Of a stretch of DNA of 64,000 nt, positions 1 to 64,000 are shown in pieces; within the stretch, counting starts at the first letter, position 1; every line of letters starts with the position of its first letter. The translations under genes were made by a program, and so were the position numbers. Source of the stretch: Eledone cirrhosa (Eukaryota). The notes under the pieces are model-generated. The model worked only from the letters and a program-made list of their open reading frames with translations. It ran no database searches and had not been told where the DNA came from. Location: positions 140,430,001 through 140,494,000 of the forward strand of contig OZ024740.1 in NCBI GenBank assembly GCA_964016885.1. Reading direction: 5' to 3'.

Positions 1-94
1 CTATGAAACACTATACTTTACCACACTATATCACACCACTCAAGTTAGAGAGGATCAACTTTTTTCCTGGAAAGTAGAAAACCTAACTTTAAGC

Positions 95-2160
95 TAAAAC
101 CGAACTTTAAAAATAACACTTACCCTAACACTTGCACTCACACATGCTCTAACAGTGAACTTAGCGCTAACATGAAAACTAACACAAACTAACCTGAACA
201 CTAAGACTAAAACTGAAACTAACACTAACCTAAACAGCAGCACTAAAACTAACAATACCGTAAACACTAATACAAACACTAACACTAACCTGAACACTTA
301 CACTAAAACTCACATTAGCACAAACATTAGCCTGAACACTAGCACTAAAACTAACACTACCATAAACACTAACATTGACCTGAGCACTAACACTAACACT
401 AAAAGTAACACTAACACAAACACTAATCTGAAAACTGATACTAACCAGAAAACTAAAGCTAACATTAACTTCAACACTAAAACAAACACTAACACTAACA
501 GAGATACTAACACAAATATTAACACAAAAACAAACACTAACACAATCTCTAACACTAACCTCAACACTAACACTAAAACTAACATTAACTTGAACACTAA
601 CTCTAACCTGAAAACTAATCTAACATTAACCTGAACACTAACATAAACACTAATGCTAACACTAACAGAAATACTAATGCTAACATTAACGCTAACCTTA
701 ACACAAAAACAAAGACTAACGCTAATACAATCACTAACACTAATGGAAACATCAAACACTAATGCTAACAGAGAGACTAACACAAATACTAACACTAACC
801 TTAACACTAAAACTAACACTAACAGAGATACTAACACAAAAACAAACACTAACACAATCTCTAACACTAAAACTCACATTAACTTGAACACTAACTCTAA
901 CCTGAAAACTAATCTAACATTAACCTGAACACTAACATAAACACTAATGCTAACACTAACAGAAATACTAATGCTAACATTAACGCTAACCTTAACACAA
1001 AAACAAAGACTAATGCTAATACAATCACTAACACTAATGGAAACATCAAACACTAATGCTAACAGAGAGACTAACACAAATACTAACACTAACCTTAACA
1101 CTAAAACTAACACTAACAGAGATACTAACACAAAAACAAACACTAACACAATCTCTAACACTAAAACTCACATTAACTTGAACACTAAAACTAACCTGAA
1201 AACTAAGCTAACATTAACCTGAACACTAACATAAACACTAATGCTAACACTAACAGAAATACTAATGCTAACATTAACACAAAAACAAAGACTAACGCTA
1301 ACACAATCACTAACACTAATGGAAACATCAATCACTAATGCTAACAGGGATACTAACACAAATATTAACACAAAAACAAACACTAACACAACCTCTAACA
1401 CTAACCTTAACACTAAAACTAACATTAACACAAACATTAACACAAAAACAAACACTAACACAATCTCCAACACTAAAACTAACATTAACTTGAACACTAA
1501 CACTAACCTGAAAACTAAGCTAACATTAACCTGAACACTAACACAAACACTTACACTAACACAAACACTCATGCTAACATTAACGCTAACCTTAACACAA
1601 AAACAAAGACTAACGCTAACACAATCACTAACACTAATGGAAATAGAGATACTAACACAAATATTAACACAAAAACAAACACTAACACAATCTCTAACAC
1701 TAACCTTAACACTAAAACTAACATTAACACAAACATAACTTTAACACTAACCTGAACACTTACACTAAAATTAACATTAATCTAAACACTAGCACTAAAA
1801 CTAACACTACCATAAACAGTAACACTAACACTGATCTGAGCACTAACAGTAACACTAACACTACCATAAAAACTAACACTAACATGAACACTAACACTAA
1901 AACAAACACGAAAACTGACACTAACCAGAAAACTAAGCTGTAAACACTAACACTAACCTGAACACTAAAACTGACATTAACACGAACACGAACATTAACC
2001 TGAACACTAACACTACCACTAAAACTAACACTACCATAAACCACTAACCTGAGCACTAACACTAAAAGTAACACGAGCCCTAACCTGAAAACTAAGTCAA
2101 CATTAACCTGAACACTAACACAAACACTAACACTAACCTGAACACTAGCACTAACAAAAA
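95..2160. repeat. Degenerate (AACACT)n hexamer satellite with a 294-bp higher-order repeat
   Basis: Continuous aacact/aacatt/aacctg variants. Near-identical ORFs start at 653, 947 and 1241 (period 294). Confidence 0.9.
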
Positions 2161-4208
2161 TGCTAACACTAATACAAAATCAAACACGAACACTAATGGA
2201 AACACTAACACTAACGCTGACACTGACGAAGATGGCTATGCTGGCACAAACGCTAGCGCAAATGTTGACACAATCACTTACGCTGACACAAACACTAACG
2301 TGAATACTGATGCAGGTGCAAAGGCGAATGCTGACAAAGACTCTGACGCACACGCTAATGTAAATGCTACACACTCTAACGCTGACGTGGACACTGACAC
2401 AAATGCTCACGCTGATGCAAACACTAAAGCAAATGCAGACACTAATGCAAACACAGATGCAGATGTTAAAGCAAACGCAAATGCTGATGCAAACGATGAC
2501 AGCGATGCTAATGTGAACCTTAACGCAGACATAAACATTGACATAGAAGCTAAAGGAAACACTGATGCAAACACTAATGAAAATGCTGATGCAGACGCTG
2601 ACACAGACGATAACACACGTTAACACAGATGCTAACGTAAACACTGACGCAGATGCTAATATAAACACTGACGCAGACGCTAACATAAACGCTGACACAG
2701 ATGCTAACACACGTTAACACAGACGCTAACGTAAACGCTGACACAGACACTAATGTAAGCGCTGACGTAGAAGCTAATGTAGATGCTGACGTAGAAGCTA
2801 ACGTAAACGATGACGTAGATGCTGACGTAGAAGCTAACGTAGATGCTGATGTAGAAGCTAACGTAAACGCTGACGTAGTTGTTACGTAGAAGCAGGCGTA
2901 GAAGTTAGCGTTTGCCCTTACCGCCGAAGCTGATCTCCAAAACGCAATTGCTGATGCGGATTGCTGAAGCCAAAGCCAAGCTAACGCTGACGCAAATGTT
3001 GAGGCAGTATTGCCGGCGCTGACGTGTATGCTGACGCTAACGCAAATGCTGATGTGGACGCTAGGGCTAAGGCTAACGCTGACGCAAATACTGAAGTTAA
3101 CGCTTACATGGGATATGCAGACGCTGCATTGATGCGGACGCCACAGGAAAGGTTAATGGAAACGCTAATGCTAACGGAAAACGCTGACGCAGACGTTACG
3201 GAAACGCTGACGTAGAAGCTAACGTAAACGCTGACACAGACACTAACGTAAACGCTGACACAGACGCTAACGTAAACACTGACGTTAACTGAAACGCTGA
3301 CGCTGATGTAAATACAGACGCTGACACAGACGCAGTCGGAAACGCTGACGTAGAAGCTAACGGAAACACTGACATAGATGCTAACGGAAACGCTGACGTA
3401 GAAGCTAGAGTACACACTGACACAGACGCTAACGGAAACACTGACGTAGAAGCTAACGGAAATGCTGACGTAGAAGCTAACGGAAACACTGACACAGACG
3501 CTAACGGAAACGCTGACGTAGAAGCTAGCGTACACACTGACACAGACGCTAACGGAAATGCTGACAAAGACGTTAAAGGAAACGCTGTCGCTAACGCCAA
3601 TGTGAATGCTGATGCAGATGCTGACGCAAATGCTAACCCCCACACAAATGCAAACGCTGATGCTAACACTGAGTCAAACACTAATGCAAATGCTGACGTG
3701 CACGCTGATGCAAACGCTGACACTGACACAAGTGCTGACGCAGACGCTAATGATAATGCTGACTCAGAAGCTGATGTAGACACAGGCACTGAAACAAACA
3801 CTAATGCTAACACTAATGTTGACTCAGACGCTAAGGGAAATGCTGACACAATCACTATCACCAATGCAGACGCTGACGCAAATGCTGACATAGATGCTGA
3901 CACTTACGTAAACACTAACGCAGATGCTAACACCAGTCGACATAGACACCAACACAAAAGCTTATGCAAATGCTAACGCTGATGCAGACAGTAACGCAAA
4001 CAGTAACGCAAACAGTAACTGTAAGAGTAACAGTTACAGTAACACTAACAGTGACAGTAATGCTAACAGTAACACCGTCACTAACAATAAACTTACACTA
4101 ACCCTAAATCTAACATTAACCCAGAGAAAAAAGTCATTTGCAATCACATTTAAGGTCACTCTTTTAGATATAGAAGATAGGCATTACATTTTAATGATTT
4201 TAATTTAA
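2096..4208 (+). pseudogene. Frameshifted low-complexity (D/N/E)-(A/T/V/G) alternating repeat coding-like sequence
   Basis: Open 2096-2620 and about 3290-3935 in the NADADTN frame. Variation falls mostly at synonymous positions (gct/gca, gac/gat, aac/aat). Contains 24-bp units ADVEANVD and NGNADVEA, and several frameshifts. Confidence 0.4.
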
Positions 4209-4686
4209 AGAGAATCACGCTATATGATGCAACACAATAACACACCACACCACACTAACCTACACTACACCAAACGAGATTATACCATATCTTGGTAAAT
4301 TTATGATAGGTTTCCATGTTATAACTACACCAAACTAAACCATACCAAACTACACCAAACCAAACCATACCAAGTTACACCATACTACATCACACCAAGC
4401 TATTGATCTTGGTGTGAAACATTTTCTTCCCGTTTCCTTTTTTTTTTTGTGTGTGTGTGTGCTTACCACCCAATCTGACATTCAAGGTGCTCCCAATTGA
4501 CTATTTTTTTTCCACTTATCAATAATTATGACATGGAAACCTGTCGAAAATGACTATCTTTGTAGAAACTTCACCAAACCACACCATACTACATCACACC
4601 AAGCTATTGATTTTGGTGTGACAAATTTTCATCCGGCATTTTTTTTTTTTTTTTTTGTGCTTACCACACAATTTTACATAAATGGA

Positions 4687-4875
4687 GCTCGCAAATTACT
4701 ATTTTATGCACATATTATCAATGGTTATGACATGAAAACCTGATGAAAATGACTAGCTTTGTAGAAAAAAGAGGGAGGATGTGGGTGGAAATACCATTTA
4801 CAAAGCTAGTCATTTTTTATTGCAGCGGAAGTCATATTTTTTGTTAATATGCTAAAAGCATAGTCCACTGCGAGC
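4687..4875. repeat. Foldback (MITE-like) element, copy 1
   Basis: Nested inverted repeats: gctcgca/tgcgagc, catatta/taatatg, tatgac/gtcata, aaaatgactagctttgta/tacaaagctagtcatttt. Confidence 0.7.
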
Positions 4876-4889
4876 ATCTTGGAAGTTGA

Positions 4890-5282
4890 TAGCACATTTC
4901 ATCACATCACATTTCATCACACCACATCACATTTCATCACACCACATTACATTTCATCACACCACATTACATTTCACCACACCACAGCACATTTCATCAC
5001 ATCACATCACATCACATCACACCACATGCTACCACACTACATCCCACCACACTCCACTACACCATATCCCCCACCCTACATTGAACCACACTCCACTACA
5101 CCACACCACTGTCCACTACAATAAACCACACTACACTACACCACTGTCCACTACACTAAACCACACTACACCACACTACACTACACACCACCACACTACA
5201 CCACACCACTGTCCACTACACTACACCACACTCCACCACACCACACCACACCACACTACACTACACCACACCACACCACTGT
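4890..5282. repeat. Pentanucleotide microsatellite (CACAT/CACCA/CACTA)n
   Basis: Direct reading. Related tracts at about 4240-4400, 5575-5650 and 6410-6620. Confidence 0.9.
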
Positions 5283-5767
5283 CTATTCGACTGTTTTCTA
5301 TTTCGTAGTATGTCCAGTTACAGTAAGAGAAAGAAAGTTATTTCAAAGGATCTGAGTAAGTAAACACTTCATTGACCATCATTTTAAGCAGAATCTCAGT
5401 GTAGTTTTAAATTGACCTTTTCATATGATTACACCTCAGTCTTAACTTAATCACCTGTAGATGGATGCTACATGTAATGTTAAAATTAGTTAAACACTGT
5501 TTCCCCCTTCTCATCACATGTGGATGCTACATGTGTATTGTTAACATTAATCTAACGTTGTGTCCCCCCGTCCCACCTCACCATATCATACCACACCACA
5601 TCACACCATGTTGTACCACATCAGACCACATAACACCATGCTATACCATATATATATATATATATATATGAGCTCCCCACTCGTTATATTAACTGTATCT
5701 CCTCGGTGTTTCGTGAAAGTCTGAGAGATCAGCTATATATTTGTTTACAATTTTTTTTTATATTTAG

Positions 5768-5865
5768 ATGGAAAAGAAGAAAAAGACGACGAAGCAGACG
5801 ACTAAAATGAAAATGACAACAAAGACAAAGAAGACACGGGAAACGAAGATGACGAAAAGAAGAAA
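5768..5865 (+). other. Exon-like purine-rich segment A
   Basis: Poly-T then tatttag acceptor, and a gtatga donor at 5866. The acidic frame (DGKEEKDDEADD*NENDNKDKED) has one stop; a Lys/Thr frame is open. Confidence 0.35.
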
Positions 5866-6167
5866 GTATGATCTCAAATCAGTCTAAATCTAATGATTTA
5901 TAGATATGATCTTAGTTCAATCTTAACCTAATGACCTGTAGATACGATCTATTTAGGTTTAACTTAAACATTCAAAGATATTTGTATATAATTTTGTTGA
6001 TGTTTGACATTGTTTTTTAGTTATGAAATAGCTTATAAGCTACATTATAGGATCACAGTGCATGAGCACACTGCTCTTTAAATTAACTTTATCTCCTCAG
6101 CACTTTGTAAAGTCTGAGAGATAGGCAACATATATGTTTTACATTCTTTTTTTTTTTTGGTATTTAG

Positions 6168-6342
6168 ATTAGATGGCAGAGAAGTCAAAGGCACAGAAGA
6201 AATCAAAGGCACAGAAGCAGTCCAAGGCACAGAAGCAGTCCAAGGCACAGAAGCAGTCCAAGGCACAGAAGCAGTCAAAGGCACAGAAGCAGTCAAAGGC
6301 ACAGAAGCAAACAAAGGCACAGAAGAAGACAAAGAAAAATGA
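6168..6342 (+). repeat. Exon-like segment B with 8 copies of an 18-bp repeat
   Basis: ggcacagaagcagtc(c/a)aa x8. The upstream acceptor context is homologous to that of segment A (gtctgagagat...poly-T...tatttag). Confidence 0.6.
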
Positions 6343-6580
6343 ACAAGAAGAACAATTATTATTACTATTATTATTGTTATTATTATTTGTATTATTATAA
6401 TCAAACTAAGCCACACTACATCAACCTATACCAAACCACAACACACTACATCAATCTATACCATACCATACCACATTATCCAACACCACACTATGAAACA
6501 CTGTACGACCTCACATCAGACCATTCTATGAAACAATATACCATACTACACTATACAACAATAGACAACACCACACAAGA

Positions 6581-8101
6581 CTATGAAACACTATACTTTA
6601 CCACACTATATCACACCACTCAAGTTAGAGAGGATCAACTTTTTTCCTGGAAAGTAGAAAACCTAACTTTAAGCTAAAACCGAACTTTAAAAATAACACT
6701 TACCCTAAAACTTGCACTCACACATGCTCTAACAGTGAACTTAGCGCTAACATGTAAACTAACACAAACACAAAATCTGAAAACTAACATTAAATAGAAA
6801 ACTAACACAAACTAACCTGAACACTAAGACTAAAACTGACACTAACACTAACCTGAACACCAGCACTAAAACTAACAATACCGTAAACACTAATACAAAC
6901 ACTAACACTAACCTGAACACTTACACTAAAACTAACATTAGCACAAACATTAGCCTGAACACTAGCACTAAAACTAACACTGTCATAAACACTAACACTG
7001 ACCTGAGCACTAACACTAAAAGTAACACTAACACAAACACTAATCTGAAAACTGATACTAACCAGAAAACTAAGCTAACATTAACTTCAACACTAAAACA
7101 AACACTAACAGAGATACTAACACAAATATTAACACAAAAACAAACACTAACACAATCTCTAACACTAACCTCAACACTAACACTAAAACTAACATTAACT
7201 TGAACACTAACTCTAACCTGAAAACAATTCTAACATTAACCTGAACACTAACATAAACACTAATGCTAACACTAACAGAAATACTAATGCTAACATTAAC
7301 GCTAACCTTAACACAAAATCAAAGACTAACGCTAATACAATCACTAACACTAATGGAAACATCAAACACTAATGCTAACAGAGATACTAACACAAATATT
7401 AACACAAAAACAAATACTAACACTAACCTTAACACTAACACTAACAGAGATACTAACACAAAAACAAAGACTAACACAATCTCTAACACTAACCTCAACA
7501 CTAACACTAAAACTAACATTAACTTGAACACTAACTCTAACCTGAAAACTAATCTAACATTAACCTGAACACTAACATAAACACTAATGCTAACACTAAC
7601 AGAAATACTAATGCTAACATTAACGCTAACCTTAACACAAAAACAAAGACTAACGCTAATACAATCACTAACACTAATGGAAACATCAAACACTAATGCT
7701 AACAGAGATACTAACACAAATATTAACACAAAAACAAATACTAACACTAACCTTAACACTAACACTAACCTGAACACTTACACTAAAACTATACTACATC
7801 ACACCAAGCTATTGATTTTGGTGTGACAAATTTTCATGCGGCAATTTTTTTTTTTGTTTTTGTGTTTACCACACAATTTGACATAAATGGTGCTCGCAAA
7901 TTACTATTTTATGCACATATATCAATGGTTATGACATGGAAATCTGATGAAAATGACTAGCTTTGTAGAAAAAAGAGGGAGGATGTGGGTGGAAATACCA
8001 TTTACAAAGCTAGTCATTTTTTATTGCAGCGGAAGTCATATTTTTTGTTAATATGCTAAAAGCATAGTTCACTGCGAGCATCTTGGAAGTTGATAGCACA
8101 T
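6581..8101 (+). repeat. Second, internally deleted copy of a 6580-bp tandem duplication
   Basis: 6581 onward matches position 1 onward. At about 7790 it jumps to sequence matching about 4585-4897. Confidence 0.9.
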
Positions 8102-8470
8102 GCAAAAATGAAGGAAAAAATTTTTTTTCTAACATAAATCAAAGTGGAAATTTAAATCCTCACTTATAACAAAGCACACCACAGCACATTAATCTACCTC
8201 AATCCACACCATATACTTCACCATAACCATACTTCACTATATGGTAAATTTATTACAGAACACCTACTCCTACCATCTACATCACACCAATGCTCGCAGT
8301 TGACTATTTTTTCCACATATTATGAATGAATATAACTTTGAAACCAATCGTCAATGATTAGCTTTGCAGAAAGTGGGTGGAAAAACCATTCACAAAGCTA
8401 ATCATTTTTAATTGCAGTGGAAATCATATTTGTTGTTAATATGCTAAAAAAATAGTCAATTGCAAGCATT
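7891..8470. repeat. Foldback element copies 2 (7891-8080) and 3 (8289-8470)
   Basis: Same nested inverted repeats as 4687-4875. Copy 3 has matched changes on both arms. Confidence 0.7.
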
Positions 8471-8875
8471 CTGGAGGTCGGATTAGTTGATAGGACATAA
8501 AAAAACAAAGGAAAACAAATATTGTCTATATGTTCCTGTGGAAAGTCGGGTCTTCTGTATTACTGTGTGACGCCAGAGGTCATGATCATGTGTCATTGCC
8601 CTTGAGAGGTGCAATTGGGAAAGGTCGGCTTAGAAATATTTACTTCTGCGTTCACAGATTGATTTTTTTTTAGTTTCAGAAGATCCCATTAAGGGTGAAA
8701 GCAGCCGATTCTTTACTTAAACTTTAATCTGTTATTTTAATAAATATTTGCTCTACGGTTCTTATATAATTGATATATATTTATCCCTATCAAGCCCTCT
8801 TTGGATTTTAGTCTTGATATGTATTATTATTACTATATATATATATATGTGTGTGTGTGTATATATTAGTTTATA

Positions 8876-8920
<45 letters not shown>

Positions 8921-9238
8921 TGAGAGTATTGGCCTTGCAATCAAAAGGTTGTGAGTTCAATTCTCACACCGGGTGATGTTTTGTTTCCTTGAGCAAGACA
9001 CTTTATTTCACATTGCTCCAGTTTACTCAGCTGTAGAAATGAGATGATAGGACTGAGGTCCCTATCATTCCACTGCAAAGTGGTCGTGGAGGTGCCACGG
9101 CAAAAAAGCACCCAGCCCACACTGTAAATGAGGTTGGTGTTAGGAAGGGCATCCAGCTGTAGAAATCAAGCCAGAATCAGTTCCTGTCCCACCCTTGCAA
9201 GCAGGGAAAAAGTGGACGTAAAATGAAATGATGATGAA
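8921..9238 (+). mobile_element. tRNA-derived SINE, 5'-truncated
   Basis: B-box gagttcaattc, body ccttgagcaagacactttatttcacattgctccag, RTE-like 3' end and (GAT)n tail. Confidence 0.85.
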
Positions 9239-9560
9239 TGCTCCCAGCTGTGGTCACCCCATAGTATCAAACTAACGATGGAGCTTGAAGCAATCCAATG
9301 AAGCTACACCAAGAAGGTTGCCACGATGAAGGAGATAAACTACTGGGAGAGTCTAAAAGAACTGAAACTCTACTCCTCGGAATGAAGACGGGAGAGATAT
9401 GCAATGATATACATATGGAAAATCCTGGGGGGACTAAGACCAAACTTTCGCATTGAAAGCTGGACCAATTCTCGAACAGGACGTCACTGTGTGGTACCAA
9501 AGGTCCCGTCTTCCACATCTAGAATCAGGAGCAGCTATTGAGGTTCAAAGGCCCTCAACT
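9239..9560 (+). mobile_element. CR1/L2-like LINE 3' fragment
   Basis: Homologous to 12580-13080 in reverse orientation (YWE.LKELKLYS-like). Confidence 0.7.
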
Positions 9561-9632
9561 TGGTTTTTCCAAAATTAAAATTTGTGTTTCCTATTCATCA
9601 ATGCTTCAAGCAAGCTATAAAACTGTTATATT

Positions 9633-10012
9633 TCATCATCATCATCATTTTATGTCAGTTCTTCTACGCTAGCATGGGTAGTCCTGTTGTGAGCAGTGTC
9701 CGGTCGGCTGACCTTGTCTTGCTCATACGGGAACTGATTCTGTCTTGATTTCTACAGCTGGATGCCCTTCCTAATACCAACCTCATTTACAGTGAGTGCT
9801 GGGTGTTTTTGTTTTTTTTTGTACCTCCACGACCACTTTGCAGTGGAATGATAGGGACCCCAGTCCTCTCATCTCATTTCTACAGCTGAGTAAACTGGAG
9901 CAATGTGAAATAGTGTCTAGCTCAAGGAAACAACACATCACCCGGTCCGAGAATTAAACTCACAACCTTTCAATTGCAAGCCCAATGCTCTAACCACTGA
10001 GCTATGTGCCTT
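9633..10012 (-). mobile_element. tRNA-derived SINE
   Basis: Reverse complement of the same family, with A/B boxes at about 9955-10010 and a (CAT)n tail. Confidence 0.85.
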
Positions 10013-10019
10013 CTATTGT

Positions 10020-11000
10020 TGGCAATGTTAGGTCAGGTGACCATGTCTTGCTCATAAAGAACTGATTTTGGCTTGGTTTCTACAGCTGGATGCCCTTCCT
10101 AATGCCAAGCTCATTTACAGTGAGTACTGGGTGTTTTCTGTTGTGATTCCTCCACGACTACTTTACAGTGTGGACTGGGTGTTTTTTACCGTGTCACCAT
10201 CACGACCACTTTACAGTGTTTCGGCCTGTTCTCATGAAAGATATATTGGCGAGTGGGATGGAGTGGTGCATACTGTATGTATATATCAGCCTTGGCCTGG
10301 GCCCGTGGGAAGTTGGGGTTTCTGTATTACCTCATAACGCCAGAGATCTTGGTCCTGTGTCATTGCCTTTCAGAGGTGCAATTGGGCAAGGTCGGCTTTT
10401 ATCACTTCATCTCAAGTCTTTCTGGGACTTTATGTAGCTGTCATCCTTCATACGAATCACATGTCCATACCAACATAATCTCCTCTCCTGCACACACCAT
10501 TTGATTTCTCTTATGCCTAGTTTCTCTTTCAGTTTGTTTATGCTTTGCTGTTCGCGTATATTACTATTACACATCCTTCGGAGCATACAAGCTTCATTCC
10601 TTTCTAATCTACGCAAGTCTTCTACACACAGCGCTCAGCTCTCACTACCAAGCAACATTGCTGTTCATATGCACACATCATACAGTCTACCTTTTATTCT
10701 GAGGGAAAAGCCTTTTGTATCCAGCTGTGGCAGTAGCTCCCTCAACTTCTTCCATCCCGTTCTTTCAGAACACCCCCCCTCCCCTCCGCTGCTAATTCAG
10801 TATTGTTTTTACCAAGTCCTCCCAGACTTTGATGTCACTTGTTTTCAGTGATTGTTTGCTGCTTACTGTCCTGGTGCAACTGCTACATGTAAAGCCTACA
10901 TTCTTAACTAAACTTCCTGAGATCCCACTACATCTCTTGTGTACCCATAGTTTGCATATGGGGCAGAGGATGGAGTTTCTACCTACACCTCTCCTACATA
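10020..11000 (-). mobile_element. RTE LINE 3' fragment
   Basis: RRLERNEACMLR...ERRLCWYGHV and CPICKLWVHKRCSG, matching the 30981-33347 ORF. Confidence 0.85.
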
Positions 11001-11042
11001 ATGAGCACACACACACACATATATATATACACACACTCATAT

Positions 11043-12040
11043 ACTAGCCGAATTACCAGCGCCTTGCTGCGTTTCACACATTTTTTTGGTAAGAAAATGA
11101 TTGATTTTAAATCAGTGATATAATTTATGGAGAAAAACTCAATATTACTCAATGTAAAATATAATGCATGAAAAATTGGAAAACATCATTTTTTGTAATA
11201 TATCAAATCAAAATTGCATTATTAAATCTTATTCTTATTTTGTTTCTTGTAAATAATTTTTTTCAAAATATCAATTGAAAACGTTTGTGAATAGGCATCA
11301 TATCTTGTCATTTACCTATGGTTTAAGTTTCATATAAATCGAAAGGGAAAAGTTTTCAGCGGGGGTTTGTACCCCCGGGGAACCCTAATAGGGGGTTTAA
11401 CCACCATTAAGGTGTCTTATAGTATTGAAATGTTGTGAATAGGCATCATAACTCTTCATTTATCTATGGTTTAAATTGCATATAAATCGAACCGAAAATA
11501 TTTTCAGCGGGGATTTTGTGCCCCCTGGTGAACCCTAATAGGGGGTTTAACCCCCATTAGGGTATTGTAATTTTATTGAAATTTGATGAAATGATGTGAA
11601 TAGGCATCATATCGTGTCGTTTACCTATGGTTTAAATTGCATATAAATCGAAGGGAAAACATTTTCAGCAGGGGTTTGTGCTACCGGTGAACCCTAATAG
11701 GGGGTTTAACCCCCATTAGGGTATTTTAATTTTATTGAAATTTGCTGAAATTTTGTGAATAGGCATCATATCTTGTCATTTACCTATGGTTTAAATTTCA
11801 TATAAATCGAAGGTAAAGTTTCAGCGGCGGTTTTGTGCCCCCGATGAACCCTTTGATTAAAATGAAATATACTTATACAAGTACCTTGGCAATGTAGTTT
11901 CAGAATATATATATGGTTATGGGGGTCTATCTCCAAAACCATAGGAGGAGTTTGTAAAATCTTGTTCCATTTATTGGCCAAACTTTTCACTATAGGGCGT
12001 TTAACCCCCATTAGGGTGTCTTAATATTATTGAAATTTGC
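11043..12040 (-). mobile_element. Non-autonomous Helitron-like element with internal ~150-160 bp tandem repeats
   Basis: Minus-strand terminus ...gcaaggcgctggtaattcggCTAGt resembles the Helitron ends at 56252 and 57784. Units start at 11287, 11435, 11596 and 11755. Confidence 0.6.
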
Positions 12041-12579
12041 ACACACACACATCACACACACACACATATATATATATATATACACAAACACACACACACA
12101 TATATATATATATATACACAAACACACACACATATATATATATATACACAAACACACACACACACATATATATATATACACAAACACACACACATATATA
12201 TATACACAAACACACACACATATTTATATCTTTTAGCAGAGCATTTTAATATTGCCACTCAATGAAAACCCTTTGTTTGTTTGGAATAAATGAATCTTGA
12301 AAATTAGGAGTGCCTGTCAGTGTGTGTGTGTTTGTCTACTTAGCATCAATTTACTACCCTCCCCTACCACCAGAAAATGTATAAATACCACCATATTACA
12401 TTGACAGTCGGCTTTTCTGATGATTTCCTCTGAATGAAACAATTCTAGTCCTGTTGAAGCCATTTCTATATTAAATATATATATATACTCTTTTAGCTGT
12501 TCCAGCCATCTGGCTGAGACCATGATTGGGCACTGCCCTTGTTGCTACACATTCTATCTCCAGCCTGTGTTGGCTGGCC

Positions 12580-13080
12580 ATTGATGTAAGAGGGGGTTCG
12601 TTGCTGCTGCCCTTAGTTTACCTTCGTACTGTGATGTGGGCTCATCCTGGATAACAGGGTGTCGAGAAGTTTCTTGAAAATATCCACGGCCACACCATGT
12701 AGATCTCTCAAATCCCTCGGCAGTTTGTTGAAGAGTTGAGGGCCTTTGAACCCGAGTCTATTGCAATATCTGCTTCTTGTTCTAGATGTGGAAGACGGGA
12801 CCTTTGTCACCACACAGTGACGTCCTGTTCGGGGGTTGGTCCCGCTCTCAATACCAAAGTTTGGCGCTAGTCCCTCCAGGATTTTCCATATGTATATCCC
12901 TGCATATCTCTCCCATCTTCGTTCCAAGGAGTAGAGTTTCAGTTCTTTTAGCCTCTCCCAGTAGCTCATCTCCTTCATCGTGCAATCCTCTTGGTGTAGC
13001 TTCGTTGGATTGTCTCAAGTTCCATGGTTAGTTTGATACTATGGGGTGACCACAGCTGGGAGCAATAGTCCAGGCAGCTT
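12580..13080 (-). mobile_element. CR1/L2-like LINE ORF2 C-terminal fragment
   Basis: MSYWERLKELKLYSLERR...IYIWKIL...LFNKLPRDLR...FKKLLD. Confidence 0.8.
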
Positions 13081-13969
13081 AGGACAAATGGCCTTCATAG
13101 TATCAACATGGTCTCCCGGTCTCTTATATAAAAAACCTCAAATAAAAAGTCAAGATTTGTTTCGATTTAACAGAGCAGAAAGAATTCGCGTCAGAATATT
13201 CCGACCAATCCAGCCTATATCAGCTGAATAAATATGTATATGGAGATATATATATACACACCCACATGCACATATATATATATATATACACACACACGCA
13301 CACACACACTCAAACACATGCATGCATACATGATGGCTGCCCCCTCGTTATCAAGTATGGCCATTGCACGATATACCATTATTAATAATTATTAATTAAT
13401 TCTATTGTGCAATGCCTGTGCATGAAGATATTTTTTTAAATGAGGAAAGACTGTGCACTGAGCCAATCCCACTCTCTGAGCGACAGTAGCTATAACCTGA
13501 AAAGAAGAAAATATCAACATCATCGGTAACTACTGAGCCGCAGGTTTTATATCGGAGTTATCCCAGTTTCCTGAGTTGCCTTCTCCTAGAAGAATGCCCT
13601 GACAAAGGCTAGGGGTCCTTCACTCCCAGTGGTTTAACCGCGTAATCGGGTGTCCAGCCTGATTATTTCTATGTCCCCGCGCATGTACATACACATGCAC
13701 CCATGTATATACACATATACATACATATGTACATGTGTATATACATATTTACACACTTTTGGATGGCCGTTGACTCTTATGAGATCTTCCGCCCTTTGTC
13801 AGGTTTTGTTTTTTGTCCTGCAGGGTGTCCAAAATCACCCTCCTCACCAAGTAAACTTGGTGGGGTTGCCAGTTTAGTCGCCGACGACCCGACCATGCGA
13901 CAGGTTGTACTGGGTTACATGTTACCAATAGCAGTCAAGAGTGACCCAACATACATACATACTACATGA

Positions 13970-16436
13970 TGGCTGCAAACTCGTGTTCAAGTATTGCCAT
14001 CGCCCGATAAAATGTTCAAAAATGTGAAGCACAAATGTGACTCTTTAAACCAGCCAAATACTTGCACCCTCTGGCACACACATGGCAACTTTAGGCTCCC
14101 CCGAAACCTTCCATTGCTTTGTTATGGCTGTATGTTCACATGTATCTTTTAAGACCTCCCATGCTTGTACATTTCTTACACCTTTTCAGATCATAATCTA
14201 CATGAGATCTACTGATATGACTTTGTTCATGTCTAATCAAACCAGCTTTGCTCAGGCTGACTCGACCACAGTGCTGGCAAACCAGATGATGTTCAACAGC
14301 AGGCAGTTCAGAACAGTCTCAATCCTCACCTTCCTTTTCAGTGTTAGGTGTTCTCTCCGACGAGTTTCAAAGTGTTCACCACCTGACTTGATCAAACGTC
14401 TCCACTTCACACGCTCGTCAGCCATTTTCTCCCATTCGTCAGATGAAATTCTAGCACAAGCCAAGGTGCCCCTGATACAGTCCCGGTACCGCCTTTTTGG
14501 TTTGTGGTGGTCGCCTTCCTTCACACAGTTCTCCATAGAGAAGTTGCTTTGGAATACGATCATCAGACATCTGGACCACGTGACTGCACCACCTCAACCG
14601 ATACAGAAAGATTATGCTCTCTATAGTCACGCACCTGCTCCGTTCTAGAACTTCTAAATCACTGGCGAACATTTTCCACCACACCCTAAGTAACTTATGA
14701 AGAGATTGTTGGTGAAATCTCTCCAGATCCTTGAGGTGCTTTCTGTATATGACCCACGTTTCACAAACATAAAGTAAAGAGGAGACGATACAAGTCAGAT
14801 ACACTTTCACCTTGGTTTGGATAGTGATACCTTGTCTGGACTATAAACGTTGATGCAGCCGTCCAAAAGCATCACTGGCTTTCTTGATTCTTAAGGATAT
14901 TTCATTATCATGTGTGCATGAAGTGTTCAACGTACTACCAAGGTAAACAAACTTGTCAGCAACTTTTAGCCTCTTTCCGTACACATACACACTTGGTGCA
15001 GTGTACTCGTTTCCAGGTACTGGCTGATACATCACAACAGTCTTTTCCAAGCTTATTGTGACGCCCAAAGTGCTGCAAGCTGCAGAAAAAGAGTTCATAA
15101 TATGCTGCATGTCACTTTGTGAATGTGCAAAAAGATCGCAGTCGTCTGCATACAAAAACTCTTGGATTGTAGATGTTAATACTTTTGTGCTTATACCAAA
15201 GCGCCTGGTGTTGAACAACCTTCCTGAAGTGCGATACCTGATGTAAACCCCATGAGAACAATATTTGAATGCCATGAGAAACACTATCGTAAAATATAAG
15301 GAAAACAGAGTTGGAGCCGGAATGTCCCCCTGCTTCACTCCATTTTCAACTGATATTGGTTCAGAGATGCTACCACCAATACTGACCAAAGCCTTCATGT
15401 CATCATGGAAAATATGCAGAATCTTCTACCCTACCTTGGATTTTTTTCCCACAACGCAGTTCGATTGACAGTGTCAAAGGCCTTTGTCAAGTCAACAAAG
15501 ACCTGGTAAAGGTCCATACATTGTTCGATACACTTTTCTTGCACCTGCCGAGCAGAAACGATCATATCCACTGTTCCTCTTTCGTTTCTGAACCCACACT
15601 GCGACTCAGGCAACACATTCAGACCAACTCTTGGAATCAATATTCGAAAACGACTTTACCAACTACTGAAAGAAGGGATATGACATGATAATTGCCACAT
15701 TTGTCCTTGCCGTCCTTTCCTTTATGGAGAATCACCATGAGCGCATCCTTCTTGTGGGACATTCTCATCTTCCCACACCATTTTCATGAGGTCAGTCAGG
15801 CGCTGCGTGAAGTTTTCACCACCACACTTCAAAACCACTCCACTCAGACCATCAATACCAGGAGACTTACCACAGTTCAGCTTATGCACAACAGAAGTCC
15901 CCTCTGCAAGAGAAGATACATTAGCCATCTCATATGCTTCACTGGTTCAATAGGAATGGAACAAATGAAATCATCATCAACCTGGGATGGCTGGTTTAAG
16001 AGCTCATCAAAGTGATCTCTCTATCTGTCGAGTGTCTTTTGGGTCGCACAGTAATTGCTTGCCATCTTTCGATCTCAAAGGGGCCACTGGAGAGCTGAAA
16101 GGGCCATACACCTCTGTGGGTAGAAAGTACGGCAGTTTCACATTGTTGCCGTCAGATGCCACTTGAACTTCATCTGCTTTGTTGCTCCACCAGGTATTTT
16201 GCATAGCCCTGAGTTTCACCTGCACTTCCTTCTTTACCTGTCTGTAATGCTCATAATTGTCACCAACAGAGCTACCACCTTTAAGAACTGCATCAAGTGC
16301 CTTTTGTTTTCTGTCTAGCAGAGCCTTGACCTCCTGGTCATTCTCATCAAACTAGTCCTTGTTTTCTTGTGACAAAGCCAAGGACCTCTGCTGAAGCCTC
16401 ATAGACCGAACTCCTGAAGTCCTTCCAGTTGTTCTC
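13970..16436 (-). mobile_element. BovB/RTE-1-like LINE, degraded reverse transcriptase
   Basis: ESQCGFR, VFVDLTKAFDTVNR, GVKQG..PAPTLFSLYF, FLYADDCDL, RIPKQLLYGEL across several frames. Confidence 0.9.
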
Positions 16437-17089
16437 ATACACGCATACATACTTACATATATACATGTATACATACATGCATACATACATCCATCCATAC
16501 ATGTATACACACATACATACATCCATCCATACGTGTATACATACATACAATGGTTAAAGTGTTTGACTGATGACCATAAGTTCATGGGTTCATATTTGGG
16601 ACCGGGTAGTTATTGAATCAACCTGATATCAATGTTTATTATACAACACACTTCCTCTTTGGTATAATATGACACATAGTAATATCTAACATAGTACCCA
16701 TCTAATCTGTTATAATATGATTTACTTTTCCTCTGTGAAGGCACATGCCTTAGGCGTTACGGTACTGGACTAACCATTATAAAGGCATGGCCTCGTTTCT
16801 TCGATCTTGCAGCATGCTGCGTCCTTCAGTAAAATACTTTAGTTCGTGGAGCATCTTCTACCAGGACTTGCGGCAGACAGATAATATCAGTAATGGAAAA
16901 AACCTTGTTTCATTAGTATGACCTGGAAATCAGTTCCACTCTATTTATCTTCTTTATTAAAGGCAATCAAATTAATTTTTATTTTATTCTTTTTCTTATT
17001 TTTCCATGTGTTAAATAAATTCCAAAAAATCGAACTAAATTGAAATTTTGTAATAAAATTTCCATAAAAGTTAATGTTTACAATACAAT

Positions 17090-17400
17090 AAAATGTAATA
17101 AAATGTATTGAAGTCGACGAAATGTGGACCTTCATTTTTGAAAGATGGATAATGCTATAAGCAGACCTTACAATATTGTACCACAATTTTCCTTTGTGCA
17201 AAAGTGGGCAGCCGAATTTAGGAAAGGATAGGGGATTCTTGAAGATGACCCAATGTCTGGACGTCCTACAACTGCCACTACCGAGGAAAACATTGATCTC
17301 AGTACTGCAACACCGATGGAAGTGTGTGAAACGCAAGGGAGACTATGTTGAAAAATAAACCTCATTTGGTCACATTCCATGAGAGTATCTTTGTCAACCC
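17090..17400 (+). mobile_element. Mariner transposase remnant, internally deleted
   Basis: VQKWAAEFRKG..LEDDPMSGRPTTATTEENID joined to the C-terminal RWKCVKRKGDYVEK*. Confidence 0.8.
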
Positions 17401-17707
17401 TCGTATCTATGCGCAATATACGTAAAGATACAGAATTAATCATTTATATGTTCATAGAATGTAGAAAACAAGTCATTTTCACCAACAGTTGAATTACTTC
17501 TGACAGCTAATACCATGAACTTAAATGAATTTTCACCAACAGTGGAGTTACTTCTGACAGCTAATACCATGAAATATATGAACTAAAAAAAAAATTTCAT
17601 TTAAGTAACTCCAGTTACGCGTGGTAGTAATACGGAAATAAACGATGTTTTGCTTTCATCGGCTGCTTTCGACTGACAGCTAATAAATAGCGTTGAAGTG
17701 CCGTGTG

Positions 17708-17888
17708 TTTTTTCAGTACGTCTTCATCAGATAAAATATATGATTTGATATATGACATACCGCTACGGTCTTGATTATACAATTCCAGTATTGAAATATT
17801 GCCAATACTGGAATTGTATAATCAAGACCGTAGCGGTATGTCATATATCAAATCATATATTTTATCTGATGAAGACATACTGAAAAAA
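17708..17888. repeat. Near-perfect palindrome, 86-bp arms, 9-nt loop
   Basis: 17708-17793 is the reverse complement of 17803-17888 with one mismatch (17719/17877). Confidence 0.95.
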
Positions 17889-17924
17889 AAACAATACAGT
17901 ACCTTTGAAATATATATAATAAAG
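17860..17924 (+). ncRNA. Minimal type I hammerhead ribozyme, family A
   Basis: ttttat-CTGATGA-agacatactg...cagtaccttt-GAAA-t-atat-a-TA-ataaag. Predicted cut after 17918. Confidence 0.75.
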
Positions 17925-18820
17925 CATATATTTTGATTATGAGAATATCTTTCATTTGTTAATATTTTGAATATTAAAAACTTCAGGAAAACTTTTTCAT
18001 GTTGAGTGCTTTTAATCTATTGTAAAATTGTATTCATTGAGTAATCAACGAACCATATTAATCATTGGTTATATATATATATATATATTGACGTAATAGT
18101 CACTTATATATATTATGAATATGGGCTTCTTGCTCACATTAATTTCTCTATTTTCATTTATATATATATATATATATATATATTAAGAGAGTAAAACAAA
18201 GAATCCTTTAATACATCAAAAGTTTTTATTAGCCGACAATGATATATATATATATCAACACATACATGAATCGAGAAGTCAGAAACAATCAAAATTAGGT
18301 GCAAAGTTAGAAGATACAACAGTCATTAATTATATCAATACTTGCGAAATTCCGAACGTAAAGGCAAAGAAAGTTTTCATAGGTTTGTCTATTGTGTATC
18401 TGATGTCTCTTATTACCTACGAATGGACGGAGTAACAAAATAATAAACGTAGTGAAAAACTAATAACTTTAAAGGCAAATTTATAAGTAGGGAAAAAATC
18501 ATCGTTTACTAAGAATTAAACTTACCTTCGGGATTGATTAAATAACGGGAGGAGAACACAAGAGACGTGTGTGAGTTTCATAAAACAGATTTGTGTTCTA
18601 TATACACAGTATAATGCACGAAGATTTTTCCAGGAAAAAAATGTTTAACGAAATCGGAAAATGACACTTGTTGTAATTTGTTTTCAAGGGAGACAATCTA
18701 CAAACATACTTTATGTATAGACATGTGTGTTTGTGTATTTCTATATTTATAGAGCGTGAAACTAATAAACCTTTGTTTGTACGGCCTCTCTGTTTTGTTC
18801 CCGTTCCATTTTTCACTATA

Positions 18821-18859
<39 letters not shown>

Positions 18860-19370
18860 TTACATATATTTTATCTTCGTTTAATGTCCATCTTCCACGC
18901 TAGCATGGATTTTATTTATTTATTACATTTTTAGAAATACAGACTTATAATCAATTAATTATTGTTAAGAACCTTATAAATAAAATACACAAATATATAT
19001 ATACATATATCATAATCATCATCAACGTTTAATGTCCATTGTTCCACGCTAGCATAGGTTTTAGACGAGTCGGCCCGTTATAAGTTAGATCAGATGACCG
19101 TGTTTTGCACATACACAGCTGTCTCTGGGTTGGTTTCTACGGCTAGAATACCAACTTCATTTACAGTGCGTGCTGGGTGTTTTTTGTTGTGACACACACA
19201 ATCTCGGTATGGTGAACTAACTGTTGTGTAACCACTTCTACCTAACTCGTCCCTTGGACTGAGTGCTCTACCATTACGAATATTACCTTCCAGTGTTCCA
19301 CCACTATATATATATATATAATGACTAAATTATAACCATCAACATAGTCAAGGTATGTCAGGCATCAACT

Positions 19371-19436
19371 TATTTTATCTGATGAGGACGTACTGTTTAA
19401 ATAGCACAGTACCTCTGAAATATGTATAATAAAATA
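19371..19436 (+). ncRNA. Minimal type I hammerhead ribozyme, family A
   Basis: tattttat-CTGATGA-ggacgtactg...cagtacctct-GAAA-t-atgt-a-TA-ataaaata. 8-bp stem I; predicted cut after 19428. Confidence 0.8.
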
Positions 19437-19628
19437 TATTTGATCACATGAATGTCTATATTTATTAATATTTTGAAGTAATATATATATATATATATAT
19501 AAGCAAAGAGATATTTAATTTGTTGGTTATTCAACAAATTTATTTATAACAGATTCGAAGCACTCTACAAGTTTTCTGGAGTATAATATGATATTAATAA
19601 ATGGAAACTATATTTATAAAACCATATT

Positions 19629-19689
19629 TATTTTATTATATATATTTCAAGGGTACCATAATTTTGGTACGCTCTCATCAGATAAAATA
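19629..19689 (-). ncRNA. Minimal type I hammerhead ribozyme, family A
   Basis: Minus strand: tattttat-CTGATGA-gagcgtacca-aaatta-tggtaccctt-GAAA-t-atat-a-TA-ataaaata. Confidence 0.85.
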
Positions 19690-20339
19690 CAAAATTTGTT
19701 TTATAAATGTTGACATACCCAAGAAACCAGACCTTATCGGTTCAGGTTCAGTATATATATACTGTAATATATATACTGTAATGACGAGAGTCTATGGCTC
19801 CGTTAATGTATCGTGATATATACTGTATATATATATATGTGTGTGAATGAAGTAATTCCGTCGGAAAAGTCCAGGAAAAAAGAGTGCTCTAGACGCCAGG
19901 ATTTTTTCATTCTGATGTTTGAAAGCAAAATTTTTTGCTTTTAAGAAACCACTGGTAAATGGAATAATTGCCTTATGTTGTTTATTACATAACTATATAT
20001 ATATATATATATAATCAGATAGGGTGTGGTAAAAAAAAACAGGTGGACCATAACCCACCAGAGTACTCGATACTTGGGATAGTAGAGTGGGTAGAGCCTA
20101 GCCGTCAGGGTCCTGAATCTTTTCATATATATATATATGTATAAGTATATACACACATACAGTAATTTTGTTGTCTCTTACTGTGAAAATATATATCTTC
20201 TATTCCTCTACTTTATTCTAATTTCAAGTTCCCTCAAACTTACAATCATGTTCTAATGATATTGAATATACTTAAAGGTGTGACACTGAAATTCGTGAAC
20301 GTAATTAAGAATGTAGGTAATTAAGAATGTAGGATTCAC

Positions 20340-21305
20340 ATGCAGCAGCTGTGCTGAAACAGCAAGCAAACAGCCACAGGAAACAAGTACCACCAATCTC
20401 TGGGAGGGCCCTGTAGAAACAGTAGACAGCTTCTGCTACCTAGGTGACCGAATTAGCAACGGAGGAGGGTGCTCAGAAAGTACAATAACTAGGGTAAGAA
20501 CGGGATGGAAGAAGTTTAGGGAACTACTACCACTGCTAGCTGCAAAAGGCTTCTCCCTCAGAATGAAAGGCAGACTGTATGATGCGTGTATCCGAACAGC
20601 GATGTTGCATGGTAGTGAGACCTGGGCGCTGAAGGTGGAAGACTTACGTAGATTAGAGAGAAACGAAGCCTGCATGCTCCGATGGATGTGTAACAGTAAT
20701 ATACGTGAACGACAAAGCATAAATGAATTGAGAGAGAGACTGAGCATAAGAGGAATCAAATGCTGCGTGCAGGAGAGGCGGTTACGCTGGTATGGACATG
20801 TGATGCGTATGAAGGATGACAGCTGCATAAAAAGGTGCAGAGCACTAGAAGTTGATGGAAACCGCGGAGTGGGGAGACCCAAGATGACTTGGGATGAGGT
20901 GATAAAAGCCGACCTTACCCAACTACACCTCTCAAAGTCAATGACACACGACCGTGACTTCTGGCGTCACGCAGTAATACAGGGTACCCGACCTCCCATG
21001 GGTACATGCTGAAGCATATAAACAATATGCCCCCCCCCCCCCCACCGCAAGGTGGTCGTGGAGGTGCCACGGCAAAAAAGCACCCAGCCCACACTGTAAA
21101 GTGGACGTGTAGGCGCCACGAAAAAGCACCCAGCACTCACTGTAAATGAGGTTGGTGTTAGGAAGGGCATCCAGCTGTAGAAATCAAGCCAGATCAGTTC
21201 CTGTATGAGCAAGGCATGGTCAGCCGACCAGACACTGCCCACAACAGGACAACCCGTCTAACCCATGCTAGCGTGGAAGAACGGACGTAAAACGGTGATG
21301 ATGAT
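20340..21305 (+). mobile_element. RTE LINE 3' end, 5'-truncated, with (GAT)n tail
   Basis: ORF 20563-21012 MKGRLYDACIRTAMLHGSETW...RLRWYGHVMR...GRPKMTW, followed by the 3'UTR. Confidence 0.9.
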
Positions 21306-21529
21306 ATAAACGGAAAAAATGAAACAAAATTTCATTTCTCACTCTTAGTACAGCTGTTACTTAAATATAAGTATGTATACGTACATACATATATGTATAC
21401 AGACGTACAGTAGTATGTATATATATATATACATACATGCACACATATATATATGTACGTATGGATTCACCGAACATTTATTATAATGCTCGGTGTGTTT
21501 GTAAACAAACATCCCGAATTAAGCCGTAC

Positions 21530-23968
21530 AGTGTCTAGCAACCATCGTTGGTACCGAAAGCTATCAACCACTTCTATAGCACCCACCTGCATTTGAAAAA
21601 TGTGTCTATCAATGCGACTTCTACTGTCTAATTTCCCTGTACATCAACTGCATACGTATTTCTTCCTACCTGTTAGTTTGCCTGCTATCCCACTACATCT
21701 CTTGTGTACCCAAGATCTGCATTGTGTGTATTTTATAGATTTTATGCCATTTCCTTTTCTGCATATCAAACATGGCCATTTCCCTGACAGAATCAGAGTT
21801 TTGTCCTCTTTTCTACTCATCAACACTTTTGTCTTAGCTAGGTTCACTCTCAGTCCTCTTGATTCCAATTGCTGTTTCCATAGACAGAATTTATTCTCTA
21901 GCTCCTCTACTGATTCTGCTATAAGAACCAGATCGTCAGCATAGAGAAGTTCCCATGGACAGCCAGTCTTAAACTCCTCTGTTATGGCTTGGAGGACTAT
22001 AATGAACAAGAGCAGGCTGAGGACCAAACCCTGATGTACCCCTACTTGTATCTGGAATACCTCACTAAACTTCCATTCCTACCCTCACTTTACTGACAGC
22101 ACCTCTGTACAAAGTTTGCACTGTCCTCACAAGCCATTCCTCAACACCTAGTTTCCTTAGGGTCCACCAGATGACAGATCGAGGTACCCTATCAAAGGCC
22201 TTCTCTAGGTCAACAAAATCTAAGTATAGTGGCTTATTCTTCTCTAAGAACCTCTCTTGTAACTGTCTCACCAAGAAGAGGGCATCTGTTGTACTTTTCC
22301 CAGGCACAAAACCAAACTGCATCTCATCTAGTTTGACCCTTTCTCTAATTAGTTGTGCTAATATCCTTTCTGCCACTTTCATAACCTGATCCATCAGTTT
22401 TATACCCCTATAATTGTTCCTCTCCAGAGCATCCTCTTTGTAGCAATTTATGAGAATACTGCTGCACCAGTCTTTTGGTATGACACCACCATATATAGCC
22501 TGATTGATGATGCGTGCAACCAGTTTGGTGCCTATATCCCCTGATGCCTTCAGCATATCAGCAACTATCCCCGACGGTCCAGCGGCCTTACCATTTTTCA
22601 TTTCCTTAATCGCCTCTTGGATGCTATATTCATCAATCTCAATAGCTGGTCCCTCTGTTGGATCTACTGAGGGTAATTTCTCTCTGTCCCATTCGTTCTC
22701 CACATTCATCAGTCTCTCATAATGACATTTTCAAGCCTCCTTTTTCTGATCATTCGTGACACTAAGTACACCGGCATCATTCCGGACACATTTATCTCCA
22801 ACATCCTGATTTGCATTGACACACTGCCTTGCAATGTGGAACACTGCACGTCTCTGATCTTCCCATTGCAGAACATTGGCAAACCTCCTACTCTCAGCCT
22901 CCCTGCGTGCTAAATACACCTGACGTCTAGCTTCTCTCTTAGCGACTGTATATCCATCCCTACTCCCACCCTTTTTCCAAGCCTTCCATGCTACTCTTTT
23001 GTCTCTAGTGGTCCTATCTACTGTGCCGTTCCACCACCAGGTCACTCTCTGTCTGGTTGGAGCTCTGCTCCAGCCACAAGTTTCATCAGTAGCCTGCAGT
23101 AAGTTATCACGTAAGAAATTCCAGTTATCATCTATGTCATACGACTCTAAATCGTCTTCTTTTTCGTCATACACATCTTGAAGGGCTTTCCTAAATTTAT
23201 ATTTTAGTGAAAGGTCTTTTAGCTTCCAGACCTTTCTTCTCAACACCTTCCTGTATGTCTCATTCCATCTCTTGCTTACTGAGATATCACTAACGACTAA
23301 CCTATGCTGTGGGGTACATTCTTCCCCAGGGTATGCCTTGGTATTTGACACCATCTGCCTGTCCCGCTGCCTAATTAGTAAGAAGTCAATCTGGCTTATG
23401 TGCTTGCCTGATTTGTAGGTTATTAGGTGCTTGGCAGGTTTCTGGAAGTTAGTGTTGCAAATGGTTAGTGTACTTGCATCACAAAATTCAAGAAGTCTCA
23501 CTCCTTCTTCATTTTTGGAGCCGTAACCATGCCCACCATGTACCCCAGTGTAACCATCCTGGAGCTGTCCAACATGACCATTGAAGTCCCCTGCTAGCAT
23601 AAAGTAGTCTCCGTCCTGTCATTGCGGCTGTTTGTAAAAGTTGCTCGTAAAAGCAGTCTTTCTCTTCTTTACCTAGGCTTGCTTGGGGAACATAGGCAGA
23701 GATGATTGTCAGTAGTCTCCTGCCTACAACTAATCTAAGCTTAATTATTCTATTATTAACTCAAACTACCTCTGTTGTCTTATCGATCCATCTCTCAGCC
23801 AGGAAAATGCCTACTCCCCCTAACCGATCATCCTTACCTACCTAAAGCTTATAACTAAGATGTTTGCCTGTGATTAGTCTCGCAGAGGAACCTCTCCATC
23901 TCACCTCTTGCACGCAGCACACATCCACATGCCTTGCCTTCTCTCCAGCATCTCCGCTATTTCACCAG
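21530..23968 (-). mobile_element. RTE LINE, degraded APE endonuclease plus RT
   Basis: AGDFNGHVG, SQIDFLL, QFGFVPGKSTTDA, FVDLEKAFDRVPR, ELLYADDLVL. Confidence 0.92.
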
Positions 23969-23999
<31 letters not shown>

Positions 24000-24049
24000 T
24001 AATAAAATGATAGGAGCCTGGACTTGTGTAAATCCTTGAAAGGTTTATT

Positions 24050-24107
24050 ATACTATGATCATTTCAATGACCAGGTTGCATATGAATCCGGTGATATCAT
24101 CAGGTAT
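24050..24107 (-). ncRNA. Minimal type I hammerhead ribozyme, family B
   Basis: Minus strand: atac-CTGATGA-tatcaccgg...cctggtcatt-GAAA-t-gatc-a-TA-gtat. Confidence 0.7.
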
Positions 24108-24583
24108 TCGAAATATAATAAATGAATGTAATAGATAAAATCCATGGGGCTGAAAATCACAGACCGGAGGATGACCGACCATCTAGCATCTTCCACTTTA
24201 GCCGGTCGCCCTCAAGTGCTGGCTATTCGGTCTACTTGAGGCTATCTGGTGAGGGGGCTAAAGCTACTGTGCTACTACCCTCCTGGTCAAATAGAAGAAA
24301 AACAGAAAGGGAGAGGAAGATAAGTCAGCGTTAATATCATGCTACAAGAAAAAAGACAGAAAGAAGGGGGAAGAAAAGGAAGAAGAAGAAAAGTCAGCGT
24401 TAATGTCGAGCTATAAGAAGAAAGACAGAAAGAAAGAGGAAGAAAAGTCTGTATTGATGTCAAGCTACAGTCAGGCCAGGAATGGTGTGAAAAAAATTTA
24501 TTCTAAAGGACCCGTATCTTAACAGAGGTATATATTATAACAGAGGTAAATATAGTAGGGGTCTGCATGTTATAATGTGTGAG

Positions 24584-25718
24584 CAGAAGATTGGAACGTT
24601 AAATTTTTGTTTAGATTTATAGGATGAAGTTACAAAAATTTAATATTTAATATTAACATTATAAAATTAAAGAAATTAGGAAATTGAAAATTAAACAGTT
24701 TAACATTTTTTAGATTTTGGTTGCGAGGTTTAAGTAAAGAAAGAGTCTTTTATGAAGAAACTTAAATTGTATTATAGAGTAAAGGATATGTCCTTGTTTA
24801 GCAGTCAAACAGCATGCGGCGACTGCAGGCTCCGGCCAGCCCAACCTTACCTCGTGTCAGCCATTCCGAGTGAGATCGCCTAGCGAAAGATATGGAAATC
24901 AATTTTTCCAAGCACTCTAGGAATGTATAACAGGCTTCAGGTGCGCTAGTGGGAAGTCAGCCATCGTCGTTAGGCCATCCTTGTACCAAACCAGTACTAT
25001 TAATTTACCCAGGAGGGGGATTTGTTTAAGTAGAGGGAGGCGTGATACATCTAATAGTTATGATTAGGTCTATAATTTAAAGGTACTATATGGCGGTAAA
25101 AAAAACGGCTGCGCGCCGGGTCCCTGGGGGCGAATCAAGCCACTCCGAGTAGTTTCATTTACCGAAAGAAGGGGAAATTTACTTTTCCAAGCACTCAAGG
25201 TAGGCCTATGCGCCAGGAGGCCGGTCCCACAGCCAGGAAAACCAACCCAACAGTCCGACAGAAAATTGGAACGTTAAATTATTGTTTAGATTTATAGGAT
25301 GAAGTTAAAAAAATTAAAGATTAACATTATAAAATTAAAGAGTTAGAAAATTGAAAATTAAACAGTTTAAAACTTTTTTGAGGTTTTGGGTTGCGAGGTT
25401 TAGTTAAAGAAAGAGTCTTTTATGAAGAAACTTTAATTGTATTATAGAGATCCTCTATAAGTTATGCTAGTGGGATGTAGAGTAAAGGATATGTCCTTGT
25501 TTAGCAGTAAGACAGCATGTGGCGACTGCAGACCCCTGCCTGCTCATCCTAACCACGTGTCAGCTATTCCGAGTGAGATCGTCTAGCGAAAGATATGGAA
25601 ATCAATTATTCCAAGCACTCAAGGAATGTATTCCAGGCTTCAGGTGTGCTAGTGGGAAGTCAGCCATCATCGTTATGCCATCGTTATGCCAAACGAGTAC
25701 CATTAATTTATACAGGAG
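24584..25718. repeat. Internal ~430-460 bp duplication (24584-25015 vs 25259-25718)
   Basis: Both begin cagaa(g/a)attggaacgttaaatt and share gtaaaggatatgtccttgtttagcagt and gctagtgggaagtcagccatc. Confidence 0.9.
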
Positions 25719-26442
25719 AGTCCGGGCAATAGCTATTATTGTTCTCAGGGGGAGACATTCTAGTGTCGTGTGCTAATGGGTACAAGCGAGTAAAAGTCCG
25801 AATAAGAGGAGTAAAAAATACATGGATATATAGAAGTAGAATACGTGGAAAAAGCACATTAATAAAGCAAAGGTAGAAAGATATAAATAAACAAACAAGA
25901 GTGGTGGTGGAGTAAAATGGAGAAAACACAGGAGAAATACAATATAGTTCAAGTTGCAGTCAGATAATGCATATAGATGTGGAAATGGAATCAGTGTGTG
26001 TTCGAGTCTGAGAATTCAGTGTGAGTTACACAGGCCCTGAAGTATAGGGTAGAGAATTTAGTCAATACAGTACAGTACAATACAGGTTATGGTATAATCC
26101 GTAGAATTTTGTCAAAGTCTGAATATTCCGAGAAGGAAGTAGCATTGGGCCAGGTGGGCTCAGAGTAGCCAAAAACCGAATGGTGGTTAGATCCAGTTAG
26201 TCCTATGCCGCTGTTCATTATTACATTTGGAAGTGCTCAACATTTCAGGAGCATCATTTATTCAGGTTTGAAGGTTCACCACTGGATAGAGCTGGTCAAT
26301 CTTAATGTAATAATATGGAGAGTACTCAACGTAAAGCAGTTCAACCGTCTTCGTTTTTGTAGTTGGTGGTGCGAGTACGGAGTTAAATATTATAATAAAA
26401 TGACAGGAGTCTGGACTTGTGTAAATCCTTGAAAGGTTTATT

Positions 26443-26500
26443 ATACTATGATCATTTCAATGACCGGTTTCCATATGAATCCGGTGATATCATCAGGTAT
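26443..26500 (-). ncRNA. Minimal type I hammerhead ribozyme, family B
   Basis: Direct-repeat copy of 24050-24107 at offset 2393. Stem II tatcaccgg/ccggtcatt. Confidence 0.7.
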
Positions 26501-26548
26501 TCGAAATATAATAAATGAATGTAATAGATAAAATCCATTATATTTCGA

Positions 26549-26606
26549 ATACCTGATGATATCACCGGATTCATACAGAACCTGGTCATTGAAATGATCA
26601 TAGTAT
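26549..26606 (+). ncRNA. Minimal type I hammerhead ribozyme, family B (inverted copy)
   Basis: atac-CTGATGA(26553-59)...GAAA(26591-94)-t-gatc-a-TA-gtat. Confidence 0.7.
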
Positions 26607-28416
26607 AATAAACCTTTCAAGGATTTACACAAGTCCAGACTCCTGTCATTTTATTATAATATTTAACTCCGTACCAGCACCACCAACTACAAAAACGAAG
26701 ACGGTTGAACTGCTTTACGTTGAGTACTCTCCATATTATTACATTAAGATTGACCATACGGAATTGACCAGCTCTATCCAGTGGTGAACCTTCAAACCTG
26801 AATATATATATATATATACACTCACATTTGGAGTTTCAAATACAAGTGTATATATAAACATAGGTTAGAATGAAGATAGCTTGACACAAAATGATGTATT
26901 TTTATTTCTTATTTTAATCATTGAATATAATTACACCATAAACATATTTCACCCATGTCATTGCAATTCCTTGTCATTGCATTGAGTTCTGCTCATAATT
27001 AAATTAACATTGAAACCATTTTAGGTTCTGGTTTATTCATTTACCATTGGGGTTGGGGTACCTTCAGTTTCTCTTTCCAGGTATCATACCTTCCAGATAG
27101 GTTTTAGAGAGACTACAAGTTGGACATTCAATGTGGCTAAACAGTTTAAATTTATTAAAGATTATTTGTTGGATCATTTTTTCTAGCTGAAATCTTTTAC
27201 CTCTGTCAGTTAGTAGTAAGTTTTGTAGCATGGTTTTGAAATAATTCAATTTTTTAATGTGTTTTTGCAGACAAGGTATCACAATCTAATCCCTACAGAA
27301 ACACAAGAATGTAAGTGTTATATATAACACAATGCATTTATTCCCATTTAATTCATTTAAATAATAATTATTGAGGTTATAAAGATGGTTTTTCAATTGT
27401 TCTTTTTATCGGGATGGTCAACTTTTCTGGGTCAGTGTTATATATTTTGCAATTGCTGGAAAACAGGATGACTGGGTGCATCTAGGCCTGTGTAAAGCTG
27501 GTTATAGGCCCAGTTCACATGTTAAAAAAATAAGCAGGCCCGGTATCTGGGTCTTTAGCACCCTGAGTTTTCCAAATTATATAATTTCAACTTACAGTTT
27601 AGTAAGCTGACAAACCTAGTTTTTGTCACTTCTTGTTGTGATCACTCTAAGTAAATTACTAAGCCTGCATTTTCCACTGTACAATCCACACTCACCCATA
27701 CCAAATCATCTGACAGGTCATAACACCATACAACACTACCCACTGCCTTGGATATTTCCACAGTGCTGCTATACAGCAAATATGTTTAAGGATTTATTTA
27801 TTGATTGCAGGAAATTTAATTTAATTCTACACATTTATAGTTGGCCTTAATAGGAGCATGCCTGGAAAATGTTTAATAATAAATTTCCTTAATTGTGACA
27901 AAATAAATAACAACAAAATCTTGGTGAACAGGGCTATGTGATAATTACATGTCTTGGCCATAGATGCAATGCAGTTTTGGTAAAAGAATATGAAATTACA
28001 GTTCTTCAGCTAAATTTCCAACATTCTAACAACTCAGTTGCCTGAGTTATCTACTCATACATTTGATGCTGTTGACTTCAGAGAGCAGCACAAAATACTA
28101 TTCACGTCTTTCTCAAAGGCTCTGAAAAGGATTATAGTCACTGTCCTTACATCCATAACTAAACAATAAAAAAAAAAATGCCATTGTCAAATTACTTTCT
28201 CAAAGAGAGTAGGCACAAGATAACATCTAAGAGGGAAAGTAAAAACAAGATGAAATAATGATCATATATGATTTTATTGGGCACTATCAATCAATTAACA
28301 GATCAATAAATAATAAATAAATAAATTAATTGAAAATTACATCAAATATTGTCATCGAGTCACACAATCAGTTGCTAATGGGAGTGATCATGTAGAAAAT
28401 AATACTTGACAGTGAC

Positions 28417-29427
28417 TTATAAATTACGCTCCGATGGTTTCTTGAACTTCATTCCAATATAGTCGAATGTATCTTGTTCAGAAGACACAGGCAATGGCTC
28501 TCCTGGAATCCCTGTACTTCCCATTGGTCGAATGCAGTATTCATTGAGTGTAAATCCATTTTCCAAAGCACGACCCCGCATATCTTTATTGAACATATCG
28601 CTACCGGTGAAATAAAGCAGTGCACAATAATACTGGTCATGAGGGATTAAACGGAGATCAAATCTTCGAAAATGTCGCTTGGTTTCCTTGTCATGCTCTG
28701 GAAGACGACAGACCCCCATAAATTTTGAGTCCCCCATAGAAATAGTATCCGTTATCAACCCCTTATTGGTGAGATATTTTACTACTGCCTTAAGCAATTC
28801 TGGTTTCTTCTTATCAGCAGCAACATAGTCTGGATGTGTTAACAAAACATCAATGTCTCCAGAAGAAATAGCCCCTCTTCGATAACTTCCACAAACTTTA
28901 GCTTCATACTTGGGGTCAACTTTGTTGATTCTTGCTAATATTCTGTCTCGTAAATCAGTTATTTCTTCACGAGGAATTCTCATTTCAAAGTCTTCAAAAT
29001 GTTTCACACCAATTTTCTGGTGGTGATTCAGTTTATCAGTGATCTTCCGGAGATCTTCAATATCTTTTATTCCATCCTTGGCAAAGTTGGCAGCTGCAGC
29101 AGGACCTATTCCAGACACTTTGGTCAATTCACTGATGGCCATATTCATGTCATTAGCTCGGATTTTGTTCAGCTTTTCAAGCTGTCCTGTACGAATGAAT
29201 TCATCAATTTTTTTGCCTATTTTATCTCCTATACCATTCAGCCTCTTTGCTTCTTCTCCATTTTTAATCCTCGTAGGGTGCTTAGCAAGAAGTCCAGCAG
29301 CTTTTCGATAAACGTTATACTTATGCAAGGCACGTGTGACATTCTTTTCATAATTGGCAAGCTCCATGAGAAAGTCACAGAAATCTGAATTCAGATTTTC
29401 AGTATGTGGGTTCTTTCGTTTACTCAT
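28417..29427 (-). CDS. POLB: DNA polymerase beta (family X), single-exon CDS, 336 aa
   Basis: MSKRK N-terminus, lyase HhH GIGDKIGKKIDE, VSGIGP, CGSYRRG, catalytic GDIDVLL and RRFDLR, YFTGSDMFNKDMR, C-terminal PSER. Confidence 0.97.
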   Translation of the reverse strand: MSKRKNPHTENLNSDFCDFLMELANYEKNVTRALHKYNVYRKAAGLLAKHPTRIKNGEEAKRLNGIGDKIGKKIDEFIRTGQLEKLNKIRANDMNMAISELTKVSGIGPAAAANFAKDGIKDIEDLRKITDKLNHHQKIGVKHFEDFEMRIPREEITDLRDRILARINKVDPKYEAKVCGSYRRGAISSGDIDVLLTHPDYVAADKKKPELLKAVVKYLTNKGLITDTISMGDSKFMGVCRLPEHDKETKRHFRRFDLRLIPHDQYYCALLYFTGSDMFNKDMRGRALENGFTLNEYCIRPMGSTGIPGEPLPVSSEQDTFDYIGMKFKKPSERNL

Positions 29428-29450
29428 TCTGTTTCAATAACTGGAATGTC

Positions 29451-29474
29451 CTGAAAACAATAAAAAAAAAAAAC
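29451..29474 (-). promoter_or_regulatory. Splice acceptor of a POLB 5'UTR intron
   Basis: Minus strand poly-T tract then attgttttcag|gacattccag, 23 nt before the ATG. Confidence 0.75.
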
Positions 29475-30239
29475 AATTGTCAGATTTTACTCTTATTTTA
29501 TTCATTTTTAATTAATTCTTTTAACCTTTACATTACCAGATTTCTAATGAAAGACATTCTCATATATTTTCAAATCATTTTTAAAATAGCCAAGAATTTG
29601 CAGAGATTTAGTAATATAACAAACTTTCTTTATTAAGCTGGAACATAACAAGGGTTATTACATAAAATTATGATGAACGTTTTTAAAATAAACTGCTTAG
29701 TATTGTAGCACCAGGGGCAGTTTCATATGATTTGGTATTAAAAGGGTTAATAAAGCTTCTTTTTTAAGTATCATATTTTTTTTTTATTTCAAAAGAGTTG
29801 ACCAATTCCAGCTTTCATCAAGTGAAGGTAGGAATATTAGCAAGTGGCAGTTATAACATTGTAAAAGCTAATATGAGGAAGTAGGAAACAGATATATAAA
29901 TTGCAATTGATAGTGTTATTGTCATGATAAAACGCACCCAGTCATCGCTGAAAAGTGGTAGTGTTGGTGTCATAAAATGCACCCAGTACACGCTATAATA
30001 TGGATATCATGCACAAAATGAATATATGAGTAAGATATGTTTCCCCAACTTGTTTAATCTCAAACTGGTGGCAGTGGTGGTGATGGTATGAATTTTTCAA
30101 AAGTTAAACAGAGGCATAAAATGTTCAAATTACTTGGGAAAATACACTGTGCTTTTTATAAATGATGCGACAGAAAAAAGAAAGATATACTAGTGAGACA
30201 GTAATGATTAACATATTTGATGACGATATAATAATGTAA

Positions 30240-33200
30240 TAACCCCAAATGTAATAACCAACATAACCCCAACCCCATCCCCCTCACCCCTCCCCGAGCC
30301 CCACCGTTCCCACCCACCAAACGCAACCCAAAACTTCAGAGTTGGTACCATAAATGTAGGCACCTTAAAAGGTTACTCTAATGAGGTTGTAGAAATGCTT
30401 GAGCGTAAGGAGGTTGATGTTTGCTGTATCCAAGAGACCAGATGGAGGGGTGGGTCTGCTAGATTCATTGTGGGTAAAAAACGATGCTATAAGCTTTTCT
30501 GGGTGGGAAATGACAATGGGCTGGGTGGGGTAGGAATCATGTTAGCAGAAAAATGGGTAGATAAGATAATAGACGTAAATAGAGTGAACGACAGAATAAT
30601 TAAAATAAGACTTGTCCTAAATAGAACTACTGTGACAGTAATATCTACGTATGCACCCCAATCCGGACTGCCTGGCATTATAAAAGATAGATTCTATGAG
30701 ACATTGATGCTCACTACCTCCCAAATAACCGACAGTGACTACATAATTATTGCTGGCGACCTAAATGGTCACATTGGACAACATTGTGATGGCTATGACG
30801 GAATCCATGGAGGCTATGGGTTTGGTACTAGAAATGAGGAAGGCTCCAGAATCCTGGAATTCTGTGATGCAAATAACCTAACTATCTGTAACACTAACTT
30901 CAAAAAACGAGACAATCACCTATAGATCAGGGGAACATGCCAGTCAGATAGATTATATCCTTACCAGAAGACGGGATAGAGTGTCTGTTGTAAACACTAA
31001 ATCCCTCCCCCATGAAGAATGCACCTCCCAACATAGACTCATAGTCAGGACAAGACGTACTCGACAACAGAGGAGGACTATCCTCAGGAGAAAAATATGG
31101 AAGCTAAAGGACCCAACAGCCAGTAATAAATTTAAAAGCATATTACTTGATGCTTTTGACAGTAAGGAGGAGCAATTAGAGTCGTACAATATAGAGGAAC
31201 AGTGGGAATTCCTGAAAGCTAACCTGATGAAGGCGACAGATGAAGTCTGTGGCTGGAGCAGACCTATAGGCAGGAGGAGAGTAACGTGGTGGTGGAACAG
31301 TAAGGTGGAGGAGTCAATTAAGGCCAAAAAGCAGGCTTGGAAAGTATGGCGGGATGGGGGAAGTAGAGAAGACTATCAAGTGGCCAGGAAGGAAGCTAGG
31401 AGACAAGTGTACTTCGCAAGAAGGGAAGCAGAGGAAAGAAAGTTCAAGCATGTTCTACAATGCGAGGACCAAAAACGTGTGGTGTTCAGGATTGCTAGGC
31501 AATGTGTCAAGGAAAACAGTGATATTGTCGGGGAGAAGTGTGTCCTTAATGATGATGGTGTACTTGCCATCACTGACGCTGATAAGAAGGTAGCTTGGAA
31601 GTGTCACTACGAAAGGCTACTAAATGAGGAGAATAAATGGGAGAAAGATAGTCTCCCCCACATTGATCCAATAGAGGGACCAGCAGTGCTAGTTGAAGGT
31701 AGTATAATAAGTAAGGCAATCAAAGATATGAAGACGGGTAAGGCGGCTGGGCCTTCGGAAATAGTTGCTGAAATGCTGAAAGCATCTGGAATGGTGGGAC
31801 ACACTATGGTCAACCGGATAGTAAACCAAGTCATACAGAATGGGGTCGTTCCGAAGGACTGGCGTAGCAGCATCATCATTAACTGCTACAAGGGTAAAGG
31901 AGATGCCCTAGATAGGGGTAACTATAGAGGCATTAAATTAATCGACCAGGTCATGAAGGTCACAGAAAAAGTAATAGCGCAACTAATCAGAGAGCGAACT
32001 GATCTAGATGAAATGCAGTTTGGGTTTGTGTCAGGTAAAAGTACCACAGACGCTCTTTTCATTGTACGACAACTACAGGACAAGTACCTAGCTAAAAGTA
32101 AACCCCTATACTTAGCTTTTGTTGACTTGGAGAAAGCCTTTGACAGAGTCCCCCGCTCCATTATCTGGCGGGCTCTTAGAAAACTAGGTGTTGATGAATG
32201 GCTTGTGAGAGCTATACAAGCCATGTATAAAGAAACAGTCAGCAAGGTTAGAATTAACAACGAATATAGTGAAGAGTTTAGTGTAAAAGTTGGTGTTCAT
32301 CAGGGCTCTGTTCTTAACCCCCTACTATTTATTATTGCTCTTCAGGCTATAACAGAGGAGTTCAAGACCGGCTGCCCACGGGAACTCCTATACGCAGATG
32401 ATCTAACGCTCATAGCTGAATCAATGGCTGAACTAGAGAAGAAATTCCAAACATGGAAGCATGGCCTAGAATCAAAAGGCCTTAAAATTAACCTTTCTAA
32501 GACTAAAGTTCTAGTTTGTAGGAAGGAAAATAGGGCACCGGTCCCATCTGGGAAATGGCCATGCTTAGTGTGGAGGAAAGGAGTAGGCAGAAACTCCATT
32601 TTATGTCCCAAATGCAAAGTATGGGTGCATAAAAGATGTAGTGGGATCACAGGTAAGCTAACTAAGAATATAGATTTTATATGTGGCCGGTGCTCTGGTG
32701 CAATAAGTAGCAGCAAGTGGCCACAGAATACTAGTTCATTCCATTGCACAGATGGTTCTATAGAAATAGTGGACACCTTCCGTTACCTGGGTGACAAAAT
32801 CAGCAGTGGTGGAGGGTGCTCTGAAAGTACAGTAGCTAGAGTCAGAACGGGATGGAAAAAGTTCAGAGAGCTTATACCACTATTGGCCGCTGAAGGGTTC
32901 TCTCTAAAAATGAAAGGCAGGCTGTATGATGCCTGCATACGAACAGCAATGTTACATAGCAGTGAGACTTGGGCATTGTGTGCAGAGGATATACGCAGAC
33001 TGGAGAGGAACGAAGCTTGCATGCTCCGCTGGATATGTAATAGTAATATACGTGAACGGCAAAGCATAAACGAACTAAGGGAGAAATTAGGAATAAGAGG
33101 GATCAGATGTTGTTTACTCAAGAGAAGACTACGTTGGTACGGTCACGTGATGCGTATGAAAGACGACAGCTGTATAAAAAAGTGCAGGGCGATAAAAATA

Positions 33201-33741
33201 GACGGTAGCCACAGAGTAGGCAGACCCAGAAAAACCTGGGATGACTTGATAAATTCCGACCTCACACACTTACACCTCTCCAAGACAATGTCACTGGACC
33301 GAGATCTTTGGCGCTACACAGTAATACAGAAGACCCGCCTTGCCTAAGTACAAAGTGAAACCTACAGTCAGTAGGCACTTCTAACAAAAACACCCCCACC
33401 CACCCGTCCCACTACCCCCACCCCATCCACACCACCCCTTTCAATGTAAAGTTATGTTGGTACCACAACATCCAGTCCGAAACAAATGAGGTCGTGTAGG
33501 TGTCATGACAAAAAAAACACAGTCCACGCTGTAATGTGGCCGTGTAGGTAACACAGTAAAAACCTCCCAGTCCACACTGTAAACGTGGTTGGTGTTAGGA
33601 AGGGCATCCAGCCATAGAAAACCCGCCAGACAGTCCTATACAAGCAAGACAACCAATCTTGCCTCAAGTGGGAAAATTCCCGTCCAAACCCATGCAAGCG
33701 TGGAAGATGGATGTTAAACGATGATGATGATGATGATGATG
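30240..33741 (+). mobile_element. Nearly full-length RTE LINE (APE + RT), one frameshift near 30920
   Basis: FRVGTINVGTL, CIQETRW, YAPQ, GDLNGHIG. The 788-aa ORF has DLEKAFD, GVHQGSVL and YADD. 3'UTR and (GAT)n tail present. Confidence 0.95.
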
Positions 33742-34435
33742 AATGCCTGCTGATCATATTGCTATTAATAATTATTACATTTTTCTATGAAAATGGGAGT
33801 GTCTATGTTGTTCATTGGTTCAGCCATCTCACTATTTCAATCTAGATGGGTTTACAATCATCGTTATCGTTTTAATGTCGACTTTCTCGGCTAGCAAGGG
33901 TTGGATGGGTCTACATAGACCAAGTCAGTACTGAAGTGGGATACTGACGTCCCAGACAGGTCAAGGCTCTGTGTCTCCCTTATGTATGGTCTCACATTCT
34001 ACTAGGGAGGCTGCCATGTCCTTGACATGACTGAGGGGTGCTCCAAGCCCTTTGTTTGACAATCTTTCTATGTTCTTCCTACCACCAATGGATTTTAAAG
34101 GTGATGCGAACATCATTTGTGCAATATTGATGGAATATTTTCCACATCATACAGATGATGTAGTGCTCATGGTGGTGTTCAAGAGAGTAGAGTTTGAGAT
34201 TTTCTAGTCGACCTCAATACTCAAAGCCTGTCACACTGTCTATCCTTTTTGTAATTGATCTCTGGGATGCTTCAAATTTCAAAATACTTTGTTTCATATA
34301 AGGAGACCACAGTATTCAAGGTGAGGTGAGGCAAAGGTAGAGTAGAGTAGGATGACAGTATGAATTTCTCTAGACTGAAAAGTTCTGAAAATCCAATGTA
34401 TCCTTATTTGGATCTAAACATTTACACATAAAGAC

Positions 34436-34530
34436 TCACATATCTGAAGAGCTGTCAATTAGGGAGTCGAGCCCAATTGTGATCAATTGTACCTTGAGCT
34501 GATCGGTAACAAAACACGTGTAATGTGTGA
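34436..34530 (+). ncRNA. Decayed type I hammerhead (third family)
   Basis: tcacatat-CTGAAGA...c-AAAAC-acgt-G-TA-atgtgtga-ataaa. GAAA is mutated to AAAA. Confidence 0.5.
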
Positions 34531-34590
34531 ATAAAATATGTATATGTTGCTATCTTGATACTTTGTTTCTAGCCTGCTTATTATTATTAT

Positions 34591-34622
<32 letters not shown>

Positions 34623-35279
34623 CATCATCATCATCATCATCGTTTAACGTCCATTTTCCACGCTAGCATGGGTTAGATGGCTTGTCCTATTAGAAGTAAG
34701 TTGGGTCAGGTGACCATGTCTTGCTCATATAGAACTGCTTCTGGCTTGGTTTTTATGGCTGGATGCCTTTCCTAATGCCAAACACATTTACATATTTCTA
34801 TAAGTAGGGAACAGCTTTTCTTTCAAATATGCCATATTGAAAACATGACTATGCTCCAGTTTGATCATTTATCAAAGATTTTTCTCATTTCCTTATTGGT
34901 TCTTTATGCCTATAACAAAAGCCTAGAACAAAAGCATCCCTAAATCCATATATGTATTAACATTTTGACCTCTTCAAAACCCCATCTTTAGAATCAGAAT
35001 GGTCATACTAATGCTATATTGGTCTTGCGCTTAGTAGTGGTCATAAAGAAGCATGTAAGTGGTAGTAAATCATTATCATCATTGCCATTTTGCATTTATT
35101 TTCAATAATGGCATGAGTTGAACAAGTTATCAAATTTTGAGATTTGAAATATCAGATAACCATGTCCTGCTTACAAGTTCCATTTTGGCATGGTTTCAAT
35201 CACTAGATGTCCTTTCTAATGCCAACCACTTTACTACATGTCCTGGGTACATTTTATCATGGCACCAACATTACCACCT

Positions 35280-36920
35280 TTCTCATTGTTAATTCTAACC
35301 TTGCTGGCTGCACGTCTGTACATGAACTGTACAGCCCTCACAAGCCACTCATCTAGCCCTAGTTTCCTAAGAGTCCACTAGATTACAGAGTGAGGTACCC
35401 AGTCAAAAACTTTCTCTGGGTCCACAAAAGCTAAGTAAAGAGGCTTACTCTTCTACAATTGTCTCAAGGAAGAGGGCACCAATGGTACCTTTATACCTCT
35501 ACCTAGCACAAAGTCGAATTGCATCTTGTTAGCTCTGTCTCCAATCAGCTGTACACTAACTGTTTCAGTAACTTTCATGACCTGGTCCATCAAGTTGATG
35601 CTTCTATAGTTTCCTCTATCCAGTGCATCTCACTTGCTAGTATGGCAGTTGACAATGATGCTGCTATGCCAGTGGTTGGGTATGACATCATCCTGTATTA
35701 CCTGATTTACTGAATGTGAGATTAATGTGTAACCCACCATCCCATTTCCTTTCAGTATCTCAGCAACTATTTCTGATAGTCCAGCTTCTTTGCTTGTCTT
35801 CATATCCTTGACTGCCCCACCTACCATATGGCTGCAAACTTGGATGGCCAGCCCCTCGGTTGGGTCTAGCTGTTGGGTTGTTTTTTTCCCATGTATTTTC
35901 CTCATTCAATAATCTCTCATAACGGCACTTCCACAATTCTTTATTTTCTTGGCATCAATGAGGACAAGTATGCCATTGCCATTTTGGATGCACTTCCCCA
36001 CTAAAACATATTTATTTTCCTTAGCATACTGCCTTGCAATCTGAAACACCTCAAATATTTGGCCCTCACAGTAAAGAACATGTGCAACTTCTTACTTTCT
36101 GCTTCCCTACATGCAGAGTATACCTGATGTCTAGCTTCTCTCCCAGCTTCTTGTTATTGTTCTCAGCCTCACCCATTCTGCTAGTCTGTCCATACATATT
36201 TTAGCTTTAATTGCCTCATTCACCCTACTATTCCACCATCAAGTCAGCTTCCTTCTTCTTGGAGCCTTGCTCAGCCACAGAACTTAGCTGTAGTCTTCAG
36301 CAGTTTATCTCTCAGGAACCCCTAGTTTTTCTCTATGTTGTAGGTATCTATCTTTTCTTTCTTACTGTCATAAGCATGAACCCAAGTACCTCTAAATTTG
36401 TTACTGAGTATGAGCTCCTGCAGCTTCTATGTCCTTGCCTTCAGTCTCTGAGTTTGACTAGTCTTAAAATTGAAAGTCGCTGACTACTAAACTATGTTGG
36501 GAGGTGAATAGCTCATTGGGGAAAGACTGCGTTTGCAAACTTCAGCCTATCTCAACTTCCTATGAAAATAAAATCTACAGATGATCAAGTAGCTGGCTAG
36601 TTTTCTGAAAATAGTGTTGCATATAGTCAGATCAATAGCATCACAGAACTCCAGTTGAGAATGCCAGAGCGTGCTGTTTCAAGATTTGTTAATCTTTCAT
36701 CATTCACTTAACCAGTACTGAAATGGTTCATGCTTATGACAGTAAGGAAGAAAAGATGGCTACCTACAACACCGAGAAAAAACTGGGGGTTCCTGAAAGA
36801 TAATATGCTGAAGACTACAGCAAAAATCTGTGACTGAGCAAGGCTCCAAGAAGAAGGAGGCTGACTTCGTGGTGGAAAAGTAGGGTGAATGCAGCAATTA
36901 AAGCTAAGATATGCATGAAG
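35280..36920 (-). mobile_element. Old RTE fragment with an inverted duplication
   Basis: LDPTEGLAI...AGLSEIVAEILK...WHSSIIVNC. About 36190-36382 is mirrored at about 36724-36918. Confidence 0.75.
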
Positions 36921-38711
36921 CAAAGTGAAATTAGTTAAGAGGCAGGGGTAAGAATTTCACTTCACCACCTTTCATATTCCTGCCTATCAATTTTATCTAA
37001 CCAACAACAAATATTCTTCTAACTATATAAGAAAAAAAAAACATAATCACACGCACACAAACGAAAGTGAATATCGTCTGGTGGGGTTTATATGAAGTTT
37101 ACATTTACATTTTCCTCTTTTTTTTTTTCGTTGTTTTTCATTGAACAAGACCGAATACGTTGGTGTTTCTTTTTCTGGATTTATTGATATCCGAGCTAGT
37201 TTTAGCTGGTCGAGCGACCAAGTAGAGATTTGTCGTTGTGGCGTAACTTTTGAACAGCTCCAAGTAATAATCGAAGGGAGAGAATTCGTGTAGGCCTTCC
37301 TCTGTATGTTTCAAGGTTTACTTCCCCTTGACTCTCAAATTGATCTGATTTAACTAAACTTTTATCAGGGCGGGGGATTGGCAGAACCATAAGAGAGTCG
37401 GACAAATGCTTAGCAGTTTTTTTCCCGGCTCTTTATATTCTGAGTTCAAATCCCGCCGAAGGCGATAAAATAAAGTACCAGCCAATTACTGGGGTCGATA
37501 TAATCGATTTCCCCTTACCCCACAAAAATTGCCTGATCTAAAAAATATATTAGATATTTTCCAGCTATGACTACATTATCTAATGTCACGTTCCTTTTAA
37601 AACACTATAGTGTCACCTGTCGGGGATTTAACTGCTATTTCTAGCAGATTTAACTTTTTGGCTGATATGTCAATGTGTATTGTATAATTATTTATCATCA
37701 GCAATGCTTATTTATGTCAAGATACCATCTTTTCGAAATTTCTCTGGACTGTTATACATATCGTGTAATTAATATATTGCGGTTTTGATGGGACAGACAC
37801 ATCTCCACTCATGAACTTATTCTAGATTAATTAAGTTAACTAAATCATCATCATCTTCATTTAACATCTGCTTTTTTATGCTAACATTAGCTGGATGAGT
37901 CATCTCAGACAAAGTCAATACTCAATCAGAGCTACTGACCGCTCAAAGGGGCAGGAAGACCATGTCTCATTTACATATATTCCAGCACTTTACAGAATGT
38001 ACTGGATGCACTTAATAATTTATTTTAAAATCTTAATTGGTACTATTTCATTTCAAATTAAATACTATTAAGTTAACTAAATGTTGATGGTTTCTTGTTT
38101 GCATTTTTCGTAATAGATGTGCTTTTAAATTGAAATTATTTTAAAAATTAGATGAGTAGATAAAAAAGTTGTTTCGGTAATACAAAAAATCTAAGTTATT
38201 TTTTCACATTCCCTATTATCAATACTTTTATTTTAAACTACGATTCAAATTTAAAGTTTAACCTCATCAATTTATAAGTGATTTTCTTAGTCGAGAGAGA
38301 ACAGAGATGTGGTAACAATCATGCTTCTCCCAAGTACAGCTGATGAAAAGCAGTGAATCAGTAAGTAGTTTGGTGTTTACCAACCAATGAGGAGGCAATA
38401 ACATGGCCGCAGGCTCAAGTTGCTAGAAATAGCAACTAAATCTCCATCAAATTTCAACATACTGTCATTGAAAAGTTGGAATGTCTTCGATCATAGCTTT
38501 GCTGCCTTGGAACAAATGACCTGCGAAGAGGAAAGATCATCATCATCATCTTCGTTTAACGTCCATCTTCCACGCTAGCATGGGTTAGACGGGAGTTGTC
38601 CCACTTGAGGCAAGGTTGGTCGGGTGACCGTGTCTCGGTCATATAGGACTATCTGGCAGGTTTTCTACGGCTGGATGCCCTTCCTAACACCAACCACATT
38701 TACATATATAT

Positions 38712-39640
38712 GATGGCAGCTACTTTGCACTCAAGTTTAGCCATCACTTGAATTTTCAAACACACTTCTGCATGTGTGTAGCATGAATGTAACATTTTAG
38801 GCCAGCAAGAGTCCTACATTCTCTGGCACAGATGTTACACACATGGCCTTTGGCAACAAGAATTGATGGCTGGTTGCCATGTACTTTCATATGCTGCTTC
38901 AGACATCCTGCTGATTGGCAGACTTTACCACATTTGTAGCAGATTGTTATACCATAAGCACCAATGTAATCTGCATCAGCCCTTTTTACATGGCTTCTTT
39001 TGTGACTCTTTAATCCAGCTTTACTGGAATAGGCTCTCCCACACTCATCGTATGTCAGCTCTCCTTGGTCTTCCACACTTCCTGACAATTCTACTTTCAA
39101 GTCCTTCTTCACATCTCTTTTTAACCTTTCATAATTTCTTTGGGCCATTTCAAAGTGTACTTTCCCTTCATACACAGCTTCCCTCCACAGAGTTCAGTCA
39201 TTGGTAGGTTGTTCCCAGAGATATCAGCTTTCATCAGAGGTGTTTTCTCAGTCCTTGAACCTCATCTTAGGTTTATGAGGTGGACGTTTGCCATCTCTCA
39301 ACTCACCTTAAAGAAAGTTGTTTGGATAACTTAGTCCTACATACTCACATGTACCACCCAGATAATTGACTTGATACTCTGATAGCGACTTCTTTCAAGG
39401 ACCTCAACGTCACTCGGATATCCTCCGGTGTAGACCCAGATTCGACGAAGTCACTGCTGATGAAAGCGCTCCAGTTGTTTTAGATGCTTCCAGTAAGTAA
39501 CCCACGCCTCACAAGCGTACAGTAAAGATGACAATACACACGCCAAGTAGACATTACCTTTAGTATCAATAAAGATACCTCGCTGGGACCATAGTGACTT
39601 TTCCAAATTCAAATTTCCGAAGTCATCATTTGCTGATTCT
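38712..39640 (-). mobile_element. BovB-like RTE 3' fragment ending in three C2H2-type fingers
   Basis: VYLACVLSSLLYACEAW...LERFHQQ upstream, then DECGRAYSSKAGLKSHKRSH, CYKCGKVCQSAGCLKQHMKVH, CNICARECRTLAGLKCYIHATH. Confidence 0.8.
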
Positions 39641-40395
39641 TGATATTCCATTGTCAAAGGTACTGTCATGATACCATACACAAACATATCCACTACCCGG
39701 CGTTTCTAATCATACACCCTTATAACTCCAAATATATATATATGTGTGTGTGTGTGTGGAAGTTTCGACGTAATTCCCTGAACTCTTGAAGGTGGTGCTC
39801 CAGCATAGCAGCAATCGAATAACTTCAAATGTCGACGAGATCCCCTTTGGCCTTTCATCCTTCCGAGAACGATAAAAATGAAGTAGGAGTTAAATATTAA
39901 TATCGATATAGTTGACTTTATCCTCCCCTAAATTGCTGGCCTTGTGCCTAAATTAGAAACCTTTAGCATTATTATCGGTCATCCATACACATAATAGCAC
40001 GACACTAACCATGTTTACACATACATACACACACACATATACATACATACACACACACATATACATATATACACACACACACATATATATATATATACTC
40101 ACAAACATATACACACACGCATCCCCACAAATATAGAAACGCTTTGGTGTCCTACAGAAGTGGGGGTGGAAGTACAGTCGAAAGATGTGTTCGGTTGACG
40201 ATGTTATTGTTTTTCAACTGTAACGTGTCCTAATTATACATACCGCACAACCTGGAGGAAACCCTTCGATAACTTCAATTGCAAAACAAGAAATATATAT
40301 AACGTATTTGTATATACAGAGAGAGATCCCTTCTTAATTATTTGCGATTTTTCGATAGTTAACTCAAAATATAAATAAAGGCATTTTTTACTCAC

Positions 40396-40680
40396 CAAAT
40401 TACGATCGACAACACAACAATGTAAATGAATTATGTTTGTGTCATTTTATTTTTATTTCGATAGTTGATTATAAGCAAAATTTCTGGGTAATGCAGCGTA
40501 TAAAAACATAAATAATTAAAGGAAATTGTATCAAAATGAAAAAAGAAATATCTTTTTTTAAAATGAAATTTAATCAAATGATTGAGTTCTCGTTTGTGGA
40601 TTTCTTTGGATATATATATAGATATAGATCAGATAGAGGACAAAAACAAATCTGTGTCGGCGGCCATATTGAAAGAGTAA
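40396..40680 (-). promoter_or_regulatory. Candidate non-coding first exon/promoter, possibly of POLB
   Basis: Donor ttg|gtgagt at 40395-40390. YY1-like caatatggccgc at 40671-40660. Unique non-repeat sequence. Confidence 0.35.
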
Positions 40681-40759
40681 ATTGATATTTGATGAGCTAT
40701 TTTCAGACTATTACAGGCTACAGCAGTGACACACAAATCACTATCAAGATATATATATA

Positions 40760-43050
40760 TATATTCGTTCCTCCTCCCCACCATGCCTAGCCAAAGAATT
40801 TTCCTCCTGCACAACTGTTTAAAACTCTACTTCTTCCCTTCTGCATCCAATTTTCACTCCGCCTGTCATACGTTTTTTTTTTTGCTAGGACACGATACTC
40901 CATGTCAACTTCCTCAGCCGTTGCCTTCGTCACCATATCATCCGTTTCCGCTTCCAGCCCACAACCTACTCATCCCTCGCCATTGAGCCCATCCTCACTC
41001 GTTCCTCCCGCCTTCTCATCCTCGCCACCCTTCGATCTACCCGCTCCCAGATCCACATTATAGACCGACATCTCCCGCAAACCTTTCTCTGTTCCACCCG
41101 TCACCCTTTCCTCGCACATTCCATCTTACTTTTTTATGCATAATCTCAACCACCTACTCTTCCACTGCCTAACCTCCACTAAAGTCCGTAAGCTACATTG
41201 TCTCCTTAATTCCGCCCACGCACTAGCGCACTCTTTCATTTTCACATCTTTCACCTTCATACCTTTCCATCCCCATTCCTCAACCACCTCCCCCACCCAC
41301 ACCGGACGCTTTTCACATTAGCCATCGCCCCCCACCCACAACTTGTTACTCTACCCTCTGACCTTCCGCTGTCTGGTTCCAAGCCTTCACTAATCGGTAG
41401 AGGTCTGCGTTTCATACCACTCACCTTATGGCGACGAATTTCAGACTCACATGGACATTGAGCAGTTCCTGCGCATACCATATTGCATCTGCATTTTCAT
41501 GGCAATCCTGTGGCTCCGAACCTCTCTAGGCACCTTCATGAAGGGGTCCAGAGACCATCACATTGGACACCAGCTCCCGGACAATTCAGTGGCCTGGATA
41601 GGTTCGTTGATGCCTGCCATCGGGTCATGAATTGTTTCAATTTCCATAAACATTACAAATGATGTAAAATTTCCCAGGCAGAACTCGCTGCCCTCCACTC
41701 CTGTGACCGTGATGACATTGTCATTAAGCTGTCCAACAAGGGTGACACTATGGTCGTGTGGCACACGGTCCTATATAAAACAGGCATTACAGCAACTCTG
41801 CAACACACTCTTCTACATCCTCCTTGACACGGATTCCAATCCTCAATACCAGCAACAGGTCACGTCTACTATACACCAATTCATCGTTTCCTCTCTTCTA
41901 CTCCCTTCAGCTACCAACCTTATCATCTGCACTCCATGGACCTCCACTATCAACTTCCTCCTCAAATTACACAAGCCCAACAAACTCGGCCACCCCATCA
42001 TCTCAACCTGTAATTGCGCCACTGAACTTGTTTCAGCTTATCTCGATTCCATTTTCTGCTCCCTGGTAGCCACCCTACCTTCTCACATATCTGACACCAG
42101 CCACACCCTCCGCCTCTTTGACTCCTTCTTCCCACCTGGCTCTCCTCCCTACTCTTCACCCTCAACATAAAGTCCCTATACACGGTCATCCCCCATACTG
42201 AAGTTCTAGCCTTGCAACACTTCTTTAACCTTCTCCCTGCCCCTCTACTTTCCACCTCCACCCCTATTTGCTTAACTGAGTTGGTCCTCACCCTCAACTG
42301 TTACTCCTTCTCGAGTGAGATTTACCAGCAGGCGAGGGGGTGACCATAGGTACAAGAATGGGCCCCAGCTATACCAACTTATTTGTCAGATATGTTAAGG
42401 CATAAATCTTTTCTCAATACTTTAGCCCAACGCCTGTGCTGTATGGTCATTACATTGACGAGTCTCTCACCCGAACCCAGCTCGACTCCTTTTTGTCCTT
42501 TCTCTGCTCCTTCCACCCTGCCCTCAAATTCACTACTTCTATCTCCACTTCTGTCAGATTCCTGGACATCTCTGTAACCATTGACCCCTCCAATTGCACC
42601 CTCATCACCTCTGCCTACTTCAAGCCCCCAGACTCCCATGCCTACCTCAACTTCACCTCCTCCCACACCAAACGCTCCATCCCCTATTCTCTATTCCTCC
42701 GCCTATACCACCCTTGTAGTCAAACCCATGATTTTAAGATTCTGTCTCATTACATGGCCAGACTTTTCACTAGGCATGGATACGCCCTACCCTTATCCAA
42801 GCCGCCCCCACCTAGGCCCGTGGTGTCGATTGCACCACTGCCCTTACTCCATGCCACGGCTCCCCCACCACCAACCAGCAACCTACTGCCATTCCCCCTC
42901 GCCTACCACCCTTCTACTTTGCCCCTCCAGAAGACAATTCACAGTCTTTTCCATTGCCTACAGTCGGATCCAGTTTTCCACTCCCACCCCACCCATAAGT
43001 GCACTCATAATCTTCAGAACTTCCTTGTCCACAACTCCAGTCCTTCAGAT
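40760..43050 (+). mobile_element. Penelope-like element RT remnant
   Basis: LLKLHKPNKLGHPIIS, LPSHISDTSH, IKSLYTVIPH, GTRMGPSYTNLF, YGHYIDES, HPALKFT, FLDISV, KPPDSHAYL, SIPYSLFLRL. Frameshifted. Confidence 0.85.
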
Positions 43051-43394
43051 GAGTTTTAATATAATTATAAAGGACAGTTGAATCCAGTTCAATTTCATCA
43101 GCACTGGTTGAATAAGTTGGCCCTCAAAGCCAATGAAACATATATGGTCTTAATAATTATGTATATATTTATAAACAGTCCTATACAAGCAAGACACGGT
43201 CACCCGACCCAACTTGCTGGTGGAAGATAAACATTAAACGATGATAATATATACATATACACACATATATAAATCTTATGGATTATTAAAGTGCTTGGGT
43301 GATATAAGATTTGAAAATGTGGGAATCCCAAATGCAAAAGATCACTGTAACAACAGTCAGTCACTATAAATAATTTTCCAAGCTATTTGGTGGC

Positions 43395-43572
43395 TTGGCA
43401 GTATCGGTAGAGGGTCGGACGCCATGCTTTCCAGCATAGTTACGTCCCTTTGCGGTCTGAGTTCAAATCCCACCGAGGTTAACTTTGCCTTTCATCCTTA
43501 CGGGGTCGATAAAATAAAGTACCAGTAATGCACTGGGTAATTGATGGCCTTGTGCCAAAAGTAGAAACAATT
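43395..43572 (+). mobile_element. tRNA-derived SINE, second family (relatives at about 37380-37530 and 39780-39960)
   Basis: tggcagtatcggtag A-box, gagttcaaatccc B-box, gggtcgataaaataaagtaccag body. Confidence 0.7.
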
Positions 43573-43599
43573 ATTTATTTGTTATTGTTATAAAATTGG

Positions 43600-44360
43600 T
43601 TATTTTCTACATTTGTGCGATTTCCAAGAGAAGTTCTTCACCAAGAATATAATTAACTTTCATTGGTCTAGAAAAGGCCTTTGACAGAGTACCTCGATCT
43701 ATTATCTGGTGGTCCCTAAGGAAATTAGATGTAAAATAATGGCTTGTGAGAGCAGTGCAAGCCATGTACAGAGGAGCTGTCAAAATGAGAGTAGGGAGTG
43801 AGTTTAGTGAGGAATTCAAGATATAGGTAGGAGTCCATCAGGATTTGGTTTTTAGCCCACTGTTATTCATCATAGTTATTTCTGTTATAAAAGGACATGC
43901 ATAGACTGGAGAAAAATAAAGCAACTATACTTCAATGGATGTACAATGTAAATGTGAAAAAAGGCAGAGCTTGGATGAACTAAAGGGGAAGCTGGGTTTA
44001 AGAGGAATCCAGGGTGCTGTACAAGAGAGAGACTGTGTTGGTACAGACATGTGATGTGCATGGATGATGATCACTGGGTAAAGAGGTGCCAGGAAATCCC
44101 AGTTGAGAGAAGCCACAGTAGAGGTCGAACAAGAAAGACTTGAGCAGAAGTGGTGAGAACTGATCTCAAATAGCTATCGCAGAGACTCACAGAGTAGATG
44201 GCGAAGGGATGTGGTGAGTGGAGAGATGCTGCACAGAAAAGGACAAGTAGTTGCCATGTCTTTGACACGACTGAAGGGTCCACCCAACCCCTTGTTTGGC
44301 AAGCTTTTTATGGTTTGATGCTCTTCCTAGCACCAACCACTTTTCAGCATGTACAGGGTG
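43600..44360 (+). mobile_element. Old RTE RT fragment
   Basis: LEKAFDRVPRSIIWWSLRKL and GVHQ remnants. Confidence 0.75.
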
Positions 44361-45142
44361 TGTTTATCAGGTAGATCACCAACTCTAGAGAGGTTGTTGT
44401 GCTGTGACACAACTGAATAGACCTCTCTACCCTATTTAAGCATGATTTTTACAGCGGTGTGTTCCTCCCTTCGACCAACCACCTCACAGGGGGCACCAGG
44501 CACCAGAAAGGCTTTTGTTCTTGTTCCATCCAATGAGCCATCTCTGTTCTGTGTGGGTGGGAGTGATATAAGGGAGATAAGTATGAAGTTGTTACAAGTG
44601 TGGTGTGATACAACATGGTGATGAGCAGAGAAGGGGAAGGAGTAATTTTTGATAGCATAGGAGAGAGGGGATGAGAACACTGAGGTGGAGGTGTTGGGGG
44701 TAGTGGATGGTTTGGTCAATAGTGCAGGATAGTACTCACCAGTACTGGAAAGAGGAGGTATAAAGATGGAAAGAATAGCTAAGGAGCGATAGTGAAGAGG
44801 GCATGGGTGGGGTGCATAAGAGTGAAGAAATTACCGAGTAAAGTACAATGGTGAGGGAATCTAAGGGCTTTAGAGAGGGCATGGTTGAAGTGGGTATGGG
44901 TAGTTGATAAGGAATGCCAGTGGAAAGAGGAGGGGACATAGGAATAAGTCAGGTCACATTATATGCTGTTGGCTGAATCTTCATCAACACAGCATAGCTC
45001 CAGCACTCATTGTCTTTTGTCATCTCTGTTGAGATATTTATTCTTTTTAAGGTCAATCTTCACAACCTCATCCCAAGTCTCCTGTGTCTGCATCTTCCGT
45101 GGATACCAGCCACTAGGGTTTATATATATATATGTGTGTGTG

Positions 45143-46970
45143 TATCATCATCATCATCATCATCATTGTTTAACGTCCATTTTCCACGCTAGCATGGGTC
45201 TGGACGGGAATTGTCCCACTTGAGGCAAGATTGGTTGTCTTGCTCAGGACTGTCTGGTGGGTTTTCTACAGCTGCAAGTAACACCAACCATGTTTACAGT
45301 GTGGACTGGGAGGTTTTTACCGTGTTACCTACACGGCCACATTACAGTGTGGACTGTGTGTTTTATTGTCGTGACACCTACACGTCTGGCGGATTTTCTA
45401 CGGCTGGGTGCCCTTCCCAACACCAACCACGTTTACAGTGTGTACTGGGAGGTTTTTACCATGTTGCCTACACGGCCACATTACAGCGTGGACTGTGTGT
45501 GTTTTTGTCGTGACACCTACACGACCTCATTTGTTTCGGACTGGATGTTGTGGTACCAACATAACTTAACATTTAAGGGGGTGGTGTGGATGGAGTGGGG
45601 GTAGTGGGACGGGGTGTATTTTGTTAGAGATGCCTACTGACTGTAGGTTTCGCTTTGTACTTAGGCAAGGCGGGTCTTCTGTATAACTGAGTAGCGCCAA
45701 AGATCTCGGTCCAGTGACATTGTCTTGGAGAGGTGTAAGTGTGTGAGGTCGGAATTTATCAAGTCGTCCCAGGTTTTTCTGGGTCTGCCTACTCCGTGGC
45801 TACCGTCTATTTTTATCGCCCTGCACTTTTTTATACAGTTGTCGTCTTTCATGCGCATCACGTGACTACCAACGTAGTCTTCTCTTGAGTAAACAACATC
45901 TGATCCCTCTTATTCCTAATTTCTCCCTTAGTTCGTTTATGCTTTGCCATTCACGTATATTACTATTACACATCCAGCGGAGCATGCAAGCTTCGTTCCT
46001 CTCCAGTCTGCGTATATCCTCTGCACACAATGCCCAGGTCTCACTGCCATGTAACATTGCTGTTCGTATGCAGGCATCATACAGCCTGCCTTTCATTGTA
46101 TCATCATCATCATCATCATCACCGTTTTACGTCCGTTCTTCCACGCTAGCATGGGTTAGACGGGTTGTCCTGTTGTGTGCAGTGTCTGGTCGGCTGACCA
46201 TGCCTTGCTCATACAGGAACTGATCTGGCTTGATTTCTACAGCTGGATGCCCTTCCTAACACCAACCTCATTTACAGTGAGTGCTGGGTGCTTTTTCGTG
46301 GCGCCTACACGTCCACTTTACAGTGTGGGCTGGGTGCTTTTTTGCCGTGGCACCTCCACGACCACCTTGCGGTGGGGGGTGAGGGGGCATATTGTTTATA
46401 TGCTTCAGCATGTACCCATGGGAGGTCGGGTACTCTGTATTACTGCGTGACGCCAGAAGTCACGGTCGTGTGTCATTGTCTTTGAGAGGTATAATTGGGT
46501 AAGGTCAGCTTTTATCACCTCATCCCAGGTCATCTTGGGTCTCCCCACTCCGCGGTTTCCATCAACTTCTAGTGCTCTGCACCTTTTTATGCAGCTGTCA
46601 TCCTTCATACGCATCACATGTCCATACCAGCGCAACCGCCTCTCCTGCACACAGCATTTGATTCCTCTTATGCTCAGTCTCTCTCTCAATTCATTTATGC
46701 TTTGTCATTCACGTCCATCAGAGCATGCAGGCTTCGTTTCTCTCTAATCTACGTAAGTCTTCCACCTTCAGCGCCCAGGTCTCACTACCATACAACATCG
46801 CTGTTCGGATACACGCATCATACAGTCTGCCTTTCATTCTGAGGGAGAAGCCTTTTGCAGCTAGCAGTGGTAGTAGTTCCCTAAACTTCTTCCATCTCAT
46901 TCTTACCCTAGTTATTGTACTTTCTGAACACCCACCTCCGTTGCTAATTCGGTCACCTAGGTAGCAGGTG
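45143..46970 (-). mobile_element. Two abutting 5'-truncated RTE 3' ends (45143-46097 and 46099-46970)
   Basis: The first matches 32910-33740 and the second matches 20435-21305. Each has its own (CAT)n tail. Confidence 0.92.
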
Positions 46971-47001
46971 ATATATTGTATATATATATATATATATATA
47001 T

Positions 47002-47334
47002 CACATGGCTTAGTGGTTAGAGCATTGGCTTTGCTATCGAAAGGTTGTGAGTTCAATTCTCAGACCGGGTGATGTGTTGTTTCCTTGAGCAAGACACTTT
47101 ATTTCACATTGCTCCAGTTTACTCAGCTGTAGAAATGAGATGATAGGGACTGGGGTCCATATCATTCCACTGCAAAGTGGTCGTGGAGGTGCCACGGCAA
47201 AAAAGCACCCAGCACTCACTGTAAATGAGGTTGGTGTTAGGAAGGGCATCCAGCTGTAGAAATCAAGGCAGAATCAGTTCCCGTCCCACCCTTATAAGCA
47301 GGGAAAAGCGGACGTAAAATGATGATGATGATGA
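47002..47334 (+). mobile_element. tRNA-derived SINE
   Basis: tggcttagtgg A-box, gagttcaattc B-box, (GAT)n tail. Confidence 0.9.
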
Positions 47335-47919
47335 TATGAAACAGCTTGGCGCCGTGGTTGGGATTATACATATCTATCTATCTATATATATATATATATA
47401 GTTTGGATCTAGCTGTTGAAACAACTAGAGCTCAGCTGTCGTAATCCCAAATTTTTCATATATATATACATATATAAAGCACTCAGTCCACTCCATAAAG
47501 TGGTTGTGTTGGTGCCATGACAAAAAGCACCCAGTCCACTCTGTAAGGAGGTCATGCTGGTGACAAGATGAAAAAGTACCCAGTCCAACCTGTCAGTAGG
47601 TTGTTTTGGTGCCAAAATAAAAAATTACCCAGTCAATGCTGTAAATATGGTTGGCTTTAGGAAGGGCAACCAGCCATAGAAACTAATCCAGAAACAGTTG
47701 TGTATGAGCAAGACACAGTCACCTTATTTGACATGTCTCACAATGGAACAACTCGTCTAATCCATGCTAATGTGGAAAATGGACATCAAATGATGATGAT
47801 GATGATGATGATGATATATATATATATATATATATATATATGACGAACTAACGAATAACTAGTCGTAAAGATAAAGTGAAAAAGTGGCAACATAACTATC
47901 CCCAAATCATCATCATCAT

Positions 47920-49800
47920 CATCACCACCATCATCATTGTTTTTATGTCCATTTTTCCACACTTGCATGGGTTGGACAGGTCCTTCTCTATCATGAAGCA
48001 TCACACTTTGCATGCAGGCATCATACAGTTGTCCTTTTGTATGTAGGGAGAAACCTTTTGTAGTCAACAGTGGGAAGAGCTTTCTAAACTTTTTCCATCC
48101 TATCCTTATTTTAGCTATTATACTCTCAAGGCACCTTGTCTGCAACTAATTAAGTCACCTAGATAGCAGAATCTATCAACCAGTTCTATGGTTTCTTCCT
48201 GTGATTGAAAAAGATTTATATCATTGATGCCCTTCCCCTCAATTACTCCAGTGCATCTTCTACATACAAAGTCTTTCTTTCCTGTTTACCCATTATCCCA
48301 CTACTAGTTAGACTCCTACATCTCCCGATGCTTTTATGGTTCTGTAGTTTTACCATTCTTCATCTCTTTGATTGCTTCTTTGACCATATAACTCTCAACT
48401 TCAACAGCTAGTCCTACTGTTGGGTAAGTTGAGGGTATTCTATCTTCCTTCCATTTATTCTCTACATTCATCAATCTCTCATAGTAGCATTTCCAGGCTT
48501 CTTTCTTTTGGGCATCAGTGATACTAAGTGTACCCGTGTCATTTCTAACACATTTTCCCCCAACATCTCGATTTACACTAACAGACTGCCTTGTAATGCA
48601 GAACACTTTATGTCTCTGGTCCTTACATCTCAAGACATTGACAAACTTTCTTTTTTCAGCTCTCTCCTGCACACTATCTCGGATTCCCCTTAAGCCCAGC
48701 TTCTCCAAGCTCAGTCTTTCTCTCATATTTACATTGTATATTCAACGAAAAAATGGTTGCTTCATTTCTCTTCAATTTATGCATGTCCTCTGTGGTCACA
48801 ACCCATGTTTCACTACCATGCAGCATTGTGCAACACACACCGGCATCATACAGTACAAAGGGAAAAACCTTTTGTCACCAGTTCTCTAAACTCCTTACAT
48901 CCTATCCTTATTCTAGCTATTATACTCTCGGTGCATCCTCCACTACTAATTAAGTCACCGAGATAGTAGAAGCCATCAACCACGTCTATGAATCCTTCCT
49001 GTGACTGGAAAAGGTTTAGTAGCAGTCTTCCTCTTGATTTCTCCTGCACATCTACAAGCAAAGTTCTCCCTTCGTGTTAGTCTACTCGTTATCCCTGAAC
49101 AACTTTTGTGTACATTGTATAGAGTTTATGCCTACTCCTTTTCTGCATATTGAGCATGGCCACATCCCAGAGGGAATCTGGGTCCTATTTTCTCTCATAC
49201 TCACTAGCCCTTTAGTTTTATATATATATATATATATATACACATATATATAATCATCATTCTTACGCCTGCTTACTTGCATGTGTTGGGCAGGTTGTCT
49301 GGAGCACCCCCACCCCCATTGTGATTCTTTGTCATCTCCACTGTGAGATTCAACATTTTGGATTAGTTCTAACCATCTCTGACCAGGTTTTTCTCAGTCT
49401 TCCCCTCTGCAGTTTCCTTCCAGTGGCAACACCTGGCACTTCTTCACCCAACAATCATAATCCATATGCATCACGTCCATACCAATGGCGTCTTCTCTCT
49501 TGCACTCTACATCTGATCTCTCTTATAAGCAGCATTTCTCTCAGTTCATCAGCAACTTATCGTTCATGTACACTAACATTACATATCCAATGGAACAGGG
49601 TCACTTCATTTTAGTTCAGCCTTTGTATATCGTCTGCGTTTACCTCCTGTGTAACATCACACTTCTCACAAAGGCATCATACAATCTAAACTTTACTCAT
49701 ACAGAAAATCAATCAGTCAACAGAGGTAGTAGCTCCCTAAACTTTTTCCAGCCTGTTCTTATTTCACAGTGATCCCTTTATTGCTAATTTGGTCACAACG
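47920..49800 (-). mobile_element. Cluster of old rearranged RTE fragments
   Basis: IRIGWKKFRKLFPLL, EAWKCYYERLMNVEN, WPCSICRKGVG. Confidence 0.75.
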
Positions 49801-50999
49801 TTAAGAAGCGTGGCCAAGTGGTTGGGGTATTAAATATTGTCATGTTGTGTTCCAGAGCAAAATACTGCAATCCACGATCCTCCAGCCAACCCACCTGAAA
49901 ATGAGTATCAGCTGCAGTTCAGGGAAAGTCTTGTACACCTCGTCGCTTAAAACTAATGAACCCTTGTTAAGATTCGGCTTGATTGGAAAAGACTTTAACT
50001 AATACACACACACACAGATACACATCGGCATATCAAATGGTAGTGGTCGAATTTTGATATAGAAAACCGCTAACTTAAAGAAACCACTTGCAAAAAATAA
50101 GCAGAAGTAAATATATAAAAATTAGCCGAATAAAAAAAAAGTTCTTTAAAGATTATCTGCTTTAGTTTGGCAACAGTCATCAATATTTCGAAAGATGACA
50201 TCGACTATTACTCTCGAAGACGCATTCATTTCAACAAGTTGATCTACAGAAATTCGAAATTTTTGGTATCGACATTATTCTATTATAGTTATACGATGGA
50301 TTTTTATATGGGGGTTTAGATATTTTTGGTAAGCAATAGTAAGGCTTCAAGAGGATAGGATAAAAAATATAGTTAACACTGGCTCCTGCATGAAGAACGC
50401 AGACGATGTTTTGAAAAGAAAAATACCTAGTTTATTGTACCGAAGACGAATCAGAGAAAATATTATTAATTTTACAGGGCAATATAGAATTATTAACACA
50501 AAGAAACAATTTTTAAATAAGAACTAATTATAAACATTCTTTTTTCCACCAGAATATCGTCTCGTGCACGTGGTGTTGTTTACATTTCTTTGATGTAATC
50601 TCGTTTCCCTATGAAAAGAATGTCACACTCTTATATTACATAGATACGGCTTTTTAGGTTCTTTGACGGATAAATAACTTGAAAATATCTCCAGTTTCAG
50701 TTATAACTTCAACAGAACAAGGACAGATGGACTGATATTTGCACAGTCAGCCCGTTTTATCAGCATCTCTTATTTCAATATGGCGTTTTTTTCTCTTCTT
50801 TACATGCAGTGTTCTTCAGCAGCAACAGATGCATTGTGAAGAAAGCGTATTGTCCTATTAGACTTGTTGATATAAAGCAGCTTAAACACATCATTGACTA
50901 TTTTATTGACTTAAACGAATGTAGCATGAACAAAAAAAAAAAGAAACGACAATATAAAATTTAAAATGTTTGATAAACGGATTAATATAGTATGTAATA

Positions 51000-51595
51000 G
51001 ATAGATATATAGATAAGAAGAGCGTGTTAGGAAGAAAGTGTAAGTGAAAGATATACTGAGAAGGAAAGAGAGGCATTGAATTAGAAAGGAATTTAATTGA
51101 AAGAGAGAGAGAGAGAGAGCATCATTACAATATATCCTCGTTTACATACGTTTCATTCCTTTGTTATTAATTCATTCCGGACGTATTTATTTTTTATTTG
51201 TTTATTATATTTTTAAATAAAATGGAAATAATTTTTTTTACACAAAACTGAAAAAACACTAGATATATTAAAAATATTAATAAAAATCGCTTTCACCAAT
51301 TTGAAAATAGAATAGAGAGAGAAAACAAAAGAAAGATGGATTGATAAAGAAAGACAAAGAGATAGAGAGAGAGACATTTATAGAGAAAGAGGTAGATAAT
51401 AGAAGAGAGAAAAACATTAAGATAGAAAGACGATAAGTGAGAGACAGAGTAAAAAGAAAAAGAATAGTTAGAGAGACAGTAAGATAAAGGTGGAGGGAAA
51501 GTAAGAAAGAGACCCACGAAAAGATAAGGATAGGAATAGTAGGAGTACAAGAGAGAGACAGAGTAAATAGAAAGTAAGGGAAGTCAAAGTTCAGT
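51000..51595 (+). repeat. Purine-rich (GA) tract upstream of the tetraspanin ATG
   Basis: Strand-biased A/G composition. Probably 5'UTR or promoter-proximal. Confidence 0.6.
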
Positions 51596-51816
51596 GACAC
51601 ATTTCGTTAACGTTTTTGTTATCTCGTTCTGTTATTGTTACTGCTGCTGTATTATTGCTTGTGTGTGGGCTTTTTTATTTTAACTGAGAGCTTGAGTTCT
51701 TCAGTCTTCTTGTATATGAGGTTGGGAAGAAAATGGTGCGATGATTGTAAGATACATGTTTCTTCCCGGTGGATATACGCGAAACAGGTGTAGATGTTAT
51801 CGGCATATTTTCAACA

Positions 51817-51909
51817 ATGATGCCCAGGAAACCTCGGCCACGGAGGGACAGGTCTGAAGTTAGTTGTTGCATAAAATACTTGGTATTTGGTTTCAACGTC
51901 ATATTTTGG
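51817..51909 (+). CDS. First coding exon of a TspanC8 tetraspanin (TSPAN5/14/17-like)
   Basis: MMPRKPRPRRDRSEVSCCIKYLVFGFNVIFW then a phase-0 donor gtgagt at 51910. Matches the TSPAN5 N-terminal EVSCCIKYFIFGFNVIFW. No later exons were recognised in the window. Confidence 0.92.
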
Positions 51910-52030
51910 GTGAGTAGCATTATTATTATATGTATTGTATCTTTTAGGTAATATTTTTTACTATTACACCCATATATATATAGTTTATGTGTGTGTGTGT
52001 ATATATATATTAATATGTATGTTGTGTGTA

Positions 52031-52138
52031 TAATTTCTGATATAGGCACAAGGCCTTAAGCATTTTTATTGGAGGTCAATCTAATCGACAATGCCCCTTC
52101 ATAAAAACGCTTAAGGCCTTGTGTCTATGTCAGAAATT

Positions 52139-52139
<1 letters not shown>
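52031..52139. repeat. 39-bp inverted repeat hairpin in tetraspanin intron 1
   Basis: 52031-52069 pairs with 52101-52139, with two G.U pairs and one A.C mismatch. Confidence 0.9.
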
Positions 52140-52206
<67 letters not shown>

Positions 52207-53379
52207 TCACACACACACACACGGATATATGTGAATGTGTGTGTGTTTGTATTTATGTATTTGTTTATAAATATTCGAATATTGTATATATGTTTATATC
52301 AATATAACATTTGATGTGTCTTTTATGCATAGATGTTTATGAACGAAACGTAAATATGGTATATATGGCAGTGTTTGTCTTTGTTGCTTTTCTAACGAAC
52401 GAAGAATTGGTCGTTACACTAATACACATTACTGTTCTTGAATGTATATATGTGTGTGTGGACGTATATTTGTGTAGGTAACAGGTTTCGTGTAAAATTA
52501 CACACATGGATATGGAATATACATTAAATTGAAGTGTAACAAAGGCTTTATATTACACACACACACACACACATACAGTCTTTATATTTGTCTGTGAAAA
52601 CACATACATTCACATGTATAGTCTTAAATTAAACAAAGCCTTTGTGTTTCGATACACTGCTATTTCAAGTTTATATATCCAATAATATTGATGTTATTAC
52701 TATTTTCAATATTTCAACATATGACTGATTCATTCATTGATGTCTGGTTCTCATCTTTGTTTACGTAATTATTTTATACCATGCAGTCAGATTTATCTCT
52801 CCATTAATACACACATATAGTCCCCAAAGCGTTGACTTTATTCTTCCTATGTCAATGATTTTTATATTTTTTTCCTTTCATATCTGAGAAATAGAAATGA
52901 CAGGTAAAGAAAAGGTAAATTTATAGAAAGATACCCCCACCAATTTCAATCGGAAATCTTTTTCTTCGGTTTATTCGTGTTATCAATTAAACTTACCTCA
53001 TAATATGGTCCAAAGGACTTTTTCCTCCCTGAAAAAGAAAGAGAATCATCGGACTTTTTACCCCGCCACCACTGATTTCAGTGGGGAATTTTTTTTTCGT
53101 GTGCTATCAATTAAACATGCCTCCTAATATACTGCAAAGGACTTTTTCCCTCGGCTTTTTTTCGTGTGCTACCAACTAATCTCAATAACTAAATGATATT
53201 AATTTAGGATATTTAGATGATAAATGTGGTAAAACACCAACAAACACATTTGAATATATACAAGGTATCCATTAATCATTTTTACAATTATGATTTATCT
53301 TAACTTAAATAGATACAATAAACTGAAAGTTGTAAAGATAATTTATGGGCACCTAGTATACACACACACATCACCCTAT

Positions 53380-54330
53380 ATCATCATTTTTTCGTCTGTT
53401 TTTCCACGCTTGCATGGGTTGGATGGATCCTACTCAACACGGCATCTCTCCATTTATCGCGTTCCTTTGTCATCTCAGTGATAACGATTTGAGGTCAACT
53501 CTCACAACTTCTGCCCAGGTCTTTCTTGGTCTACCTCAACTGCGGCTTCCTTCCATTGGGATTTCCTGACATATCTTCACCCAGCTGTCATTGTCCATGC
53601 GCATCATATGTCCATACCAACGCAGTCTTCTCTCTTACTCGCTAGCACTTTAGTTTTGGCTAAGTTTACTCTTAGGCATTTTGATTCTGAATTCTGTTTC
53701 CATAATCGGAACTTATTCTCTAGTTCTTTTATGGTTTCGGCTATAAGGACCAAATCATCTGCATATAGAAGTTCCTATGGACAGCCTGTTTTAAACTCTT
53801 CTATTATGGCCTGGAGAACTATGATGAACAGCAGTGGGCTAAGAACCAAACCTTGATGAACCCCTAACTCAACCTTGACTTCCTCACTAAATTCACTTCC
53901 TACTCTCATTTTACTGACAGCTCCTCTGTACATAGCTTGCACTGCTCTAAGAGCCATTTCTTTCACATCTAATTTCCTTAAGGACCACCAGATAATGGAT
54001 CGAGGTACTCTGTCAAAAGCCTCTTCTAAATCAACAAAAGCTACTAGTGGTTTATTTTTGGCCAGGAACCTCTCTTGTAGTTGCCTCACTAGGAAGGAGC
54101 ATCAGTAGTACTTTTCCCAGGTATGCAACCAAACTGCATCTAATCTATTTTGACTCTTTCCCTAATTAGTTGCACACTTTCATAACTTGATCTATTAGTT
54201 GTTTTCATCTGTAGTTGCTTCTTTCTAGAGCATCACCTTTGCCCTTGTAGCAATGTTTGATTGTATTGCTGCACCAATCATTGGATATGACTCTGTCTTG
54301 TATTACTTGATTGACTATGCAGGTTACTGT
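53380..54330 (-). mobile_element. RTE RT fragment, internally deleted
   Basis: RQLQERFLAKNKPL.AFVDLEEAFDRVPR...GVHQGLVLSPLLF. Confidence 0.85.
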
Positions 54331-54379
54331 GTGTGTATATGTATACACACACACACACACACGTGTGTGTGTGTTTCTG

Positions 54380-56252
54380 TCTATATACATATATAATATT
54401 ATGTTGGTGTGTAACAGTTTTACTTTACGTTTATGTGCTTGTTATTGTAACAAATGAAATACCAGTTCATTAAACACCTGTATGTGTACAATACCAGTTC
54501 ATTACAATACCAGTTTATTACACCTGTATGTGTACAAATATGTCAACAATGGTTCTGATGCTGCCATGATGGCGCTACAAAAATGAAATATGTTCGCTGA
54601 GGTGTCCAATTTCCAACACGGCTGATACATCAGCTGTAGAGACTCCTTTTTCTGAAAACACGCAGGAAGTGAGTGGGAACCCTCGGAGTTACAGATAAGC
54701 ACCTCTCAGCTGTTTAAATTTATAGAAAAGCACCTGCTGGGGATTGCGAAGAATTTTTTTTGCTATGTTTTTTTTCATGTTTTCAACTAATCTGACCTAC
54801 ATGCTTGCAATCACCTTCTTTTCTGAAAATGCATTAGAGCAGGGACGCTAGGATTTTCCCAGCCTCGGAGATTTCTTCAGTGAGAATAACAGAGGTGGGA
54901 AAAGAGGGGGTCCCTTGGAGTTACAGACAAGGACCTCTCAGCTGTTTAAATTTATAGAAAAGCAATCCCTTGACACTGAAGGATGTTTTGATCCTTCATC
55001 ATTTTCTACTGCTGTGGAAGGTGTTGTAAATTTAATTAATCAAGTGTTCCCCAATTTCGAAATCCACCATTCAAATGAGGACTGGCTGTGTGAAAGAGCA
55101 ATCCTTGTCCCCCAAAACACCACAATCAATGCCATCAACAAAAATTCTCACAAATGATCCCTGGAGGTAGCCAGATATATACAAAGTTGTCAAGGAGGCA
55201 CATGGCTTAGTGGTTAGAGCATTGGCCTTGCAATCGAAAGGTTGTGAGTTCAATTCTCAGACTGTCTTGAGCAAGACACTTTATTTCATATTGCTCCAGT
55301 TTACTCAGCTGTAGAAATGAGATGATAGGGACTGGGGTTCCTATCATTCCACTGCAAAGTGGTTGTGGAGGTGACACGACAAAAAAGCACCCAGCCCACA
55401 CTGTAAAGTGGACGTGTAGGTGCCACGAAAAAAAAGCACCCAGCACTCACTGTAAATGAGGTTGGTGTTAGGACGGGCATCCAGCTGTAGAAATCAAGCC
55501 AGAATCAGTTCCCGTCCCACCCTTGCAAGCAGGGAAAAGTGGACGTAAAATGAAATGATGATGTCAACGAGGATGAAGCTGTTCATTGTCCTGTTGAATT
55601 TCTCAACAGTCTGGAACCATCCGGTATGCAGCCACACGAACCTTGAATTGAAGGAGTGCACAGTCATTATGCTTCTCAGAAACTTGGGATCAGCCATGAT
55701 TATGCAATGTGATGCATATGGTGGTGACTGAACTACATACAGCCTCACATTATTGAAGCCACTATCTTCATTGGATGTGGTAAGGGAGACATTGTATTTA
55801 TATTTAGAATATCGCTAATACCAACAGATGTCCCTTTTTGTTTCAAATTCCCAGTGAGAGTCAGTTACACAATGACCATTAACAAGTCCCAAGGTCAAAA
55901 ACTGCAGGTTATCAGTCTCCATCTACAAGAGGGCTGATTCTCACATGGTCAGTTGTATGTAGTTTGTTCCAGAGTAGGAAACCTCTACAAGCTCTTCATA
56001 TCTGCTCCAAAGAAAAAAGTTAAAAATATTGTATATACTGAAGTTCTGTAAATGTTTTATAATTTTCGTAGAATACATTTTTCTATTATTTTCTTTATTA
56101 CTTTTTGAATTTAGATATTCTAAATAAATTTTTAAAATTATGTTATGCAATATTTAAATACCTTTTTGATTTCAAGGAAAATGGGCATTACAATAGGTGC
56201 CTTATAGATTTGAACATAGTACAAACTGGGGCAAAGGCCGGGTAGCCACTAG
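54380..56252 (+). mobile_element. Helitron remnant with PIF1-like helicase fragments
   Basis: WLCERAILVP, PVEFLNSLEPSG, IMLLRNL, FPVRVSYTMTINKSQGQ, FSHGQLYVVCSRV. 3' end gcaaaggccgggtagccaCTAG. The 5' boundary (TCTATA) is tentative. Confidence 0.85.
55194..55562 (+). mobile_element. Full-length tRNA-SINE inserted in the Helitron helicase, TSD TGTCAA
   Basis: tgtcaa on both sides. Removing the SINE restores VVNEDEAVHCPVEFLN. Confidence 0.9.
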
Positions 56253-56256
56253 TATG

Positions 56257-56589
56257 TATCATTTCCTTTTACGTCTGCTTTTCCCTGCTTGCAAGGGTGG
56301 GACGGGAACTGATTCTGGCTTGATTTCTACAGCTGGATGCGCTTCCTAACACCAACCTCATTTACAGTGAGTGCTGGGTGCTTTTTTGCTGTGGCACCTC
56401 CACGTCCACTTTGCAGTGGAATGATAGGGACCCCAGTTACTATCATCTCATTTCTACAGCTGAGTAAATTGGAGCAATGTGAAATAAAGTGTCTTGCTCA
56501 AGGAAACAAAACATCACCCGGTCTGAGAATTGAACTCACAACCTTTTGATTGCAAGGCCAATGCTCTAACCACTAAGCCATGTGCCTCC
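56257..56589 (-). mobile_element. Full-length tRNA-SINE
   Basis: Reverse complement of the 47002-47334 family. Confidence 0.9.
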
Positions 56590-56690
56590 ATTTATATATA
56601 TATATAAATAATATATACATATACTTACGAGTGGCCACGTGGCCTTTGCCGCAATCTGTACTGTGTTCAAATCTATAAGGTATATATATA

Positions 56691-57783
56691 TCTATATTAT
56701 ATACTGTATAAACTTGTATATAAGATAAGAAATATGACCCCCCCCCCAAAAAAAAAATCGATGGTATAAATGGGGTGGTGAGTGGGGTGTCTACTTATAT
56801 TCGAGGTCAATATTTTGCTATTTTCGCCAACTTCAAAATTCTATGTGAATGAGGTACTAAAATATTTTCACTGGTGAATATTGTACCAGTTTCACTTTCG
56901 ACGGGAAATTTGTATTTCCTATTGTTTTTGATATGTTTTGAATGAATATGACTAAAAAAAATGGCCAGAAATTGGTAAAAACTCATTACGTAATGGAGTT
57001 GTGAAACAAATTATACTCTAAATGAAACTTCATATTTCTCCGGCATAAGCTTGCTGAAGATAGGGCAATGAAAGCAACTATTCGTCAAGAGGAATCAGAT
57101 GTACGAAAATCATCACGACAGCAAATGGAGAAAAATAGAGCAGCTCAAACAATCTGAAGCTCAAACATGTCAAAGGCTATGTGAACAGAGCAAAGACGGA
57201 AAATTTATGATTTAAAAAGGTTGCAGAGTGGAACTTTGCTGCTTTTAATTACGATCCACATTACCTCAGAACCTTAATTTCCTCAATGAATAAAGTTTGT
57301 TCAAATTGTGGTGCTAAAAAATGGAATGGTGAGTCAGCTGGATTGTGCTGTTTAAATGGAAAGATTAAAATCAAACTATTACCTGAACGACCAACACCCT
57401 TGGGGCGACTGCTGATTAGTACAACTACTGAATCAAGACACTGTCTTGAAAATATCCAGCAGTACAATAATGCATTCCAAATGATATCCATGAAGGTGGC
57501 TTTATGTCCATTTTCAAGATCCAAGGGCAAGTGTGCCATAGAATTGGACCACTTCAGCCACTTTCAGAAGAACCAAAATATTTACAACTGTATTTCAACA
57601 GTGATATGAAAACCGAAACATAGACAAGATTTGAAAGGAATAAACTAAGAATGATCACATATTGCAACTAAATGTTATATAAAAGAAACAGTTATATTAG
57701 TAGTTTCAAATATACCCTAGAGAAAGTTTTGAATAGTATTTCATTAATTTCTTTAACCCAAGCAATGCCGGGTACTTCTGCTA

Positions 57784-57784
<1 letters not shown>
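56691..57784 (+). mobile_element. Helitron remnant with N-terminal Rep zinc-finger region
   Basis: CSNCGAKKWNGE...CCLNGKI...ENIQQYNNAFQM. 5' TCTATA and 3' gcaatgccgggtacttctgCTAG before (TA)n. Confidence 0.85.
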
Positions 57785-57833
<49 letters not shown>

Positions 57834-57841
<8 letters not shown>

Positions 57842-58012
57842 AGATTCAGGATCCCAACGGCTGAGCTCCGGCCGTTTCAACAGCTAGATCTAGCTGTCGG
57901 AGCTGACCCGTTGGGGGTCCTGAACCTTTTCATATTACCCACTCTACTACCCCAAGTATCAAGTACTCTGGTGGTTATGGTCCACCTGATTTTTTACCAC
58001 ACCCTATTTGAT
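57834..58012. repeat. Hairpin-containing dispersed repeat (relatives at about 20014-20127 and 47407-47462)
   Basis: atatgaaaagattcagga...tcctgaaccttttcatat inverted arms around the palindrome acagctagatctagctgt. Confidence 0.75.
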
Positions 58013-58189
58013 ATATATATATATATACAAACTAGGGTTAAAAACAAAGCCCTGATGGACACCTGCCTGCATGCTAAATTAGCTATAGTTCTTGTTAATC
58101 TTAACTTCTCTGACTGCTCCTATATACATGGGTTGTATAGCTTTCACAAACCACTCATCTACTCTAGTTTTCTCTCTCTATCACTTTCT

Positions 58190-59700
58190 ATATATATGTC
58201 CCCTGTTCCATTATCTGGTGGGCTCTTAGATAACTAGGAGTAGGAGAGTGGCTTGTGAGGGCAGTACAAGCCATATATAGAGGAACAGTCAGCAAAGTCA
58301 GAATTAACAATGACTAAAGCAAAGAATTTAGCATACAGGTTGATTCAATTAGGGCACAGTTCTTAGCCCTCCCCTGTTTATTATTGTCCTGCAGGCTATA
58401 ACGGGGGAGTTTAAGACTGGCAGCCCATGGGAACTCCTGTATGCAAATGACTTAACCCTTATAGCTGAATTAGAGAAGAAATTCCAAACTTGGAAGCATG
58501 GCCTAAAATCAAAAAGTCTTAAAGTTAACTCATCAAAGACCAAAGTCTTTGTATGTAGAAAGGAAAGCAGGGCCCAGATTCTCTCAGGGAATAGCAGTGT
58601 ACAGAAAAGAAGTAGGTAGAAATTCCATCCTATGTCTCAAATACAAACTATGGGTACGCAAGAGATATAGTGGGATCTCAAGCAGGCTAAGAAAAAATGT
58701 AGGTAGGTTTTACTTGTGGCCAACACACACGTGCAAGTAAATAGCAAGAGCTCACAGGATACAAACTCCTTTAAGTACGCAGAGGGCTCTGTAGTAGATA
58801 GTTTCTGTTACTTAGGTGACAGTAACTAGAGTGAGAACAGGCTGGAGAAAGTTCAGGAAGTTACTACTGCTGCTAACTACAAACATTTTTCCCTCAAAAT
58901 GAAGGGCAGATTGTATGATGCATGTATACGAACAGTTATGTTGCATAGTAGCGAGACCTGGGCACTGTATTGAGAGGCCCTGAAGATTGGATAGAAATGA
59001 AGCTTCCATGCATAAATGAACTGTGAGGGAAATTAGGCATAAGAGGGATCAGATGCAGTGTGCAGGAGAGGAGATTATGATGGTGTGGACATGTGATGTG
59101 TATGAAGGATGACAGCTGTATAAAAAGGTGCAGAGCGCTCAAAGTTGATAGAATCTATGGAGTGAGAAGACTTGGGATGAGGTGATAAAAGCTGTCCTTG
59201 CATACAATTGCACTTCTCATAGGCAATGGCACTGAACCACGATCTCTGGCGCTATGCAGGGGCTGAGTCATACATCTAGAATGCACCACCTTCCCTCCCA
59301 TTACCCCACACATACAGCTTCCCACATTGTAATCACCCCATTCCTAGATTTACCTCCCCAATCACTGTGCATCTCTCCTACCCAAGTCCCCAATCCATAC
59401 TATTAAGTGGTCATCTTTGTGACATTACAATGAGTGCCTTCTCCACACTGAAAAGTGGTTGTGTAGGTGTCACAACAAAAAGCGCCTAGTCTACACTGTA
59501 AAGTGGTAGTGTAGGTGTCATGACAAAAACTGCCCAGTACACACTGTAAAAGTAGTTGGTGTTAGGAAGGGCATTTAGCCATAGAACCCAAGCAAAAAAC
59601 AGTTCTGTGTGAATAAAACACAGTCCTCTGATCTGGTTTGTCTCACAACGGGACACTTGTCAAACCCATGCTAGTATGGAAAATGGATGTTAAACGAGAT
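58190..59700 (+). mobile_element. Degraded RTE 3' half
   Basis: WELLYANDL, GRNSILCLKYKLWVRKR and GRLYDACIRT remnants, plus the 3'UTR. Confidence 0.8.
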
Positions 59701-59713
59701 ATATATGTATGTG

Positions 59714-59793
<80 letters not shown>

Positions 59794-59821
59794 ATATATA
59801 TGTGTATATGTATATATGCGT

Positions 59822-60420
59822 ATGGTGGCTGCAAACTCTGCTAACAGTAGTGCAATTGCTTGTCAGATTCAGATGTGTGACTCTCGGATATGGCTTTTCA
59901 AGCCTGCTAGAGACTTGCACTCCTTCGCACATTGGCGACAACTATGGATCTCCCTTTCCTCAGGTCTTGCATCAGGTTGCCTGTGAACTTTCACAATACT
60001 GTCGAGATCATAGTTCACTGGTTCTCTTTGAACATGGCTGTGGCTCCTGAGACCAGATTTGCTCAAGCAAATCTTTCCACACTCAGGGCACACCAATTCA
60101 ATGGAGACACTGATCGTTTGGAGAGATACACCGGGGCATTGCTTACACACACCCCGTTTGATCTTCTCGTGCTCTGTGTCTGTCCTCAAAATTATGGACA
60201 CCATTCCACACCAAGTTTCTCTTTCAGGAGCTTCTATCTCCCAATCAACCACCATCAAACCAGTTTTTTTTCAATGAGTCCTTTACACAATCCTTGAATC
60301 GGAGCTTTGGTTTGTGAGGTGATCTCTTAGCTTTACAAAGCTCGCCATACAAAAGTTTTGGGATTCGATCATCCTCCATTTTGCAGAGGTGTCCGGTCCA
60401 TCGCAAACGTTGGCATGTCA
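59822..60420 (-). mobile_element. BovB-like RTE 3' end with two C2H2-type fingers
   Basis: RIPK.LYGEL remnant, then CPECGKICLSKSGLRSHSH and CRQCAKECKSLAGLKSHIRESH. Confidence 0.75.
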
Positions 60421-62178
60421 CTGGACTCTAGTTGTGGATACTCAGAGAGTGGTACTCGTGTTGTACAACTGTTTACCACTTTATTTATTTACTTTACCGG
60501 TTTTAGTTCTTATGATTTTCGAAAGTAAAATTGTGGTTTGTCTCACATATATATATAAAACCTTGCCTCTGTATCATGCTATGGAACTATCTATTTATTT
60601 TCTCATTTGAGTCTTTGTGTATAAGGCCAGGTTCTATAGCACCAGCATTTCCCTCACTATTATTGTTTTTGTCTATGCTGAATCTGGATTGTATTCTCAC
60701 ATTCACTAAAATAATAAAGTATACCACCAGTCTGTCGAATCATATTTACTTATAAATGTGTGCCTGTATACCTTTGTTTCTGAATGTGTTCCATATTTGT
60801 GCATAGATGAATACTCTCGCGAATTAAATCCATGTATGTATTCTAACGTTTCTCTCTCTACATGGTTATGTATATATGTGTTTATATATATATATATATA
60901 TGTATATGTCTATCAATATATGTGTGCTTATGTATATATTTATATATATAAATGACCGGTTAACCAATGAGGAAAAGGAAAATCTGAAATTTGGTACATA
61001 GTTCTCCCAACGCAAATGGCTATAATAATAGTCTTTACGTTGCGACGACTACATCTATGTGTGTGTATATGTGAAGTAGAATTTCAATCCTTTATATATA
61101 ACATTGCATCTTTCCAATACTGCGGATGCCGACTTTACACCCAGTATGAAAACACTGTTTCAATAAGAATAATAAACATAAACAAATACAATGTGTATGT
61201 ATTAGTAACGACCTATTGTGTCTGTATGTGTATGTGTGAATGTATGTTTTCCGGAGATAACAGAACTGAACCACAGTTAAAGAAGGTACGCAATACATTA
61301 GTAGTAAATATACATATTTATTTTATATAGAAAGGACTTGTACTGTTTCATTCATTTGAAATCATCACGGAAATGTTTGTATATCAATCATTATATACAC
61401 ACGTCGTCCATCTACGGTTATTTCTCATCTGCGATATAAGCAAAACTAGCGACGACTATGGTGGTGTTAGCTGTTCGCAAGGATACGATAATTCCCCCAT
61501 TGTTTTTTCTCCATAGAGAAAACCTAAGCTTTTTCTACCCCTCTTTTATTAAAGGATTAGCTATTTTTCTATTAACTGGATATAATATTAGCCGTTTGTT
61601 GCCAGTTTGGCAATTAGCGATTTGGCCTATACGGAGAGAATGGTGCTGTTATATGGAATATTGTTAGAGAAACTCGGAGTAGCGAAAGAATGAATCATCA
61701 AATTCGAATAAAACGCGCACGCACACACTCATTCTCTTTCACTCTCTCATCCAACCTGTTGACAGCAATGGACATATTTCCGTCTTAGATCTCCTCAAAG
61801 TTAGTAAGACTCAACCGACCAAATAAGTATAGAAAAAAGGAATGAAATTTTCTGTGTTAAAGATGAGTAAAGTGAAAATTGCCTCCATAAATGTGGTGGG
61901 AAAAACACTTCAATCAATCATACCGTATGTGTGCGTGTGTGTATTGGAGGAGGGGTGTACAGACGTATTAACTGAACGAGCACTCAATACATTTAAGCAG
62001 AATGATTTATTTTCCAAGGTAAAAGCGGGCAGTGACTTCCAGGTTTCGGGCAGTCTGAAGATGCAACACAGTCTGACTTTCCTAGTAGCTGCCAGCTTTT
62101 TTTTTACTGCCCCCCCCCCCCCCCCCCCCCCAAAAAAAAACAACAAAAAAAAAAGCAGAATATGTACGTATGGGCATA

Positions 62179-62220
<42 letters not shown>

Positions 62221-62240
62221 GGTCAAATACAGTTTTTTGT

Positions 62241-62566
62241 GAAGGTACGTGGTTTAATAGTTAGAGCGTCGGATTCGCAAACATGAAGTTGTGTTCGATT
62301 CCCGAACCAGGCGGTGCGTTCTTGAGCAAGACACTTTATTTTACGTTGCTTCAGTTCACTCAGCTGCAGAAATGAGTTGCCAGGGCACTGGTGCCAAGCT
62401 GTATTGGGCTTTGACAATATCGGTGGCGTGGAGAGGGGAGACTGGTATGCATTGGCGATTGCTGGTCTTCCACAAAAACACCTTGCCCGCACTTGTGCCT
62501 CGGAAGGGAAACTTTCAAGGTGCATATCCCATGGTCATTCGTAACCGAAGCGGGTCTTTACCCTCT
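62241..62566 (+). mobile_element. tRNA-derived SINE, third family (partial relatives at about 63013-63170 and 63412-63550)
   Basis: tggtttaatag A-box-like, gtgttcgattccc B-box, shared cttgagcaagacacttta core. Confidence 0.75.
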
Positions 62567-64000
62567 TTATGTATATATACTTCGTTTTTTTTTTTACATA
62601 TAGATTTATATGTGTATATATGTCTGTGTGTGTATCTGTGTGCATTTACACACACATACAAAATTTGTTTTTTATGTTTTTGTAGCGTCAGTTCCGTTTC
62701 TGAATGTGTTCACATGACAGTTTTATTTACATAACAAGCGGTAAATAACAACTACATTATGTGTGTGTGTGATGATGGCAATTATGATGTATGTGCAGAA
62801 ATGTAACGTCATGACATCACATGAGCACGTGCCCTTGTGTGTATATTTGTCAGGTCTCTTTTATTTCGACAAAAAAACCACAGCAAATCTATAAACATTT
62901 TATGGGGATGTTTCGCTTTAGGTATATAAAATGACACAATAAAATGAAAGTGATTTAAAGTAAAAGGAAAAACCTGCAAATACAATTAAACTATTCATAT
63001 ATACTTCAAACGGAGGGTGTTGTAGTCTAGTGGTTAGGGTATTGAACTCACAATCATAAGGTCGTGGCTTCAATTCCTGTATCGGGCAGATTGTTGTGTC
63101 CTTTAACAAGACGCTTCATTTCACGTTGCTCTAGTTTATTCAGCGGAAAAAGAAAATGAGTACTAGTATCAGCTTGGGGTTAACCTTATACATATTAATT
63201 CACACACACACACATAGTTTTCTATAAATGAATATTGATGAAGCAGATGATGACCATGCACAAGTTTCTCACAACCACTAGCTGTACTTTGATTTTGTTG
63301 TTGTTTGCTGAAGGTGTAATGAGCTTCTAGTGGTGCTACTCCTTTTTTCAAGATGGTGTCTGGTTATTGAAAGATTGTATATATTATATGTACTTGTGTG
63401 TATGTATTACCATACAGTAGTGGTTGGGGTGCTGTGCTCATGATTGTAAGGTCATGAGTTCAGTACCAGGATTGTGCTACATGCATCATTGAGTAAGAAG
63501 CTGTATCTGATGGTTCTCCAGTCCACTTAGGTAGAAAAAAATGACTGCAATCATCCTGGTGCACTGTCTTCAAGTGATTTAACCAATTATCGACTTCACT
63601 ACTTTTTTTCAAATCTGGTACTTATTTTTCGAACTGTTTGTCAAATCACTAAGTTATGGGAGATAAACAAATAGTAAGAGTAGATACACACGCATACATA
63701 CATACATACATGATGGACTTCTGCACAGTTTCTGTCCACTGAATTTCACTCATTAGGATTGAATCTGATTGCGTCGTTAGAGTACCAGAATAATTAATTG
63801 TTTTTAAACTGTTAGTGGAGGTGTGCTGTGTGTATATGGTCCAAAGCTCTTAACTTTCAGTAGGTCAATCTATTTAGTGTTGGTGCTATGATAAGATGCA
63901 TACAGTACCTCTGTAAAGTAGTTGGCAAATGGGCAATAAAATGGCAACCTAGCTAGTGTTGGTGCTACAATAAAATACATCTAGTACACACTGTAAATTA

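Follow-up and report, generated by a model that had tools for sequence, protein, structure and literature searches.

Three hammerhead ribozyme motifs lie within 1.9 kb of one another in the window, the 64-kb stretch of DNA that was analysed. This raises the question of what kind of sequence carries them, how it came to rest at one spot more than once, and whether the RNA structure has been under selection. The window is made up of animal DNA with abundant LINE remnants and microsatellites. The host is assigned to the octopods because the intact open reading frame (ORF) for DNA polymerase beta at 28417-29433 (-) is nearest to the Octopus vulgaris protein (91% identity); identity to named non-cephalopod molluscs is at most 72%. 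The motifs very probably belong to separate 5′-truncated insertions of one abundant family. The family most likely represents the terminal repeat at the 3′ end of a Penelope-like element (PLE), or of a PLE's non-coding passenger. According to prediction, the type I hammerhead that it carries can cut only when dimerised, and it is probably inert in place.

When both strands of the 64 kb were scanned with a type I hammerhead descriptor, exactly three cores came up, with C3 at 17866 (+), 19379 (+) and 19681 (-). In 100 block-wise dinucleotide shuffles of the window, such cores numbered 0.02 on average and never more than 1. The three hammerheads, referred to as A1, A2 and A3 of family A, are as follows.

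17860..17924 (+): hammerhead A1, with a stem I of 6 bp, CUGAUGA and GAAA; stem II of 3 bp, a C-C, an A-C and 5 bp; palindrome AUAUAUAU; predicted cut after A17918.
19371..19436 (+): hammerhead A2, with a stem I of 8 bp; stem II of 3 bp, a C-C and 6 bp; palindrome AUAUGUAU, which is self-complementary if G-U is allowed; cleavage predicted 3′ of A19428.
19629..19689 (-): hammerhead A3, with a stem I of 8 bp; stem II of 3 bp, a C-C and 6 bp; palindrome AUAUAUAU; cleavage predicted at 19637/19636.

The original prediction had located the three motifs in these same intervals, where all of them were confirmed, and the cut sites that it gave are the correct predicted positions, with an AUA triplet each time. 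Its description of the second and third copies as convergent is likewise borne out by the strands of A2 (+) and A3 (-). Two details of stem II had to be corrected. AGAC/CTTT, GGAC/CTCT and GAGC/CCTT had been read as four pairs and are actually three pairs and a C-C mismatch. An outer helix GTACTG/CAGTAC had also been listed; the first copy reads ATACTG/CAGTAC, resulting in an A-C mismatch. The motifs of the proposed cluster of three are real, but its extent is larger than was claimed, as it includes a half-copy at 17730 (-) and three hammerheads of a second family (family B) at a distance of 4-7 kb from family A.

The core elements CUGANGA, GAAA and UH are present in all three family A copies. 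Helices I and II flank the core, with the end of helix I open, and stem II pairs at 8-9 of its 10 positions. Stem II starts directly after A9, and the unpaired nucleotide between 9 and 10.1 is absent. The G10.1-C11.1 position is A-U, G-U and G-U in the three copies. An Rfam search gave no match to a hammerhead model at the gathering threshold or up to E=10, and pattern scans for family A returned zero matches in metagenome contigs and zero in viral contigs. Other candidates were rejected. The Rfam miRNA matches in the window are sub-threshold and correspond to fold-backs, and a weak hammerhead model match at 61309-61385 (E 0.008) is without an intact core. A longer helix I, extended distally, is possible on paper in A1-A3, yet only A3 exceeds its shuffles (33 of 1000, as against 107 for A1 and 635 for A2). 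With shuffle counts of 114-130 of 1000, this helix is not claimed for family B either.

Type I hammerheads with a small palindromic helix III have been described from the terminal repeats (pLTRs) of metazoan PLEs by Cervera and De la Pena (2014, PMC4209133). These have the same CUGANGA/GAAA/UH core, long helix II and palindromic helix III, the same U-rich 5′ and AU-rich 3′ flanks, and occur mostly as solitary truncated copies. Pairs on opposite strands and covariation among families are also shared. The nearest row in that study is a Drosophila willistoni PLE, which has the same 8-nt palindrome and AUA build. The consensus given there includes an extra nucleotide between 9 and 10.1 that is absent in family A, although some of the published rows lack it too. 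No cephalopod is found among the 56 rows of Fig. S3, from which family A differs in having a stem II of 3 bp, a C-C and 6 bp. The presence of hammerheads in Penelope terminal repeats, their covariation, their dimer dependence and the targeting of (TA)n are thus all matters that are already published.

The homology among the family A copies extends well beyond the ribozyme, with A1 and A3 sharing 69.5% identity over 246 nt. The copies and their junctions are arranged along the window as follows.

17708..17793 (-): inverted 5′ arm of insertion A1, a half hammerhead and then unrelated sequence from loop II.
17730-17724 (-): CTGATGA of the half hammerhead in the A1 arm, which consists of the 5′ strand of stem I, this motif and the 5′ strand of stem II.
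17803..18069 (+): element copy A1, 5′-truncated; its 3′ end is the long one, 151 nt downstream of the cut.
18070..18088: (TA)n, the 3′ junction of A1.
19305..19320: (TA)n, the 5′ junction of A2.
19321..19480 (+): element copy A2, 160 nt, 5′-truncated; its 3′ end is the short one, 52 nt downstream of the cut.
19481..19501: (TA)n, common to the 3′ ends of the convergent A2 and A3.
19503..19751 (-): element copy A3, about 250 nt, of a diverged subfamily; its 3′ end is the long one, 134 nt downstream of the cut.
19752-19761: (TA)n, on the 5′ side of A3.

The two arms of the A1 fold-back (17708-17793 and 17803-17888) are 86 nt long, 99% complementary and 9 nt apart, and a hammerhead model matches the inverted arm over 17704-17760. 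The possibility that A2 and A3 form a single two-armed insertion was rejected, as they are placed tail to tail and are merely 72% alike. There is (TA)n on both sides of A2 and of A3, as expected for insertion into a microsatellite. For each of the seven element ends measured, a (TA)5+ run is no more than 7 nt away, while 2.9% of window positions are within 10 nt of one; the ends in this comparison are partly defined by the (TA) runs, and the left arm of A1, which does not end at one, stands outside the set. The loose ends of relatives, given below, support the (TA)n bias independently. The clustering of family A at one spot is attributed to the concentration of (TA)5+ runs, 11 of the 50 in the whole window falling within 18070-20138.

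The original prediction had proposed Penelope-type terminal repeats that hit a (TA)n spot. This finds support, by inference, in the 5′ truncation, the inverted 5′ copy, the two 3′ ends at (TA)n and the palindromic helix III. Published hallmarks of PLEs include a helix III that is palindromic, cleavage as dimers and pairs on opposite strands (PMC4209133), as well as 5′ truncation, an inverted 5′ copy, a tail and a bias towards (TA)n (PMC8557442). The assignment to PLEs is inferential because no reverse transcriptase (RT)/GIY-YIG ORF is linked to the A copies. A tblastn search of the window with 11 PLE-type proteins found no RT/GIY-YIG remnant beside any of these truncated stubs, and the longest open frame in 16500-20320 has 133 codons. 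Direct terminal repeats (pLTR-body-pLTR) are seen within the window for family B and not for family A.

The insertions could also have been produced by a SINE or another LINE-dependent element, moved for example by the RTE LINEs of the window, with the hammerhead merely carried along. RTE-type LINE remnants are common in the window and adjoin the hammerhead cluster from 20317 onward, and hammerhead SINEs are known from schistosomes (PMC6765202). This origin is nonetheless improbable. The family A tails show no similarity to any LINE end in the window and have no poly-A or simple-repeat tail of their own, and two fixed internal 3′ ends together with an inverted 5′ arm are features of PLEs.

The two 3′ ends are also seen in relatives of A1 in sequencing data. 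Contigs matching 17800-18065 at 80% likeness number 2,252, 2,203 and 2,320 in X1-X3, three runs of one sample that is perhaps the sample from which the window came, and 2,219 RAD reads from another study match the same interval; these counts indicate high abundance, are not copy numbers and apply to relatives of A1 only. The A1 stretch is contained in 20 sequencing runs, with a share of at most 0.11 in 17 of them. No RNA run that contains it was found, the one RNA entry having a share of 0.05. Among the loose ends listed (24 of 452), relatives join (TA)n at about 17973, the short end (25, 25 and 31 contigs; 274 reads), and after 18063, the long end (38, 32 and 29 contigs). Of 454 molecules, 272 end at 17972.

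Short and long 3′ ends, along with an AT-rich target, have likewise been reported for the Anolis Poseidon element PAc (Frangieh et al. 2024, PMC11167929). In vitro, reverse transcription of PAc starts at two internal sites and uncut RNA is the dominant template (PMC11167929). The cut site is spanned by every family A copy, which agrees with an uncut RNA template as in PAc. The two 3′ ends of family A would extend the internal-priming model of that study to another family with a longer tail. The spacing of the two ends, about 95 nt, exceeds the published tail length of 30-40 nt, and this counts against the PLE reading. The PAc ORF begins inside the hammerhead (PMC11167929); a comparable ORF from the ATG inside the family A core was rejected, as all frames stop within 17 codons.

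Family B offers a longer insertion for comparison, with the following features.

23996..26801 (-): family B insertion, 2.8 kb, flanked by (TA)n and containing three hammerheads.
24145-23996 and 26538-26256 (-): terminal repeats of family B, with a 2.1-kb non-coding body between them.
26537-26801 (+): inverted arm of family B; the inverted 5′-truncated structure lies within 26256-26807.
24103 (-), 26496 (-) and 26553 (+): family B hammerheads, built of three positions, a C-C and an outer helix, with palindrome AUGAUCAU and AUA.

The stem sequences of these hammerheads differ from those of family A. The insertion has a short end on one side and a long end on the other, and its repeat-body-repeat arrangement with an inverted arm is the PLE layout given in the legend to Fig. 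2 of PMC8557442. The frames of the body are full of stops, and a motif scan of it gave nothing convincing. Elsewhere in the window, a decayed PLE RT at 41333-43047 was the sole tblastn match below E 0.2 to the 11 PLE-type proteins, and its relatives have RVT_1 and GIY-YIG domains. This remnant shows that PLEs were once active in the genome; nothing ties it to family A.

The octopus host, the insertion at (TA)n and the short length of the elements are points in common with the Hydra clade of PLEs, to which Hydra-1_Obim belongs (Craig et al. 2021, PMC8557442). The canonical type I hammerhead of that clade is likewise located about 100 nt from the 3′ end, and the spacing of the family B hammerheads (2,393 nt) falls within the size range of the clade. 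The identity of family A with Hydra-1_Obim was rejected, as the hammerhead of the latter, compared by eye in File S2 of that study, differs in every stem. Its stem III consists of 4 bp and a 1-nt loop, unlike that of family A. Hydra-clade RTs are marked by RWK/DKT motifs and a CxCX5C linker; no Hydra RT motif could be attributed to family A or B.

A narrower version of the PLE reading, which overlaps with it, would place the source in a non-autonomous non-LTR retrozyme. The short non-coding units of such an element, arrayed in tandem, would be transcribed and cut to monomers; these would form circles, which a PLE protein acting in trans would reverse-transcribe. The three copies would be partial monomers. 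Metazoan non-LTR retrozymes (PMC7229834; 10.64898/2026.07.22.740005) are likewise non-coding and PLE-related, carry type I hammerheads, and are found as dispersed monomers derived from PLE terminal repeats. The A copies without a linked ORF, the cut site spanned by every copy and the non-coding body of family B are in keeping with such a source. However, retrozymes consist of tandem units, and no tandem array with a hammerhead was found in 17000-27200 at periods of up to 500. Twelve joints are listed for the A1 stretch of 266 nt, and not one of them leads from the 3′ end back to the 5′ end; the published retrozymes mostly have canonical hammerheads with contacts between loops 1 and 2 (PMC7229834). 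A retrozyme source is considered rather unlikely, and the terminal repeat of a PLE is retained as the preferred reading.

In every family A copy, A15.1 to U16.1 form an 8-nt palindrome, and positions 15.2-16.2 together with loop 3 are palindromic in A1, A2 and A3 as well as in family B. A stem III formed by these 8 nt within a single molecule would not be stable, so that cleavage would call for two hammerheads. Closing the monomer stem III (2 bp and a 4-nt loop) is calculated to cost about 3 kcal/mol. The junction formed in trans through the 8-bp palindrome is predicted to exceed the monomer fold in stability by 6.9-11.9 kcal/mol. It would form between any family A copies and fail between family A and family B. 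The folding models thus predict that the type I hammerheads of family A cleave as a dimer only and not as a monomer. A dimer model for hammerheads with a palindromic stem III has been published (PMC4209133, PMC6765202), and the cleavage reported for PLE hammerhead dimers is weak (PMC4209133). The small PLE-associated variants of Lunse, Weinberg and Breaker (2016), as summarised in PMC6765202, have the same palindromic short stem III and dimer cleavage.

The predicted probability that stem I pairs does not exceed 0.07 in any family A element taken by itself, and it is 0.00 with the inverted arm or in read-through. The position of A2 and A3 on opposite strands makes dimerisation within one transcript impossible. 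For these two reasons, the family A copies are probably inert at their present location. The same two points weigh against a local device selected by the host, in which a set of ribozymes or a long hairpin would process a transcript through the locus. Such a device would account for three intact cores in 1.9 kb and for the near-perfect 86-bp fold-back at A1 (z = -23.6). However, A1 has a private mismatch in stem II, and abundance together with (TA)n targeting suffices for the clustering. This is the least probable of the explanations considered, and the copies are again best read as PLE terminal repeats.

In the alignment of the three copies, 96.5% of 57 cells are paired, compared with 33-61% in slid controls. 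Changes on both sides of a pair occur in 4 of the 19 alignment pairs, and in 4 of the 9 in stem II; this level is reached by 8 of 500 shuffles, which related sequences may exceed even without structure. The core and stem I are identical at 15 of 15 positions in all three pairwise comparisons. Identity elsewhere among the copies is 63-71% in the tails and 41-48% in the far upstream flank. Stem II has undergone ten changes from the majority state, all of them transitions, with a single broken pair. In A3, two stem II pairs have changed in opposite directions (U-A to C-G, and G-C to A-U).

It could be argued that this covariation is neutral, as decay by transitions interconverts G-C, G-U and A-U pairs without any structural selection. 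The ten transitions in ten stem II changes would suit this argument, as would the location of U11.1 and A17877 at CpG sites, where decay may be assumed. The argument was examined by a neutral simulation on a star tree, in which at most one broken pair had to be obtained given at least nine changes. The chance of this is 5-7% at a transition share of 0.95, 1.4-2.1% at 0.8 and 0.07-0.12% at 0.5. Around half of the tail changes among the A copies are transversions, so that the last of these shares is the one that the tails indicate. The simulated probability of 11 core positions surviving neutrally in all three copies is 0.1-3%. The opposite shifts of the two A3 pairs also speak against neutrality, as does the repetition of the architecture in family B with other stem letters. 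Neutral covariation is considered very improbable. The original reading of selection on RNA structure in the source family is instead upheld by the invariant core, set against tails of 63-71% identity, and by the neutral simulation. Going by these comparisons, the structure was likely under selection in the source lineage, with the modest support that three copies and transitions only can give.

The relatives of A1 bear on the same point. Among the 40 of 64 variants listed, none is in the core and none is on the two mismatched cytosines. Stem positions account for ten of them, and in nine of the ten cases the new letter can pair with the partner letter of the window or with the common one. Pair-compatible variants include 17873 A>G (64-76%), 17906 T>C (44-49%) and 17877 A>G (97-99%). 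At 10.1 and 11.1, the relatives have G in 64-76% and C in 44-49%, respectively, with linkage between the two sites not visible in the pooled data. The variant 17914 A>G yields a palindrome with G-U, as in A2. The pair-breaking variant, 17882 G>T (7-29%), affects the outermost, loop-closing pair of stem II. One loose-end consensus (263 reads) has a C at position 7, a tolerant position of the core. A17877 is found in A1 only, with G in 97-99% of the relatives and also in the inverted twin. As the twin has kept this G, the change in A1 is private to it and points to decay after insertion.

A C-C mismatch is located at pair 4 of stem II in six of six copies across families A and B. The pairs on both sides of it change, and the two families differ in stem sequence. 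By eye, no C-C is present at pair 4 in the 56 rows of Fig. S3 of PMC4209133, where other mismatches at this pair are found in S. purpuratus 1 (C-A) and Clonorchis 2 (U-U). It is also absent from the Hydra rows of File S2 of PMC8557442. A literature search, with most subscription papers outside its reach, found no hammerhead with a C-C mismatch in stem II; the variant may already be published, for example by Lunse, Weinberg and Breaker (2016). It is tentatively suggested, with rather less than even confidence, that the C-C is a functional site marking a cephalopod lineage of PLE hammerheads. Through a tertiary or protein contact, it could tune or brake dimer cleavage and so keep uncut RNA available for reverse transcription. 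The fixed C-C offers a cheap mutational handle on the question of what purpose a poorly cleaving PLE hammerhead serves.

The observations can be combined into a proposed sequence of events. The RNA of the source element would fold stems I and II, and two hammerheads would pair via the palindrome and cut after AUA. The partners could be both terminal repeats of one transcript or two separate RNAs. The nick in (TA)n would be made by a PLE RT/GIY-YIG protein, which would then start to copy the RNA from either of two fixed internal sites, situated about 52 nt and about 134-151 nt downstream of the cut. The template would have to be uncut or re-ligated, because every copy spans the cut site. Early termination of reverse transcription would leave stubs of 160-270 nt. 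The inverted arm could arise if both strands were primed or if the template was switched. As an insertion splits (TA)n, targets would remain on both sides, allowing inserts to accumulate as a chain. Selection would retain the core and helices while subfamilies diverge, and the copies would decay once inserted.

A repeat annotation of O. vulgaris has identified 31 recently active Penelope-like families, and the words hammerhead and ribozyme are absent from the text available for it (PMC13282606). A literature search judged by title returned no paper on octopus hammerhead ribozymes. Family A, as an abundant octopod repeat missed by Rfam, may be unannotated. A further conserved sequence, GGTATGTC, is situated 17-29 nt upstream of stem I and appears splice-donor-like in its letters.

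All three hammerhead copies of the comparison family, family B, lie within a single insertion, which is a candidate non-autonomous Penelope-like element (PLE). This insertion and two features of family A, the three 5′-truncated repeat copies that each carry a type I hammerhead motif, are as follows:

23996–26801, family B insertion of 2.8 kb, with (TA)n on its flanks
17708–17888, near-perfect palindrome of 181 nt over half of hammerhead A1, with 86-nt arms (99%)
17835–17843, 19352–19360 and 19719–19711, GGTATGTCA upstream of stem I

The insertion is laid out as a repeat, a non-coding body, a further repeat and an inverted duplication of 550 nt. The body contains a 460-nt internal duplication (24584–25015/25259–25718, 82%) and a 63-nt segment that is present three times. 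Within stem II of the family B hammerheads, 10.1/11.1 is U-U and pair 4 is C-C, and the hammerhead palindrome reads AUGAUCAU.

The left arm of the 181-nt palindrome ends abruptly within loop II. In any read-through RNA, this palindrome would sequester half of hammerhead A1. The segment GGTATGTCA, which resembles a 5′ splice site, is kept in all family A copies, in surroundings that have diverged.

Coding sequences, further occurrences of the core motif CTGATGA and other repeats in the window are:

41333–43047 (+), frameshifted Penelope-type reverse transcriptase remnant
28417–29433 (−), intact, single-exon DNA polymerase beta ORF
4710–4820 and 7914–8020, near-identical segments with CTGATGA in an (AACACT)-like satellite region
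20014–20124 and 57838–58012, two copies, 91% alike across 80 nt, of a further repeat with (TA)n on its flanks
55196–55268 (+), tRNA-like match (33.9 bits)

Relatives of the reverse transcriptase remnant contain RVT_1 and GIY-YIG domains. Directly past the remnant, CTGATGA occurs on the minus strand (43101–43095), where the standard hammerhead fold is absent; the two satellite segments lack a hammerhead fold with both descriptors. The polymerase ORF is 91% identical to its O. vulgaris counterpart at the protein level.

In the longer copy of this (TA)n-flanked repeat there is a long hairpin with a bulge containing GAAAC; the hairpin is stable, at about −70 kcal/mol for 175 nt. The repeat may be a further structured retroelement end. 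By eye, the fragment at 17040–17405 resembles a mariner-type transposase 3′ end with its terminal repeat. The tRNA-like match is probably a tRNA-derived SINE head.

What the first reader, a model, noticed from the sequence alone, without database searches (positions are those of the whole stretch)
23996..26804. 2.8-kb non-coding element framed by three hammerhead ribozymes: a very large retrozyme candidate
Seen: 150-bp direct repeats exactly 2393 bp apart, each with a complete minimal type I hammerhead on the minus strand (CUGAUGA / GAAA / U-GAUC-A / AUA cut). A third copy sits in a ~254-bp inverted repeat at the 5' end. Both flanks are (TA)n, the interior has duplications, and no ORF is recognisable. 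Known: Penelope-like pseudo-LTRs and retrozymes carry such hammerheads, palindromic stem III loops allow dimeric cleavage, and described animal retrozymes are usually a few hundred nt. Inference: the two co-oriented ribozymes could release a 2393-nt monomer that circularises and is mobilised in trans. Caveat: stem I has only 4 contiguous bp and the first stem II pair is U.U, so activity is unproven.
Basis: partly seen in the sequence, partly recalled or inferred. Interest (0 to 1): 0.85.

Follow-up and report, generated by a model that had tools for sequence, protein, structure and literature searches.

The report
Large non-coding Penelope passenger element
This 2.8-kb insertion in an octopus-type genome has the textbook end layout of Penelope-like jumping genes, with three hammerhead-ribozyme motifs, but wraps a repeated non-coding body, so it is likely a passenger copied by Penelope enzymes, unusual mainly for its size; self-cutting and a circular RNA are untested.

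Summary
Observation confirmed: 150-bp direct repeats 2393 bp apart, an adjacent inverted copy, three type I hammerhead motifs and (TA)n flanks. This is the published layout of endonuclease-bearing Penelope-like elements (PLEs): two direct pLTRs, a shorter inverted pLTR and a tail (PMC3846280, PMC8557442). The hammerhead is of the PLE type. The body has no ORF and no PLE protein remnant, so it is not a recently decayed autonomous copy. Read depth suggests thousands of pLTRs and tens to hundreds of bodies with structural variants (rough). Best reading: a non-autonomous PLE family mobilised in trans, inserted from two priming sites 130 nt apart. Both arms run through intact cleavage sites, so the template was uncut or religated RNA. 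A 2393-nt circle is possible but has no direct support, and in the one PLE tested in vitro uncut RNA was the main substrate (PMC11167929). The unit exceeds reported animal retrozyme lengths (51-972 bp), but that survey capped the repeat period at 1000. This scan noted many smaller elements of this design in this and other genomes; no look-alike of this sequence was listed. New member of a known kind.

The parts
23969..23995 (.). Left (TA)n target flank; abuts a 5'-truncated RTE-type LINE on the minus strand
   Evidence: LINE ORFs at 22065-23618, 67% DNA match to the RT-encoding LINE at 30413-32662
23996..24145 (-). 3' pLTR (copy A); ends 58 nt past the predicted cut and runs into (TA)n through an AU-rich match (inferred RT start site 1)
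24050..24107 (-). Type I hammerhead motif A; core begins 24103, predicted cut after 24054
24146..24305 (-). GC-richer segment upstream of the 3' pLTR, modest folding signal (z about -2)
   Evidence: depth bin 24169-24335 about 10,000 in X1
24306..24447 (.). 69-bp tandem pair, pyrimidine-rich on the element's sense strand
24584..25015 (-). Internal repeat unit R2, with one copy of the 63-nt motif (24859-24921) and a TATA-like box (24621-24615)
25138..25200 (.). Third, diverged copy of the 63-nt motif (75% identical)
25259..25718 (-). Internal repeat unit R1 (82% to R2 by BLAST, so likely older than the insertion), with 63-nt motif at 25562-25624 and TATA-like box at 25296-25290
25719..26258 (-). 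Non-repeated 5' part of the body; lowest depth of the element (about 1,000-3,400 in X1, flank about 20)
26259..26388 (-). 130-nt 'tail': the stretch between the two inferred RT start sites; present after copy B and in the inverted arm, absent after copy A
   Evidence: depth about 1,800 at 26229 against a bin mean of 21,954 for 26173-26339
26389..26538 (-). 5' pLTR (copy B); begins 92 nt upstream of the predicted cut
26443..26500 (-). Type I hammerhead motif B; core begins 26496, predicted cut after 26447
26537..26804 (+). Inverted arm (copy C): pLTR shortened by 26 nt at its 5' end plus the tail; joined head-to-head to B with a 2-nt overlap and a 24-nt unpaired spacer
26549..26606 (+). Type I hammerhead motif C; core begins 26553, predicted cut after 26602
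26802..26818 (.). Right (TA)n target flank; overlaps the end of the tail by an AU-rich match (inferred RT start site 2)

Best explanation
This is one copy of a repeated, protein-free element with the end layout of Penelope-like retrotransposons, likely pasted into a (TA)n repeat by the reverse transcriptase and GIY-YIG endonuclease of an autonomous Penelope-like partner acting in trans. Shown: layout, hammerhead motifs, lack of ORF, repetitiveness. Inferred mechanism: the partner nicks both strands of (TA)n and primes reverse transcription at two internal sites of the element RNA, 58 and 188 nt past the hammerhead cut. One arm copies a full 2393-nt unit plus 150 nt (the direct pLTRs), the other copies 254 nt in the opposite direction, and the two join head-to-head at a 2-nt overlap. 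The 130 nt between the start sites is the 'tail'. Both arms cross intact cleavage sites, so the template was most likely an uncut read-through or tandem transcript. The hammerhead is a weak, dimer-type PLE ribozyme inherited with the pLTR and is not needed to explain the structure.
For: Layout equals the 'typical Penelope structure' of Pen2a_Av: two direct pLTRs, an adjacent inverted pLTR shorter than the full ones, a tail on one inverted end; the same layout was found around a host gene and non-coding cargo, read as mobilisation in trans (PMC3846280). Partial tandem + inverted 5'-truncated copy + tail + (TA)n bias are listed as PLE hallmarks, and non-autonomous PLEs with pLTRs are described (PMC8557442). 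Hammerhead geometry (helix I 4 bp, long helix II, palindromic helix III) fits PLE min-HHRs (PMC4209133); U.U at the stem II base occurs in 14 of 26 Hydra-clade rows. All 6 descriptor hits in the window share a C.C mismatch at stem II pair 4 and the same cut offset while stem II letters covary. No coding remnant: 0 Pfam families in 6 of 6 frames; best tblastn E of 161 PLE proteins on the element is 0.009, within the range of 5 shuffles (0.0007-0.022), while 160 of 161 hit a decayed PLE at 41-43 kb of the same window. Summed contig depth in X1: flank bins 16-56, pLTR bins 135,000-200,000, tail bins 22,000-44,000, body bins 1,000-15,000; raw reads of another study pile to 7,579 in the body against 7 or less in the four flank bins 26841-27508. 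In the anole PLE, RT starts at two internal sites that define the tail, and hammerhead cleavage is not needed for insertion (PMC11167929).
Against: No autonomous partner with this pLTR was seen (no genome held). The tail is 130 nt against the published 30-40 nt. No second full-length copy was read, so linkage of body and pLTRs in other copies rests on depth and short contigs, and the tool states that summed depth is no copy number. Hydra and Naiad proteins were not among the tblastn queries; Hydra was tested only with six short motifs (no match clearly above 20 shuffles, best 2 of 20 reaching the score). In the anole system RT start sites are not homologous to the cut DNA, whereas both ends here show AU-rich matches to (TA)n. 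Fold-back self-priming, rather than second priming, could also make the inverted arm.
Confidence: 0.72

Rival explanations
1. Giant retrozyme: the two co-oriented hammerheads cleave (as a dimer), the 2393-nt monomer is ligated into a circle, and PLE RT copies round it more than once, giving the 150-nt direct repeat.
For: One unit plus 150 nt spanning the cut site is what copying round a circle would leave; this route was proposed for PLEs (PMC4209133). Private differences among the three copies in the shared 124 nt are even (3, 2, 2), compatible with identity at insertion. The helix III octamer can pair between copies. A U.U-based axolotl hammerhead cleaves and its retrozyme circularises (PMC7229834).
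Against: An uncut linear template gives the same layout, and was the dominant substrate in the only PLE tested. PLE min-HHRs cleave poorly even as dimers; 1 of 9 Xenopus dimer constructs cleaved. The partners would be 2.4 kb apart. 5 of 7 variable sites among the copies fall in 8 nt of distal stem-loop II, which hints at different templates, while a monomer circle needs A = B at insertion (three of the five sites are in CpG-type contexts, so this is not decisive). Relatives skip 151-333 nt of the body, so monomer length is not fixed.
Confidence: 0.13
2. A one-off composite: abundant short pLTR copies flank unrelated repeats or captured host DNA, and the pile was copied once or never as a unit.
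For: pLTR depth is roughly 10-190 times body depth, so most pLTRs lack this body; body depth is uneven between bins (1,000-15,000), as for a mosaic. Capture of host DNA between pLTRs is reported (PMC3846280).
Against: Every body bin is at least about 40 times the flank depth; no (TA)n or pLTR fragment lies inside the body; diverged contigs span neighbouring body segments (24154-24341, 24192-24362, 25778-26271) and joints link distant body parts in other copies.
Confidence: 0.09
3. A decayed autonomous PLE (for example of the compact Hydra clade, 2.1-2.7 kb, (TA)n-targeting) whose ORF is no longer readable.
For: Unit length and target fit Hydra elements, which occur in Octopus bimaculoides (Hydra-1_Obim, 2507 bp); the U.U hammerhead form is common in that clade; Hydra RT is very divergent from the proteins I could query.
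Against: The terminal repeats are only 2-4% apart, yet all six frames carry 37-51 stops per about 704 codons; about half of the body is internal duplication and low-complexity DNA; six Hydra motifs score as in shuffles; a far more decayed PLE in the same window is found easily.
Confidence: 0.06

Closest known systems
EN+ Penelope-like element insertions with direct plus inverted pLTRs, including pLTR-framed cargo moved in trans (Pen2a_Av, Pen3a-NRPS; PMC3846280, passages and section 9 read)
   Same: Two direct pLTRs, adjacent shorter inverted pLTR, tail on one end, no element ORF between the pLTRs in the cargo cases
   Different: Here the cargo is itself repeated (tens to hundreds by depth) and non-coding; tail 130 nt rather than 31; (TA)n target hides any target-site duplication
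Non-autonomous PLEs such as MRC1 of Chlamydomonas (PMC8557442 passages; bioRxiv 10.1101/2022.06.16.496473 one passage)
   Same: No ORF, pLTR-forming, mobilised in trans
   Different: Chlamys clade mostly lacks canonical hammerheads; algal host; no sequence comparison made
Metazoan non-LTR retrozymes (PMC7229834 passages; bioRxiv 10.64898/2026.07.22.740005 parts 1-3 of 5)
   Same: Non-coding, type I hammerhead per unit, head-to-tail repeat of the hammerhead region, PLE-derived, GC below 45% (0.39)
   Different: Unit 2393 nt against about 220-400 nt (tested cases) or 51-972 bp (survey with a 1000-bp period cap); 1.06 units, not a tandem array; PLE-type rather than canonical hammerhead; cleavage and circRNA untested
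Hydra-clade PLEs (PMC8557442 section 11 and supplementary Files S1, S2 read in part)
   Same: Under 3 kb, (TA)n insertion, hammerhead near the 3' end, frequent U.U at stem II base, present in Octopus
   Different: No ORF or Hydra motif here; the hammerhead listed for Hydra-1_Obim differs, and two exact motifs of this pLTR had 0 hits in that supplement (line breaks could hide a match)

Membership tests
Non-autonomous EN+ Penelope-like element | Direct pseudo-LTRs from a partial tandem | tested here: met
   150 nt, 97%, 2393 apart
Non-autonomous EN+ Penelope-like element | Adjacent inverted 5'-truncated copy at the 5' end | tested here: met
   26537-26804, 26 nt shorter at its 5' end
Non-autonomous EN+ Penelope-like element | Tail extension at one end only | tested here: met
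   Present on the inverted arm, absent at the 3' pLTR; 130 nt, longer than the published 30-40; depth step near its end
Non-autonomous EN+ Penelope-like element | Type I hammerhead motif in the pLTR, short helix I, long helix II, palindromic helix III | tested here: met
   against PMC4209133 and File S2 of PMC8557442; the G10.1-C11.1 pair of min-HHRs is absent
Non-autonomous EN+ Penelope-like element | Insertion in microsatellite or AT-rich target | tested here: met
   (TA)n on both sides
Non-autonomous EN+ Penelope-like element | Many copies, mostly short 3' ends | tested here: inconclusive
   Depth profile fits, but no loci were read
Non-autonomous EN+ Penelope-like element | Autonomous partner sharing the pLTR or 3' end | not testable with these tools
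   No genome held; a decayed PLE RT of another, unlinked copy lies at 41-43 kb
Autonomous PLE | ORF with RT and GIY-YIG endonuclease | tested here: not met
Metazoan non-LTR retrozyme | No protein coding | tested here: met
Metazoan non-LTR retrozyme | Tandem repeats of short monomers (about 220-400 nt; 51-972 bp in a survey) | tested here: not met
   One 2393-nt unit plus 150 nt; sizes
Metazoan non-LTR retrozyme | Canonical type I hammerhead (helix I about 6 bp, helix II about 4 bp, loop-loop contact) | tested here: not met
   4-bp helix I, interrupted long helix II; no Rfam hammerhead hit
Metazoan non-LTR retrozyme | Self-cleavage | not testable with these tools
   Needs an in vitro assay
Metazoan non-LTR retrozyme | Accumulation as circular monomer RNA | not testable with these tools
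   No raw RNA reads available for this stretch

The most novel reading that the evidence does not exclude
The family lives as a 2.4-kb hammerhead-processed circular RNA, several times larger than any described animal retrozyme, carrying its own structured repeats and promoter-like boxes, and Penelope enzymes copy round the circle from both sides of a break in (TA)n. Large retrozymes would then be a hidden class missed by tandem-repeat screens capped at 1 kb.
Probability: 0.12. Interest if true: 0.62.

Novelty: new member of a known kind. Interest (0 to 1): 0.3.

Why it matters
As best explained it is an ordinary kind of passenger element, but it shows that hammerhead-bearing non-autonomous PLE derivatives in animals can reach 2.4 kb, beyond what the published retrozyme screen could see (period cap 1000). 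Its two ends mark two candidate RT start sites 130 nt apart, which gives a substrate for the open question of how PLE inverted ends and tails form and whether the hammerhead is used. If a circle were shown, it would be the largest animal retrozyme RNA among the papers read here.

Tried and rejected
Whole-genome copy search: no genome held. Rfam: 0 hammerhead families among 11 matches at E<=1; the matches are hairpin-driven miRNA/snoRNA models below gathering score and are rejected. Pattern scans for the hammerhead: 0 loci in metagenome contigs, 0 in viral contigs. Sequencing runs: 7 listed, 4 hold part of the stretch, no RNA holder listed; 4 of the 7 were laid; the type of X4 is not on record and it is not used as evidence on expression. 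Base-level ends of other copies, and presence or absence of this insertion in other individuals, remain unread. Earlier-findings look-ups by sequence (pLTR+tail, body, neighbourhood): nothing. Scrambled-order hammerhead in the 63-nt motif: rejected, the only C[U/C]GANGA cores in the element are the three known ones. tRNA: 0. RNA-editing scar between R1 and R2: no A>G excess (5 A>G among 37 differences counted). A 43-codon ATG-started frame after the tail (within 26087-26236) had no significant PLE protein hit and was not searched further. Papers: 7 searches listed none that describes this family; PMC13282606 (passages) reports 31 recently active Penelope-like families in O. vulgaris without mentioning ribozymes, and its supplement was listed but not read; Repbase and Dfam were not available; supplements of the bioRxiv retrozyme preprint were not seen and could hold longer families. 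PMC6962438: two passages, not informative beyond 235 hammerhead loci in giant squid.
Full report
Observation. Direct repeats of 150 nt at 23996-24145 (A) and 26389-26538 (B) are 97% identical and 2393 apart. An inverted arm at 26537-26804 (C) mirrors 26259-26512. Each copy carries a type I hammerhead motif with predicted cuts after 24054, 26447 and 26602. A descriptor (core, at least 7 of 9 stem II pairs, 4-bp stem I) finds 6 sites in the window against 1 hit in 50 shuffles. Both flanks are (TA)n. Rfam lists no hammerhead match at E<=1, and the monomeric ribozyme fold is about 15-17 kcal/mol less stable than the minimum-energy fold, as expected for a motif that needs a dimer or a protein.

Host and abundance. 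An intact DNA polymerase beta ORF in the window is 91% identical to an Octopus vulgaris protein, the best of 13 hits, so the host is an octopod. No genome was held. Four of seven listed runs were laid on 23000-28000. In X1 the summed contig depth is 16-56 in the five unique flank bins (two further flank bins at 27509-27842 are another repeat), 135,000-200,000 on the three pLTR bins, 22,000-44,000 on the tail bins and 1,000-15,000 on the body. X2, the same sample, agrees. Raw reads from another study reach 7,579 in one body bin against 7 or less in the four flank bins next to the element. The tool warns that this is no copy number; I read it only as an order of magnitude: thousands of pLTRs, fewer tails, tens to hundreds of bodies. 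Depth is about 1,800 at 26229 but averages 21,954 in the bin 26173-26339, so many copies stop near the end of the tail. Joints show relatives that skip 151, 242, 322 or 333 nt of the body, so the unit length varies.

Coding capacity. Six frames gave 0 Pfam families. The interior has 37-51 stops per about 704 codons in every frame. I used a decayed PLE RT at about 41.3-43.1 kb of the window to collect 161 PLE proteins (RT and GIY-YIG confirmed in 2 of 4 scanned, one domain in the other 2; 83 of 161 carry the CX2-5CxxC linker). 160 of 161 hit that decayed copy; on the element the best E was 0.009, inside the range of five shuffles, and a profile of all 161 scored nothing there. Six short Hydra-clade motifs scored as in shuffles. 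Full Hydra and Naiad proteins were not tested. With terminal repeats only 2-4% apart, a lost ORF would still be visible, so the body was very likely non-coding before this insertion.

Comparison with print. PMC3846280 (passages and section 9) calls this the typical Penelope structure: two direct pLTRs, an adjacent shorter inverted pLTR and a tail on one inverted end. It reports the same frame round a host gene and round non-coding DNA, moved in trans. PMC8557442 (passages, section 11, parts of the supplement) lists partial tandems, an inverted 5'-truncated copy, a 30-40-bp tail and (TA)n bias as PLE hallmarks and describes non-autonomous PLEs. PMC4209133 (parts 1-2 of 4) describes PLE hammerheads with 4-5-bp helix I, 7-8-bp helix II and palindromic helix III, low activity even as dimers, and proposes circles as templates. 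The U.U at the base of stem II appears in 14 of 26 Hydra-clade rows of File S2 and in an axolotl hammerhead that cleaves 22% in one hour as a monomer (PMC7229834, passages). PMC11167929 (parts 1-2 of 4) shows for an anole PLE that both target strands are cut and extended, that RT starts at two internal sites which define the tail, and that hammerhead mutants insert normally.

Mechanism. Shown: the long arm is one 2393-nt unit plus 150 nt, ending 58 nt past the A cut and starting 92 nt before the B cut. The short arm starts 188 nt past the cut and runs 66 nt beyond it. Both outer ends run into (TA)n through a few AU-rich matching bases, and the arms meet with a 2-nt overlap and a 24-nt spacer. 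Inferred: a partner PLE nicked both strands of (TA)n and primed at two fixed RNA sites 130 nt apart. A doubly cleaved linear monomer cannot be the template without a template jump, because all three hammerheads are whole. Uncut read-through RNA or a religated circle both fit. I favour uncut RNA on the anole result and the weak ribozyme. The copies add a hint: private differences are even (3, 2, 2 in 124 nt), which a circle allows, but 5 of the 7 variable sites cluster in 8 nt of distal stem-loop II, and B and C also differ by a doublet and a 14-nt insertion in the tail. That pattern suggests different templates rather than one circle or a fold-back copy; three of the five sites are in CpG-type contexts and one is a common family variant (26473), so it is not decisive.

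The body. It holds an older duplication (R1/R2, 82%), a 69-bp tandem pair and a 63-nt motif in three copies that folds as a three-way junction on the plus strand in two copies and on the minus strand in two (z -3.4 for the best fold, -1.9 or weaker for the other five). It has no Rfam match, no tRNA and no further hammerhead core. R1 and R2 each carry a TATA-like box with an initiator-like run about 30 nt downstream on the sense strand (read; consensus recalled; AT-rich DNA makes chance likely). These parts are unexplained.

Earlier notes of this scan report many 310-570-nt hammerhead elements with the same two-armed (TA)n layout in this and other genomes; they are unchecked AI notes and are not counted as support. 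No look-alike of this sequence was listed.

Verdict. A real, well-formed non-autonomous Penelope-like element; the architecture is known, the family appears undescribed in the papers searched, and the size is its one unusual trait. The giant circular retrozyme is not excluded (about 0.12). Interest 0.3.

Noticed in passing
window 17660-18090, 19320-19480 (+), 19483-19720 (-): Short pLTR-like fragments of other hammerhead families among (TA)n runs: cores at 17866 (+), 19379 (+), 19681 (-), and a truncated one at 17730 (-) that forms a head-to-head palindrome with 17866. The three complete ones share the C.C mismatch at stem II pair 4 and a palindromic helix III with the element studied, with covarying stem letters.
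   Followed up: partly
window about 41300-43060 (+): Decayed Penelope-like RT with frameshifts and stops; hit by 160 of 161 PLE proteins. C-rich, not linked to the element studied.
   Followed up: partly
window 28420-29424 (-): Intact, intronless DNA polymerase beta ORF (335 aa), 91% identical to an Octopus vulgaris protein; possibly a retrogene, intron state in relatives not checked.
   Followed up: partly
window 30224-33631 (+): Nearly intact RTE-type LINE (clade name recalled) with an 821-codon RT frame that carries a weak PHD-finger match (below the Pfam cut-off) at residues 569-604; many fragments of related LINEs fill the window.
   Followed up: no
window 24859-24921, 25138-25200, 25562-25624: 63-nt motif in three copies predicted to form a three-way junction; no Rfam match; function unexplained.
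   Followed up: partly
window 167-3976 and 6760-7791: Long (CTAACA)n-derived satellites grading into 12/24/72-bp repeats with low-complexity open frames rich in N, T, A and D.
   Followed up: no
window 57211-57609 (+): Open frame with a CxxC/CC pattern that resembles the N-terminal part of Helitron Rep proteins (resemblance recalled, not tested).
   Followed up: no
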